DNA of 62,884 nucleotides, filler included. It is 6 parts of 6 records of this genome, joined end to end, with 100 filler letters (N's around TTAATTAATTAA, not from the genome) between each part and the next. Parts side by side here need not be neighbours in the genome. Positions count along the whole stretch, not along the records: positions 46,942 to 54,824 come from SRR22947727_1900; 5 more parts are not named here. One strand, 5' to 3'. Under the pieces are notes generated by a model, which saw only the letters and a program-made list of their open reading frames with translations, did not search any database and was not told where the DNA came from. The position numbers were made by a program, and so were the translations under genes. Below are positions 1-62,884 of this stretch, piece after piece. Numbering within the stretch: the stretch's first letter is position 1; each line of letters starts with the position of its first letter.

Positions 1-57
1 GTCGATATGGGCAATGATGCAGAAGTTGCGAATCCTTTTGACGGGAGCGTCGGTCAT
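1..57 (-). CDS. lepA: Elongation factor 4 (LepA), N-terminal 19 codons; runs off the window start
   Basis: Reverse strand from CAT at 55-57 reads MTDAPVKRIRNFCIIAHID, the LepA N-terminus leading into the G1 motif. Not in the ORF track. Confidence 0.92.
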   Translation of the reverse strand, partial: MTDAPVKRIRNFCIIAHID

Positions 58-146
58 GCGGTTGGCGAAATCCCGGCTCGGGCTTCTGAAGAAGGCTGTG
101 ACCTAATCCTAAGGAGCCGCCACCAATTCGAGGAGAAACACGCTTC

Positions 147-476
147 ATGCCCGCACCTTGGATTCTGTTATTGCTGGCTATCACTTCCGAAGTGATCGGG
201 ACGTCCTGCCTCAAGCTCTCTGAGGGTTTCAGCAAGCCGATTCCCACACTCGTGGTGCTGGTCGCTTATTCCACCTCGATGTTGTTGCTCTCGCGCGTAG
301 TGCAAACCATTCCTCTTGGCATCACCTACGCCCTATGGAGTGGGATCGGAATTATCGCGATCGTGCTGGTTGGATTGCTTGCCTACAAGCAAGTGCCCTC
401 GCCAGGTCAGCTTTTGGGAATCGCCACAATCACAGCTGGGGTGATCATCGTGAATCTCACTGGCAAGCATCCCTGA
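147..476 (+). CDS. SMR-family small multidrug efflux transporter (QacE/EmrE subtype)
   Basis: 109 aa, four hydrophobic helices, conserved TM1 Glu (AITSEVIGT), YALWSGIG motif. Confidence 0.9.
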   Translation: MPAPWILLLLAITSEVIGTSCLKLSEGFSKPIPTLVVLVAYSTSMLLLSRVVQTIPLGITYALWSGIGIIAIVLVGLLAYKQVPSPGQLLGIATITAGVIIVNLTGKHP

Positions 477-525
477 ACTCCGCAATGGGTCTTCCGCCGA
501 TCAACAAAGGCGCGCTCACAACTCA

Positions 526-2019
526 TTAGCGCGCAATCTGCAAACCAAGCAGCGCATCACTGCGCTCTCGGCTGCGCTGAAGAAGCTCCCCATCCGCATT
601 GAGATCTTGGCCATAACTGGGCAACAACGCTTTTAATCGCTGCTGCCATGCCTGGGACGCCAAGCGATCCGGAAAACAGCGTTGAAGAATTTCCAACATG
701 ATCGTCACCGAGGTGCTGGCTCCCGGAGATGCACCAAGCAGTGCTGCTAACGAGCCATCAGCGGCGGCCACCACTTCCGTACCCAATTGCAAACGGCCTC
801 CAGCAGGGGTGCGTTTGATGATCTGAACGCGCTGACCCGCCACCGACAAAGTCCAATCGTCCGCGCGAGCGGTGGGAAGGAACGCTTTCAACGCCTCCAT
901 CCGATCCTCATCGCTTTGGCGCAGTTGATTCACGAGATAGCGAACAAGAGGAATGTTGTTCACCCCCACCTGAAGCATCGGCAACAGGTTGGAGGAGCGA
1001 ACCGAGCGAGGAAGATCGAGCAACGACCCCTTCTTCAAAAACTTGCTGCTGAAACCGGCATAGGGCCCAAACAACAGGGACCGGCGGCCATCAATCCAGC
1101 GGGAGTCCAAGTGGGGCACAGACATCGGCGGAGCCCCCACCTTGGCTTTGCCATACACCTTGGCGAAGTGATGCTCCGATAAATCCGGGTCATTACAGAC
1201 CAGCCATTGCCCGCTTACGGGGAAACCGGCATAAGCAACCGCTTCTGGAATACGCGAACGCTGAAGAAGAGGAAGGGCACCACCACCGGCTCCGAGGAAC
1301 ACAAAGGGCGTCGTCACGACGCGGCGTCCGGAGGGGCAGCGCAATTGCAGCTCCCACCCCTCTGCGCAGCGTTTGAGATCGGAGACCGAAGTTCCAAACA
1401 CCAGATCAAGAGCCCCCGATGCTTGCAGGGGAACAAACAAGGAGCGAGACAGAGCACCGAAGTCCACGTCTGTACCGCGCTCAATCCTGGTTGCCGCAAC
1501 CGCCATTTGAGGATCACGCCCGGCCATCACAAGCGGAATCCAGGAGGCCAGTTCGCCCTCGTCGCGGCTCCACTCCATGGCAGCAAAAGCAGGAAGCTCC
1601 TTCATCTGCTCGTAACGCTGGCGGAGGTAGGCCACATCTCCCTCACCCCACACAAAACTGATGTGGGGCACCCGATGGATGAACCAAGAAGGATCCAAGC
1701 AACCCCGCTCACACAAGGATGACCAAAACTCGAGGCTGCTCTCAAAACTGGCATTGATCGCTAGCGGTTTCACCGTTGAAACCGTGCCATCAGACAGTGG
1801 AGGGGTGTAATTGAGCTCACAGTTGGCGGCATGGCCGGTGCCAGCGTTATTTCCCGCAGCGCTGCTTTCTAAAGCTGGGGCCTCTAATCGTTCAACAACC
1901 AACAACCGCAACTCAGGGTCGAGTTCGTGCAGAAGGGTGGCCAGGGTGGCACTCATGACCCCAGCACCCACGAGCACAACGTCGTAGCGGTCCAAGGGGC
2001 GAACAGATCTGCTGTTCAC
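526..2019 (-). CDS. mqo: Malate:quinone oxidoreductase
   Basis: 497 aa. GAGVMS FAD motif, NNAGTGHAANCELNYTP, GAPPMSVPHLD, AGQRVQIIK, LLGASPGAST. Confidence 0.97.
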   Translation of the reverse strand: MNSRSVRPLDRYDVVLVGAGVMSATLATLLHELDPELRLLVVERLEAPALESSAAGNNAGTGHAANCELNYTPPLSDGTVSTVKPLAINASFESSLEFWSSLCERGCLDPSWFIHRVPHISFVWGEGDVAYLRQRYEQMKELPAFAAMEWSRDEGELASWIPLVMAGRDPQMAVAATRIERGTDVDFGALSRSLFVPLQASGALDLVFGTSVSDLKRCAEGWELQLRCPSGRRVVTTPFVFLGAGGGALPLLQRSRIPEAVAYAGFPVSGQWLVCNDPDLSEHHFAKVYGKAKVGAPPMSVPHLDSRWIDGRRSLLFGPYAGFSSKFLKKGSLLDLPRSVRSSNLLPMLQVGVNNIPLVRYLVNQLRQSDEDRMEALKAFLPTARADDWTLSVAGQRVQIIKRTPAGGRLQLGTEVVAAADGSLAALLGASPGASTSVTIMLEILQRCFPDRLASQAWQQRLKALLPSYGQDLNADGELLQRSRERSDALLGLQIAR

Positions 2020-2079
2020 AGGCTATGAGGCCGAGCGTCTACAAAATGCCTACACTGAGCCCAATTCGAAGATCGAGCG

Positions 2080-2325
2080 ATGAGCACCGAGACCATGGCC
2101 CTCACAAACGAGAACGTGGAAAAGGTGCTCGATGAATTGCGCCCCTTCTTGATGGCCGATGGTGGCAACGTGGAAGTGGTTGAGATCGATGGTCCAATCG
2201 TGAAAGTTCGCTTGCAAGGCGCCTGCGGAAGCTGCCCAAGCAGCACGATGACTTTAAAAATGGGGATCGAACGCAAAATGCGCGAATCGATTCCTGAGGT
2301 GAGCGAAGTTGTGCAAGTGCTGTGA
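2080..2325 (+). CDS. NifU C-terminal domain (Nfu-type) Fe-S cluster carrier
   Basis: 81 aa. [11 protein letters not shown] and GACGSCPSS (CxxC). Confidence 0.95.
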
Positions 2326-2758
2326 ATCAATAGTTCAAAGCAAAAACGAACAAAGAAATTATCTTGAACATATAAAATAAATTTACTCAAAATCACTGAT
2401 TATCGCGTCCATTATTGAATGCGATCAATTAATTATTGAAATTTCTGAGCATGAGTCAAACATGTGCTTTTATGATCCCAATTGAATCAATGGATACTTC
2501 ACGTGATAGCACTTAAAGCCTCAAGCAATTCTCTGGTCGAAACATAATCTCCATCCAGTCTTTCAAGGCATTGAAATACTTTGGCAAGCCTAGAGAAGCA
2601 ACTCTAATCATTGATCACGCCGTATTTAGCCGCCTCAATCATAATCGAAAGACCAAAAAATAGTCCTATGTTTACGAGAAACTGATACGTTTTAGCTGAA
2701 GAATTGTGCGGCTTCATCGGAACAGCCACACTGCATCAGTAAATAGAAGCCAATCGCG

Positions 2759-3496
2759 ATGCTCTGGATCGCTTCCATTCTGTGCGTGACAGCGATCGCC
2801 TCTGCCCATTGGCTGGCAAGCAAGGTGGCAAAGCAACCTGATCGCGAACAGGTGCGCTGGGCCTCCTTTGGAGGTGGGGCGGGAATCGCCTACGTATTTG
2901 TGCATTTACTGCCAGAACTTGCCAGCCATGGACAAGCCTTATCCAAAGCCCCTGGGATGGAAACCTTCGCCCCTACTCCCATCACAGAGGCGTTGCTATT
3001 TCTGATCGCCCTGGCTGGAATCATGGTGACGTACAGCATTGACGTGCTCGCCAGCCATGAGCGACAGGCTGGAAGGATTGCGGGATCACTGCACACTCTT
3101 CATTTTGCGGCGATCAGCTACCTCTATGCCTATTCCCTTCCATCCCTGATCAGCACCGGGTTGGCCTATGGAATCTTGTTCACCATCGCCATCAGCGCCC
3201 ATGTCCTTCTGGCCGATCAGACCATGGCCGCCCGGCATCCCGCAATCTTTCGCACACGCCTGCGCTGGGTAGGAACGGCAGCCCTAATCCTGGGCCTATT
3301 GCACGCAGCACTCTTCCACCCACTGGACGATCTCCATCTCGCCATCGACACGGCATATCTAGGAGGGGGACTGCTCATGGCCGTCTTCCGAGAAGAAATT
3401 CCTGCCGTGAATCGCACGCGCCTTGGTTGGTTTGTAGCTGGAAGCGTATTAATGACCAGTCTTTTGCTTCTTGCTCTCACCCATGCCACTCACTGA
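2759..3496 (+). CDS. Polytopic membrane protein, possibly a divergent ZIP-fold metal transporter
   Basis: 245 aa with ~7-8 hydrophobic segments. AYVFVHLLPEL and GGGLLMAVFREEIP motifs. Function is inference. Confidence 0.65.
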   Translation: MLWIASILCVTAIASAHWLASKVAKQPDREQVRWASFGGGAGIAYVFVHLLPELASHGQALSKAPGMETFAPTPITEALLFLIALAGIMVTYSIDVLASHERQAGRIAGSLHTLHFAAISYLYAYSLPSLISTGLAYGILFTIAISAHVLLADQTMAARHPAIFRTRLRWVGTAALILGLLHAALFHPLDDLHLAIDTAYLGGGLLMAVFREEIPAVNRTRLGWFVAGSVLMTSLLLLALTHATH

Positions 3497-4389
3497 GGTG
3501 CGTTAAGGGCAGCGAATCCTTCGCGGAGGAACAGGGCTGCATCAGCCGTAGCGCGTTGGCCAGGTAAAAAGTCACGTGCAAAGAGCTGCCCGCAATGAAT
3601 CATTCCAGGCACAACATGCAAAGCCACATCATGCCCTGCTGTTTTCAACGTTGAGAAACAAGCGATGGCATCACTGAGCAGCACTTCACGATCACCAACC
3701 TGGAACAAAGTACGGGGATAGGACACGTAATCCTGCTGCATGCAAAAAAGATCTCGGGAATCATAGGAACCATCACCCGGAAGATAATGGGAAGAGACAG
3801 CCTCGAGTCGCTGCAACGACACAAGATCATCACTCGTATTAAAAGCAACAGACTCTCTCCCGTAGCTGAAGTCCATGACCCCTGCCATCACCAATGCCAG
3901 CGAAGGCATCGACAAGCCCTTGCTCTGACAGCGATGCAGCAATTGCGTCACTAATGTTGCACCAGCAGAAATTCCCGCCACAGCAATCATCTCAGATCGA
4001 TAGCCCTGCGCTAACAACCAGCGATAAGCCTCTTCTGCATCATCAAGTGGTGCAGGAAAACAATCATCCGGGCACAAACGATAATCAACACCCAAAACAC
4101 TGATGCCAGAGCCTTCAACAAGTGAAGCAATCAGTTGCAAGTGATCATCTGTAGATCCCATGGTGTAGCCGCCACCATGGAAAAACAAACTCACATGCTC
4201 GCTACGGCCCGAGGGAGGATCAATCCATGTATAAATCGTGCCATCAACAGGAGAACAACAAACACGCGTTACAACATCGGTCTGAAAGCTTCGATAAAGA
4301 GCAGAAAAAGCTTGCGACATCGCCTCAAGCTCATTTCCCCCCAAGCTCACACGTTGCAAAAACAGTGTCTTCAACGCTGAAGAATCCAT
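3490..4389 (-). CDS. Alpha/beta hydrolase, HSL-family esterase/lipase
   Basis: HGGG oxyanion motif, DYRL, nucleophile elbow GISAG, C-terminal GMIH. ATG at 4389 preferred over TTG at 4404. Confidence 0.9.
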   Translation of the reverse strand: MDSSALKTLFLQRVSLGGNELEAMSQAFSALYRSFQTDVVTRVCCSPVDGTIYTWIDPPSGRSEHVSLFFHGGGYTMGSTDDHLQLIASLVEGSGISVLGVDYRLCPDDCFPAPLDDAEEAYRWLLAQGYRSEMIAVAGISAGATLVTQLLHRCQSKGLSMPSLALVMAGVMDFSYGRESVAFNTSDDLVSLQRLEAVSSHYLPGDGSYDSRDLFCMQQDYVSYPRTLFQVGDREVLLSDAIACFSTLKTAGHDVALHVVPGMIHCGQLFARDFLPGQRATADAALFLREGFAALNAPQ

Positions 4390-4431
4390 AGGTTGAAGCC
4401 ACAACCCTCACTCTTTAGCCAAAGGGGTCAG

Positions 4432-5142
4432 TCAGGACTGCGCATTGGGATCGCGAGAAGGACAAGTTTTGGCATTGAAGTCACAGGCATAGATCGTGGA
4501 TTTCTGCCAACTGAGGGGAATCTCCAGCAGGTCGCGGGTACCCGTGAGGCCTTGCGTCAAAAACAGCAAGGCCGCAAGCACATTGGCCGTGACATGCAAA
4601 CGGCGAACCCGGATGTCACGCAGGATCTCGGCGCGAGCACCAAGGGAAAACAACATCAAGCCCGTCACCCCAACGCCAGCCCAGTAATGGGACTGCCAAA
4701 ACGCAGGCGTAAAAGGGTTATCGGAAAGCCGCCATACCTCCGGTTGGGCGCCAAGCCCCAGAACTCCAGCCCAAGTGATGAGAGAAAAAGCCAACCTCAA
4801 CACGGGTCTCTTGCACCGCCAAAGGGCGAGCAGGCTAACAATCGTTCCAAACAACACAAGCAACAACTGGATCGCACGCGCAAGCCCCCCTTCGAACTGC
4901 ACCAGTGGAGCCTTCGTGCCAATCACCACTGAGAGCGCAATCAAAACCACCACCACCACCGCTGCTGCAAGCCAACGACCCAGATCGCTGTGATCACGCC
5001 CCACCGTGACGGGGAGCTTTTGTTTCTGGAGCCGGCGTGCACGCGTCTGCACTGCCAAACGCACCACCACCCCAATCAGTGGATAAATCAACACCACTGC
5101 AAGAAAAGGATGCAGGATCCACAACCAATCCACGCCGGCCAT
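4432..5142 (-). CDS. Membrane protein, DUF4079-like
   Basis: Hydrophobic helices with conserved His residues (LHP, RDH, SHYW, RLH) and C-terminal GTRDLLEIP, as in cyanobacterial DUF4079 proteins. Confidence 0.75.
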   Translation of the reverse strand: MAGVDWLWILHPFLAVVLIYPLIGVVVRLAVQTRARRLQKQKLPVTVGRDHSDLGRWLAAAVVVVVLIALSVVIGTKAPLVQFEGGLARAIQLLLVLFGTIVSLLALWRCKRPVLRLAFSLITWAGVLGLGAQPEVWRLSDNPFTPAFWQSHYWAGVGVTGLMLFSLGARAEILRDIRVRRLHVTANVLAALLFLTQGLTGTRDLLEIPLSWQKSTIYACDFNAKTCPSRDPNAQS

Positions 5143-5474
5143 GGCCAAGAAAGCGTCTACTCAAAACGTAGCCATGGAGCCAAAAAATGAGAGCACAATC
5201 CAGCCGAGGAAGGATCAACAAAGACACAACATCAATGCCAAGCAATCGCATCCTTAGCGAGAGCGATTCAAGCAACAAGTTTCAAAACCTATCCAACAAT
5301 GGCGAGCAACACAGCGCTAAGACGTTGGCCTACGTTCTCGTGGACAGACCCCAAACAAGGCAGAAACAGAAACTCGCCATGAACTGATGCGACAGCAAGA
5401 CAAGGCCCCGTCGCCCAACAAGACGAGATCAAGAACGAGAATCATTCTCGGCTAGGCTTTACCAAGAGGCTTGG

Positions 5475-5744
5475 ATGTGTATGCAGGCATTGGTATGTCT
5501 TGGTCTTGTGCTCGGCAACCTTGCTTTGCTCGTGCATCTATCTGAAAAAGCGATTCGCCTTAGAAAAAGCTGGAAAGACCATAGGCTTCTCGTCAACAAC
5601 CATCCCGAGATGGAATCAGTTGATCCTGAGCGGGGGCTTTTGGCCTTCAAAAGCGACGACTTGATACGCGCTTTTGTATTAGACAACGAAGAACCAGGCA
5701 TCAGTGAGCCCTTCTACGTATCGGACCACGAAGCAGACGAATAA
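5475..5744 (+). CDS. Hypothetical protein with N-terminal hydrophobic segment
   Basis: 89-aa ORF filling an otherwise empty gap; acidic C-terminus; no family recognised. Confidence 0.5.
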   Translation: MCMQALVCLGLVLGNLALLVHLSEKAIRLRKSWKDHRLLVNNHPEMESVDPERGLLAFKSDDLIRAFVLDNEEPGISEPFYVSDHEADE

Positions 5745-5773
5745 GTTGATGACATCAGCGATGCTGTTGTCGA

Positions 5774-6130
5774 TTATTCAGGTGGATTTGCGTATGTATA
5801 GCTTTCAATGGTGACTTCAAGATGCTCTGTAATTGCTTGGGCTCCAACGAAGCGTTCAACTGGTTTTTCTACATAGTCACAATCTTCATCACCATCGGCA
5901 TCAAGCTCACAAGAAACGCTTTCGTGCGTAACGACCAAGGTCGGGGCACTATCAACATTCAACTTTTTAGCAAGCTCTGTGAGCTCTCCATCGTCAGTGC
6001 GTAGTGCCACATATTCAATGGTTGCCTGCTGCGCCGTCGTAAGCGTTAAGACAAAATCTCTCACCTTTGTACAGGTTTCGGGCTCATCTACGGGCAGGGT
6101 GAACAGATACAAGACGTAGGGGTTCATCAT
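5774..6130 (-). CDS. Thioredoxin-fold protein with eroded CxxC
   Basis: YLFT...C, LAKKLNVDSAPTLVV (cis-Pro loop) and VERFVG are thioredoxin/glutaredoxin-like; only one Cys at the active-site position. Confidence 0.7.
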   Translation of the reverse strand: MMNPYVLYLFTLPVDEPETCTKVRDFVLTLTTAQQATIEYVALRTDDGELTELAKKLNVDSAPTLVVTHESVSCELDADGDEDCDYVEKPVERFVGAQAITEHLEVTIESYTYANPPE

Positions 6131-6643
6131 GCTTGAGCACCTTCAGCGAGGTAAAAGCCACCAGCGCAGTACGCGGTGCCTGAGGGAACAGTGTATCTCC
6201 TGCATTGGTCCTGATTCAGCGTATTGTGATAATTAACAGTAACTGTTTCTAGCTTGCTCGAGTCAGCGCACAAATCGCCGATTCAGATCGAATACTTATC
6301 CCTCATTTAAGCCGCACTAGAGACCTCTCTTAGATGAATGCAATAGGTATAATTTGCAACGATTAATCTATCCATTTTGAAGAGAGAAAAGATGATTTAT
6401 AGATCCTTTCAAGCCGATCCAGCAGGGACAATCAAGGCTTATGTGATGCACTTAATGTAAGCGTACCGCTGTTGTGGATTCGGCTCCAGCATCTCCTTTT
6501 TGACAAGGATCTGTCCGGGATTAACTGATTCATCATTTTGGGCAAGCCATCAGCCTGGCTCTTTCCGCATTTCTTTGCCAACGTGAGATTGACAATCGAT
6601 AAGCACCCCACGCTGCAGTGGGGTATCAGCACGTGCTTTAACG

Positions 6644-7894
6644 ATGGCGCTAGGAACCTTTCGGACGACGACCTTGACCCACGCACACAGGAATAACCTC
6701 CGCGATCACTGTCCAGCACTGGGGAACAAGACTTATTTCAACTACGGCGGCCAAGGGCCGTTGCCATCGCCTTCGTTGGAGGCCATGACCACGAGCTGGA
6801 AGCGCATCCAAGAGCTGGGCCCCTTCACCACGGATGTATGGCCCTATATCAGCGCGGAAACAAACAAAACACGTGCCTTGCTCGGTCGATTATGTGGTGT
6901 GGCACCCCACCGCCTAGCGCTCACCGAAAACGTAACCAGCGGTTGCGTTTTGCCCCTTTGGGGACTTCCCTTCAAAGCCGGTGATCGCCTTTTAATCAGT
7001 GATTGCGAGCATCCAGGAGTCGTCGCCGCTTGCCATGAACTTGCCAGACGGGAGCACCTTGAGGTCGACAACCTCCCTGTTCAACAATTCAGACAAGGAC
7101 GTGAAGGACAACACAAAACCGACGCCGGCGTCCTTCAAGCCCTAGCGGACTCTCTACAACCACGCACCAAAGTTGTGGTGCTGTCGCATCTGCTTTGGAA
7201 CACCGGACAGCTGATGCCCATCCCTGCGGTAGCAGGCCAACTTCGTCAACATGCTCAGCAACCATTCCTGCTCGTCGATGCAGCCCAAAGCATGGGGCAA
7301 ATCCCTATTGAAGCTGCAGCGCAGGCAGCTGACATTTATGCATTTACTGGGCACAAATGGACCTGCGGACCCGAGGGGCTCGGAGGCGTGGCCTTGTCAG
7401 AAAGGATCCTCAATCAAGCCAATCCAACGCTGATTGGATGGCGCAGCTTGCGCGATGAAACACGGGCCGTCATGAATGATCCAGACCCCTTTCACCACGA
7501 CAGCCGACGCTTTGAAATTGCAACGAGCTGTGTGCCACTGATGGCAGGCCTGCGTCAATCGTTGGGCTTGTTAGCCAAAGAGGGAAGTGAACAAGAGCGC
7601 CTGCAAACTATCCAGTCCCTTAGCGGCGAGCTCTGGAGGCAAATCAAAGAGCTTCCAGGAACCACACCCCTGCTCGAAGGGGAGCCACCCGCAGGGTTGG
7701 TGAGCTTCCAACCCAATGATCGATCCGAGCACAGTCCTGCTGAAATCGTTCAAATCCTTGGCAGCAAAGGGATCTGGATCCGCAACCTGGAGGAGCCCAT
7801 CTGCCTAAGAGCCTGCACCCACATCACTACTGAAGCCCACGAACTCAGCCGATTCGTGGATGCTCTTGAAGAACTGACATGCCGCAATGATTAG
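6644..7894 (+). CDS. Class V PLP aminotransferase, L-cysteine/cystine lyase-like
   Basis: YFNYGGQGP, DCEHPG, VDAAQS, FTGHKW (PLP Lys), LRACTH. True start may be somewhat downstream. Confidence 0.9.
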   Translation: MALGTFRTTTLTHAHRNNLRDHCPALGNKTYFNYGGQGPLPSPSLEAMTTSWKRIQELGPFTTDVWPYISAETNKTRALLGRLCGVAPHRLALTENVTSGCVLPLWGLPFKAGDRLLISDCEHPGVVAACHELARREHLEVDNLPVQQFRQGREGQHKTDAGVLQALADSLQPRTKVVVLSHLLWNTGQLMPIPAVAGQLRQHAQQPFLLVDAAQSMGQIPIEAAAQAADIYAFTGHKWTCGPEGLGGVALSERILNQANPTLIGWRSLRDETRAVMNDPDPFHHDSRRFEIATSCVPLMAGLRQSLGLLAKEGSEQERLQTIQSLSGELWRQIKELPGTTPLLEGEPPAGLVSFQPNDRSEHSPAEIVQILGSKGIWIRNLEEPICLRACTHITTEAHELSRFVDALEELTCRND

Positions 7895-7980
7895 GAGCCT
7901 GCAGGGATCAAGACCCAGGTAGTCACAACAGCAATAGTGCAAAACAGCACCATTGAAAGAGGCCAGAGATCATCGAACAT
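7891..7980 (-). CDS. Candidate 29-aa single-pass membrane peptide
   Basis: ATG 7980 to TAA 7891 reads MFDDLWPLSMVLFCTIAVVTTWVLIPAGS; below the ORF-track cutoff. Confidence 0.45.
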   Translation of the reverse strand: MFDDLWPLSMVLFCTIAVVTTWVLIPAGS

Positions 7981-8147
7981 TCCACAGATAGTGAAAAGCA
8001 GACCTTGGAGAATTTGAGCTAAAACTTGTTAGAATTAAAAAGCAAACAAGCGACTGCATTGAGCTCACTTCTTTAGGAGCAGAACAACGGTAGCCATTGC
8101 TTTAATCTTGCTAAGGATCTTAAACCAATCCCACTATCTAACAATAC

Positions 8148-9293
8148 ATGCAATCAAACATTAATCAAGCCGGTGATTCTATACCTGAGAGATTTACATC
8201 TTCCTTTATAAAATCTGGGCGCTGGAAGGTTATTCCAGCGCTCATCATGCTGGGGCTAACCCAGTTGGCCTCGATGCAGGGTTGGCCGACCCTGATCTGT
8301 TTCGTTGTTTCAGCAACTGGGATCATTCCGATTGCCTTACTCCTCAGCGATGCGACTGAAGAAATTGCAGACCATAGTGGACCAACCATAGGGGCAATCT
8401 GCACCGCAGTTTTTGGCAACTGTGCGGAATTTATTATCGCCCTATCAGCACTAAGACTTGGTCTTATTGATGTTGTGAAAGCGAGTATTACCGGAGCAAT
8501 TCTCTCGGATCTTCTGCTCGTCACCGGAATAGCAATGCTTGTAGGAGGCTTGAAATATAGCGAACAAAGTTTTCAAGAAACGATGGTTCGTACCAATGGT
8601 GCCGCTATGACACTGGCGGTGATGGCGATGGCCCTGCCTGCATCCCTGATCAGCACATCAGGGATTGATGATCAAGTCGCGATCCACGGCCTATCAATGA
8701 CCGTTGCGGTGATCCTGATCATCATTTACTTCTTGACCCTCATCTTTTCCCTGGCAACACACAACCATCTCTTTGATCCACAACACATCAAAAACGATGA
8801 GGCTGAGTCACCCCAAGAGGAAGAAAAGAGCATCAATCTATTGCCCTGGATCATCCAATTAATTGCTTGCACTGCACTTTTGTCTTATCAGTCCGAGAGC
8901 TTTGTTCATTTTTTAGAGCCCGCAACAGAACAGCTTGGGCTTAGCGCATTGTTTACAGGAATCATCATTATTCCAATCATTGGTGGCTTTTCTGAATATG
9001 TTCCTGCTGTGAAAGGAGCCTGGAAAGATCAAATGGATCTGCCCATTTCGTTAGCAATGGGATCTAGCTTGCTCGTTGCCCTCCTGATCGCTCCAGCACT
9101 GATCATTATTGGGTCTCTGATCGGTCAGCCCATGAATCTTGACTTCACAGCGTTTGAAGTCATCGCACTCATATTCAGTGTCTTAATCGTGAACCTTGTG
9201 AATATGGATGCAAAATCCAACTGGCTGGAAGGCGTATTACTTCTAGGAATGTTCTCCATATTTGGAGCAGCTTTTTATTATTATCCTAGTTAG
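8148..9293 (+). CDS. Ca2+/H+ antiporter (CAX/ChaA family)
   Basis: 381 aa, ~11 TM. Alpha-repeat motifs FGNCAEFII and GGFSEYV, C-terminal SNWLEG. Confidence 0.92.
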
Positions 9294-10815
9294 AGACTGA
9301 ATTATTCAGCTTGCCTTGAAGTGCGTTTAAAGCCTGTTCACGGTCATCAAAATGCACTTTTTGGGTTCCAAGGATCTGATAGTCCTCATGCCCCTTCCCG
9401 GCAATGAGGACAAGATCTTGAGCCCCAGCATCCTGAATCGCAGCAGCAATCGCTTCAGCGCGATCCAAGGTCACATTTAAGGCAGTACCGCTAGGAATCC
9501 CCTTCACAACATCATCCAAGATTTGCTGAGGGTCTTCCGTGCGTGGATTATCAGAGGTCACCACCACAGCATCAGCAATCTCCGCTGCAATCGCAGCCAT
9601 CTGCGGACGCTTGCCTCGATCTCTATCACCACCACAACCAAACACACAAATCAATTTGCCGCCCGCGAAGGGGCGACACGCCTTCAAGGCGCTGCTTAAG
9701 CCATCAGGAGTGTGGGCGTAATCCACCAACACCGTGGGCAGCTCATTTCCCTTTGCGTCCACAACAACCCGTTCCATCCGACCAGGAACGCCCCTGAACG
9801 TGCTGATGGCTTTGAGAAGCGACTCCAGAGGGAGACCTTGCTGAAGCAAGACCCCAACCGCCTGCAACAGGTTCATCACATTGAAGCGACCGAGCAATGG
9901 GGAGTGGAACGACCCCTCACCCAGAGGACTGGAAAGGCGCCCTTCAACCCCAGAAGAGCCCATCACCAGATCTGACATCGTCAGTTCTGCATCTGCTGAG
10001 CCCATAGACAACGAACTCCGCCAGCAGCGATCGCCCAAGCGCTCCGCAAGTTGTTGGCCCCAAGGATCATCCACATTGACCACAAATCGAGCGCCATCGT
10101 CAGCCACCAAAGGTGGTGAAAACAATCGCGCTTTGGCTTCGAAATAAGACGCCATCGTCTCGTGGTAGTCGAGATGGTCTTGGGTGAGATTGGTAAACAC
10201 AGCGCCGGAAAAACGGCATCCAGCCACCCGATGCTGATCAAGCGCGTGGGAGCTCACCTCCATGGCCGTTAACTCCGCGCCAGCGGCACACGCCTCAGCA
10301 AGCTGAGCCTGGAGCCGGTCTGCCACGGCTGTGGTGTGTGTTGCGGTCACGCTGTGGCCAGGCCAGCGATTCAGAAGCGTTCCAAACAGGGCGGACGGAC
10401 GTCCACAGGCCGAACTCAAATGTTCAATCAGATGGGTGGTGGTGGTTTTGCCGTTGGTGCCAGTCACCCCAATCAAACCGATGCGATCACTGGGGTGATT
10501 CCAAAACGCTGCTGCCAACTCTCCGGCCCAGCGCGCAACGGGATCGGGCACCACCAGCACAGCGTCACTCTGTTCAGGAGGCTGAGCTGCTGCTGCTGCT
10601 GCTGCTGAGCCAATCAGGACCGCTGCGGCCCCATCCGCAACAGCCTTAGGCCAGAAGCTCCCTCCATCAACACGCCCCCCGGGAAGACCGATGAACAAAC
10701 TTCCAGGGGCCACGCACCGTGAATCACAGGTGATCGATTCGATCACGGCATCAGCCAAGCCAAGAGGCACAGGCAAACCCACCGAATGCAGCAAGGCGTG
10801 GAGTGTCTGGGTCAT
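9286..10815 (-). CDS. murE: UDP-MurNAc-L-Ala-D-Glu--meso-diaminopimelate ligase
   Basis: GTNGKTT, MEVSSH, DYAHTPD, DAP-specific DNPR, GKGHE. ATG at 10815 (MTQTL) preferred. Confidence 0.97.
10586..10606. repeat. (GCT)7 trinucleotide tract encoding poly-Ala in MurE
   Basis: Seven perfect GCT copies; protein reads SAAAAAAAQ. Confidence 0.9.
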
Positions 10816-10840
10816 CGCTGGGTCAACACAGATGGGTTTT

Positions 10841-11149
10841 CTAATCCGAACCTGGCTCTTTGGCGCAAACCCGCTGCAACCAATGGCGCAATCCATCCCC
10901 ACTCAGCCTGGGGGAAACGCGAGGAAGCTCTGTGTCCGCCAGGACCAAAACGGGCACTTCAAGGTCATAACGCGCTCGCAATGGTGCTGCACAGTCGGAG
11001 GAATCGATATCCACCACAACGAGTGTTAGAGGGTGGATGTCTTGCTCGAGGTGGAGGTCTCGCAAGCGCTGTTCCAGCCCTTCACAAAGACAACAACCTG
11101 TCCTGCTGTACAGCAACAATCGCCGAGAATCAGTCGGGGACAGGATCAC
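10841..11149 (-). CDS. Glutaredoxin-like protein (DUF836 type)
   Basis: [13 protein letters not shown] (CxxC) and RYDLEVPVL; start uncertain. Confidence 0.85.
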
Positions 11150-11396
11150 AGCCGCAGGGGGTGAAGGGATGGCAGCGCAGCAACCGACGCAGAGTTAACC
11201 AGCCGCCACGCCAAGGTCCATGGCGCTCAATTGCCTCGAGGCCGTAGGCACTGCAAGTAGGAATGAACCGACAGCGAGGGCCGATCATGGGGGAAATCCA
11301 ACGGCGATAAAAACTGATCAGCGCAAGCAACAACGCGCTGATCAGCCGATTAAAAGCATTTGTGCTGCCGGCAGATAAGATGTTTGATTCGTGCAT
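11130..11396 (-). CDS. yidD: Membrane protein insertion efficiency factor YidD
   Basis: [31 protein letters not shown]. Confidence 0.93.
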
Positions 11397-11475
11397 GCGA
11401 TTCCGCGGTGCGGGCCACAAACCCAGCATGACGGATTCTCGCTTGAACGCGAACCCATTTCATCTCTTCTTTCTT

Positions 11476-11514
11476 ATGTCCAGATACCGCGGCCCTCGCC
11501 TGAGGATCACGCGG
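11476..11514 (+). CDS. rpsD: 30S ribosomal protein S4, N-terminal fragment cut by the contig end
   Basis: MSRYRGPRLRITR is the cyanobacterial S4 N-terminus. Confidence 0.9.
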
Positions 11515-11614
11515 NNNNNNNNNNNNNNNNNNNNNNNNNNNNNNNNNNNNNNNNNNNNTTAATTAATTAANNNNNNNNNNNNNNNNNNNNNNNNNNNNNN
11601 NNNNNNNNNNNNNN
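11515..11614. other. Artificial contig linker
   Basis: N44-TTAATTAATTAA-N44; stops in all six frames. Confidence 0.99.
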
Positions 11615-12019
11615 GGATCGCGCGTGGTCAGGATTCCCCAAGCCTTAGCGAGCTCGGGAGCAGATGGTGCCATCGTTTCCACTGCCCACGACGCTCTGAC
11701 ATTCCTCCAGGCGTTCTGGCGCGGGGAGCTCTTCCAGGACAGCTGGATACCCCGCCTCAGCGCAACCACCGCCGCCAGCAGCGCATCGCCACGAATGGGG
11801 CTCGGCGTGATGGTGGCCCCGCCCCGCCTAGGAAAGCCGATGGTGCTGGGTCATTCTGGGGTCTCGGGTGCTGCCATAGCCCTCGACACCACCACGGGGA
11901 TGTCCGCCTTCCTCACGAATTTTCAGTGGTCTCCCTTGGCCTCTGGCTTCGACAACGTCGTGGGTCTTGTTCGAGCGATCAGCCAGCAACTCCCTGAGCC
12001 GAACCACTCGCGCAACTAG
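11615..12019 (+). CDS. Serine hydrolase/beta-lactamase-family protein, C-terminal fragment
   Basis: GADGAIVSTAHD and LGHSG motifs; 5' end lost at the linker. Confidence 0.75.
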   Translation, partial: GSRVVRIPQALASSGADGAIVSTAHDALTFLQAFWRGELFQDSWIPRLSATTAASSASPRMGLGVMVAPPRLGKPMVLGHSGVSGAAIALDTTTGMSAFLTNFQWSPLASGFDNVVGLVRAISQQLPEPNHSRN

Positions 12020-12023
12020 AGGT

Positions 12024-12626
12024 CTAGCCGAGAACCTTCGCAATCGCGTCCGAGATGTCCCCGGATGAGAAACCTTTGCGCTGCAGGTAGGCATACAACC
12101 TTCTCTTCGCCACGGCAGGGGCAAGCGACCCCATTTTCCGCAGTCGCTCCCGGGCGGCCTCTTCGGCGAGTCCACCCTCTTCATCGCTCTCGAGCTCCGC
12201 TAGAGCATGCTCGATGACCCCTTGGGGGAGCTTTCGGGAGCGAAGCTTCTGCTCCACTGCACGCTTCGCAAGACGCTCTCGAGTGCCATAGCGCTCGACT
12301 AAATCCCTCGCCAAAGCGTCATCATCGAGCAGGCCGACACGCTCAAGCTCTGCCATTTCAGACTCGATGGCCTCCTCGGGAAGCTCCCGCGCCCTCAATT
12401 TCTCGCGCATCTCCGCCACCGAATGGCTCTTGCCCGAGAGCGCGTGAAGCGAGACATTGTGGGCACGCTTGGTCACCTTCGGGGTGACCTCCACTAGCTC
12501 CTCCACCTCGAGCTCATGCACGATGGCCTCTGTCTCTGCAGTAGCGTCGGGGGCGTCATTGACCCGGTGAAGGGGAAACGGGATGATCTGAGCATCCCGC
12601 TCCCCTTCCGGCAAGAGCGCTGACAA
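12024..12626 (-). CDS. recX: Regulatory protein RecX
   Basis: Directly downstream of recA; HSVAEMREKL, GLLDDDALA, LQRKGF. Confidence 0.92.
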   Translation of the reverse strand: MSALLPEGERDAQIIPFPLHRVNDAPDATAETEAIVHELEVEELVEVTPKVTKRAHNVSLHALSGKSHSVAEMREKLRARELPEEAIESEMAELERVGLLDDDALARDLVERYGTRERLAKRAVEQKLRSRKLPQGVIEHALAELESDEEGGLAEEAARERLRKMGSLAPAVAKRRLYAYLQRKGFSSGDISDAIAKVLG

Positions 12627-12629
12627 GGC

Positions 12630-13742
12630 CTAGGCCCCTGCCGCTTTGCGCTCCGCAATTTTGTCTTCCAGGGACTCGACCGGGGCAGCCTCTGCGGGGG
12701 CTACGTCAGTAGGCGCTTCAGCCTCCAGCGGAGGTACTGCTGCGACTTTCCCCACTCCCAGAGCAGCGAGGATCTTGCGCTCGATGTCGTTGGCAACATC
12801 CGCGTGCTCGATCAGGTACTTACGGGCGTTCTCCTTGCCCTGACCCAGCTGGTCACCTTCGTAGGTGTACCACGCACCAGACTTCTTGACGATGTCGTGC
12901 TCGACACCGAAGTCGATGAGGCTTCCCTCGCGAGAGATTCCGGTGCCATAGAGGATGTCGAACTCGGCCTGCTTGAAGGGCGGCGCCATCTTGTTCTTGA
13001 CAACCTTGACGCGGGTGCGGTTTCCGACCGCATCGGTGCCTTCTTTGAGGGTCTCGATGCGGCGAATATCCAGACGCACCGAGGCGTAGAACTTGAGCGC
13101 TTTACCGCCGGAGGTCGTTTCGGGGCTACCGAAGAACACACCAATCTTTTCGCGCAGCTGGTTGATGAAAATCATCGTGGTGCCGGTCTGGTTGAGACCA
13201 CCGGTCAGCTTGCGAAGAGCCTGAGACATCAATCGGGCTTGGAGACCGACGTGGCTGTCTCCCATGTCACCCTCGATTTCTGCGCGAGGCACCAAGGCTG
13301 CGACCGAGTCGATAACGACGAGGTCTACGGATCCTGAGCGCACCAGCATGTCGGCAATCTCGAGCGCCTGCTCACCGGTGTCCGGTTGGGAGACCAGAAG
13401 CTGGTCGATGTCGACTCCGAGAGCCTTGGCGTACTCGGGGTCGAGAGCGTGCTCAGCGTCGACGAAGGCTGCGATTCCACCAGCAGCCTGCACGTTGGCA
13501 ATGGCGTGGAGAGTCAAAGTCGTCTTTCCGGAGGACTCAGGACCATAGATCTCGATGATGCGACCTCGAGGCAATCCTCCGATACCGAGTGCGACATCCA
13601 AGGCGATAGATCCGGTGGGAATCACCGGAACGGGGGGACGTTCATCCGATCCCAGCCGCATGACTGAGCCTTTTCCGAACTGTCGGTCAATTTGCGCGAG
13701 CGCCGCTTCTAGGGCTTTTTCGCGGTCTGCAGATGTTGTCAT
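12630..13742 (-). CDS. recA: Recombinase RecA
   Basis: [21 protein letters not shown] 13742 preceded by GAAAGAGG. Confidence 0.99.
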
Positions 13743-13853
13743 GGCTCTGTCCTCTTTCACTGGGTATTCGGCTGCCTATCGACTGTCGTCCTCCACCACG
13801 CCCCGTAAGGCCTGGGGTCTCTCGACAAGGCTGGATGCGGTGAAGTGAGCCCT

Positions 13854-13875
13854 AACCTAGGTGTGACCTCAGACA
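13854..13875 (-). promoter_or_regulatory. RecA-NDp (PafBC-type) promoter of recA
   Basis: Minus strand TGTCTG-N10-TAGGTT versus the actinobacterial consensus TGTCGG-N10-TA-N3-T. Confidence 0.7.
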
Positions 13876-13947
13876 CGAAACCGTGGCTAAGACAACACTG
13901 TGGAATGTGGCCCCCTTCTGCATCTCTGTGGACGAGAATAGACCCAT

Positions 13948-13963
13948 TCGAACGAATATTCGA
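13948..13963. promoter_or_regulatory. LexA SOS box upstream of recA
   Basis: TCGAAC-GAAT-ATTCGA; one mismatch to the actinobacterial TCGAAC-N4-GTTCGA. Confidence 0.85.
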
Positions 13964-13968
13964 ATGAT

Positions 13969-14205
13969 TTAGGCGGGCGTGTCGGCTTTCGGTTGCGGAA
14001 GTCCAGCACCGTGCCACCGGTTCTCGGGAACCTGCATGGCAGCACACAGCTCAAACCAGACCTTTTTGGGTGTCTCTCCGGCCTCTAACGCTTCGCGAGC
14101 ACTCTGATGCCCCAGGGCATCAATCACCAGATCGCGCACCAGAGCACGTCCTTGGCTCTCGCCGAACTCGTCGGTGACCGCGAGGTAAAACTCGCTGAGG
14201 GTCAC
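13969..14205 (-). CDS. DUF3046 family protein
   Basis: MTLSEFY...EFG...EALEAG...KKVWFELC; conserved position upstream of recA in Actinobacteria. Confidence 0.88.
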   Translation of the reverse strand: MTLSEFYLAVTDEFGESQGRALVRDLVIDALGHQSAREALEAGETPKKVWFELCAAMQVPENRWHGAGLPQPKADTPA

Positions 14206-14214
14206 GAAGGAGAC

Positions 14215-14532
14215 CTAGCGAACCGCCATGTCGGAATCAAACTCTGCGACGAGCTCATCCGGCAGGGTGTCGGGAACGCTCGAGGAGGGCACAATCTGCT
14301 CAAACACTGAGAGACGGTCGGCGACCTCGTGAAGGATCTCCGAGAGAGTCATATCGAGAGCCTCTGCAATCGAGGCCAAGATTTCACTTGATGCCTCTTT
14401 CTGACCGCGCTCGACCTCGCTGAGATAGCCCAAGGCCACGTTCGCACGCGACGCAATGTGGCGCAGGGTTGCACCCTTCTGTTGGCGGAAGTCGCGAAGG
14501 ACATCGCCGATTTCGTGTCGCATCAGCACCAT
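14215..14532 (-). CDS. clgR: XRE-family HTH regulator, ClgR-like
   Basis: IGDVLR...TLR...LGYLSEVERGQKEASSE; position after cinA. Confidence 0.75.
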   Translation of the reverse strand: MVLMRHEIGDVLRDFRQQKGATLRHIASRANVALGYLSEVERGQKEASSEILASIAEALDMTLSEILHEVADRLSVFEQIVPSSSVPDTLPDELVAEFDSDMAVR

Positions 14533-14640
14533 GGTGCACCTCCCTCAATTTCTATCTGTGGACAGCTTATAGATGTCGACCCTGGGTAACACCCCAAAAA
14601 ACCTGTGGTCTTGCTGAATGTAACCAGAGGCTCGACGAAA

Positions 14641-15126
14641 TTATTCCCGAGTCGAGAGACCATCCAGAAGAGCTTGGAGAGCTGCCCTCGTGGCGCGCTG
14701 CCGAATCTCGTCACGGTCGCCCTCAAGAGACATCTCCCTCACCAGCGTGCCAAGACCTCCTCCTGCCACCGCAATAAAGACTGCCCCCGGGGCCTCCCCT
14801 GACACCGGATCGGGGTCAGGGCCCGCCACTCCCGTGGTGGCCACGGCAACATCGACTCCCAGGCGCGCGAGAGCTCCCTCTGCCATAGCACTGGCAACCT
14901 CAGCGGTCACCGCACCGGTGGACGCGAGCGTTGAGGCATCAACACCGAGCAAATCGTTCTTGAGCATGGAGTCATAGGCAACGATGGAGCCCCGAAACAC
15001 AGCCGAAGCGCCCGGTATGGACACTATGTCGGCAGCCACCAGGCCCCCGGTCAACGACTCCGCGCAACCGACGGTCAACCCAAGCTTCGTTGCGGTGGCA
15101 ATAACCGCCGCAGCCTCCTCGCTCAC
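14641..15126 (-). CDS. cinA: CinA C-terminal domain protein (NMN deamidase PncC-like)
   Basis: AESLTGGL, GASAVF, TTGVAGP; GTG start overlapping the pgsA stop (GTGA). Confidence 0.9.
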   Translation of the reverse strand: MSEEAAAVIATATKLGLTVGCAESLTGGLVAADIVSIPGASAVFRGSIVAYDSMLKNDLLGVDASTLASTGAVTAEVASAMAEGALARLGVDVAVATTGVAGPDPDPVSGEAPGAVFIAVAGGGLGTLVREMSLEGDRDEIRQRATRAALQALLDGLSTRE

Positions 15127-15758
15127 GATGACGCCGTCGGGGCTCGGACACCCTTGATGATGTAGTCCACACCTGTCGCAACCGTCACCAGAATGACCCC
15201 ACCCATCAGGACCCAGTTGAGGGTGAACACCCACTCCCCCAGGAGAACCCAGGAGGGAACGAGCCACGAGGACAGCGTGATGGCCTGCAAGACCGTCTTC
15301 AGCTTTCCACCCCGGGACGCGGGAATGACCCGGTTAGAGAGAACTGCCAAGCGAAAGAGGGTGATCCCGATTTCCCGGGCCAGGATCACCACCACGACCC
15401 ACCAGGGCAACTCCGCCACCAGTGCGAGCGCGATGAGGGCTCCACCGATCAGAATCTTGTCCGCAATCGGGTCCAAGATAATTCCGGAATTGGTCACCAA
15501 GTTTCTTCTGCGAGCGAGGGCGCCATCAAGACCGTCGGTGGCAATGGCTGCAATGAACAGGCCCGCGGCAACAACCCGCCAGAGACCATGCTCTCCTCCA
15601 TCCAGCAAGACAAGCCAGACGAAGAGTGGAGCGAGAAGAATCCGCACCACCGTGATGATGTTGGCGATATTGCCGTTGGAGACTTGAGAATCCCCCGACG
15701 CGAGGACTCGACCGCGGAATCCACTGGGTGGGGTCTGTGGTTCTTGACGCTCCCCCAC
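15123..15758 (-). CDS. pgsA: CDP-diacylglycerol--glycerol-3-phosphate 3-phosphatidyltransferase
   Basis: TDGLDGALAR...GIILDPIADK signature. Confidence 0.95.
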   Translation of the reverse strand: MGERQEPQTPPSGFRGRVLASGDSQVSNGNIANIITVVRILLAPLFVWLVLLDGGEHGLWRVVAAGLFIAAIATDGLDGALARRRNLVTNSGIILDPIADKILIGGALIALALVAELPWWVVVVILAREIGITLFRLAVLSNRVIPASRGGKLKTVLQAITLSSWLVPSWVLLGEWVFTLNWVLMGGVILVTVATGVDYIIKGVRAPTASS

Positions 15759-15760
15759 AA

Positions 15761-18499
15761 TTACTCCCTACCGGTCAGTCTCCACGCGTCCTCATCAGAG
15801 TCGCCCTCGTCCTCAGGATACCCCTGAGTCATCTGGTCGATGGGGTCCTCGGAGGAATGAACGGAATGATCGACGGCTGGCTTCGGAGCGGGCTGATCTT
15901 GCCTGGGCAACTCCATGGTCATCTGGTCCTCTGGCGCAATCTCAGGCGCCAATGGAGCGCTTGCAGCCGGTGCTGGGCTCTCTCCTCGCAGGCCAGCGAG
16001 CACTCCCGGCAGTTGCTCGGCAGTGACAAGGACCTCGCGAGCCTTGGACCCCTCCGAGGGACCAACGATCTGGCGAGACTCCAGGAGATCCATCAAGCGG
16101 CCAGCCTTGGCAAAGCCCACGCGCAGTTTGCGCTGCAACATCGAGGTCGACCCAAACTGGGTGGACACGACGAGCTCCGCTGCCTGCAACAACACATCGA
16201 GGTCATCTCCGATGTCCGAGTCGATGACTTTTCCGCCCGCGGCGGCATCGGCAACATCGTTGCGATACTCGGGGTCAGCTTGCTTCTTGACGTGGGCAAC
16301 AACCTTGGCGATTTCCGCCTCGGACACCCACGCTCCCTGGACACGGTTAGCTTTCGCTGCGCCCTGAGGGAGGAAGAGGGCATCACCCTGCCCAATGAGC
16401 TTGTCGGCCCCCGGCTGATCCAGGATGACTCGGGAATCGGTCATGCTCGAGACCGCAAAGGCCAGGCGGGACGGAATATTGGCTTTGATCAGACCGGTCA
16501 CCACGTCCACACTGGGGCGCTGAGTTGCCACCACCAGGTGGATGCCCGAGGCCCTCGCCAACTGGGTGATGCGAACAATCGAATCTTCGACGTCGCGCGG
16601 GGCGACCATCATCAAGTCAGCGAGCTCATCGACCACGACGAGGAGATAGGGATAGGGGCGAAGCACTCGCTCGCTCCCGATCGGGAGCTCAACCTCGTCC
16701 GCGAGAACAGCACGGTTGAAGTCATCGACGTGCTTGAAACCGAAACTTTCGAGGTCGTCATAGCGCATGTCCATCTCTTTGACGACCCACTGCAGAGCGT
16801 CAGCGGCGCGCTTGGGGTTGGTGATGATGGGGGTAATCAGGTGGGGAACACCTTGGTAGGCGGCGAGCTCCACGCGCTTGGGGTCCACCAACACCATCCG
16901 CACCTCCGCAGGCGTTGCCCGCATCAGGACTGACGTGATCATGGAGTTGATGAAACTCGACTTACCGCTTCCGGTAGCACCAGCCACCAAGAGGTGGGGC
17001 ATTTTGGCGAGGTTTGCGGCAACAAATCCGCCCTCCACGTCTTTACCGACACCAATCACCATCGGGTGGATTTCTGAGGTGGCGACGGCAGAGGAGAGCA
17101 CATCCCCCAAGCTCACAATCTCGCGGTCCGAGTTGGGGATCTCGACACCAATCAGCGACTTACCGGGAATCGGCGAAAGGATATTGACCTCGTTAGAGGC
17201 CACTGCATAGGCGATGTTTTTCGCCAGCGCGGTCACGCGCTCCACCTTGGTTCCTTGACCGAGCTCCACTTCGTACCGGGTGACGGAGGGCCCGCGGGTG
17301 AAGTCCACAACTTTCGCGTTGACCTCAAATTGCTCAAAAACACTGGTGATGGCAGCGACCACCTGGTCGTTCGCTTCACTGCGCGACTTCGGTGGCGTGC
17401 CAGGGACCAAGAGTGAGGGGCTTGGCAAGGTGTAGGGCCGATTCGAAGGAATCGCCACAGGAGCGCTCGCAGGTTCGTCGACGACGGGTGCCGTAGTCGC
17501 GGGAGCCTCTGGCTCCTGCGGCTTTGTCGCATTCGCCAGTGCTTCCTCAGCTTTGCGCAATTGCTCCAGCAGATCTTCTTGGGTGGCAATCTCGCCGGTG
17601 TCCTCGTCGACCACACTCACCAAGGGCGAATCAAAAGCGTCTTTCTTGTCTTTCTTGCCACGACGCCACCAGGGCATGGAGTCGGGGTTGGACATATCGA
17701 GGCCTAGATCGCTCAGCGTCCCAAATTCGACTCCCGGAGTTGCCTCATCCTTCGCCTTCTGACGCGACAGCTCACTCGGGTCAACACCAAACAGGTAGGC
17801 GTAGGCATCCTGTGCCCGCTCCACCACACGATTCGGTGGTGTCTTGGTCATAATCAACACCGACGTCACCAGGAAAATCACCATCAACGGCCACGCCAGA
17901 TAGACAGTGGACGCCGCGAGGAAGACAAAAGGCTCGGCGACAACCCAGCCGAGTAGCCCGCCAGCTGATGCCAACTCCGCAAAGCTTGCCTCACCAGGGG
18001 CTGGGCGACCGAGAGCCAAGTGGCTCATGCCGCTGACGGAGGTCAACAGAAGAGCAAGCCCCACCCCGACCCGGCCATTGTTGTACACACTGGAGGGGTG
18101 CCGGAAGAGCCAGCCCGCAAACACAATCAGGATCACCGGCAGCGCAAACGCTAAACGCCCAAAGAAGCCCCCCACGGTGTAGGCATCGAGTGTTTGAGCC
18201 CACGCTTGGTTGACGTTGAACCACGCCACGATGATTCCCACCACCGCGAAAAGCAGAATCGCGAAGGGAACGCCGTCCCGACGATCTTCTTTGGGGAGGT
18301 CTTCCTGCCCCAGCAGACGAAAGAGGCTTCCCGCCCAGCCCGCAACCATCAGCCACCCGGTCACGAGAGGACTGGGTCCCCCGGTTGCCTTCGGAGTGAC
18401 GACCTCGTTTTTGGGGACACGTTTGGATGCGCTCGCCGCTGCGGGGCGCTGAGATGCTGGCGTGCGTTTCGCACCAGACGAGGAAGCTGCTCTGGCCAT
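15761..18499 (-). CDS. ftsK: DNA translocase FtsK
   Basis: N-terminal TM domain, [18 protein letters not shown], gamma domain [12 protein letters not shown]. Confidence 0.98.
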
Positions 18500-18609
18500 A
18501 GCGCCACGCTACCCGCCTACTTGGCGGGAGAAGCGGAACGAAACACACCCACCAACTGTCCACAAACCGACAAGGCGATGACTTATCCACCAATTTCCCT
18601 AGACAGGCG

Positions 18610-18628
18610 TGGTATCACGTTGATACCA
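18610..18628. promoter_or_regulatory. Inverted-repeat operator overlapping the TA promoter
   Basis: TGGTATCA-CGT-TGATACCA, between TAGACA (18600) and overlapping TACCAT (18624). Confidence 0.8.
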
Positions 18629-18635
18629 TTACGCT

Positions 18636-18842
18636 ATGGCCATGACACTTCGACTCTCACCCAAAATCGATGCCCAGCTGGGCGAGCTCGCCAAGCGCTC
18701 GGGCATGTCCAAACAGAAAATCATCTCGATAGCGATCGAGGCGCACCTCGAGCGCACCGGACAGAGCGAACAAGCGCAACGCGTGTTCGACAAGGTCCTC
18801 ACCCGCGACAAGGAGCTTCTGGAACGCTTGGCGAACGCGTGA
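18636..18842 (+). CDS. Ribbon-helix-helix (CopG-like) antitoxin
   Basis: MAMTLRL...LAKRSGMSK...ELLERLA; stop overlaps the toxin start. Confidence 0.88.
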   Translation: MAMTLRLSPKIDAQLGELAKRSGMSKQKIISIAIEAHLERTGQSEQAQRVFDKVLTRDKELLERLANA

Positions 18843-19219
18843 GCGTCCCCCTAGATCCGGAAGTTTTTATTCAGCAGCTGAACCGCGTGGGCTTTGTTGT
18901 GCGAGACACAGGGCTGTTGCTGTCGGCTCTGGGGCGACCCCACACGACACTGTTCGGGAACGACGCCTATCCCACCCTGTCTCTACAGACCGCGGCGCTG
19001 ATGGATTCCATCGTCAACAATCACCCGATGGTGGACGGAAATAAGAGGTCATCCTGGTTCGCAGCCAACGTGTTCGTGGAGCTCAACGGCTTCGAGTTTG
19101 TTGTGACGCAGGACGACGCTTTTGACTTTATCCTCGGCGTAGCCACGGGAGACAATGACCTCGAGGCGCTCGGCCTCTGGATTGAGGAACACCTCCAACC
19201 AATCCCTTCCGACGATTAA
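18839..19219 (+). CDS. Doc/Fic-family type II toxin
   Basis: VRDTGLLLSALGRP and Fic motif HPMVDGNKR; GTG start in a GTGA overlap. Confidence 0.9.
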   Translation: MSVPLDPEVFIQQLNRVGFVVRDTGLLLSALGRPHTTLFGNDAYPTLSLQTAALMDSIVNNHPMVDGNKRSSWFAANVFVELNGFEFVVTQDDAFDFILGVATGDNDLEALGLWIEEHLQPIPSDD

Positions 19220-19266
19220 CCTCCGGCATTCGTCTCTAAGCTGAAAGGGCGACGAGGGGAGCCACC

Positions 19267-20070
19267 ATGGATGTCAACGGAAAAGTTTTTGTCGTTACCG
19301 GAGCAGGAAACGGAATCGGGCGAGAGGTCGCGCTCTCGCTACTGGGCCAGGGAGCATCTGTCGCGGGCCTCGACATCAAGGGCGACTGGCTCGAGGAGAC
19401 CGCGGGGCTCGCTGGCACTCATGCCTCACGTTTTGCACCGTTTGTGGTGGATATCACCAACCGCAAGGCCGTGCTTGGTCTGCCCCGGAAAGTGGAGAAG
19501 GCCCTCGGCCCAGTCGATGGCATCCTCAATGTGGCTGGCATCATCCAGCCTTTCGTGCGCATCAACGATCTCGACTTCGAGGCCATCGACCGGGTTATTA
19601 ACGTGAACCTGCACGGCCCTCTCAACCTGATCAAAGCGTTCCTCCCGGGTCTCCTCACCCGCCCGGAGGCAAAGATCGTGAACGTTTCCTCGATGGGCTC
19701 CTATGCTCCTGTTCCCGGCCAGACCCTTTACGGGGCTACCAAGGCGGGTATCAACCTCTTGACCGAAGGTCTTCGTTCCGAACTAAACGGCACTGCAGTC
19801 AGCGTGTGCGTGGTCTACCCGGGAGCGATCGGCACCAACATCGCCGGAAACTCGGGCCTCGACATGTCTGGCGCCGACACTGAGGGCACCCGCAAGGTCG
19901 TTGCTCCGAAAGACGCAGGTGACGCTATCGTCCGGGCAATCACAGAGGATAAGAAACGCATCCTGATTGGCGATGACGCCACATTCATGTGGCGGGCGAA
20001 TCGCCTCTCCCCTGACCTCGCCTCGAACCTGATTTACAAAGGAATGAAAGACCTCCTACCGCCGGCGTAG
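19267..20070 (+). CDS. Short-chain dehydrogenase/reductase
   Basis: TGAGNGIG, NVAG, YGATK. Confidence 0.93.
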   Translation: MDVNGKVFVVTGAGNGIGREVALSLLGQGASVAGLDIKGDWLEETAGLAGTHASRFAPFVVDITNRKAVLGLPRKVEKALGPVDGILNVAGIIQPFVRINDLDFEAIDRVINVNLHGPLNLIKAFLPGLLTRPEAKIVNVSSMGSYAPVPGQTLYGATKAGINLLTEGLRSELNGTAVSVCVVYPGAIGTNIAGNSGLDMSGADTEGTRKVVAPKDAGDAIVRAITEDKKRILIGDDATFMWRANRLSPDLASNLIYKGMKDLLPPA

Positions 20071-20120
20071 TCCTTCTCGCACCGGAATAACCCCAGGTGC
20101 TGGCAGGTTAGGCTCAAGCA

Positions 20121-21929
<1,809 letters not shown>

Positions 21930-21931
21930 TG

Positions 21932-22000
21932 CGCCCTCGGCAGGAATCGAACCTGCGGCCAAAAGATTAGAAGTCTTCTGCTCTATCCGCTGAGCTACGA
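21932..22000 (-). tRNA. tRNA-Arg(TCT); ~4 nt of the 5' end lost at the linker
   Basis: TAGCTCAGCGGATAGAGCA D-arm; GAAGA-CTTCTAA-TCTTT anticodon arm; GGTTCGATTCC T-arm; 3' CGAGGGCG. Confidence 0.95.
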
Positions 22001-22100
22001 NNNNNNNNNNNNNNNNNNNNNNNNNNNNNNNNNNNNNNNNNNNNTTAATTAATTAANNNNNNNNNNNNNNNNNNNNNNNNNNNNNNNNNNNNNNNNNNNN
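22001..22100. other. Artificial contig linker
   Basis: N44-TTAATTAATTAA-N44. Confidence 0.99.
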
Positions 22101-22523
22101 GAGATAAACCCCATAGGAATGCCACTGTCGCCCGGGCATATCGCTCTCGCGCGAAAACGCGTCGTAGATGAAACATTCGACAAAAAACATCACGTCGATG
22201 ATTCCCCCGAGGAATACAGCCACGAGCCATTTTGCGAGATAAATCGAACTCCGGCGAACTGGCAATCCATCGAGATACATCAGGGTACCTTCATCTTTTT
22301 CGCGAACGAGAAGCCCGAGCGAAATGATAGCGCAGAAGATGAAGTTCATCACCGTTGAGGTTTCCAAGTTGTCGAAATAGTCCTCCCACAACGTGTATTG
22401 ATCGAGAAAATCAGAAGCCTGCGCGTAAAACAGGCCAAAGATAAACAACACGGCGATGAGAACTGCGATCGGTCGCAGTCCCCGCCATTCTTTATCTATG
22501 AGGGCTCGAAATGCAGGCGTCAT
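22101..22523 (-). CDS. ABC-2-type permease, N-terminal fragment
   Basis: ALIDKEWR start; EKDEGTLMYLDGLPVRRSSIYLAK motif; ATGA overlap with the upstream gene. Confidence 0.85.
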
Positions 22524-24085
22524 TTGGTTTGAGCACTCCCTTCTATATTTGCGGCCCATTTTTCAGAAAAATCAGCCACCGTATCGCCGCCTGTAGCTTT
22601 TCGAAATGCCTTCGAAATGGGATGAAAGAAATCGTAAATCGAAGCGCGATTATCTTTCCCCGCAGCGTATCGAGCCACCGTATTTTGGGCCAGGTTTTGC
22701 AATGCCTCTTCGCCGTACTCATCGACGAATTTCAGCACGCCCGTCCATGCAATAGCTGGCACTTCATCCTCGCCAACCAGTTCCTCGAAGGCTTTCCAAT
22801 CCGTCACGTTTTCCGGGGAAAAGCCGTGTTCGCTAACAATCTCCCCAACTCGTTTTTCCTGCTCAGCAAGCTCCTCAGACGACGCATTTTTAAACTCCAA
22901 CCACTGCTGAAGCCCCATCGCAATCCACCACCGATCTTCTTTTTTAATCCGGTCGATCGAACGGACGTGCAGCACTTCGAGCATGATTTTGGAAGCAACG
23001 CTATCCAACGAGACCGAGTCATCGAGGTAATTTGCGAATGCTAAAACCACTCGGCCCGCCTCGACATCCACATCTTCGCCGATCACTTCACCATCTTCTA
23101 AATCCGTTCGTTCCACGATATAAATCGGAGGGAAATGCGTATCTGAAATCGCCAACCAATCGCGAATGCCACCAACTTTCGCGGCGAGTTTTGAGGCAAA
23201 CGCAACGTCCTGATCCACTGCCCGCGCCACGTTTTCAGGAGACAAAAACAGCTGAACACCATCAATTTCCTCGGCCACAGCCCCCGGCAATTCAAACGGT
23301 TCGGGCGCGGGACTGGTGAAATTCCCCATGAAAGTCATGAACAAAAACAACGCGCCACCAATCGTGATTTTTTCTCGATAAGACATCTTTTCACCCATCA
23401 TCGCAGCAACCGATCCCTCTTTTGTCAGGCCCATCGTGAAACTCAGCCCCAGCAATCCTGCTGTGATGGCCCATGTCCACACGAGATCAGTTTTGGGCCA
23501 AATCTCACGCTCCAATCCAAAACGCTCGAGCAGGGCAAACGGCGGAAACTCCCCCATTGGAACACCTCTGTTTGCGAGGCTGATCATGACAATGAAAATC
23601 ACAAAACAAACCGCAAGGCGATAACGACCAAGAAATCCCGCCACGATAAAAAAGCTGCACAAAAATGCGGACCACGCTGCTGCCGTCGCCAACATGATCT
23701 GTAAAAATTGCATCGTCACCGCCTCCGTTCCGCCCGAGGTAATCCAACAAAACAGAACACTTCCGGCGGCATAGATAATCGAAAGCACAATCCCCAGCCC
23801 GCATTTCACGGCAATCATTCGCCAGCGTGGCAGCGGCAATCCTTCGAGAAACAGCTGGGTCTTCTGACGAAATTCTACCGCGATGAGAAGGAACGCGAGG
23901 ATCCAAATCATGATCGGCAGGACAACGCGGAATCCCGTTCCGAGGCCCGCCATGACTCCGCCACCTCCGCCGCTCGCATTTACTGCGGCCGAAACAAATC
24001 GGAGCAGCAGTGGCGTGGTCACCGCCAGCAAAATGAACCAGATCCCGTGCTGGCGGCACTCTTTTTTGAAAAGCATTCCCGTCAT
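22520..24085 (-). CDS. ABC-2-type permease fused to a soluble, degenerate metallopeptidase-like domain
   Basis: LFKKECR, EFRQKTQLFLEGLPLPR in the TM half; LEVLH...WIAMG...EYGEEAL in the C-terminal half. ATG at 24085. Confidence 0.75.
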   Translation of the reverse strand: MTGMLFKKECRQHGIWFILLAVTTPLLLRFVSAAVNASGGGGGVMAGLGTGFRVVLPIMIWILAFLLIAVEFRQKTQLFLEGLPLPRWRMIAVKCGLGIVLSIIYAAGSVLFCWITSGGTEAVTMQFLQIMLATAAAWSAFLCSFFIVAGFLGRYRLAVCFVIFIVMISLANRGVPMGEFPPFALLERFGLEREIWPKTDLVWTWAITAGLLGLSFTMGLTKEGSVAAMMGEKMSYREKITIGGALFLFMTFMGNFTSPAPEPFELPGAVAEEIDGVQLFLSPENVARAVDQDVAFASKLAAKVGGIRDWLAISDTHFPPIYIVERTDLEDGEVIGEDVDVEAGRVVLAFANYLDDSVSLDSVASKIMLEVLHVRSIDRIKKEDRWWIAMGLQQWLEFKNASSEELAEQEKRVGEIVSEHGFSPENVTDWKAFEELVGEDEVPAIAWTGVLKFVDEYGEEALQNLAQNTVARYAAGKDNRASIYDFFHPISKAFRKATGGDTVADFSEKWAANIEGSAQTK

Positions 24086-24092
24086 CGCAACA

Positions 24093-24992
24093 TCAAATCC
24101 GGGTCGTAGCCATCCCCACACAGGCGATGAAAATGTCTTCCAACGAAAGCGGTTCGTTCGGCAAATCGGATACCCGCCAAGCTTCCGAATCGGCCTCGAC
24201 GACAAACGCCACTTTCCCCGGCGTCTTCGGCTCATCCAACAATCGCCAGATCTGAAATTCTTCCGGCACGGCTCCATCGGGATCGATTTCGACTAACCGA
24301 ACTCGATCTTGTAGCACGGTCAATTCACCTTCAAATCGCATTTTGCCCTTGTGGATAATTCCGACGCGATCGGCTGCCCGTTCCACTTCATCCAGCAGGT
24401 GAGTCGAGAAAAATGTCGTCCGACCGTATTCCCGAGCCTGATAAGTGATGATGTCGAGGAACTCACGCCGCGCCACGGGATCAAGCCCCGCGGTCGGTTC
24501 ATCCAAAATCAAAATCGAAGGTCGCGGAGCAACGGCCAAGGCTAACGCTAGCTTCACTTTCATCCCGCCGGATAGACCGGACACCTTGCGATGCGCGGGG
24601 ACTTCGAGCACATTTAGAAGACGGTTAAATTCATCCGCATCCCACGTCGGATAAAGCCCTCCAACAAATTTCCCGAGCATCGTTGCTGTCATCCACGGGT
24701 AAAAAACTTGTTCCTGAGAAACGTAACCAATCTTCCGTTTTTGCATCAGCGACGTGCGCCTCGTCTTTTCCCCGAGCAATTCGATGCTGCCGCCGCTTGG
24801 CGCGATGATTCCCATCAGCATGCGAATTGTGGTGGTCTTGCCCGCACCGTTCACGCCGAGAAACCCATAAATTTCGCCCTGATTCACACTCAAATCGAGC
24901 CCATCGACGGCCATGAATTTCCCGAAAGACCGCTGCAGTCCTTCGACCCGCAAAACAGTTTCGGGTGTGCTTTCTGTAATCTCGCCGTCCAT
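24093..24992 (-). CDS. ABC transporter ATP-binding protein
   Basis: GVNGAGKTT, LSGG, LDEPTAGLD; ATG at 24992. Confidence 0.95.
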   Translation of the reverse strand: MDGEITESTPETVLRVEGLQRSFGKFMAVDGLDLSVNQGEIYGFLGVNGAGKTTTIRMLMGIIAPSGGSIELLGEKTRRTSLMQKRKIGYVSQEQVFYPWMTATMLGKFVGGLYPTWDADEFNRLLNVLEVPAHRKVSGLSGGMKVKLALALAVAPRPSILILDEPTAGLDPVARREFLDIITYQAREYGRTTFFSTHLLDEVERAADRVGIIHKGKMRFEGELTVLQDRVRLVEIDPDGAVPEEFQIWRLLDEPKTPGKVAFVVEADSEAWRVSDLPNEPLSLEDIFIACVGMATTRI

Positions 24993-25020
24993 CGCAGCCG
25001 AGCCTAGTCGGGCAATTTGC

Positions 25021-25037
25021 GTGAGGCTAGGAAAAAA
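25021..25037. repeat. 17-nt direct repeat, copy 1
   Basis: GTGAGGCTAGGAAAAAA, identical to 25666-25682. Confidence 0.85.
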
Positions 25038-25196
25038 GCTGAACCGAAATGATCTTGCAAACGAATTTGGAAAACAGGATACCCTTTTCGACTTGAAAAC
25101 GAATGCCGCACGCCTTCCCGCACCCCTCTTTTCTTGAATTTCACTCAACCAACTTGGATTAGAGAACGAGGCCAAAATCCTCAGCCGATCAACCGG

Positions 25197-25580
25197 TCAT
25201 CGCAGTCCTACAGATCTCGCCGCAACCGCAGTGCAAATACTGCGAAGTAAGAAGTACCGAAGAGAGATTATTGAACAAGCCAATTCTTTGATGAGGAAAT
25301 ACCCGCCTGACACCCAGACGTGCCGGTATTCGTTATCATCCCGCAATTTGGAAAAACCAATTGCGGGGTTTGTCGATTTTGAAAGCGATGAAACATATCG
25401 GTTCAATCCTCCACTTTCTTCTGCTGATTCAACTCTAGTCTCCTCCTCGGGTAATTGGTCGATGAACTCACGAGGAAGCGTATTAAAATTGACATCCGAT
25501 TCAGGTGAAACTTTCAGGTAATCAGCGCGAGGATTTTTCCGCCCCGCAGGTGGAAACGTTTCCTTCAACCTTCCAACCAA
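25197..25580 (-). CDS. Orphan or degenerate ORF; strand uncertain
   Basis: 127-aa TTG-start ORF overlapped by a + strand ORF (25231-25521); no family recognised. Confidence 0.25.
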   Translation of the reverse strand: MVGRLKETFPPAGRKNPRADYLKVSPESDVNFNTLPREFIDQLPEEETRVESAEESGGLNRYVSSLSKSTNPAIGFSKLRDDNEYRHVWVSGGYFLIKELACSIISLRYFLLRSICTAVAARSVGLR

Positions 25581-25665
25581 AGAGGGATGGTTTTTGAAAA
25601 TTCAAATAGGATTCTAACGGACCGACCTCCCGCGCCGAAACCGGAAATTGATCGGGAGTGTTTCG

Positions 25666-25682
25666 GTGAGGCTAGGAAAAAA
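25666..25682. repeat. 17-nt direct repeat, copy 2
   Basis: GTGAGGCTAGGAAAAAA, identical to 25021-25037. Confidence 0.85.
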
Positions 25683-25849
25683 TGGGATTCCACGATCCGA
25701 GAGGGTGCGTTCGTCGACCAGATACTGTTGGATCGAAACGGCTTTTCGAAACAATAGGGTAAGTTCATCGAAACAACCCTATTCGTTCGAAAATTCTCCG
25801 CCTTATCCAAACTTGCGATTTTCCTGCTTCGCGCTACGAATTCACCGTC

Positions 25850-27466
25850 ATGCTTTCAATTTCCAAGCTCAAAAAATCATACGGTGGCCAGACTCTGTTC
25901 GAGGACTGCGATCTCCAGATCAATTATGGGGAGCGCGTCGCGCTGGTCGGGCCTAACGGAGCGGGTAAAACCACGATTTTCCGGATCATTCTGGGCGAGG
26001 AAGAAGCAGATCGCGGCGAGGTAAATCGCGACGAATACACGCTGATCGGATTTCTCCCGCAGGAAAGTGAAGACGTCGGCGATCACACCGTCATTGAAAT
26101 CGCCACGGGACGTGCCGGCATGTTGCAAGAACTTGAGGTTCAGCTAAAGGCGCTCGAAGTCGCCGGAACGGTTGATGTGCCGGAGTATTATGAAGCTCAA
26201 GGAAAATTCGACGCGCTGAACAATCCGCAGGTCGAAGCAAAAGCGAAGAAGATGCTGCGGGGCCTCGGTTACCAGGAAGAAGATTTTTTACGCCCTGCGA
26301 AAGAAATGTCCGGTGGTTGGATTATGCGAGCGCACCTGGCGCGTTTGCTTGTGATAGAGCCGGATTTACTGATGCTCGATGAGCCGACAAACCACTTGGA
26401 CCTGATGTCGTTGCTCTGGTTTCAGGATTACCTGAAAAACTACAGCGGAGCGATTTTGATGATTTCCCACGATCGCCATTTCATGAACGCTCTCACGGAG
26501 TCCGTTCACGAAATTGACAACAAAAAGCTGGTTCACTACACCGGCAATTACTCTGATTTCGAAGATCAGCGGCTTAAGAATTACGAAAACGCGAATACTG
26601 CCTACAAAAATCAGCAGAAACAGATCAAGGAAATGCAGGACTTTGCGAACCGTTTCCGCAACGTGACGTCGAAGGCATCACAGGCCCAGTCTAAGCTGAA
26701 AGAGATCGATCGGATTGAAAAACTGGCTAAACCACGCACGCCACCTAAACCTTATCGGTTCCAGATTCCTGAGCCGCCGCGTGGTGGTCAAAAAGCATTG
26801 GAGCTTCAGGATGTTGATTTCGGTTACGGTGAACGGAAGATTTACGAAAACCTGAATCTCACGATCGAACGCGGCGAGCGCACCGTTCTGGTCGGGCCAA
26901 ACGGTTCCGGTAAGTCGACCCTGATCAAACTTCTCGCCGAAGAATTGATTCCTCAAGGCGGCACCATGAAAAAGGGCCACAATGCGAAAATTGGTTACTT
27001 CAGCCAGCACCGTGCGGCGACGTTGAATCCGAATAATTCAGTGGTTAGCGAGATCATGGAAGCCGCCCCGACCCTTCGCGAAGACGAAGCACGCGGCATT
27101 TTGGGATCGTTCATGTTCCGCAAGGAAGAGGTCTACAAAATGACTAAAGTGCTTTCAGGGGGTGAGAAAAGTCGACTGAACCTCGTGAAATTCCTCGTTG
27201 ATCCGCCGAATATTCTCCTGATGGACGAGCCGACAACCCACCTCGATATTTTAACGGTTGAGTCCTTGATTTTGGCGCTTAAAAAATACGCCGGAACGCT
27301 CGTTTTCATCTCGCACGACGTTCACTTCATCCGCGAGCTGGCGACTGACGTTCTTCACGTGAACAGTGGTCAGGTCCGTCGTTACCACGGCGATTTCGAT
27401 TACTTTGTCGACAAGTCTGGTGGCGGAGATGAGCGCGGTGCACTGACTGCTGAGCTAAAAGACTAA
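25850..27466 (+). CDS. ABC-F family ATPase
   Basis: Two ABC domains (GPNGAGKT, GPNGSGKS; MSGGW, LSGGE), no TM segments. Confidence 0.93.
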   Translation: MLSISKLKKSYGGQTLFEDCDLQINYGERVALVGPNGAGKTTIFRIILGEEEADRGEVNRDEYTLIGFLPQESEDVGDHTVIEIATGRAGMLQELEVQLKALEVAGTVDVPEYYEAQGKFDALNNPQVEAKAKKMLRGLGYQEEDFLRPAKEMSGGWIMRAHLARLLVIEPDLLMLDEPTNHLDLMSLLWFQDYLKNYSGAILMISHDRHFMNALTESVHEIDNKKLVHYTGNYSDFEDQRLKNYENANTAYKNQQKQIKEMQDFANRFRNVTSKASQAQSKLKEIDRIEKLAKPRTPPKPYRFQIPEPPRGGQKALELQDVDFGYGERKIYENLNLTIERGERTVLVGPNGSGKSTLIKLLAEELIPQGGTMKKGHNAKIGYFSQHRAATLNPNNSVVSEIMEAAPTLREDEARGILGSFMFRKEEVYKMTKVLSGGEKSRLNLVKFLVDPPNILLMDEPTTHLDILTVESLILALKKYAGTLVFISHDVHFIRELATDVLHVNSGQVRRYHGDFDYFVDKSGGGDERGALTAELKD

Positions 27467-27481
27467 TCGAAATTTTCGTCA

Positions 27482-28756
27482 CTACTTGGCCGGCTTTGGT
27501 TTGATAAAAAGGACCTCCGCCCGGTCGAGCCAACTTTTGCGCAGATCAACACGGAACCAGCCCTCGCTATTCCGTTTACTGACACGTACGCCCGAGCGAT
27601 CTCCGAATTGTTTGAGATCGTATTGCCCCCACGTTTTTCCGAGATCGTTCGAAATGATGAATCCGCAATCGCACGGATTTGCATTGCCATATTCGGGAAT
27701 CAAAATCACGTCGCCGTCGATTGTCATGACGGCTTGCTCGAATTTCGTATCGTAAATCTTGGTCTGCTTTTCCTTGTTCGCAATGTCTGCCGGATCGCAT
27801 TTGAAAATCCCCCGATCGTAGACTTCTCGGATCGTTTTAGGGCCATTCGCATCGGCCACCCAGTAGACCTCGCCGTCGACAAAATTGATCCCGCCGGATT
27901 TGTAGCGCGAATTCGCATCTGAAGACGCCACTACTTTCCATTCCCAACTGTCGGCCGACGCATCGTATTTTCCTCGCAACCAATTACATTCGAGGCCATG
28001 GCCACGTTCAATATCGCCGCTGCAGGCATAGAACGCATCTTCAGCCGAGTTGTATGAGACAGAGTGGATGTGTCGGCAAATCGTCGAATTGTCAGGATCG
28101 CCGAGCCACGACTCTTTTTCTGCATCCTTGTATTGAAAATGAGGATTCTGCCCAAACGAATAGGCGATTTTCACAGTCTCGCCGCCATCGGTCGAATAAT
28201 AAACATTCGATGGAACCGGCTCCGTCCTGACATTGCAATAATTCCCCCAGATCAGCATTTCAGTGCCTTTCACGTCAAAAGTGTTCACGCCATCGAGCGA
28301 ATAAAAATACCAGCCCGCCTTTTCAGGATCTCTTGGCGTGTGCGGAATGTAGTCGCTCCCATCTCGATCTTTCACTGTGACTTCCTGAAGTGTTTTCAGA
28401 TTATCCTTACTTACAAAAAGGTGATCCCGCGTTGCAAATACAAGATTCCCATTCGCCTGAAAACTACTGAACAGGATGTTTTCGGTGTCGGCGAAATCGG
28501 CTTCTTGCGACCACGTTTTGGCATTGTCTTCGGATAGGAAAATCTTCCCATCCCCGATTCCAAAGGCTCGGCTGTCTCGTTGAGTATCTATGAACGGGCC
28601 ATCGGTATGCGCCAGTCGATACCAAAAATGCTCGTTTTCACCCGTGCTATGTCCCGCAGCTAGGAGCGATAGTTCCATGCGGGAAAATGCCGCCCCGGCT
28701 AGCGCAGTTCCAACAAAGTCGCGACGAGAAACAGTGGTTTTAGATTCCATATTCAT
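27482..28756 (-). CDS. Tat-exported BNR/Asp-box beta-propeller protein (sialidase/glycosidase-like fold)
   Basis: SRRDFVG twin-arginine signal; Asp-boxes SEDNAKTW, STDGGETV, SNDLGKTW. Confidence 0.75.
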   Translation of the reverse strand: MNMESKTTVSRRDFVGTALAGAAFSRMELSLLAAGHSTGENEHFWYRLAHTDGPFIDTQRDSRAFGIGDGKIFLSEDNAKTWSQEADFADTENILFSSFQANGNLVFATRDHLFVSKDNLKTLQEVTVKDRDGSDYIPHTPRDPEKAGWYFYSLDGVNTFDVKGTEMLIWGNYCNVRTEPVPSNVYYSTDGGETVKIAYSFGQNPHFQYKDAEKESWLGDPDNSTICRHIHSVSYNSAEDAFYACSGDIERGHGLECNWLRGKYDASADSWEWKVVASSDANSRYKSGGINFVDGEVYWVADANGPKTIREVYDRGIFKCDPADIANKEKQTKIYDTKFEQAVMTIDGDVILIPEYGNANPCDCGFIISNDLGKTWGQYDLKQFGDRSGVRVSKRNSEGWFRVDLRKSWLDRAEVLFIKPKPAK

Positions 28757-28889
28757 AAATGCAGGAAATCAAAATTCTGCGAGTGATGACAGGATTAAAA
28801 CGCGCCTGTTTGCGGCGTTCTCATTACCCTGTCATAACGCCACTTCTTATCGACAAATGCCCGCTCGCTCTTTATAACCTCGCTCTGTC

Positions 28890-29586
28890 ATGTCGATTTC
28901 TACTAACACCACCATTTTTGAAGGCTGCATTCCCGCCCTGATGACACCCTGCACGCCCGACCGCCTTCCTGATTTCGATGCCCTTGTTCGCAAAGCTGAA
29001 GAGCTGATCGAGACCGGAATGCGAGCGGTCGTATATTGCGGTTCGATGGGCGATTGGCCGCTCCTGACTGATGCTCAGCGTCAAGAAGGGGTTCGCCGTC
29101 TGGTGGAAGCCGGAATTCCCGTCGTCGTTGGAACCGGCGCGCAAAATCCGACCATCGCAGCCGCTCATGCAGCCCACGCCAACGAAGTTGGTGCAGGCGG
29201 GTTGATGGTGATTCCTCGCGTGCTTTCTCGTGGATCATCCGTGGCTGCGCAGCGTGCTCATTTTTCAGGAATTTTGAAAGCCGGCGGTGATCTGCCTGCC
29301 GTGATTTACAACAGCCCGCATTATGGTTTCGAAACCAAAGCAGATCTGTTTTTTGATCTCCGAAAAGAGCATTCCAACCTTATTGGCTTCAAAGAATTTG
29401 GAGGCGCTCAGTCGCTCAGCTATGCGGCGGAACACATCACGAGCGGCAGGTCTGATCTCACTCTCATGGTCGGAGTCGATACCCAAGTGTTTCACGGCTT
29501 TGTCCATTGTGGCGCGGCAGGTGCAATCACCGGCGTTGGTAATGCGTTGCCGAAAGAAATTCTGCGCTTCATGGAACTTTGCCAGC
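28890..29586 (+). CDS. DapA/NAL-family lyase, probably HypD-like pyrroline-hydroxy-carboxylate deaminase; truncated by the linker
   Basis: PALMTP, YCGSMGDW (not the GTTGE of true DapA), IYNSP, Schiff-base GFKE. Confidence 0.8.
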
Positions 29587-29686
29587 NNNNNNNNNNNNNN
29601 NNNNNNNNNNNNNNNNNNNNNNNNNNNNNNTTAATTAATTAANNNNNNNNNNNNNNNNNNNNNNNNNNNNNNNNNNNNNNNNNNNN
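29587..29686. other. Artificial contig linker
   Basis: N44-TTAATTAATTAA-N44. Confidence 0.99.
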
Positions 29687-31809
29687 CTTGGTCTAAATGT
29701 ACAGATAAAGTTGCTGATGCTATGATGGATGAGGCTGCCCGTCCACGAAAGCGTATAAACTCTATATTTATGATGGCTGATTCAGGTGCGCGTGGTTCAA
29801 AAAACCAGATGAAACAACTTGCAGGTATGAGAGGCTTGATGGCTAAACCCTCAGGAGAAATCATTGAGACTCCTATTACGGCTAACTTCAAAGAGGGGTT
29901 AACTGTTATGGATTACTTTAACTCAACCCATGGAGCGCGTAAGGGTCTTGCTGATACAGCACTCAAAACAGCTAATTCGGGATATCTAACGCGTCGCTTA
30001 GTTGACGTTGCACAAGACTGTATAGTTACCGAACAGGATTGTGGTACTCAAAATGGTATTGAATTGAAGCCAGTAGTGGACTCGGGCGAGGTTGTTGTTT
30101 CGCTTGGTGAACGAGTTCTCGGAAGAGTTCTTGCTGAAGATATCCAAGATCCCCGCAATGGTGAACTTTTGTATCCAGCTAATACCTATGTTGATGAAGA
30201 TATAGCAGCTGAAATTGATTTGTCGGGATTGCAAAATCTTCGAGCTAGAAGTCCATTGACCTGTGATACTGTTACGGGGATTTGTGCAACTTGCTATGGT
30301 AGAGATTTAGCTCGAGGAATAAAAGTTAATATGGGCGAAGCAGTTGGAGTGATCGCTGCTCAGTCGATTGGTGAGCCAGGTACACAGCTTACTATGCGAA
30401 CTTTCCATATTGGGGGAACAGCTTCAGTCTCAGATAAATCTGTAACTGAAAGCTCTAACCAAGGTTTTATCAAGTACGACTCAAAAGAAGTTATTGATAC
30501 TGGTTCTAGCTTTATGGTCAGGTCTCGTAAGATTGAGTTTTCAGTTGTAGATAAAGATGGCAAGGAGCTTGAGACTCATAAAGTCGATTATGGTTCACGT
30601 ATTTTAGTAAAGTCAGGTGTTAAGGTGAAGCGCGGCGACCGCCTAGCAGAGTGGGATCCATATGCAACTCCAATTCTGACGGAAACGGGTGGCAAGGTTC
30701 GTCTACTAGATTTAGTGGATGGAGTTTCTGCTAAAGACGAAACCGATGAAGAAACAGGTATCTCTTCAAAAGTTATTGTTGATTGGCGCGCATCTTCTAA
30801 GTCTGGTGATATCCAGCCCGTTGCTGTTATAGAAGATGAAAATGGCGAACCAGTAAAATTTGATAATGGAAACATAGCCCGATACATGTTAGCTGTTGGA
30901 GCAATACTTTCTGTTAATGATGGTGATGTTGTCAAACCTGGTGATGTTCTAGCTAGAATTGCTAAAGGTGGTGCAACTCAGCGCGATATTACTGGTGGCC
31001 TACCACGTGTGGCCGAACTGTTTGAAGCCCGCCGTCCAAAAGACGATGCTGTAATAGCTGATATTGACGGAAAAATTGAATTTACACGTGATTATAAAAA
31101 CAAACGAAAAATTCAGATATTACCTGAAGATGAAAATATAGAGCCATCATCATACTTAATTGCAAAAGGTAAGCATATGTTAGTTCAAGATGGCGACAGT
31201 GTTAAAAAGGGTGACTACATTATTGATGGAAACCCTGCACCACATGACATTCTCTCAATAATGGGTGTCGAGGCTTTAGCTGAATATCTTGTGGATGAAG
31301 TCCAGGGTGTATATCGACTACAAGGGGTTCCAATTAATGATAAACATATCGAAGTAATAGTCCGTCAAATGCTTCAAAAAGTTGAAGTTACTGATCCTGG
31401 AGATACTACTTTGCTTCGTAATGAGCAAATGGATAAGATTGAATTTAACAAAGTAAATGTAGCATTGCTCGAAAGAGATAAAAAAGCTGAAATTGCCAAA
31501 AGTACCCCTGTTTTACTAGGTATTACTAAAGCATCTCTACAGACACGTTCATTTATTTCAGCTGCGTCTTTCCAAGAGACTACTCGTGTTCTGACTGAGG
31601 CATCTGTCCAAGGCAAAGAAGATATGCTTGAGGGTCTCAAAGAGAATGTGATTGTTGGAAGACTTATTCCAGCAGGCACGGGTGGAAATTTACGCAAATA
31701 TCAGAAGCTTGCTAACGACCTAGACCAAAAATTGCTTGAGGAACGAGCAGCTAATGAGCCACAGCTTCAAGATTTTCCTGAAGAAATTAGTGGAGACGCA
31801 GCTGAGTAA
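29687..31809 (+). CDS. rpoC: RNA polymerase beta' subunit, C-terminal part
   Basis: [51 protein letters not shown]. Confidence 0.99.
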
Positions 31810-31830
31810 TTGGCTAATTGAATAAGTATT

Positions 31831-31865
31831 AAAAACCGCACAATTGAATTAGTGCGGTTTTTTTT
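31831..31865 (+). terminator. Rho-independent terminator after rpoC
   Basis: AAAAACCGCAC/GTGCGGTTTTT stem plus T-run. Confidence 0.85.
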
Positions 31866-31902
31866 ATTTTAATAATTTCATAAAGTAGTTTGGAGAATTG
31901 GG

Positions 31903-33117
31903 ATGAAATATTTTTTGTTTTTTGTTTTTTGTTTTTATTTAAACGGATGCAACACTAATAAAGAAAATATCTCCTCAAGCTCGGTAGAGATTTTACATGA
32001 TGATATTCTTACTTTAGACACCCACATTGATATTCCATTAACTTATATGACTGAGATAGACCCAAGTGGGCCTACAGACTTACAAGTTGATCTACCAAAA
32101 TTACAAAAAGGAAATTTGGATAGTGGTTTCTGGATAATATACACACCTCAGGATTATTTAACTGAAAAATCATATTTATCGGCTTTAGAAATCGCTGAAA
32201 CAAGAAATAATGCTATTCATGAATTAACAAAAAAACATAGCGATTATTTTGAGTTGGCCTTAAAGGCTGATGATGTCAGCCGAATAGTTAGTGATGGAAA
32301 GTATGCAGTTTTAATAGGAATGGAAAATGCATTTCCTTTAGGCGAAACTTTGAAAGATGTGAAACTTTGGGAAGAAAGAGGTGTTCGTTATATGGGCATT
32401 ACACATTTTGGTCACAATCAATTTGGAGACAGTTCTAACCCAAGTTCTGACAGAAATGAAATGACATCACGATGGAATGGCTTATCGCCATTGGGAAAGG
32501 AATTGATAAAGGCTTTAAATGATGCGGGTATAATGGTAGATGTATCGCATGCTTCAAAAAGCACTATGATGCAAGCGGCGGAATTATCAAGAGTGCCAGT
32601 TATTGCTAGTCATTCAGGTGTCAAAGCTATTAGAGACCACCCCAGAAATTTAGACGACGAGCAGCTTTTGATGTTGAAGGAAACTGGCGGAGTAGTTCAA
32701 GTTGTTGCTTATGGATCATATATTAAGGGTTATACAAATGAACAAAAAAATCTAGAAGCTACTATTGCGTTAAAATTTAATGTTAACTCCAAAGATGACT
32801 TTAACGCTCTTGATGAGGATGCTAAAATAAGTTTTGAACAAGCTAGAAATGAGTTACTAGCGATGGAGTCCCGCGCTAACGTGAGTGATTATGTTGATCA
32901 TATAGATCATGTAGTAAAAATAGCAGGTATTGACCATGTTGGCATTGCCTCTGATTTTGATGGTGGCGGAGGTGTGATTGGCTGGCAAGATGCTTCCGAA
33001 ACTCAGAATGTAACTGCTGAGCTAATTAAGCGTGGTTATAGCGAAAGTCACATAACTAAAATATGGGGTGGAAACCTTCTTCGTGTTATGCGAGAGGCTG
33101 AACAGGCCTCAAGGTAG
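31903..33117 (+). CDS. Membrane dipeptidase (peptidase M19), probable lipoprotein
   Basis: Lipobox LNGC; DTHID, GMEN, DVSH, ASHS, PRNL, SDFDG. Confidence 0.92.
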   Translation: MKYFLFFVFCFYLNGCNTNKENISSSSVEILHDDILTLDTHIDIPLTYMTEIDPSGPTDLQVDLPKLQKGNLDSGFWIIYTPQDYLTEKSYLSALEIAETRNNAIHELTKKHSDYFELALKADDVSRIVSDGKYAVLIGMENAFPLGETLKDVKLWEERGVRYMGITHFGHNQFGDSSNPSSDRNEMTSRWNGLSPLGKELIKALNDAGIMVDVSHASKSTMMQAAELSRVPVIASHSGVKAIRDHPRNLDDEQLLMLKETGGVVQVVAYGSYIKGYTNEQKNLEATIALKFNVNSKDDFNALDEDAKISFEQARNELLAMESRANVSDYVDHIDHVVKIAGIDHVGIASDFDGGGGVIGWQDASETQNVTAELIKRGYSESHITKIWGGNLLRVMREAEQASR

Positions 33118-33181
33118 CTTGTTGTAAGCCTTATTAGTATGTAGATTATAAAAATTCCTAAAAAAAAGCATATATATTCTG

Positions 33182-33210
33182 TTGACGAGTGACGAATCCC
33201 TGACTATACG
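33182..33210 (+). promoter_or_regulatory. Sigma70-type promoter of the str operon
   Basis: TTGACG-17 nt-TATACG after an AT-rich UP-like tract; lack of the -7 T is common in Alphaproteobacteria. Confidence 0.75.
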
Positions 33211-33216
33211 GCGCTC

Positions 33217-33396
33217 AAGTCGATGAACATGCTGTCTTTGGGTTACCAAAGAAACCTTGTTTAAGATGTAAATTGAATAAACCGATCGGTAAATTTACGT
33301 CAAAGCGTAAATTTTCAGATTTAGTTGCAGGTAGCTATTAGGTCGCATGGTGTGATCGATTAGATATCTGCGTTTTGTGCAGGAAAAGGCTTTTAG
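33217..33396 (+). promoter_or_regulatory. Structured ~180-nt 5' leader of rpsG
   Basis: Hairpins at 33235-33252, 33291-33314 and 33327-33371; no ORF of rpsL size. Confidence 0.5.
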
Positions 33397-33867
33397 ATGT
33401 CACGTCGTCACCGCGCTGAAAAAAGAGAAATACTTCCGGATCCAAAGTTTAACGACTTGGTTCTTTCAAAGTTTATGAACGCTATTATGCTTGATGGTAA
33501 AAAGTCAACTGCGGAAAAAATAGTTTATGGTGCTATGGAAATCGTCGAAGACAAGGCTAAAACTGAGCCTATTAGAGTGTTCCATGACGCCTTGGAGAAT
33601 ATAAAACCAGCCGTTGAGGTCCGCTCGCGTCGAGTCGGTGGTGCTACATACCAAGTACCAGTTGAAGTGCGTCCTGATAGACGCCAGGCACTGGCCATAC
33701 GTTGGTTAGTTTCTGCATCTCGATCTCGAAATGAAAATACAATGAGAGAAAGACTTGCTGGTGAGCTGATGGATGCATCAAATAACCGTGGATCTGCCGT
33801 AAAGAAGCGTGAAGACACACATAGAATGGCAGAAGCCAATCGTGCGTTTTCACACTATCGTTGGTAA
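33397..33867 (+). CDS. rpsG: 30S ribosomal protein S7
   Basis: [28 protein letters not shown]. Confidence 0.99.
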
Positions 33868-33885
33868 TCGGGAAAAGAGACTAAG

Positions 33886-35970
33886 ATGGCACGTGAATAC
33901 GATTTAAAAGATTACCGTAACTTTGGTATTATGGCTCATATTGATGCCGGTAAAACGACTTGTACTGAGCGTATTCTCTATTACACAGGAAAAAATCATA
34001 AAATTGCTGAAGTTCACGATGGTGCAGCTACCATGGACTGGATGGAGCAAGAACAAGAGCGCGGTATAACTATTACATCGGCTGCTACTACTTGTTTCTG
34101 GGGTGGTAAAAGATTGAATATAATAGACACTCCTGGTCACGTTGACTTTACCATTGAGGTTGAGCGCTCTTTACGTGTACTTGATGGTGCGGTTGCATTG
34201 TTAGATGCAAATGCTGGTGTTGAGCCTCAAACTGAAACGGTTTGGCGTCAAGCTGATAAGTATAATGTTCCAAGGATGATTTTTATCAATAAGATGGATA
34301 AAATAGGAGCTGATTTTTATGCTTCTGTGCAATCTGTAAAGGATAGACTTGGCGGTAATGCTCTTGAGATGCAATTACCTATGGGTTCTGAAGATCAATT
34401 CAAGGGAGTTGTAGATTTAGTTAAAAATGTTGCATACACATGGGCTGATGATGCAGATCTTGGTGCTAAGTACGATACAATAGAAGTTCCTGCTGAGCTG
34501 GTAGAGAAAACGGCAGAATATCGGGAGGCTTTGATTGAGGCGGTTGCAGAGATGGATGATACTGTAATGGAGGCTTATTTCGAGGGTAAAATGCCCGATG
34601 TTGATACCATTCAAAGATTGGTTAGAGAGGCTACTATAGCCGGTAAGGTTGTGCCTGTGTTTTGTGGAACAGCTTTCAAGAATAAGGGTGTTCAGCCATT
34701 ACTTGACGCGGTTGTTGCGTATTTACCATCGCCACTTGATATTGCTGCCATCAAGGGTGTTGATTTAAAAACGGGTGAAGATACAACTCGTCCTGCTAGT
34801 GATGATCAGCCTTTATCTATGCTTGCTTTCAAAATTATGAATGACAAGTTTGTGGGAACCCTTACTTTTTGCAGAATTTACTCTGGCAAGCTTGAAACTG
34901 GAACAACATTACTCAATTCTGTTAAAGAGAAAAAAGAGCGGGTGGGAAGAATGATGATGATGCATTCTAATGACCGTGAAGATATACAAGAAGCATACGC
35001 TGGCGATATAATCGCTGTTGCGGGTCTTAAGGGCTCAACAACTGGTGATACACTTTGTGATGTAAACAAGCCAGTTATTCTAGAGCGCATGGAATTTCCT
35101 GATCCAGTTATTGAAATAGCAGTCGAGCCTAAATCTAAAGCCGATCAAGAAAAGTTAGGTGTTGGCTTGCAGCGCTTAGCTGCTGAGGATCCATCATTCA
35201 GAGTATCAACAGATCATGAGTCGGGCCAAACCATTATGGCAGGTATGGGTGAATTACACTTAGATATTTTAGTTGACCGGCTAAAGCGTGAATTTGGTGT
35301 TGAAGCAAATATTGGTCAACCACAAGTTGCTTATCGCGAAGCACTAGCTAAGCCAGTAGATATCGATTACACCCATAAAAAGCAATCGGGTGGTTCGGGG
35401 CAGTTTGGACGAGTTAAGATTCGTTTCCAGCCTCTTGAACCTGGTGAGGGTATTTTGTTTGAATCCAAAGTTGTTGGAGGAAACGTACCAAAGGAGTATA
35501 TACCTGGTGTTGAAAAAGGTATCAGAACTATGGCTGAATCAGGCTTGCTTGCTGGTTTTCCTGTAATTGATTTTAAGGCTGAGTTGTACGACGGAGCCTA
35601 TCATGATGTGGACTCATCGGTTATGGCATTTGAAATTGCCGCTAGGGCTGCTTTTCGTCAAATTAAAGTTGAAGGTAAGATAAAGTTATTAGAGCCAATT
35701 ATGAGAGTTGAGGTTGTTACGCCCGATGAATACATGGGTGACGTTATTGGCGATTTAAACTCTAGACGAGGTATGATCGAAGGAACAGAAATGCGTGGAA
35801 ATGCTAATGTTATTAATTCGATGGTGCCGCTTGCCAATATGTTTGGTTACGTTAATGACCTCAGGTCAAAAACGCAGGGCCGGGCTCAGTTTACAATGAC
35901 ATTCGATCATTATTCAGCCACCCCTCAAGCAGTGGCTGATGAAGTGATATCAAAACAAGGTGGTGCATAG
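33886..35970 (+). CDS. fusA: Elongation factor G
   Basis: [26 protein letters not shown]. Confidence 0.99.
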
Positions 35971-36035
35971 CTTATAGATATGCACCTTTATTATAGAAAT
36001 TAAAACAACTCCCATAGAGAGCACGGAGAATTAAA

Positions 36036-37211
36036 ATGGCAAAAGAAAAGTTTGAACGCAACAAGCCGCATGCGAATATAGGCACGATTGGTCACGTTGA
36101 TCATGGTAAGACAACGCTGACTGCAGCTATCACTAAATATTTTGGTGATTTTCAGGCATATGATGAGATTGATGGTGCTCCTGAAGAGAAGGCCCGTGGT
36201 ATAACAATCTCAACAGCACACGTTGAGTATGAGACGGAAAACCGTCACTATGCTCACGTTGATTGTCCAGGGCACGCTGACTATGTTAAGAATATGATCA
36301 CGGGTGCTGCTCAAATGGACGGCGGTATCTTGGTTGTTAATGCAGCTGATGGCCCAATGCCTCAAACACGTGAGCACATTTTGCTTGCGCGCCAAGTTGG
36401 TGTTCCGGCTCTAGTTGTTTACATGAATAAGGTTGACCAGGTTGACGATGATGAGCTTTTAGAGCTCGTTGAGATGGAAATACGTGAACTTCTTAGTTCA
36501 TATGATTTCCCTGGTGATGATATTCCTGTGATTGCTGGTTCAGCTCTTGCTGCTATGGAAGGTAAAAATCCAGAAATTGGTGAAGAATCTATCAGAAAGC
36601 TTATGGCTGCAGTGGATGAGTATATTCCACAGCCACCTCGTGCAATTGATGAGCCGTTCCTTCTTCCTATTGAAGATGTATTCTCTATATCTGGTCGTGG
36701 TACTGTTGTGACCGGTCGTGTTGAACGTGGCGCGGTTAATGTTGGTGATGAAATCGAGATTGTTGGTATTAAAGATACTCAAAAGACAACATGTACGGGT
36801 GTTGAGATGTTCCGCAAATTACTTGATCGTGGTGAAGCAGGTGACAACATCGGTGCTCTTATACGTGGTATCGATCGTGAAAAGGTTGAGCGCGGTCAAG
36901 TTCTTTGTAAGCCTGGTTCAGTTACACCGCATAAGAAGTTTGTTGGTGAAGCTTACATCCTGACTAAGGATGAGGGTGGTCGTCATACTCCATTCTTTAA
37001 TAATTACCGTCCACAGTTTTACTTCCGTACAACAGATGTTACGGGCGTTGTGACATTGGATGCTGGTACAGAGATGGTTATGCCAGGTGATAATGTAAAT
37101 ATTAATGTTGAGCTTATTGTGCCAATCGCAATGGAAGAGAAGCTTCGCTTTGCTATCCGTGAAGGTGGTCGTACTGTAGGTGCTGGCGTTGTTGGTAAAA
37201 TTATTGAGTAA
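36036..37211 (+). CDS. tuf: Elongation factor Tu
   Basis: [29 protein letters not shown]. Confidence 0.99.
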
Positions 37212-37220
37212 TTAAGGGTG

Positions 37221-37251
37221 AAAGAGTTCTTTTTTTTGAGCTCTTTTTTTT
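37221..37251 (+). terminator. Terminator/attenuator-like hairpin between tuf and rpsJ
   Basis: AAAGAGTTC/GAGCTCTTT stem followed by a T-run. Confidence 0.55.
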
Positions 37252-37283
37252 ATTTTAGAAAGCGTTAGAAACGGATTTCCACT

Positions 37284-37598
37284 ATGGATCGTCAAAATAT
37301 TCGCATTCGGTTGAAAGCATTCGACCACCGCATCTTAGATACCTCTACAAAAGAGATTGTAAGTACAGCTAAGCGTACAGGAGCAACTGTCAGAGGACCG
37401 ATTCCTTTGCCTACACGGATTGAACGGTTTACCGTAAATCGTTCACCTCACGTTAATAAGAAGTCTCGCGAGCAGTTTGAGATTAGAACACACAAACGGA
37501 TGCTTGATATAGTTGATCCAACACCGCAGACAGTTGATGCTTTAATGAAGCTCGACCTTGCCGCAGGTGTTGATGTTGAAATTAAGTTAGGGGCGTAA
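37284..37598 (+). CDS. rpsJ: 30S ribosomal protein S10
   Basis: [22 protein letters not shown]. Confidence 0.99.
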
Positions 37599-37600
37599 TT

Positions 37601-38350
37601 ATGTTGCGTTCAGGTTTATTGACAAAAAAAGTTGGTATGACTCAGGTATATGATGAGGCAGGAAATCATATACCTGTAACAGTCTTATCATTAGAGGGTT
37701 GTCAGGTAGTAGCTCATAAAACTGCCGCTAGGGACGGTTATACCGCTCTTCAGCTTGGTTCAGGCGAGGCAAAAGTTAATCGCGTTTCGAAAGCAGAGCG
37801 AGAACGTTTTTCTAAAGCAGCTGTAACTCCAAAAAAGAAATTAATCGAGTTTCGTGTTGAAGAGGATAAATTAATTGAAGTTGGCGCTGAAATGCTTGCT
37901 GACCATTTCGTACCAGGACAAAAGGTTGATGCTTCTGGAATTACTGTTGGTAAAGGTTTTGCAGGAGCAATGAAGCGCCATAATTTTGGCGGCTTAAGGG
38001 CTACTCATGGTGTTTCGATTTCTCATAGATCTCATGGCTCTACTGGACAATGTCAAGATCCTGGGAAAGTCTTTAAGGGCAAAAAAATGGCAGGGCATAT
38101 GGGAGCTGTAAGACGAACAGTTCAAAATTTAGAGATTGCCCGTGTCGATGCTGATCAGGGGTTGGTTCTAATTAAGGGCGCTACTCCTGGATCAAAGGGC
38201 GCCTGGATTGAAATTCGCGACGCTGTTAAAGGTCCAAAAGTTTCCGATTTACCTTTACCAGGCAGTTTTAATATATCTAAGGCCCCTGTAGAAGATGAAA
38301 TTGCTCCAAGTGACACCACTGAAAGCATAAACTCAAGTGAGGATATTTAA
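37601..38350 (+). CDS. rplC: 50S ribosomal protein L3
   Basis: [23 protein letters not shown]. Confidence 0.99.
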
Positions 38351-38352
38351 TT

Positions 38353-38973
38353 ATGAAAATTGATGTTCAAACACTTGATGGAAAGAAATCTGGATCTTTA
38401 GATCTTAGTAAAGACATATTTGGTCAGGAGCCCAGAAAAGATGTTCTTCACAGAATGGTTAGGTATCAGCTAGCTAAGCGACAATCTGGTACTCATCAGA
38501 CTCAAGAACGTGGAGATGTTTCTAAAACAACAAAAAGAATAGGTCGCCAGAAGGGCGGTGGTACTGCCCGTCATGGTAATGGATCTGTTTCTCAATTTCG
38601 TGGTGGTGCCAAAGCACACGGGCCCCGTTCAAGATCGCATGCAATTGGTTTGCCTAAGAAAGTTAGAGCAATGGCCCTTCGTCAAGCATTGTCAGCTAAA
38701 GCAACAGCTAAAGAACTTGTAATTATCGAAGATGCGTCAGCAAAATCGCCTAAAACAGCTGATTTGCTTAAGCAATTAATGGGATTAGGTATAACAAATT
38801 GTCTGGTTGTTAGCGGCTCGTCAATTGAAGAAAATTTTGCAAAAGCAGCTAAAAATATCCCAAATTTGGACGTTCTGCCTAGTCAGGGAGCTAATGTTTA
38901 TGATATTTTGAAGCGTCATACTTTGGTTTTAACTAAACAAGCGGTATTAGATCTGGAGGCTCGATTAAAATGA
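38353..38973 (+). CDS. rplD: 50S ribosomal protein L4
   Basis: [19 protein letters not shown]. Confidence 0.99.
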
Positions 38974-39266
38974 GTATTGCAGCCCGACATTATGATAGTG
39001 TTCTTTCTCCTATCATAACTGAAAAGTCCACAATTATAGCAGAAAATAATCAGGTCGTATTTGAAGTTCCTGTTTCCGCCAGTAAGCCAGAAATTAAAGA
39101 AGCGGTAGAGCAGTTATTTAAAGTATCTGTGACTGCGGTAAACACACTCCGTTTAAAAGGTAAAACCAAACGTTTCAGAGGTATTCCTGGTCGTAGGAAA
39201 GATATCAAAAAAGCGGTAGTCACCTTAAAAGATGGCGACAGCATAGACATAGCAACTGGATTGTAG
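38970..39266 (+). CDS. rplW: 50S ribosomal protein L23
   Basis: PIITEKS, KKAVVTL; operon position. Confidence 0.98.
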
Positions 39267-39275
39267 GGGGGAATT

Positions 39276-40112
39276 ATGGCTCTTAAGACATTTAATCCAA
39301 CTAGTCCTTCGAGAAGAAATCTCGTTCAGGTTGATCGTTCTGACCTTCACAAGGGTAGGCCAGAGAAATCACTAACAGAAGGTTTATCAAAAAAGGGTGG
39401 TAGAAATAACACAGGCAGAATAACTATGCGCCGTCAAGGCGGTGGTCATAAGCGTTTGTATCGAATGGTTGATTTTAAAAGATCAAAAAAAGACATGTCT
39501 GCTAATGTATTGCGCATTGAGTACGATCCAAATAGAACATCATATATTGCACTTATTCAGTATAAAGATGGTAAAAAAGCTTATATTCTTGCTCCACAAA
39601 GGTTAGCGGCTGGCGACACTGTGATTTCTTCTGATAAAGCTGATGTTAAGCCAGGAAATTCAATGCCTCTTCGTTCAATGCCGGTTGGTACTATTATTCA
39701 TAATATAGAGCTTAAGCCAGGAAAAGGTGGTCAGATAGCTAGATCAGCAGGTACATATGCTCAGCTAGTTGGTAGATCAGAGGGTTACGCGCAAGTCAGA
39801 CTTAAATCTGGTGAGATGCGAATGGTTCATCAGACTTGTTTAGCCACTGTTGGGGCTGTGTCAAACCCAGACCACATGAATATTAATCTAGGTAAGGCAG
39901 GGCGAAAGCGTTGGCTTGGTAAAAGACCTCAGGTTCGTGGTGTGGCTATGAACCCTGTGGATCACCCTCACGGGGGTGGCGAGGGTAGAACCTCAGGCGG
40001 TAGGCATCCGGTAACACCTTGGGGTAAACCCACAAAAGGTGCTCGTACTCGCTCAAATAAAGCGACTGATAAATTCATTATACGTTCGCGTCACGCGAAG
40101 AAGAAACGTTAA
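39276..40112 (+). CDS. rplB: 50S ribosomal protein L2
   Basis: [25 protein letters not shown]. Confidence 0.99.
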
Positions 40113-40126
40113 GGAGCGTAGAGAGT

Positions 40127-40405
40127 ATGCCACGTTCAGTTTGGAAAGGTCCGTTTGTCGACGGATATCTATTAAAAAAAGCAGAAGCGGCTAAGGCTGA
40201 AGGTAGGCACAAGCCTATCAAGACATGGTCGCGTCGCTCAACTATTATGCCAGGATTTGTAGGTCTCACATTTCAAGTTCATAATGGTCAGAAATTCATA
40301 CCTGTCATTGTAAATGAAGATATGGTTGGTCATAAATTCGGCGAATTTTCTCCAACACGTACCTATTACGGTCATGGTGTTGATAAAAAAGCAAAGCGGA
40401 AGTAA
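40127..40405 (+). CDS. rpsS: 30S ribosomal protein S19
   Basis: [21 protein letters not shown]. Confidence 0.99.
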
Positions 40406-40407
40406 TA

Positions 40408-40812
40408 ATGTCAAAATTAAAAAATCCACGTCGTGTTGCTGACAATGAAGCTAGGGCTAAATTACGTATGATACGTATTAGTCCTCAGAAACTAAATCTT
40501 GTTGCCCAGTTGATAAGGGGTAAAAGAGTTGAGACTGCCTTAGCGGACCTTGAATTTTCACATAAGCGTATTTCTGGGGAAGTTAAAAAAGTTCTCCAGT
40601 CTGCAATTGCAAATGCCGAAAATAATCATGGTTTAGATATCGATAGTCTTGTTGTTTCAGAAGCATATGTAGGAAAGAATTTAGTAATGAAGCGTTTTCG
40701 TGCTCGTGCACGTGGAAGAGGTGCTAGAATTTTAAAGCCTTTTTCTGAATTAACTATAGTTGTTCGTGAAGTAGAAGAGATATCAGCTGAAAATAATAGT
40801 GAGGCAGCGTAA
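40408..40812 (+). CDS. rplV: 50S ribosomal protein L22
   Basis: [23 protein letters not shown]. Confidence 0.99.
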
Positions 40813-41546
40813 TGGGACAGAAGATTAATCCAATTGGTTTGCGCTTAGGCATTAACCGAACTTGGGAATCTAGATGGTATGCTAATACTTCTGAATATGG
40901 GGATTTGCTTCATCAAGATCTTGCAATTCGTGCTTTTCTCAATGCCGAACTTAAAGCCGCCTCTGTAGCACGTATTATCATAGAGCGCCCTCATAAAACC
41001 TGTCGCGTAACTATATACACCGCTCGTCCAGGCGTTGTTATTGGAAAAAAAGGTGCAGACATAGAGGTCTTAAGAAAGCGTGTTGCATCAATGGTTGATG
41101 GTGAGGTATTCATAAATTTAGTCGAGGTTCGCAAGCCTGAAGTCGATGCTAATTTGGTAGCCGATGGAATTGCTCAACAGTTAGAGCGTAGGGTCTCGTT
41201 TCGAAGAGCTATGAAAAGATCTCTTCAGAGTGCTATGAGAATGGGTGCTAAGGGATGTAAAATTAAGCTTGGTGGTCGTCTTGGGGGTGCCGAAATTGCA
41301 AGGATTGAACAATATCAGGAAGGTTCTGTTCCTCTGCATACAATGCGTGCAGACATAGATTATGGTGTAGCCAGCGCTATGACCGCTATGGGAATAATAG
41401 GTATAAAAGTCTGGATTAATAAAGGTGAAATACTCGAGCACGACCCATATGCGCACGATAAACGAATGAATGATCAAGGTGATACCAGATCACGCGGAAA
41501 TAATGACCGTGGCGGCCGTGAACGCCGTCCGGCAAGATCTAATTAA
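40812..41546 (+). CDS. rpsC: 30S ribosomal protein S3
   Basis: [28 protein letters not shown]. Confidence 0.99.
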
Positions 41547-41561
41547 AAGGGGTTTTGAGCA

Positions 41562-41978
41562 ATGTTACAGCCAAAACGTACTAAATTTCGTAAAGCTCAC
41601 AAGGGCCGTATCAAAGGTGTGGCTAAGGGTGGATCCACCTTAAATTTTGGTTCTTATGGCCTTAAAGCTTTAGAGCCCGAACGGGTAACAGCCAGACAAA
41701 TCGAAGCTACTCGTAGGGCCATCACGCGTCATATGAAGCGTGCTGGTCGAGTTTGGATAAGAATTTTTCCGGATGTGCCTGTTACAAAAAAGCCAACTGA
41801 AGTCCGTATGGGTAAAGGTAAGGGTTCTGTCGAATTTTGGGCATGTAAGGTAAAGCCAGGGCGTGTGATGTTTGAAATTGATGGTGTATCAGATGGAGTA
41901 GCTAGGGAAGCTCTTCGTCTTGGAGCTGCAAAGTTACCAGTTAAGTGTAAAATTGTTACACGTCCTGGCGAACAGTAG
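41562..41978 (+). CDS. rplP: 50S ribosomal protein L16
   Basis: [18 protein letters not shown]. Confidence 0.99.
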
Positions 41979-41987
41979 GAGCAGGTG

Positions 41988-42188
41988 ATGAAGACAATTG
42001 ATGTAAGAACTATGACCGAGGATCAGCTTAGTGATGAGCTTCTTAAGTTAAAGAAGGAACAGTTTAACCTCCGCTTTCAAGAGGCGACTGGTCAATTAGA
42101 GAAAACTGCTCGTGTGAGAGAAGTGCGCAGGAATATAGCACGCGTGAAAACAATACAGGCTGAAAAAAAATCAGCTAAAAAGTCTTAA
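41988..42188 (+). CDS. rpmC: 50S ribosomal protein L29
   Basis: [21 protein letters not shown]. Confidence 0.98.
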
Positions 42189-42199
42189 GGTAGGTATAT

Positions 42200-42430
42200 A
42201 TGCCAAAACGCATACTTCAAGGAACTGTTGTATCTGATAAAGGTGAAAAAACAGTTGTTGTAAAAATTGAAAGGTCTTTTCTGCACCCATTGCTTAAAAA
42301 GACTATTCGTAGAACTAAAAAATATCATGCACATGATGAAAAAAATGTGCACAAGGTAGGCGATACAGTACGTATAATTGAATGTTCGCCTAAAAGTAAA
42401 TTAAAGCGGTGGGAGGTTCACGCTGAGTAG
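42200..42430 (+). CDS. rpsQ: 30S ribosomal protein S17
   Basis: [20 protein letters not shown]. Confidence 0.98.
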
Positions 42431-42474
42431 TTACTCTGCTCTTGTGTACAGCCCCTTAAAAAGGAGACAAACGC

Positions 42475-42843
42475 ATGATTCAAATGCAATCAAATCTTGA
42501 CGTCGCCGATAACTCTGGTGCCCGCCGCGTTCAGTGTATAAAGGTATTAGGTGGTTCTAAACGAAGATATGCTCATGTTGGTGATACCATTGTTGTATCT
42601 ATCAAGGAAGCTATTCCTCGTGGCAAAGTAAAAAAAGGAGAGGTGCGTAAAGCTATCGTCGTACGAGTTCGCAAAGATATTCAAAGACGTGATGGCTCTG
42701 TTATACGTTTTGATGGAAACGCAGCTGTAATTATAAATAACAATGGTGAGCCAATTGGTACGCGTATTTTTGGTCCAGTTCCTAGGGAGCTACGTGCTAA
42801 AAATCACATGAAAATTGTTTCTCTAGCACCCGAGGTTCTGTAG
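42475..42843 (+). CDS. rplN: 50S ribosomal protein L14
   Basis: [22 protein letters not shown]. Confidence 0.99.
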
Positions 42844-42845
42844 TC

Positions 42846-43166
42846 ATGGCAGCTAAGATAAAAAAAGGCGATCACGTTATCGTTATTGCTGGCAAAGATA
42901 AGGGCAGCAAGGGTGAGGTTTTAAAGGTCTTTCCAAAGGAAAGTAGACTTCTAGTAAAAGGAGTGCGTCTTGTTAAACGTCATGTAAAGCCAAGTCAGGG
43001 AGATCCGGACGGAGGTATAAAGACCTTTGAGGGGCCTATTCATATATCAAACGTTTCTCAACTTGACCCAAAAAATGGGAAGCCCACTAGAGTTGGTTTC
43101 AAGTCACTGAAAGATGGTAAAAAGGTCCGCGTGGCCATTAAATCCGGGGAGATAATCGATGGCTAA
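42846..43166 (+). CDS. rplX: 50S ribosomal protein L24
   Basis: [14 protein letters not shown] (KOW), PIHISNV. Confidence 0.99.
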
Positions 43167-43713
43167 GCCGTATGAACCGCGTCTTTCTGCAATATATCGT
43201 GATGAAATTCGCGATCAAATGCAGAAGCAATTTGAGTATAAAAATGAAATGCAGATACCAAAAATTGAGAAGGTTGTTCTTAACATGGGTTTGGGTGAGG
43301 GTGTTTCCGATAAAAAGAAGGTTCAAGCTGCAATAGCTGAACTGGAGTTAATAGCCGGTCAAAAGCCACTGCCAACAAAATCCAAGAAATCAATTGCAGG
43401 TTTTAAATTACGAGATGGAATGGTTATCGGTGCTAAAGTTACTTTGAGGCGTGATCAGATGTATGAATTTATTGACCGCTTAATTAACATTGCTTTGCCT
43501 AGGACTAGAGATTTCAGAGGACTTAATGGGAAAAGTTTTGATGGTAAGGGCAACTACGCTATGGGACTTAAAGAACATATTGTATTTCCAGAAATTAATT
43601 ATGATCAAGTAGACTCAGTAAAAGGTATGGATATTGTTGTTCAAACAACAGCTAAAACAGATAAAGAAGCTAAAGCATTGCTGGCAGCATTTTCGTTTCC
43701 ATTTCGAAACTAA
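43159..43713 (+). CDS. rplE: 50S ribosomal protein L5
   Basis: [19 protein letters not shown]. Confidence 0.99.
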
Positions 43714-43766
43714 ATTGTACGTGGTGAGCTAAGCAGGTCGAATGACCTCGCAAAAAGGAGAATAAA

Positions 43767-44072
43767 ATGGCTAAAGTAAGCTCAGTTGAGCGAAATTTAA
43801 AACGGCAGCGAATGGTTGCTAAGTATGCTGGTAAAAGGGCTTTATTAAAGGATATAGCACGAAACAAAGACCTCCCGGTAGAAGAAAGATTCAATGCTCA
43901 GCTGGAACTTGCAGCCTTGCCTCGCAATTCAGCTGAATCTCGTATTAGAAACAGGTGTCAGGTCACAGGTCGTCCTCGGGGTTATTATCGTAAAATGAAG
44001 ATGTCAAGAATTGCTCTTCGCGAGCTCGGTTCAGCTGGTATGCTGCCCGGCTTAGTCAAGTCAAGCTGGTAG
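43767..44072 (+). CDS. rpsN: 30S ribosomal protein S14 (long, non-zinc form)
   Basis: 101 aa; [20 protein letters not shown]. Confidence 0.99.
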
Positions 44073-44082
44073 GAGGTAAGAT

Positions 44083-44478
44083 ATGTCATTTTCTGATCCC
44101 TTAGGCGATATGCTTACACGTATTCGCAATGCAATAATGCGAAATAGAACTTCTGTCAGCACGCCCGCTTCAAATCTCCGCGGTCGTGTACTTGATGTTT
44201 TGGCTGATGAGGGTTTCATCAGAGGTTATTCCGAAGGTCAAGTTGATGGATTTCGAATTTTTAATATCGAATTGAAGTACTTTGAAGGTGAAGCTGTTAT
44301 TCGAGACATTAAGCGTGTATCCAAACCTGGCCGAAGAGTTTACTCTTCAGTTAAAACCTTACCCCAGGTTCGTAACGGTCTGGGTATTTCCATTTTATCA
44401 ACACCTAAAGGCGTTATGAGTGATAATTCTGCTCGCGATGCAAACGTCGGTGGTGAAGTATTGTGTCAGGTGTCTTAA
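44083..44478 (+). CDS. rpsH: 30S ribosomal protein S8
   Basis: [21 protein letters not shown]. Confidence 0.99.
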
Positions 44479-44480
44479 TC

Positions 44481-45014
44481 ATGTCTCGTATAGGAAAAAA
44501 ACCAATAGTAATACCATCTGCAGTGAATCTCACGCAAGAGGGTCAGAAAATTATAGCTAAAGGGCCAAAAGGTGAGTTAAATTTTATCCTTCCTGAAGGT
44601 ATAATAGGAAAAATTGAAGGTGATATTTTCACAGTTAATCCTGCGGTTGAAAACAAATCAGGTGTCTCTTTATGGGGTACGTGTCGTTCTATGGTAGCTA
44701 ATCTTATCGAGGGTGTTACTAACGGTTATAAGAAAGAGCTTGAACTAAAAGGTGTCGGTTACAGGGCTCAAATGAAAGGTTCTATGTTATCTATGCAGTT
44801 GGGCTTCTCACATGATGTTGAATATACTGCTCCTCAAGGAGTCACTGTTACAGCTCCAAAGCCAACTTCTGTAATAGTTGAAGGTATTGACAAACAAAAA
44901 GTTGGTCAAGTTGCTGCAATAATTCGATCATACCGAAAGCCCGAGCCCTATAAAGGTAAGGGTGTTCGTTACGTTGGCGAATATGTTCGAAGTAAAGAGG
45001 GTAAGAAGAAGTAA
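44481..45014 (+). CDS. rplF: 50S ribosomal protein L6
   Basis: MSRIGKKP (ATG 44481), PEPYKGKG. Confidence 0.99.
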
Positions 45015-45016
45015 TC

Positions 45017-45367
45017 ATGAAAACAGCTCGCGAAAATATGCTACGCCGCGCTCAGAGAGTTCGTCGTCGTTTGAAAAAATATTCTAATGGTCGTCCAAGA
45101 CTTTCTGTGTTCCGTTCTTCTAAGAACATTTATGTTCAGATTATTGATGATGCTTCTGGTACCACTCTAGCTTCTGCTTCAACAATCGAAGATAAAAAAA
45201 TGAAGGGTTCTAACTTAGACGCTGCAACTCGTATAGGTAAGTTAATTGCTGAAAGAGCCAAGAAGGCTAAAATCGAAGATGTTATTTTTGATCGTGGTCC
45301 TTATCTTTATCATGGCCGTGTGAAAGCTCTGGCAGATGCGGCTCGTGAAGCCGGTTTAAAATTCTAG
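45017..45367 (+). CDS. rplR: 50S ribosomal protein L18
   Basis: [19 protein letters not shown]. Confidence 0.99.
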
Positions 45368-45380
45368 GAAAGCATATATT

Positions 45381-45956
45381 ATGGCAGATAGAGAAGATAA
45401 TCGTCGTGGAAAGCGCGATGAAGAAAAAGAAAACGAGTTTATTGATCGTCTTGTGCACATTAACCGTGTGGCGAAAACTGTAAAAGGTGGTCGCAATATG
45501 AGTTTTGCTGCATTGGTCATAGTGGGTGATGAGAAAGGGCGAGTTGGTTTTGGTAAAGGGAAGGCGCGCGAAGTGCCTGAAGCTATTAGAAAGGCAACTG
45601 AAGAGGCAAAAAAGACTATGATACGCATTCCATTACGTGAAGGCCGGACACTGCATCATGACGTTCGAGGAAGGCATGGTGCCGGTAAGATAGTAATGAG
45701 GGCAGCTCCTCCAGGTACAGGCGTTATTGCCGGCGGTCCAATGAGGGCTGTGCTAGAGTGCTTGGGCGTTCAAGATGTTGTCGGAAAGTCTTTAGGAACA
45801 TCAAATCCATATAATATGGTTCGTGCAACTTTTGAAGGTCTTAAGAACATGGAAAGTCCCCGTACAATTGCAAATAAACGTGGCAAAAAAGTTGGTGATA
45901 TTGTTGGTCGCCGTAATGATGGTGCATCAGCTCCAGAAGCTGTAGTTCAGGCTTAG
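45381..45956 (+). CDS. rpsE: 30S ribosomal protein S5
   Basis: [18 protein letters not shown]. Confidence 0.99.
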
Positions 45957-45965
45957 GAGATAGAG

Positions 45966-46154
45966 ATGTCAAAGAAATTAACATTAAAAGTACGCCAAAC
46001 TGGAAGTCCCATTCGTCGTAAGCCAGATCAGAGAGCAACATTGGTTGGTTTAGGTCTGGGCCGAATAGGTAGTATGCGTGAATTAGAGGATACACCTTCT
46101 GTTCGCGGTATGATAAATAAAATTTCACACATGGTTGAAATAGTTGAAGAGTAG
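45966..46154 (+). CDS. rpmD: 50S ribosomal protein L30
   Basis: SPIRR, TLVGLGL, VRGMI. Confidence 0.98.
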
Positions 46155-46190
46155 TACAACTGATACTGGAAGCTTCTGCTGGAGATAAAA

Positions 46191-46841
46191 ATGCGTTTAA
46201 ATGAATTAAGAGATAACATAGGTGCTACTAAAAACCGACTAAGAGTTGGTCGCGGTGTTGGCTCCGGTAAGGGTAAAACTGCTGGTAGGGGCGTTAAAGG
46301 GCAGAAGTCTAGATCTGGTGTTTCAATTAATGGTTTTGAAGGCGGCCAAATGCCTATTTACATGCGTCTGCCTAAGCGTGGTTTTAACAAGCCCAACAGA
46401 AAGAGTTGGACGGAGCTATCAGTAATTAATTTACAAAAAGCTATTGAAAGCGGAAAAATTAAATCAGGTATAAAATATGATGAGGCTTCCTTGGTTTCTA
46501 CCGGAGTAATTAGACGCATTAAAAGTGGTGTGAGGTTGATTGGATCTGGAAAACTTTCTGAAGCTGTTGACTTGGCCATCTCTGGTGTAACTCCTGGAGC
46601 ATTGAAGTCTATAGAGGATGCCAAAGGGTCTATATCAATTGTTGATAGTTCGACAAAATACAGAGCAAAAGGTGTAAAAGCGGAAAAGTCTGATAAACTA
46701 TCTAAGAGTGATAAGAAAAAAAATGTTAAAGTTTTAAAAGAGAAATCTGAGAAAATAGCTAAAAATACGCCGTCTAAAGCCAAAGATGAACCCGCTGCAA
46801 ATAAGACTACAGCTAAAAAAGCTGCTGAGAAGAAGACTTCA
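46191..46841 (+). CDS. rplO: 50S ribosomal protein L15 with Lys-rich C-terminal extension; truncated by the linker
   Basis: [28 protein letters not shown]. Confidence 0.98.
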
Positions 46842-46941
46842 NNNNNNNNNNNNNNNNNNNNNNNNNNNNNNNNNNNNNNNNNNNNTTAATTAATTAANNN
46901 NNNNNNNNNNNNNNNNNNNNNNNNNNNNNNNNNNNNNNNNN
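46842..46941. other. Artificial contig linker
   Basis: N44-TTAATTAATTAA-N44. Confidence 0.99.
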
Positions 46942-46942
46942 G

Positions 46943-47057
46943 CTGGCCTTGGTGGCCGCTGCTGCCAATTATCTCCCAGTTGTTAGAACAGATCTGAGGG
47001 GCTTGTCCCTGCGTTAGTCCTGGGATTTTGTGCAATTGGGATCGATGGTGTGCAACT
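46943..47057 (+). repeat. att-like module, copy 1 (24-nt core plus paired TGTGCAAYT boxes)
   Basis: Core CTGGCCTTGGTGGCCGCTGCTGCC at 46943-46966; boxes at 47029 and 47049; aligns ungapped with 54688-54802. Confidence 0.85.
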
Positions 47058-47142
47058 GAGGCATCGAGGCCTTGATGGTTTTTTGAAGCTGGCTTGGAAT
47101 GCGTTTCCTGTTGATTGGCTCTGATTGGTTCAGTCTCAAGTT

Positions 47143-48450
47143 CTATGACCCCAGGATTGCCGTGCACTCAAGTCTTTCTTGGGAGGCATCGCGACGCTGC
47201 AAACGCAGGCTGATGACCCTGGCGAGATAACGCGCATCCTCGCTAACTCCGCAGAAGCGCCCGGAGCCCCAGGTATGCAGCCATGGCAAACCGATGAAAT
47301 ACAGGCCGGCGCTTTGGGTGACCCCGCGATCATGGGCAGGCAAACCACTCCCATCAAAAACGGGCGCATCAATCCAGCTAAAATCACTGCTATATCCCGT
47401 ACACCAGATCACCGCAGCAAGGGGCTTTGTATTCAAATCAATGCCAGGGTCATTCACGTTTGGGGGTTGCCAACACGGGGAATACGCCGGCTCGATCGGT
47501 GCAGCAATTCCTTCATTTTCGATCCAGCTGTCAATGCTGCTGCGAATGCGGCAGTACACAGCATCGGCCTGATCAAGATTGGCGGCTAAATCATCGGCGA
47601 AGCCGATGTGGTCTCCGGTGATGCTGGATAGACGACCATGCAATTGCATCCCTTCCATTGCACGTCGGCGCAAGTCAATTTCTCGACCGCCGTCACGACC
47701 GGTGAGGTAATGGTTGGTCTTCGATCGGACCGTCCGTGGGTCTGAGTGATCGCTTATAGGCATGGCGTAATAGCCCATCCGGTCTAGCCAATCAACAACG
47801 TCCTTGCCTCGGTAACGGCGCGGAGATCGTGGCGCTCGACCCACACTCAAATGGACAGAACGCCCTGCAAGGTGGAGGTCCTCGGCGATCTGACTGCCTG
47901 ATTGGCCATTCCCGACCACCAACACAGGGCCTTCGGGGAAAGCATCAGGGTTTCGGTAGGAACGCGCATCGATTTGTTGTAACGAGGTGGGTAGACGTTG
48001 GGCGTATGGATGACGACGGGGAATGTGATACCCCCCAGTTGCAACGATGACGTGTTCGGCATCGATCACTCCCTCGGTGGTGATCAATCGGTAGCCATTG
48101 CCAATGGGTGTGAGACGTTCGACAGCAACTCCTTCGCGTAAATCAGCGTTGACCTGCTGAGCAAAGCGCTGGAGATAATTCACAATGGATTTCTTGGCCA
48201 TGAAGCCGTCTGGCTGATCGCCGTCGTAGGGGAAATCAGGCAGACGGCATTGCCAGTTTGGTGTGACTAAACAGAACGAATCCCACCGTTGCTGGTCCCA
48301 TGCATAGGCGACACGGTGTTTTTCGAGAACGAGAGGTTTTAGCCCTTGCAGTTGCAGTGCATGAGCCACGGAAAGACCAGCTTGGCCTGCTCCGACGATG
48401 ACAACCGAACGGCGCTTTGACGATTCATTCTGGGTTGATATGTCTTTCAC
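47143..48450 (-). CDS. nitH: MSMEG_0569-family flavin-dependent oxidoreductase (NitH)
   Basis: GAGQAG, RWDSFCLVTPNWQC, GNGQSGSQIAEDL, WLHTWGSGRF; start could be GTG 48450 or ATG 48510. Confidence 0.88.
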   Translation of the reverse strand: MKDISTQNESSKRRSVVIVGAGQAGLSVAHALQLQGLKPLVLEKHRVAYAWDQQRWDSFCLVTPNWQCRLPDFPYDGDQPDGFMAKKSIVNYLQRFAQQVNADLREGVAVERLTPIGNGYRLITTEGVIDAEHVIVATGGYHIPRRHPYAQRLPTSLQQIDARSYRNPDAFPEGPVLVVGNGQSGSQIAEDLHLAGRSVHLSVGRAPRSPRRYRGKDVVDWLDRMGYYAMPISDHSDPRTVRSKTNHYLTGRDGGREIDLRRRAMEGMQLHGRLSSITGDHIGFADDLAANLDQADAVYCRIRSSIDSWIENEGIAAPIEPAYSPCWQPPNVNDPGIDLNTKPLAAVIWCTGYSSDFSWIDAPVFDGSGLPAHDRGVTQSAGLYFIGLPWLHTWGSGRFCGVSEDARYLARVISLRLQRRDASQERLECTAILGS

Positions 48451-48548
48451 CAATTGAAAGTCTTTAATGTATGTGGGAATCTTCCAACGCCGATGTAGCT
48501 GAAGGCACATAAATAGGAAAGTGGAGTTTTGGATCTGACCCGAATTTT

Positions 48549-48564
48549 TGTAACATTAATCACA
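48549..48564 (+). promoter_or_regulatory. NtcA-like binding site in the nitH/nitB divergent region
   Basis: TGTAACATTAATCACA = TGT-N10-ACA / GTA-N8-CAC; -10-like CACGAT at 48587, 23 nt downstream. Confidence 0.6.
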
Positions 48565-48614
48565 TCACAGAGCGGATCAATTCGGACACGATTGGTGTAC
48601 CAAGAAAAATCTAA

Positions 48615-49097
48615 ATGCCTACAGTTGATCGTCCCGCCAATCAGCCCGGTGATTTCCTTGTCGATTATGAGGAGAAAGTCTTTCCTGATATCAAGGCCGA
48701 CCCCGGAGAAAAGGCTTTAGTCACATTCCATACAGTGGCTTTCGAGGGATCCATCGGCCTTGTCAATCTCCTGCAAGCTAGCCGTTTAATCACTAAAGGC
48801 TTTGAGACTTCTGTCCTGCTCTATGGTCCTGGCGTCACACTGGGTGTGATGCGCGGCTTCCCCAAGCTTGGCGATGCAGCGTTTGATGGTCATCTGAACT
48901 TCAATGCCCGCCTCCAAAAATTCATGGATCAAGGCGGAAAAGTTTATGCCTGTCGGTTTGCCTTGCAGGCCCTGTATGGACATGGTGAAAAAGCATTGAT
49001 GCCTGGAATCACGCCAGTTAATCCACTTGATGTTCTCGACATCGTCTTGATGCACCGTAAAGAAAACGCCTTCATTCTTGATACCTGGACGCTTTGA
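48615..49097 (+). CDS. nitB: MSMEG_0572/Sll0783-family protein (NitB, DsrE-like)
   Basis: [37 protein letters not shown]. Confidence 0.92.
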
Positions 49098-49121
49098 CTT
49101 TCACTTTTGGGTTTGTTCACT

Positions 49122-50120
49122 GTGACTACAATTAAGGTTGCTGCTGCCCAGATCCGTCCTGTCCTTTTCAGTCTGGACGGATCCCTCCAGAGGGTGCTCG
49201 ATGCCATGGCTGAAGCAGCATTCCAGGGTGTTGAGCTGATCGTATTTCCTGAAACTTTCCTGCCGTATTACCCCTATTTTTCGTTTGTTGAACCACCTGT
49301 TCTGATGGGTCGTTCCCATCTGGCCCTCTACGAACAGGCCGTGGTGGTACCGGGGCCAGTAACTGATGCAGTTGGTGCTGCTGCACGTCAACACGAAATG
49401 CAGGTTCTCCTCGGTGTCAATGAACGTGATGGTGGGACGCTCTACAACACGCAACTGTTGTTCAACAGTTGCGGCGAGATTGCTTTGAAACGTCGGAAAA
49501 TTACACCGACCTATCACGAGCGAATGGTCTGGGGTCAAGGTGACGGCTCAGGCCTGAAGGTGGTGCCCACGCCACTGGCCCGCGTCGGAGCCCTGGCCTG
49601 TTGGGAGCACTACAACCCACTTGCCCGTTACGCCTTGATGGCCCAGGGCGAGGAGATCCACTGCGCTCAGTTTCCCGGCTCTCTGGTGGGACCGATTTTC
49701 AGTGAACAGACCGCCGTCACCATGCGTCATCACGCTCTGGAAGCCGGGTGTTTCGTGGTCTGTTCCACCGGCTGGCTCGACCCCGATGACTATGCGTCGA
49801 TCACGCCTGAGACGACTCTGCATAAGGCGTTTCAAGGGGGTTGTCATACCGCCGTGATCAGCCCTGAAGGCCGTTATCTGGCTGGTCCTTTGCCTGATGG
49901 TGAGGGGTTGGCTATCGCCGATCTGGATCTCGCACTGATCACCAAGCGCAAACGGATGATGGACAGCGTCGGCCATTACAGCCGTCCCGAACTGCTGTCT
50001 CTGCACATCAACAGCATGCCTGCGGTCCCCGTCCATGACATGACTACGTCATTGGTTCCTTTGACTCCAGCCTCGGCTCCTGATGGCCTGTCATCGATGG
50101 AGACGTTGAACCATGTCTGA
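49122..50120 (+). CDS. nitC: Nit1C (Nit6803-type) nitrilase
   Basis: Catalytic E-K-C in [33 protein letters not shown]. Confidence 0.95.
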
Positions 50121-51201
50121 TCTTGGTCGCCTGGTCACTGAACTCCAGGTGAATGGGGTTCGGGTTGACTCTTTAAAGGGAAACACTGGACGACGGGGAG
50201 GTGCGGGTCCCTCCGATCACCGTGCCTTGGATCTCAACGGCACCACTGTGATGGTGCCCGTCTACAACGATGCTTCCGCATCGTCTCCTTACAAGCTCGC
50301 ATCCTCTGGTGCTGCTCTTGCGATCGAGGGACCCGAGCAGCAATGTTCTCCAGAGATCACAACCCCACGAGAGCCCCAGTTTTATGGCTTGAGCACAGAC
50401 GACGGAATCTCCTATCGATCGATTGCCTTGCTGCACAGCAAGGATGTATTGGCGACCACGCTGCTGCAGACCTGCATCCGCTTCCGGGATCGATCGCAGT
50501 CCTGTCAGTTCTGCGCCATTGAACAGTCGATCGACGATGGTGCCTTGATTCGCAAAACTCCCGATCAGGTCGCGGAGGTGGCGGAAGCCGCTGTCCGTTT
50601 GGATGGGGTCAAGCAGCTGGTGATGACCACTGGAACGCCCAATAGTGATGATCGCGGTGCTCGTTTGATGGCTGAAACCGCTGAAGCGGTCAAACGTCGG
50701 GTCAATGTCCCAATCCAGGGCCAGTGTGAACCGCCGGAGGATCCGAGCTGGTACCAACGCATGAAGGAGTCTGGAATCGACAGTCTCGGTATACATCTAG
50801 AGGTTGTTGAGCCTGATGTACGGCGTCGGATCCTTCCAGGGAAATCGGAGCTCAGTCTTGAGCGCTACTACGAAGCCTTCGCCGATGCCGTTGCCGTGTT
50901 CGGGCGGGGTGAGGTGTCGACGTATCTTCTGGCAGGACTAGGCGATAGCAAAGAGGCCTTGCTGGCCTGCAGTCGCCGCCTGATTGAACTCGGGGTCTAC
51001 CCCTTTGTAGTGCCCTTTGTTCCGATCTCTGGAACTCCACTTGAGAGCCATCCATCACCAGACAGCTCTTTCATGGTTGACGTTTATCAGGGTGTTGCGG
51101 CGATGCTGAAAGCGGGGGATCTGCGCTCCGAGCAGATGTCCGCCGGTTGTGCCAAATGCGGAGCTTGCTCGGCGCTCTCTCTGTTCGAGAAGGCTTCGTA
51201 G
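50113..51201 (+). CDS. nitD: MSMEG_0568-family radical SAM protein (NitD)
   Basis: [11 protein letters not shown]-x9-C-x2-C ([14 protein letters not shown]), C-terminal CAKCGACS. Confidence 0.93.
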
Positions 51202-51203
51202 TC

Positions 51204-51872
51204 ATGGTCTCGTGTCTTGATCCCAGCAGCTGCGGCATTGGCCGCAGCATCAGCTCCGCACCGCATCTGTTCACGCCGTCTGTGCGCGGTGGCATCGGCA
51301 TCGATGCCGATGATTTTCGTCTGTCTCCCACAGCGGCCTCGGACCGTTTCACCTTTCATCTGCTGCGTTCCGATTCCTCTCTGATGCAGGGGTACTGGTC
51401 GTTGCGGCGTGGCATTTTCTGCAGCGAACAGCACGTTTTCGAAAGTTCGGATCGTGATGAGCTTGATGCGTTCGCCTATCCGATTGCTGCACTGCACCAC
51501 AGCTCAGACCCAGAGCATGATGACTCTGCCGACATGAGTGTCGTTGGCGTGGTTCGTATCGTCGAGACGGAATCGCGTCTCTGGTACGGCGGTCGTCTTG
51601 GCGTGCACAGCGACTTCCGACGTCACAATCAAATCGGTAAGGGGTTGATTTGGAAGGCAGTCACAACAGCGAATGGTTGGGGATGCGATCGCTTTCTTGC
51701 CACCGTACAGATTCAAAATGTTCGCTTTTTCCGTCGCTTGCACTGGTCTTCGGTTGACGAGCTAGAGATCCGGGGCATCCGCCATCACCTGATGCAGGCC
51801 GACCTCACGTATTACGTGCCATCCCGTGAACAACGCCCGATCGCCTTGCCCAAACTCTCTATCGCGGCGTGA
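51204..51872 (+). CDS. nitE: MSMEG_0567/Sll0786-family GNAT acetyltransferase (NitE)
   Basis: FCSEQ..F..SDRDE, WYGGRLGV, FLATVQ.QNV.FF; ATG 51204. Confidence 0.9.
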   Translation: MVSCLDPSSCGIGRSISSAPHLFTPSVRGGIGIDADDFRLSPTAASDRFTFHLLRSDSSLMQGYWSLRRGIFCSEQHVFESSDRDELDAFAYPIAALHHSSDPEHDDSADMSVVGVVRIVETESRLWYGGRLGVHSDFRRHNQIGKGLIWKAVTTANGWGCDRFLATVQIQNVRFFRRLHWSSVDELEIRGIRHHLMQADLTYYVPSREQRPIALPKLSIAA

Positions 51873-52846
51873 GTGACTTGCCTCTCGTGAACGCCTTGCG
51901 GAGGTCCAGTGGCCTTCAGGCGAAGAGTGATATCCGCTCGGCTGCGGCCACCTTTTGCCATCAGCCATTTCCACAGCTGGGATTGGCTGGGATGCTCGGT
52001 GATGACACCGCCGTGGTGCCTGCCCAGATAGGTCAGCTGCTGCTGGCCTGTGAGGGGATGCATCCAGACCTCGTTGAGGAGGACCCCTGGTTCGCAGGCT
52101 GGAGTGGAGTTTTGGTCAACCTCAGTGACATCGCGGCCATGGGTGGTCGACCGCTGGCTCTGGTGAACAGTGTCTGGAGCACCGACGCGGAAGGTATGAG
52201 TGCCTTGATGGAGGGAATGCAATTCGCGTGCGATCGCTTTGGTGTGCCAATGGTGGGTGGCCACTCCAACCAGCAGAGCTCCTTCCAGGCGCTCTCTGTT
52301 TCCGTTCTAGGAGTAGCAGATGGTCCCGTTCTGTCCGCTCGCGCAGCACGTCCCGGCGATGAGCTTTGGATGCTGGTTAATAAAGCTGGAGGCTTTTATC
52401 GCCACTACCCCTTCTGGGATGCAGCAACCCATGCCCCTCCCGAACGTCTTCGCAGCCAGCTCGCACTGTTGCCTGCTCTGGCCGCAGCACAACTTGTACA
52501 CGCCGCCAAGGACATCAGCATGGGAGGAATCACTGGCACCGCGGTGATGTTTGCCGAAGCCTGCGGGCACCAACTGATCCTTGATCTGGATGCTGTGGAA
52601 GGTCCTGGTGACGTCCTCGACGAGACCTGGCTTACTTGCTTTCCAAGCTTTGGATACCTCCTGGCTGTTGATCCCACGCGCACTCCAGCCCTTGAGCAGA
52701 TGATGGCGAGTGATCCGACACTGATTTGCTGCCGAATTGGAGATTTTGCAGAGGGTGATTGCAGTGTGCTGTTGCAGCACTCCGGGGCGATACATCGCTT
52801 CTGGGATGGCAGTCATGCGCTCACTGGTTTTGGCTGTGTTCGATGA
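51869..52846 (+). CDS. nitF: Sll0787-family AIR synthase-like protein (NitF)
   Basis: LGDD, VNLSDIAAMGGRP, VGGHS, AKDISMGG, FPSFGYLL. Confidence 0.92.
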   Translation: MSDLPLVNALRRSSGLQAKSDIRSAAATFCHQPFPQLGLAGMLGDDTAVVPAQIGQLLLACEGMHPDLVEEDPWFAGWSGVLVNLSDIAAMGGRPLALVNSVWSTDAEGMSALMEGMQFACDRFGVPMVGGHSNQQSSFQALSVSVLGVADGPVLSARAARPGDELWMLVNKAGGFYRHYPFWDAATHAPPERLRSQLALLPALAAAQLVHAAKDISMGGITGTAVMFAEACGHQLILDLDAVEGPGDVLDETWLTCFPSFGYLLAVDPTRTPALEQMMASDPTLICCRIGDFAEGDCSVLLQHSGAIHRFWDGSHALTGFGCVR

Positions 52847-52898
52847 GACAGCCATTGGCAAAGTTACCGTGCAAAGTCGAGCAATTCGGCTGTGATCG

Positions 52899-53180
52899 AT
52901 GCCTGAAGTTCGTTTTCAACTGGAGTGGCCAGACGGACAAATCAGCACGTTGTACTCACCTTCCACAGTGATCCTTGATTATTTCCAACCCGGTGATTCC
53001 TTGTTGGTTTCTGAGCTTGAGTCGCGTGGCGTTGAAGCCCTTCGCGAAGCATCCGAACGCGTTCGCGCCCGTTATGGCTTTGCCTGCACTCGCACCAATG
53101 AGGAGGAATCTCAGCTGCGTGAATGGATCTCCCGCTACAGCTCCGATGACACCGTTCGTGTGACTGGACCACAAACCTAA
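52899..53180 (+). CDS. nitG: MSMEG_0570-family protein (NitG)
   Basis: MPEVRF..WPDG....[17 protein letters not shown]. Confidence 0.92.
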
Positions 53181-53208
53181 TTATCACTTTTTTATTGAGC
53201 TGCCCTCA

Positions 53209-53676
53209 ATGTCTGGAAAACCCCCTTTCCCTCCATTCACCCTTGAAACCGCTCGCCAGAAAGCGCGCATGGCGGAAAATGCTTGGAACAGCAAAGATGC
53301 CGACAAGGTTTCACTCGCCTATACCGAAGACAGCGTTTGGCGGAACCGCAGTGAATTCATTCAGGGTCGAGCTGAAATCTTGGCCTTCCTACAGCGCAAA
53401 TGGGCCAAGGAACTGGACTACAAATTGATCAAGGAGGTCTGGGCCTGCAGCGACAACCGCATCGCTGTTCGCTTCCAGTACGAGTGGCGCAACGCCGAAA
53501 GCCAGTGGTTCCGCGCCCATGGCAATGAAAACTGGGAATTCGCCGAGAACGGCTTGATGTCCCGGCGTGAAGCCAGCATCAACGATGTGCCGATTGGGGA
53601 GAGCGACCGTCTTTTCACCTGGAGTGATGGCCCCAGGCCCGATGATTTCCCAGGGCTGACGGAGCTGGGTCTCTGA
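53209..53676 (+). CDS. DUF1348 / NTF2-like (SnoaL-fold) protein
   Basis: [36 protein letters not shown]. Confidence 0.9.
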
Positions 53677-53680
53677 GCGG

Positions 53681-54469
53681 ATGGAGCTGAACCGCCACCC
53701 GCTGCCGCAGGCGATCCACACGATGGCGGATCTACAGCTGTTCATGGAACACCACGTGTTCGCGGTGTGGGATTTCATGCTGTTGCTCAAGACCTTGCAG
53801 CAGCACCTGGCTCCTTCCGGCGCGCCCTGGGTGCCACCGACTCATCCCGAGATTGCTGGCCTGGTGAACAGCCTGGTGGCGGAAGAGGAATGTGATCTTC
53901 TGCCCGAGAGCCTCGGAGGACCTCTGCATCTGCCCCATTTCGCGATCTACAGGCGTGCAATGGGGGAAATAGGAGCGGACACCACAGTGATCGATGCAGT
54001 CATCCAAAAAGCAGCAGGCGGCGATCTGACCAGAGCACTTCTCCACGAAGGGATTCCTGGGCCCTCCGCGCGGTTCATTCGCAGAACGCAGGCATTGATC
54101 GCGGCCGGTGAAATCCACGCCCTGGCGGCGGCATTTGCCTATGGCCGGGAGCTGTTAGTTCCGGGTTTATTTCGAGATCTTCTTGATCGCCTGAGCGTGT
54201 TGGCGCTGCCATGTCCAACGCTGCGCTGGTACCTCGAACGTCACATTTCCCTTGATGGTGAAAGCCATGGACCATTGGCGGAATCGATGGTTCTCACTCT
54301 TGCTGGAACCAATACTGCTGCTCATGCACGGGTTCAATCAGTTCGTAAAAAGGTGCAAGCCGATCGGTCTGAGTTCTGGGATGCAATTGACACCAAGCTT
54401 CGGGAGAGGTCTCAGATCAATCGATCCCGCGGCGAACATTCACACATGCTCTGTTCTGGTCTGACCTAA
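53681..54469 (+). CDS. DUF3050 heme-oxygenase-like putative diiron protein
   Basis: FMEHHVFAVWDFM, EEECD, GRE, YLERHISLDGESHGP. Confidence 0.85.
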   Translation: MELNRHPLPQAIHTMADLQLFMEHHVFAVWDFMLLLKTLQQHLAPSGAPWVPPTHPEIAGLVNSLVAEEECDLLPESLGGPLHLPHFAIYRRAMGEIGADTTVIDAVIQKAAGGDLTRALLHEGIPGPSARFIRRTQALIAAGEIHALAAAFAYGRELLVPGLFRDLLDRLSVLALPCPTLRWYLERHISLDGESHGPLAESMVLTLAGTNTAAHARVQSVRKKVQADRSEFWDAIDTKLRERSQINRSRGEHSHMLCSGLT

Positions 54470-54640
54470 CTCCAAACATCGTGACGGCTCAGGCGGTCTG
54501 TTTGACGTTTTGGCATGTGGTTCGTGTTGGCTGCGATTTTTACCCGTCTGGTTAGCGGTGATCCTTGGAGGTGCTGTTTTGCGGTGGAGTGGATAAATTG
54601 CCCCTGGCCTGGTCCATTCCTCAGCAGAATCACTGCATTG

Positions 54641-54742
54641 ATGATGAGCGTGGTGGCTGGAGCTGGTGTGAATCCTGCTGATCAACACTGGCCCTGGTGG
54701 CCGCTGCTGCCGCTTGAGAGTGTTTATTTGCAGTGGATTTAA
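54641..54742 (+). pseudogene. 5' fragment of a DUF4336-like gene, interrupted just after the att-like core
   Basis: MMSVVAGAGVNPADQHWPWWPLLPL then a short unrelated tail and stop. I recall this motif as the N-terminus of cyanobacterial DUF4336 proteins (normally continuing YPYG); not verified by search. Confidence 0.6.
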
Positions 54743-54802
54743 GGGTCGTGTCTCTGAAATGTCCCTCGTTTGTTGTGCAACTGGGCAGGAGTGTGTGCAA
54801 CT
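54688..54802 (+). repeat. att-like module, copy 2
   Basis: Core CTGGCCCTGGTGGCCGCTGCTGCC at 54688-54711; TGTGCAACT boxes at 54774 and 54794. Confidence 0.85.
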
Positions 54803-54824
54803 CTCCAGTGGTTTCATCCTGCTT

Positions 54825-54924
54825 NNNNNNNNNNNNNNNNNNNNNNNNNNNNNNNNNNNNNNNNNNNNTTAATTAATTAANNNNNNNNNNNNNNNNNNNN
54901 NNNNNNNNNNNNNNNNNNNNNNNN
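54825..54924. other. Artificial contig linker
   Basis: N44-TTAATTAATTAA-N44. Confidence 0.99.
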
Positions 54925-55189
54925 ATTTCTTCGCGGTCGATTTCTTCGCGGTCGTCTTTTTCGCCGTCGACTTCTTGGCGCCTGTCTTCTTCGCGGTCGG
55001 CGCGGGGACTGTGGATGGCGTCGCGTCTGCTGACGTCGCGGGTGGAGTGCTGGGCGCGGTGGTCTGCATCATCGGCGAATCCATCGCCTGCCATTCCGGC
55101 GATGCAGCGGGCTCGGTCATTCGGCGCCACAGGTACCAGCCACCAGCGACCGCACCGCCGAGCATTGCCATACCCAAGAGTCGCCGCAT
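54925..55189 (-). CDS. Small membrane-anchored protein with histone-like AKK repeats; truncated
   Basis: TM segment, Pro/Thr linker, AKKTGAKKSTAKKTTAKKSTAKK. Confidence 0.7.
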
Positions 55190-55240
55190 GGCCCGCACGC
55201 TAACAGCCGCTCGTTACCCGCGTCATCGGATTCCCAAGCC

Positions 55241-56395
55241 TCAGCCCGCGCTGAGTGCCGAACGGAACTTCTCCAGCACCGCGCCGCTGCTCCAAAAAGC
55301 CCGCTGCTGACCTTCGGGCAAGGTCAAGGCGTATTCGCAAACCTTCGCCCAGGCGATTCCTACGGCGCGGGTCAAGGACGCGGCGACCGTGGCCGAGATT
55401 GCGGATCCGGCGATCGCGCCCCCCGGGATGAACTTGAGCAGATTGGTGACGACGTAACGCCCCGCCATGGTTGCCCCGCCCGTCAGAAGAAGCGAACCCG
55501 CCACCGCCATTGCCCTCGAGCGCTGCGGCGGAAGTCCGTAGGCGGCGGAGATCCGCGCGATCATCGTCACCTGATTGGGGACGAGAAGCGCCGCATCAGT
55601 GAAGGGGATCGGGACGGCGCCGATTCCAGATGCGACGGTGATCGACTGGTTGATCACCGCCTTTACCGCTTTTTTTTTGCGCTCCATGTCCAACTGCTGA
55701 GCAGCGGTGAGAGCCGCTTGAGCGGCTTCGGGGACTACCTCGTACGTCGCGTCCAGCAACCGATCGAGTCCGAACTCCGGTGCATGCGTGAAGTCGTCCG
55801 CAAGCGCGTTCGTCAATACCGGTGCCTCACCGGCGCGAATCGGTAATCCGAGACCGGTGATGAAGTCCGATAGTTCCACCGCATGTGGATGCGCCTGACC
55901 GTCCCTGCTGGGCACCTGGGTCAACACCACGATCACCGGGAGCCCCAGCTCGGCGAGGCGTCGGACGAACGCTGCCTGCGCCTCCTCGAAGCGTCGATCC
56001 GACCAACGCACCACGTACCAGGCGGCATGGATTTGCTGATCGATGGCAGACCTCCGCCGTGCTTCGACGACGTCGCGAAGGCCTTCCAGGATCTGGTCGC
56101 CGGCGGACCCGGTCTCGAACCCCTCGGAATCGAAGATTCCCAAGAAGCCATCGTCGCGACGGTGATAATCGACGCCACGCGTCACCGGCTCCCCCACCCC
56201 GGTATCGGCGACATCTCGACCAAAGACAGCGTTGACCAGAGTGGATTTGCCTGCCCCCGTGGCTCCAAAGATCGCCAGGTTGAAGCAACCTAGGGCTGCG
56301 AAAGCGGTGGACAACTCCTTGGTGAACATGCCCTCGAGAGCAGGAACGTCGATGTCCTGGACGCCTTCGTTCTCAGGCGACGATTCCGGAGCCAT
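55241..56395 (-). CDS. P-loop GTPase with C-terminal DUF697/YcjF-like domain
   Basis: GATGAGKSTLVN, DSEG, then GAVPIPFTDAALLVPNQ and Gly-rich hydrophobic helices; ATG 56395. Confidence 0.85.
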   Translation of the reverse strand: MAPESSPENEGVQDIDVPALEGMFTKELSTAFAALGCFNLAIFGATGAGKSTLVNAVFGRDVADTGVGEPVTRGVDYHRRDDGFLGIFDSEGFETGSAGDQILEGLRDVVEARRRSAIDQQIHAAWYVVRWSDRRFEEAQAAFVRRLAELGLPVIVVLTQVPSRDGQAHPHAVELSDFITGLGLPIRAGEAPVLTNALADDFTHAPEFGLDRLLDATYEVVPEAAQAALTAAQQLDMERKKKAVKAVINQSITVASGIGAVPIPFTDAALLVPNQVTMIARISAAYGLPPQRSRAMAVAGSLLLTGGATMAGRYVVTNLLKFIPGGAIAGSAISATVAASLTRAVGIAWAKVCEYALTLPEGQQRAFWSSGAVLEKFRSALSAG

Positions 56396-56446
56396 GCTCT
56401 GAGAGTACGCGGGATGCTCACGAGCCTGGGTTACCGTTGAGACGTC

Positions 56447-57064
56447 ATGGCTCCCCTCCGCTCCCCCGAACAATCCGGGATTTCCCGTTCGATCGTGACC
56501 TGGATCGTCGGACTTTCGCTGATCGCGGTTGTTGGTCTCGGAGTTGGGCTGGGCCTGCTTCATGCATTGGGCCTAGCCGATTGGAACAAGATTCAGCAGG
56601 CCCGCGACGTGGGGAAACTCGGGGGCACTCCGACCATTCCCGAGGCCTATCAAGAACTCATCGACAAGGCAGCCGAACGCTGCCCGGAGGTGCCTTCTCG
56701 AGTTCTCGCCGCGCAGATCGCCGTGGAAAGTGGATGGCAGGCGGACGCACAGAGCCCCGCGGGAGCTCAAGGCATCGCGCAGTTCATGCCCAGTACGTGG
56801 AGTCAATACGGTCTGGACGCCAACGGCGATGGCGTCCGCGACGTGTGGGATCCACGCGACGCGATTCCGTCAGCAGCGGAGTTGAATTGCCTCAACAGAC
56901 GACTGGTGTCTTCCGTTTCGGGAACCCCGCTGCACAACATCCTCGCCGCCTACAACGCCGGCCACGGCGCGGTTCGCAAGTACGACGGCGTACCACCGTT
57001 CCCCGAGACCGAGCAATACGTGGAGAAAGTGATCGAGCTTGCGCAGCGCTACCCGTCGCCGTAG
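56447..57064 (+). CDS. Membrane-anchored lytic transglycosylase (SLT domain)
   Basis: AVESG (catalytic Glu), GAQGIAQFMPSTW, AAYNAG, ETEQYV. Confidence 0.9.
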   Translation: MAPLRSPEQSGISRSIVTWIVGLSLIAVVGLGVGLGLLHALGLADWNKIQQARDVGKLGGTPTIPEAYQELIDKAAERCPEVPSRVLAAQIAVESGWQADAQSPAGAQGIAQFMPSTWSQYGLDANGDGVRDVWDPRDAIPSAAELNCLNRRLVSSVSGTPLHNILAAYNAGHGAVRKYDGVPPFPETEQYVEKVIELAQRYPSP

Positions 57065-57097
57065 CGCAAGATCGCCGAAGCATCGGTTTTACGTCTG

Positions 57098-57919
57098 CTA
57101 CTTGATCACGACTATCGATTGGTGATTCTCCACGACCAGTCGACCGTCCGGTGACCACAGTCGCCGAGTTTCCGAGGTGAACCCCTCCTCCATCGACGAC
57201 ACCCACGCTTCGAATCCCAGGGGCTGCTGCGGATCAAGTGCCTCCGGCGGAAAAAGCAGATGTGCACTGAAAGACACAGTGGCCATCGGACGCAAGTCGG
57301 TCATGGCGACGTAACTGGCCGGCCACCACGCATCAACCAGCCCCAGAGTGATTCCGGCTGTCCATGGCTCGGCATTGTCTTCAGGGTCGGGAACAGGCGA
57401 CACCCATCCGAGAGCCTGAGGACTATCTCCCGAGCCGGGTACGCCGACCGCGGGTCGGTAGCCGATGTGCAATCCGAACTCCGGACCCATAGGAGGACCC
57501 ACCGGGACGCTCGGGACCGCACGCCAGTCGGGGAGGTCAGGCATCGATGCCGTGCCCCACGGCTGAGCAATGTCCCCAGCACGCGGGGTTCCCGTGATGA
57601 TCACACTGTGGGCAGCGAGAGCGCCGTCGGATCCGGTGACGCTTGCCTTCCACGTAGTCATCGCCGATCCGACGCGAAGGGGCACCACATCGATGCGTGC
57701 CGTACCGGCAGGCAAGGGTCCAAACATATGGGCGGTCACACTGCGCACGCGCCGATCGGCGCTTTGCTGCTGCGTTACCTCGACGGCGTTGACGGATGCA
57801 GCGATGACAAGACCCCCCCACGCCCCGCGGCCCTGAAGCCAACCAGCGGGAACGTCCCACGAAAACGCGCCGGGCTCTGTCTCGTCGAGGCGGCAGGCGT
57901 CAGTGAATCGGTCCGTCAT
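57098..57919 (-). CDS. Acyl-CoA thioesterase family (double hotdog)
   Basis: WLQGRGAWGG, VDAWWP, LWSPDGRLV..HQ. Confidence 0.88.
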   Translation of the reverse strand: MTDRFTDACRLDETEPGAFSWDVPAGWLQGRGAWGGLVIAASVNAVEVTQQQSADRRVRSVTAHMFGPLPAGTARIDVVPLRVGSAMTTWKASVTGSDGALAAHSVIITGTPRAGDIAQPWGTASMPDLPDWRAVPSVPVGPPMGPEFGLHIGYRPAVGVPGSGDSPQALGWVSPVPDPEDNAEPWTAGITLGLVDAWWPASYVAMTDLRPMATVSFSAHLLFPPEALDPQQPLGFEAWVSSMEEGFTSETRRLWSPDGRLVVENHQSIVVIK

Positions 57920-59385
57920 GCGCCGTCGGGGCGCACATCATCGACAGAGCCGTCGTCGCTCGTCGTGTCTGCCTTGCCGCTGGCACTGGATAGCGCAGAC
58001 TTCTTCAACCAACGATTCCACGGAATATTCCACAGTCCACCGGGGCCATTCCACGCTTCCATCATGTCGCCGCCGGTCTTGATGTAGTTAACGACATCAC
58101 CGGGGATCGTGTTGTCGAAGATCCACTTGGCGTCATCTTCGAACATGTTGGTGCAGCCGTGCGACCCGTTGTAGCGGCCGAGTCGGCCGTATGCCCACGA
58201 CGCGGTGTGCAGGAACTCACCCGACGGTGTCAAACGGGTATTCCACTTCGACGGCAGCTCGTAGAACTCGACCTCCGGGTCCAACCCGAGACTCGAGCTC
58301 CGGTAGACCTTGTTGTCCTCTTTGTCAGTGCTGATGACCTTCGCGCCGTTGCGCGTCTCCCACCCCGACTTCCCGAGCGACACCTTGAAATTCTTCCGCT
58401 TCTTGCCATTGACATGCACGGTCATCGTCTTCTTCGCACCATCGACGGTCGCGATGAGCGAACGGTCGGTACGGAAGACATACGTCTTACGCAGCGCCTT
58501 CGAGCCGACGAGATACCTCTTGCCGGACTTGCCCAACACGGTGTCGTTCACCGTCGACGTGATCCGAATGGTGGAGTTCCCCGGCCAGTAGTTCTTCGGT
58601 CGGAACACCACCGTTTCGTCGCTGATCCACCCCCAGGCTCCAGGGACATTCACGGTGCGCCCACTCGGCGTCGTCGCAGCCACCTGCAGGTGACGCTCCA
58701 CAGCGGCCTTGTTCGTGATGTTCTTGCTGAATCGCAGGCGCGGCAGGGTGCCGACTCCCAATTTGACCCGGCTTCCGGAAACTCCGAGGCCATTGCCCGC
58801 TGCCTCGAACGTCGCCGTTACCCGCTTGCGCGGTTTGGGCAGGACTTTCGGCTTGGCCCAGTCAGAGGCGGTGGGAATCGTCGCGATCGGACCAGACGGG
58901 GGAGACTGACCTGTCGGGCCTGAGGATCGCATCGACACTCGGTACTCCCGACCGTTGGTCAGAGAGGACAGCCCGCAGGTGCCGCTGACGTCTGGACAGT
59001 CGAACCACAAATAGCCATCCGGCGAGATCTGATAGCCGGTCACCGACGGGTCGTCGACCGGCAGGTAAGTCGCGATCGCGCTGGCATCTGCGGGCGTCAC
59101 TGCGATCAGCACGGGCCGAAACGGCAGCGCTGCGTCAGGTGGAGGAACCGACGGATCGGGCACGGCCTCGGGCGTCGGATCCACGCTGGGCTCCGAGCCC
59201 AGATCAGCGTTCGGATCGACGGTCGGACTCGCACTCGGCGACGAGGTCGATTCCACCGAGTCCGTGTCGGCAGACTCGTCGGCAACCACGGCACCGGGCG
59301 ATGCCGCAGCGAGCACGCCGAAAACCACGGCCACAGCGGCCGCTGAGCGCAGGCGTCGAGAGATGGGGGCCCCTAGGGAAGTCAC
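57916..59385 (-). CDS. L,D-transpeptidase with FN3-like and Ig-like domains
   Basis: Signal peptide; FRPKNYWP; GEFLH...SHGCTN catalytic motif; GTG 59385 lies 6 nt after TACATT. Confidence 0.9.
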   Translation of the reverse strand: MTSLGAPISRRLRSAAAVAVVFGVLAAASPGAVVADESADTDSVESTSSPSASPTVDPNADLGSEPSVDPTPEAVPDPSVPPPDAALPFRPVLIAVTPADASAIATYLPVDDPSVTGYQISPDGYLWFDCPDVSGTCGLSSLTNGREYRVSMRSSGPTGQSPPSGPIATIPTASDWAKPKVLPKPRKRVTATFEAAGNGLGVSGSRVKLGVGTLPRLRFSKNITNKAAVERHLQVAATTPSGRTVNVPGAWGWISDETVVFRPKNYWPGNSTIRITSTVNDTVLGKSGKRYLVGSKALRKTYVFRTDRSLIATVDGAKKTMTVHVNGKKRKNFKVSLGKSGWETRNGAKVISTDKEDNKVYRSSSLGLDPEVEFYELPSKWNTRLTPSGEFLHTASWAYGRLGRYNGSHGCTNMFEDDAKWIFDNTIPGDVVNYIKTGGDMMEAWNGPGGLWNIPWNRWLKKSALSSASGKADTTSDDGSVDDVRPDGA

Positions 59386-59497
59386 GGCATCAATGTACGT
59401 TGCCGACCCCCGTCGAGATAAACCCGGCGTGCGTGTTCTCCACTTTTGCGGCCACCAACATGGATGCGTAGGGGACACCCTCACCTACAGTCATCTC

Positions 59498-59854
59498 GTG
59501 GGTCTGTTCTCTCGCTTCACTTTGCCGTCGGTCAAGCCGTCAGAAGCAATGGACATGTTGAGTGCGGGAGCGACCATGCTGGATGTCCGGGACAACTCTG
59601 AATGGAACGCCGGACGGGTCCCCGGTGCCGTGCACGTCCCGGCCGCCAACGTCGCCGCCCAGGCACCCAAACGACTTCCGAAAGGCCGACCCGTCGTCAT
59701 CGCTTGTCGAACAGGATCCCGATCGAAGGCCGCCACTCGGCTTCTTCGCGAGCAGGGCATCGAGGCTTACAGCCTGTCCGGTGGATTGGCCGCGTGGGAA
59801 TCGGCCGGTGGTCGAATCGCGGGTAAGGGCAACAGGCCGGGGATGATCGCCTGA
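59498..59854 (+). CDS. Rhodanese-like domain protein
   Basis: LDVR...EW..G.VPGA, active-site CRTGSRS, LSGGLAAW; GTG 59498. Confidence 0.92.
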   Translation: MGLFSRFTLPSVKPSEAMDMLSAGATMLDVRDNSEWNAGRVPGAVHVPAANVAAQAPKRLPKGRPVVIACRTGSRSKAATRLLREQGIEAYSLSGGLAAWESAGGRIAGKGNRPGMIA

Positions 59855-59881
59855 CAGGGCATTGCGCCTAGCGTTGATCCG

Positions 59882-60622
59882 TCACCACGGAACGATCTGC
59901 CTGTCCTCCCACAGCACACCGGTGGGAACGACGTTGCCTTCATCATCCGTTGCGTCTCGATCGGCCAGCCACACGATCGTTTCGGCGCCCTCCTCTGCAG
60001 ATCGCGGAGCGTCGGGTCCACCCATGTCGGTCCGGCAATGCCCCGGGCACACGGCGTCTACCAGGACGCCGCGTTGCCCCCATTGCATCTCGGCGGCGAA
60101 ATTGCGAACCAACGCGTTCACCCCCGCCTTCGAGATTCGATACGGAGCCAACCCACCACTCGTTCCGGGCCCGGTGAACCGACCCAGGCACGCAGATAAA
60201 GCAATAACTCTGCCGGAACGGTTCTTCACAAGATCCTGCGCGAACGTCTCGATGCTGTAGAAGGCGCCGTCGAGGTTGATGCTCATGACGCGTTGCCATT
60301 CATCGGGGCTGGTGCGCATGGTGCGTGTCATCTTGGCTGACATCACTCCGGCGGAGAGCACCAGAAGATCCAGTGGTCCGACATGGGCGACTGCGTCTGC
60401 AGCCTGAGCGAGCGACGCCGGGTCTGCTACGTCCGCCGCCACGGGGATTGCCTCCACACCGTCGTCGACGAGCTCTGCTGCGGCAGCCGTGACGCGCGAG
60501 TTTTCTCGACCGAGCACGATGACGCGGGCGCCCCGGCGGCCGATCCCTCGCGCCGCCGCCAGTCCGAGACCTCGACTGCCTCCGGTCACCAACGCCACTG
60601 TGTTTGACCCGATGAACCCCAT
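59882..60622 (-). CDS. Short-chain dehydrogenase/reductase (carbonyl reductase-like)
   Basis: [24 protein letters not shown]. Confidence 0.92.
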
Positions 60623-60730
60623 GGCGCAACTGTGGTGCCTGTCGGCAGGACCTGCATCCGGACGCGTTCGTGCCGGCGCCGAGGGCTACTGTTGGAACTA
60701 CACCCATCTGCACGTGAGAGGAACGCCTCC

Positions 60731-62884
60731 GTGGCGAGCGAGCCCCCCAATTCCGTTGTCAGTCGCTTCGGCCCCAACGAGTGGTTGGTGGACGAGATCT
60801 ACGAGCAGTACCTGAGGGACAAGAACTCCGTCGATCCAGCGTGGTGGGACTTCTTCGAAGACTACGCCCCGGTGGAGTACTCACCCGCGGCCGTGCCGCA
60901 CGCCGCCGCCGCTGCTGCCCCGGCCCCGACTGCACCCGAGCAGAGCGCATCGACACAGACGACTTCCCCAGCCCCGTCGACGCCTGCCTCAACGCCCGCG
61001 TCAACACCCCCGCCGGACGCCGCCACGCCACCGTCAGACGACAGCACCGATGCGTCCGTGGTTGAACCAGAGGTGCTTCGCGGAGCGGCCGGTCGCGTGG
61101 TGACGAACATGGAGGCCAGCCTCTCGGTGCCCACCGCCACCAGCGTGCGATCGGTGCCGGTGAAGTTGCTGATGGATAACAGGGTGGTGATCAACAACCA
61201 CCTATCGCGCGGGCGAGGCGGCAAAGTGTCGCTCACCCACGTCATCGGCTTCGCGGTGGTGCGAGCGATGGCAACGATGCCCGAGATGGGTTACGGCTTC
61301 ACCCAGGTGGATGGCAAGCCCGCCGTACTCCGCAACGAGGACATGAACCTCGGTTTGGCAATCGACCTCGCGAAAGACGATGGCACGCGGCAGTTGCTTG
61401 TTCCGAACATCAAGGGTGCACAGCGGATGGACTTCGCCGCTTTTTGGGCCGCCTACGAAGACGTGGTCCGGCGCGCCCGCAGCGGCAAACTCGAGGTGAC
61501 GGACTTCGCTGGCACCACGGTCTCGTTGACGAACCCGGGAACGATCGGCACCAACCATTCGATCCCTCGCCTGATGGAAGGACAGGGGTGCATCGTTGGG
61601 GTCGGAGCGATGGAGTACCCGGCGGACTGGCAGGGCGCATCGACGGAGACGATCGTCCGGAACGCCGTGTCGAAGATCATGACTCTCACGAGCACCTACG
61701 ACCACCGCATCATCCAGGGTGCGCAATCCGGTGAGTTCCTGCGCCGCATTCATCAACTTCTTCTCGGCGAAGAGGACTTCTACGGCGAGATCTTCCGTTC
61801 CCTGCGCATCCCCTACGAGCCTGTTCGCTGGGCCAACGACATCTCAGCCAGTCACGAGACGGACCTGGACAAGACGGTCCGGGTGCAAGAGATCATCCAC
61901 GCCTACCGTGTCCGAGGACACTTAATGGCCGACACCGATCCGCTGGAATACGAGCAACGTTCTCATCCCGACCTCGACGTGCTCAGCCACGGGTTGACAC
62001 TGTGGGATCTCGACCGGGAGTTCCCCACCGGAGGCTTCGGCGGTCGCGCCCTGATGAAACTTCGGGAGATTCTCGGCGTGCTGCGCGACGCGTACACCCG
62101 CACGGTCGGCATCGAATACATGCACCTGCAAGATCCTGAGCAGCGTCGGTGGATCCAAGAGCGTCTCGAGATTCCGCATGTGAAGCCTGACCGCGACGAG
62201 CAATTGCGCATGCTGAACAAGTTGAATGAGGCCGAAGCTCTCGAGACCTTCTTGCACACCAAATACGTCGGACAGAAGCGATTCTCACTCGAAGGCGCGG
62301 AGTCCCTCGTCCCATTGCTCGATGAAATCCTCACCGACGCTGCGCACGATGACATCCTCGAAGTCGCAATCGGTATGCCCCATCGCGGTCGTTTGAACGT
62401 TCTGACGAACATCGCCGGCAAGTCCTACGCGCAGGTCTTCCGCGAATTCGAGGGCGATTACGGCGACGACTCGGTCCAAGGCTCCGGCGACGTGAAATAC
62501 CACCTCGGCACCACCGGGTCGTTCTTGACGCCCGACGGCGCCTACACGTCCGTGTACCTCGCAGCCAACCCATCGCACCTCGAGGCGGTCAATCCGGTGC
62601 TCGAGGGAATCGTGCGAGCCAAGCAGGACCTGCTGCCCAAGGAACGCAGGAACGACATTCTCCCAGTGCTCATTCACGGGGATGCCGCGTTTGCCGGCCA
62701 GGGTGTCGTCGCCGAAACGCTCGAGCTTTCGCAACTGCAGGGCTACCGGACCGGCGGCACGGTCCATATCGTCGTGAACAATCAGGTGGGCTTCACGACG
62801 TCACCCAAGTACGGGCGCTCCAGCGTGTACTCCACCGACGTTGCCCGCATGGTGCAGGCGCCGATCTTCCACGTCAACGGCGAC
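60731..62884 (+). CDS. kgd: Multifunctional 2-oxoglutarate decarboxylase/dehydrogenase (Kgd/SucA); runs off the window end
   Basis: GTG 60731 after [21 protein letters not shown]2-like [17 protein letters not shown], ThDP motif [10 protein letters not shown]. Absent from the ORF track because there is no stop. Confidence 0.97.

Follow-up and report, generated by a model that had tools for sequence, protein, structure and literature searches.

A Nit1C cassette in a co-oriented array upstream of the DUF4336 gene of marine Synechococcus

Cis-mobilizable elements (CIMEs) and their site-specific accretion beside integrative elements are known from the Streptococcus thermophilus ICESt literature. 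The locus reported here resembles CIMEs in that direct att-type repeats bound cargo at both ends and enclose no integrase, other recombination or transfer genes, in its tandem arrangement at one chromosomal site in the end of a protein-coding gene, and in an enzyme that is presumed to act in trans. It differs in arrays of up to 8-9 junctions, in a long conserved arm on one side only, in its free-living marine cyanobacterial host and in that no cognate integrase-bearing element was found at the site or nearby; searches beside the modules with integrase and resolvase models of Pfam (2-kb flanks for metagenome loci) revealed no related element encoding a cognate recombinase. Integron arrays and CALINs (attC clusters lacking an integrase) share with the locus an ordered, co-oriented array, a recombination-site-like repeat bounding each cassette, a dispensable integrase gene and one fixed end. 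Here, by contrast, cassettes are multi-gene, 1-19 kb long and carry genes on both strands, the left part of the site is the 5' coding sequence of a gene, and attC-type imperfect hairpins are absent (RNAalifold, 45 copies: -0.29 kcal/mol, 3 pairs). No gene of IntI type lies next to the arrays; the lack of a PF00589 match near them would fit a CALIN-like state, but their sites are not attC. SXT/R391 elements insert in the 5' end of prfC and replace it, carry their own integrase and conjugation genes and do not form long cassette arrays. As with SXT/R391, insertion at our locus lies within the first codons, and incoming DNA would supply a new start and first codons while the gene stays intact; the locus is distinguished by its long cassette arrays and by having no integrase or conjugation genes of its own.

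Tycheposons and their kin are described as occupying seven tRNA/tmRNA sites, or tRNA-Phe, and as carrying tyrosine recombinases (10.1101/2020.12.28.424599; PMC8995045). Compared with these islands of Prochlorococcus and Synechococcus as described there, the locus shares nutrient-acquisition cargo, repeated insertion at one island site and partial target copies at the junctions. Unlike in tycheposons, no recombinase domain was found among the nine genes or among the ORFs scanned in six arrays, and the duplicated target is the 5' coding end of DUF4336 instead of a tRNA or tmRNA attachment site; an RNA-family search of the contig gave no match. The cargo belongs to Nit1C, the seven-gene nitHBCDEFG layout around a nitrilase, described as a niche-linked cluster that occurs in marine Synechococcus and Prochlorococcus where waters are warm, iron-replete and low in nitrogen, with a patchy distribution documented without a mechanism (PMC10119275). 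Relative to that description, the cluster lies here in one cassette of a DUF4336 array, with DUF1348 and DUF3050 added. A search of the literature retrieved no description of such a DUF4336 cassette array.

The cassette and its boundaries

The window, i.e. the whole stretch of DNA analysed (62,884 nt), consists of six contigs joined by N44-TTAATTAATTAA-N44 linkers, and the locus corresponds to one whole contig of 7,883 bp (46942-54824). An earlier note on this DNA had described nine cargo genes without a recombinase, between direct repeats at the contig ends. Pfam searches bore this out, yielding nine cargo ORFs with no recombinase domain among them (Table 1). The nitrilase with its CN_hydrolase domain lies at the centre and is followed by radical SAM, GNAT and AIR-synthase-like genes, while the flavoprotein and two family-less small proteins lie around them, an order that is kept in relatives.

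Table 1. Features of the contig (positions in the window).
Feature	Position	Strand	Remarks
Left junction module, core part	46942..46966	+	last 8 codons (W-P-W-W-P-L-L-P) of truncated DUF4336 5' copy; upstream part lost at contig start
Left junction module, variable stretch and element C	46967..47060	+	14-bp inverted repeat 46997-47010; direct repeat of TTGTCCCTG-like words; boxes 47029-47037, 47049-47057; conservation stops sharply past box 2
Flavin-dependent oxidoreductase, NitH position	47143..48510	-	Pyr_redox_3, 6.7e-26
160-aa protein, NitB position	48615..49097	+	no Pfam match; 97-98% identical in relatives
Nitrilase NitC	49107..50120	+	CN_hydrolase (PF00795), 1.7e-55
Radical SAM protein, NitD position	50113..51201	+	Pfam match
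GNAT acetyltransferase, NitE position	51147..51872	+	Pfam match
AIR-synthase-related protein, NitF position	51869..52846	+	Pfam match
93-aa protein, NitG position	52899..53180	+	no Pfam match
DUF1348/SnoaL-like protein	53209..53676	+	accompanies Nit1C in this cassette
DUF3050 protein, last cargo gene	53681..54469	+	Pfam match
Right-end left arm	54570..54687	+	degenerate chrA stop-region remnant, chrA-DUF4336 spacer, DUF4336 start (ATG at 54641) and first codons
Right junction module, core	54688..54711	+	W-P-W-W-P-L-L-P; truncated DUF4336 frame continues to stop at 54740-54742
Right junction module, variable stretch and element C	54712..54803	+	inverted repeat 54742-54755; boxes 54774-54782, 54794-54802; part of next cassette; contig end 21 nt further

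The repeat, claimed at an offset of 7745 nt, proved real: 46943-46966 and 54688-54711 are identical at 23 of 24 positions with a start-to-start spacing of 7745, and the window contains two occurrences of their shared 17-mer (at most one mismatch), where 100 shuffles gave an expectation of 0.00. The only difference in the core, CCT/CCC, was rightly called synonymous and leaves the frame W-P-W-W-P-L-L-P unchanged. The block GATyTrAGGG...TGTCyCTG, said to be partly conserved, was recovered from both copies, as were two TGTGCAAYT boxes (starting at 47029 and 47049 on the left, at 54774 and 54794 on the right). On the left, the copy starts with the second base of the contig and is therefore truncated.

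A repeat of this kind could be an assembly artefact, caused by the overlap of a circular or mis-joined contig, or reflect a generic duplication of a promoter, so that a common promoter is present twice. The contig start coincides exactly with the core, only 21 nt follow box 2 at the other end, contigs from public runs break at the same place, and the right copy includes the DUF4336 start and presumably its promoter as well. However, the ends are only 74% alike outside the core and are therefore not an overlap, a genome assembled as a single 2.51-Mb contig has both junctions, 7746 nt apart, and the module is confined to this island, where it always lies at cassette boundaries. Artefact and promoter duplication are thus already contradicted, and we regard them as extremely improbable. 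In the last bin (54569-54824), word depth is raised about 4- to 16-fold over the contig body (X1, 38.9 vs 9; X6, 493 vs about 30; X11, 144 vs about 10). The contig ends are edges of a multi-copy repeat, which is therefore the likely reason why the assembly broke there; a near-identical contig was found in 19 runs of 8 studies. The module explains a recurring assembly pattern, in which short SAG/MAG contigs have the same sequence at start and end. The whole contig represents a single cassette (about 7.75 kb) that carries Nit1C (nitHBCDEFG-like), DUF1348 and DUF3050, and its ends are two successive junctions in a marine Synechococcus array directly upstream of DUF4336.

Origin and structure of the junction module

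The peptide W-P-W-W-P-L-L-P corresponds to the N-terminus of a DUF4336 protein (PF14234, E about 1e-115). In genome G032, the intact gene starts with M-G-S-E-V-A-G-A-G-V-N-P-A-D-Q-R-W-G-F-W-P-L-L-P-L-Y-P-Y-G-R-R-R-T, and the right end of the contig has the same 24 codons, after which it diverges up to a stop. The target was correctly taken to be a protein-coding gene and can now be named as the 5' end of DUF4336, not an unnamed small gene. Similarity to the modules of relatives begins about 118 nt ahead of the right core, from 54570. A 75-aa ORF (54515-54742) was considered as a gene of its own and rejected, as it represents the truncated copy of the first 24 DUF4336 codons running into a stop.

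An alignment of 47 distinct copies (68 with metagenome loci) delimited a directly oriented module of about 130 nt, present at every cassette boundary and composed of a core of about 35 nt, about 20 variable nucleotides and an element, termed C, of about 95 nt. The core reproduces DUF4336 codons about 13-25, with TGGCCGCTGCTGCC at its end. Element C, which is conserved, non-coding and unstructured, combines one direct and one inverted repeat (14 bp) with the two TGTGCAAYT boxes at a distance of 20 nt; its joint with the core falls at an identical base in each of the 68 copies. Conservation stops sharply past box 2, and the left arms are variable: the shortest have about 12 nt of DUF4336/chrA sequence, the longest over 400 nt. 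In the inverted repeat, 88.5% of cells are complementary and four of six pairs are changed on both sides, values that are reached by 0-6 of 500 shuffles, with the covariation stemming in part from related copies in one genome. Element C is neither RNA-like nor derived from DUF4336: besides lacking an RNA-like fold in the 45 copies mentioned above, it has no Rfam match, no RNA family was matched on the contig, and its alignment with the continuation of DUF4336 scores no higher than shuffled sequences do.

Arrays of cassettes across genomes

A 241-nt query (an upstream stretch B, core and C) matched at least 36 of 51 genomes of the genus, about 10 of these 36 in the B/core part only, and a query of core and C matched at least 54 of 401 genomes sampled in the family (two candidates scored per genome); as scoring covered only part of the candidates, both are minimum counts. 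Co-oriented arrays with one conserved junction element thereby extend to about one-seventh of the sampled family genomes and most of one genus. Complete genomes contain 2-9 module copies within one island, and full modules, all on one strand, number 9 in G014, 8 in G028, 5 in G027, 3 in G032, 2 in G008 and 2 in G006. In G008, G032 and G006, the last core continues into the intact DUF4336 gene, so that each cassette ends with a spare DUF4336 5' end, often with a chrA remnant; chrA commonly lies upstream of DUF4336. No DUF4336 gene was detected in the 70 kb examined of G028, where an array end at DUF4336 was not seen.

The complete genome of G008 has the same nine genes (77-97% amino acid identity) at a module start spacing of 7746, compared with 7745 here. 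The neighbour of Nit1C varies: chrA lies directly to its left in L001, L002 and G027, a 1.9-kb cassette is next to it in G008, L003 has an amine-oxidase side, and L162 has a further, different left arm. Many other cargos were found between modules of this kind, among them phosphonate/ptxD-like genes with ACR3-type SBF and chrA genes, a type III PKS set (four genomes), psbA, RTX/cadherin giants (giant adhesins), a sulfatase, GSTs, Crp and MscS. The empty sites anticipated by the earlier note have counterparts in genomes that have the DUF4336 site but not C, and in arrays without Nit1C; in G045, DUF4336 is present and C was absent among the scored candidates. Junctions without core and C occur at the right end of L003 and at relocated chrA copies in G021, G045 and G037. 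Several G028 copies share private variants.

These arrays may constitute an undescribed, lineage-wide cassette platform of marine Synechococcus, a possibility to which we give somewhat less than even credence: an integron-like array in the first DUF4336 codons, whose junction element of about 130 nt would be recognised by a recombinase with its gene elsewhere (a core enzyme of the host, or one that is transient and borne by phages or vesicles) and which would shuffle nutrient modules between clades. If so, the platform would carry Nit1C, phosphonate/phosphite uptake, arsenite and chromate export, polyketide genes, psbA and giant surface proteins, and it would be the Synechococcus counterpart of Prochlorococcus tycheposons, with another site, another architecture and no enzyme in cis. 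The gain and loss of niche-defining gene sets in marine Synechococcus is largely unexplained. The co-oriented array offers a concrete, testable route for their exchange, as one locus joins nitrogen, phosphorus, arsenic and chromate, pigment and surface-protein genes. The module sequence provides a practical probe to pull cassettes from metagenomes or long reads and to compare cargo across oceans.

Possible routes of cassette movement

Repeated modules bound varied cargo with no recombinase in or beside the arrays; the reading as cassettes therefore holds, and the enzyme would be either a site-specific recombinase in trans or RecA acting on the modules. The best explanation as a whole, with about an even chance of being right, is a cassette array upstream of DUF4336 with recombination from module to module, preferably by a recombinase in trans. 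Cassettes would enter, leave and reorder by recombination between modules. Loop-out between two direct modules would produce a circle with one complete module. Any module could serve this circle as a point of re-entry, and so could the core inside DUF4336, in which case the circle would rebuild that gene. The back-joint of an excised circle was not among the joints listed, but the comparison had no power, with a raw-read depth of about 1 and contigs as the other three runs.

A trans-acting site-specific recombinase that recognises C and core is our tentative preference, held at just under even confidence, because C, 95 nt of non-coding sequence in which words are symmetric or repeated, has a sharp edge and is conserved across genera. 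The arrays of five complete genomes contain no PF00589 or PF00239 match within or beside them, the array ORFs scanned in six genomes, including G027, encode no recombinase domain, and searches beside the modules with Pfam models for integrases and resolvases, covering 2-kb flanks where the loci were metagenomic, detected no cognate recombinase. Of the non-autonomous cassette mobilised in trans that had been proposed, the cassette thus stands, whereas neither a neighbouring tyrosine integrase nor a cognate integrase elsewhere was found. Genus-wide tyrosine-recombinase matches do not appear to track array presence. A 909-aa DUF3854 (Toprim-like) protein is encoded just past the G028 array, and an IS3 transposase lies beside a module fragment on the small contig L105.

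Two sharp mosaic breakpoints were located. Between the window and L162, the switch lies some 40 nt to the right of the core, where the inverted repeat is, and between L133 and a G014 copy it occurs about 8 nt left of the core. As a single site-specific crossover predicts one place, these positions speak against it, and they fit ordinary homologous recombination at least as well. With no cognate integrase found and breakpoints at two places, integration at a tRNA-like att site by a tyrosine integrase in trans is still only what we infer. RecA acting on the modules is nearly as likely as the preferred enzyme, and we hold the corresponding reading to be a serious possibility, if clearly below even. 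The same array would have no dedicated recombinase, and its modules of about 130 nt, with the longer DUF4336/chrA arms, would be portable homology, on which RecA-dependent exchange, intrachromosomal or with incoming DNA, would delete, insert, swap and homogenise cassettes. Element C would have been kept because only cassettes bearing it keep spreading, or for another role, e.g. stopping read-through from the duplicated DUF4336 promoter. The absence of recombinases in or near the arrays and the two sharp breakpoints agree with this reading, as do the junction scars without core, the very different left-arm lengths, which unequal homologous exchange would give, and the private variants common to several G028 copies, as gene conversion or segmental duplication would give. 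However, homology leaves unexplained the sharp edge of C, its doubly changed inverted repeat, its two spaced box pairs across genera and its invariant joint with the core, and several copies offer just the module itself as homology. Involvement of a recombinase would mean a new site-and-enzyme pair; otherwise, the arrays would clearly show, in a natural case, how portable homology organises a flexible genome.

Alternatively, the cassettes could be immobile fossils, left by tycheposon-like or prophage-like islands that inserted serially at this site and later lost their integrase modules. Tandem insertions leaving duplicated att pieces are described for Prochlorococcus tycheposons (10.1101/2020.12.28.424599) and the Synechococcus tRNA-Phe site (PMC8995045), and the DUF3854 protein and the IS3 transposase could be vestiges of this kind. 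We nevertheless consider such decay unlikely: the site is not a tRNA, no integrase remnant was found in six arrays, the two-box pattern was absent from the viral contig collection searched, and the same cargo lies beside different neighbours. The cargo of L162 is 99-100% identical to that of the window at a different left junction and therefore points to recent exchange.

Source of the Nit1C contig and the repeat at its ends

The 62,884-base window consists of six contigs that are separated by N44-TTAATTAATTAA-N44 linkers and range in G+C content from 0.41 to 0.63. The finding described here comprises one entire contig of 7,883 bp (G+C 0.555), which carries the Nit1C genes. Among the neighbouring contigs, one bearing a ribosomal-protein/EF-G/EF-Tu operon has a G+C content of 41% and one bearing recA, recX, cinA and ftsK has a G+C content of 60%. 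These differences suggest a mixed bin, in which the Nit1C contig and its neighbours may come from different organisms. The Nit1C contig was not found in the nearest genome compared (G001). Its nitrilase shares 92-93% identity with the enzymes of three Synechococcus assemblies (two single-cell genomes and one MAG), and a near-identical contig is present in 19 runs from 8 studies. Judged by its sequence, the contig is assigned to marine Synechococcus.

The direct repeat described in the earlier note was recovered at both contig ends (23/24 positions identical, spacing 7745), and the block and the two TGTGCAAYT boxes reported next to it align without gaps over ~95 nt 3' of both cores. A 17-mer common to both cores occurs twice in the window (0.00 occurrences expected). 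The right end of the contig, which matches the sequence 3' of chrA in two loci of relatives (L001 and L002), contains the first 24 codons of DUF4336 (M-M-S-V-V-A-G-A-G-V-N-P-A-D-Q-H-W-P-W-W-P-L-L-P), followed by divergence and a stop codon. In the complete genome G032, chrA is directly followed by DUF4336, whose product starts with ...V-N-P-A-D-Q-R-W-G-F-W-P-L-L-P-L-Y-P-Y-G-R-R-R-T. Since the right end shares these first 24 codons with G032, W-P-W-W-P-L-L-P is the N-terminus of DUF4336. The 75-aa ORF at the right end is a truncated 5' copy of this gene, and the left copy of the core is truncated by the start of the contig. An assembly artefact or a plain duplication of a promoter is a very improbable source of the repeat, because the two contig ends are only 74% alike and a complete genome contains the same two junctions. 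In the last bin of the contig, word depth reaches ~4 to 16x that of the body, and contigs from public runs end at identical positions, which identifies the module as a repeat that short-read assembly is unable to span. The L001 contig (8,037 nt) likewise ends in the repeat, and many other module matches are located at contig ends.

Structure of the junction module

The module was defined by aligning 47 distinct copies found in roughly twelve genomes (68 copies including metagenome loci). It comprises the core (~35 nt), a variable stretch to its right (~20 nt) and element C, a conserved non-coding stretch that ends sharply after the second box. The join between core and C is fixed in the aligned copies; the left arms consist of ~12 nt to >400 nt of DUF4336/chrA sequence and fall into at least two allelic types. 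Element C contains a 14-bp inverted repeat, whose halves are complementary in 88.5% of cells and show both-side changes at 4/6 pairs, as well as a direct repeat of a TTGTCCCTG-like word and the two boxes, placed 20 nt apart. Together, these features would be in keeping with protein-binding DNA. The two-box pattern gave 0 matches in the viral contig collection.

Several other interpretations of the module were rejected. Element C is not recognizable as a decayed continuation of DUF4336, as its alignment score did not exceed those of 1000 shuffles and no similarity to the continuation of the intact gene was detectable. The truncated DUF4336 frame does not behave as a conserved small peptide, with a common stop position in only 27/68 copies and earlier stops in most others. 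An RNA element was discarded as well, given that the copies yielded no consensus structure and that the contig and four loci of relatives gave no Rfam match at E values up to 1. Visual inspection of the left module showed a short hairpin with a T-run behind it, just 3' of box 2. It is kept only in module copies preceding Nit1C and may terminate transcription of the convergent flavoprotein gene or read-through out of the module.

Coordinates of the Nit1C contig, its junction modules and related features in other loci
Feature	Locus	Position
Nit1C contig	window	46942-54824
Contig with ribosomal-protein/EF-G/EF-Tu operon	window	29687-46841
Contig with recA, recX, cinA, ftsK	window	11615-22000
Direct repeat, left copy	window	46943-46966
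Direct repeat, right copy	window	54688-54711
Inverted repeat in C, left module	window	46997-47010
Inverted repeat in C, right module	window	54742-54755
Hairpin and T-run	window	47061-47085
Match to sequence 3' of chrA	window	54570-54802
Stretch following chrA stop	window	54607-54645
Stretch following chrA stop	L153 (G045), copy after unrelated small ORF	15020-15079
Type III PKS cassette	L003	15689-18734
Type III PKS cassette	L150	6707-9743
Type III PKS cassette	L145	11863-14821
Type III PKS cassette	L151	5991-8426
psbA-type gene	L141 (G032)	18100-19179
psbA-type gene	L149 (G006)	9755-10834
Giant-protein cassettes	L144 (G028)	2139-18748
Giant-protein cassettes	L143 (G028)	8951-14902
DUF3854 protein	L143 (G028)	4498-7227
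End of chrA-DUF4336 spacer copy	L003/L107	15397
End of chrA-DUF4336 spacer copy	L154	~5150
End of chrA-DUF4336 spacer copy	L155	~4812
End of chrA-DUF4336 spacer copy	L156	~5185
IS3-type transposase	L105 (G004, contig C61)	2313-3209
Nit1C-chrA region	L004 (MIT S9452)	2580-13984

Cassette arrays and their cargo

A query composed of the stretch upstream of the core (B), the core and C produced matches in at least 36/51 genomes of the genus of G003, ~10 of them in the B/core part only. A core+C query, with two candidates scored per genome, matched at least 54 of the 401 family genomes sampled. Where a genome is assembled as one large contig, its module copies lie in a single island and on the same strand. 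The number of full modules per genome is nine in G014, eight in G028, five in G027, three in G032 and two each in G008 and G006. In G008, G032 and G006, the last core runs into full-length DUF4336, followed by DUF760, lepB, menD and menB; DUF4336 was not found within the 70 kb examined in G028. In G045, DUF4336 and its upstream arm are present, chrA is located elsewhere, and the candidates scored included no C.

The islands are arrays of co-oriented cassettes joined by one type of module, in which the same cargo occurs with different neighbours and no enzyme is encoded in cis. Nine genes, none of them with a recombinase domain, lie between the cores of the Nit1C contig, in agreement with the earlier note: a flavoprotein gene (minus strand), followed by genes for a 160-aa protein of no known family, nitrilase, radical SAM, GNAT and AIR-synthase-like proteins, a 93-aa protein of no known family, DUF1348 and DUF3050. 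This cargo corresponds to the layout named nitHBCDEFG (PMC10119275) with two additional genes (DUF1348 and DUF3050). The same nine genes are found between two modules in G008 (start spacing 7746), with a 1.9-kb cassette to their left. In L001, L002 and G027, chrA is located directly left of Nit1C, preceded in L001 and L002 by an ACR3-type SBF gene. In L003, Nit1C has an amine-oxidase side on its left and a PKS cassette on its right, with a right junction scar that contains neither core nor C. The metagenome contig L162 (10,971 nt) carries cargo 99-100% identical to that of the window, with a different left arm and 11/38 differing bases between core and inverted repeat. In the more distant Synechococcus sp. 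MIT S9452, a different arrangement of the Nit1C-chrA linkage was observed: Nit1C adjoins the start of chrA, on the side opposite to the DUF4336 homologue (48% identity). Its locus yielded no module, and DUF1348/DUF3050 were not aligned.

Other cassettes encode phosphonate transport with a ptxD-like dehydrogenase, SBF and chrA; RTX/cadherin giant proteins; a sulfatase with its maturase; glutathione transferases; Crp and LuxR regulators; or a mechanosensitive channel. A three-gene cassette (methyltransferase, FAD monooxygenase, type III PKS) occupies different array positions in its four genomes, and a full psbA-type gene (Photo_RC, E ~1e-89) lies between two modules in two genomes. The array of G028 contains four paralogous giants (1,418-1,983 aa; DUF4347 with RTX or SWM/RCC1 repeats), one per cassette. 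Private variants are common to the modules next to several of these giants, pointing to duplication of cassettes or to gene conversion within this array.

Proposed recombination between modules, and comparison with known systems

A cassette would loop out between two modules to give a circle with one whole module, and this circle would integrate into a different module or into the core within DUF4336; in the latter case, the incoming 5' copy would keep the gene intact. A site-specific recombinase acting on the modules in trans would account for an element C that is conserved, partly symmetric and sharply bounded, and we tentatively give this reading somewhat less than an even chance. No match to a tyrosine recombinase or resolvase was obtained within or adjoining the arrays of five complete genomes, no recombinase domain was detected among the array ORFs scanned, and no integrase family was seen, by inspection rather than by a formal test, to track array presence across 51 genomes. 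That the cassettes are decayed integrase-bearing islands is improbable. The sole near case of an integrase adjoining a module, in G045, was rejected, as it involves a 60-nt chrA-proximal spacer piece without core or C, ~1.3 kb from an integrase fragment.

The lack of any recombinase would be explained by RecA acting on the modules without a dedicated enzyme, as would the variable lengths of the left arms and two sharp mosaic breakpoints at different module positions. One of these is a switch in identity at the inverted repeat between the window and L162; the other, read from alignments of L133 with a G014 copy, lies ~8 nt left of the core. When breakpoints were mapped automatically for every pair of copies, the conserved left arm dominated the outcome, and only five pairs with agreeing right and differing left flanks were returned; of these, only window versus L162 showed a sharp switch. 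We regard RecA as a possible agent, somewhat less probable than a recombinase in trans. Reads over the Nit1C cassette, at a raw depth of ~1 that is too low to bear on circles or empty sites, listed no back-joint. A 'skip 7771' joint, considered as a deletion, proved to be a further copy of the module, with a 26-nt middle of its own.

The closest known systems include att-flanked elements that lack an integrase and accumulate at a single site, and integron arrays without an integrase. Tycheposon islands (10.1101/2020.12.28.424599, PMC8995045) are also among them. In contrast to tycheposons, however, the Synechococcus arrays have no recombinase and their site is not a tRNA gene; unlike those of integrons, their junctions are not hairpin sites. 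A cassette site at DUF4336 or the chrA side was not found described for Synechococcus in the literature searched; the supplementary tables of PMC7522525 and PMC10119275 could list the region as an island.

Several copies of the chrA-DUF4336 spacer break off abruptly, either at the left core edge or slightly within it, and are followed by unrelated DNA. They represent a second junction class, which is not fully covered by any of the readings proposed. An IS3-type transposase gene (rve, HTH_21) lies ~400 nt from a module fragment that ends a 3.6-kb contig. The G028 array is followed, just past its final module, by the gene for a 909-aa DUF3854 (Toprim-like) protein, the only gene of replication or mobility flavour seen near an array. 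The ~40 nt after the chrA stop (TGATCCAT...CACTGCATTGAT) recur in an island of G045, where they come after the stop codon of a small ORF unrelated to chrA. Besides a tyrosine-integrase fragment located ~1.3 kb from this ORF, the island has a second integrase of full length; the ~40-nt stretch may constitute a separate small conserved element.
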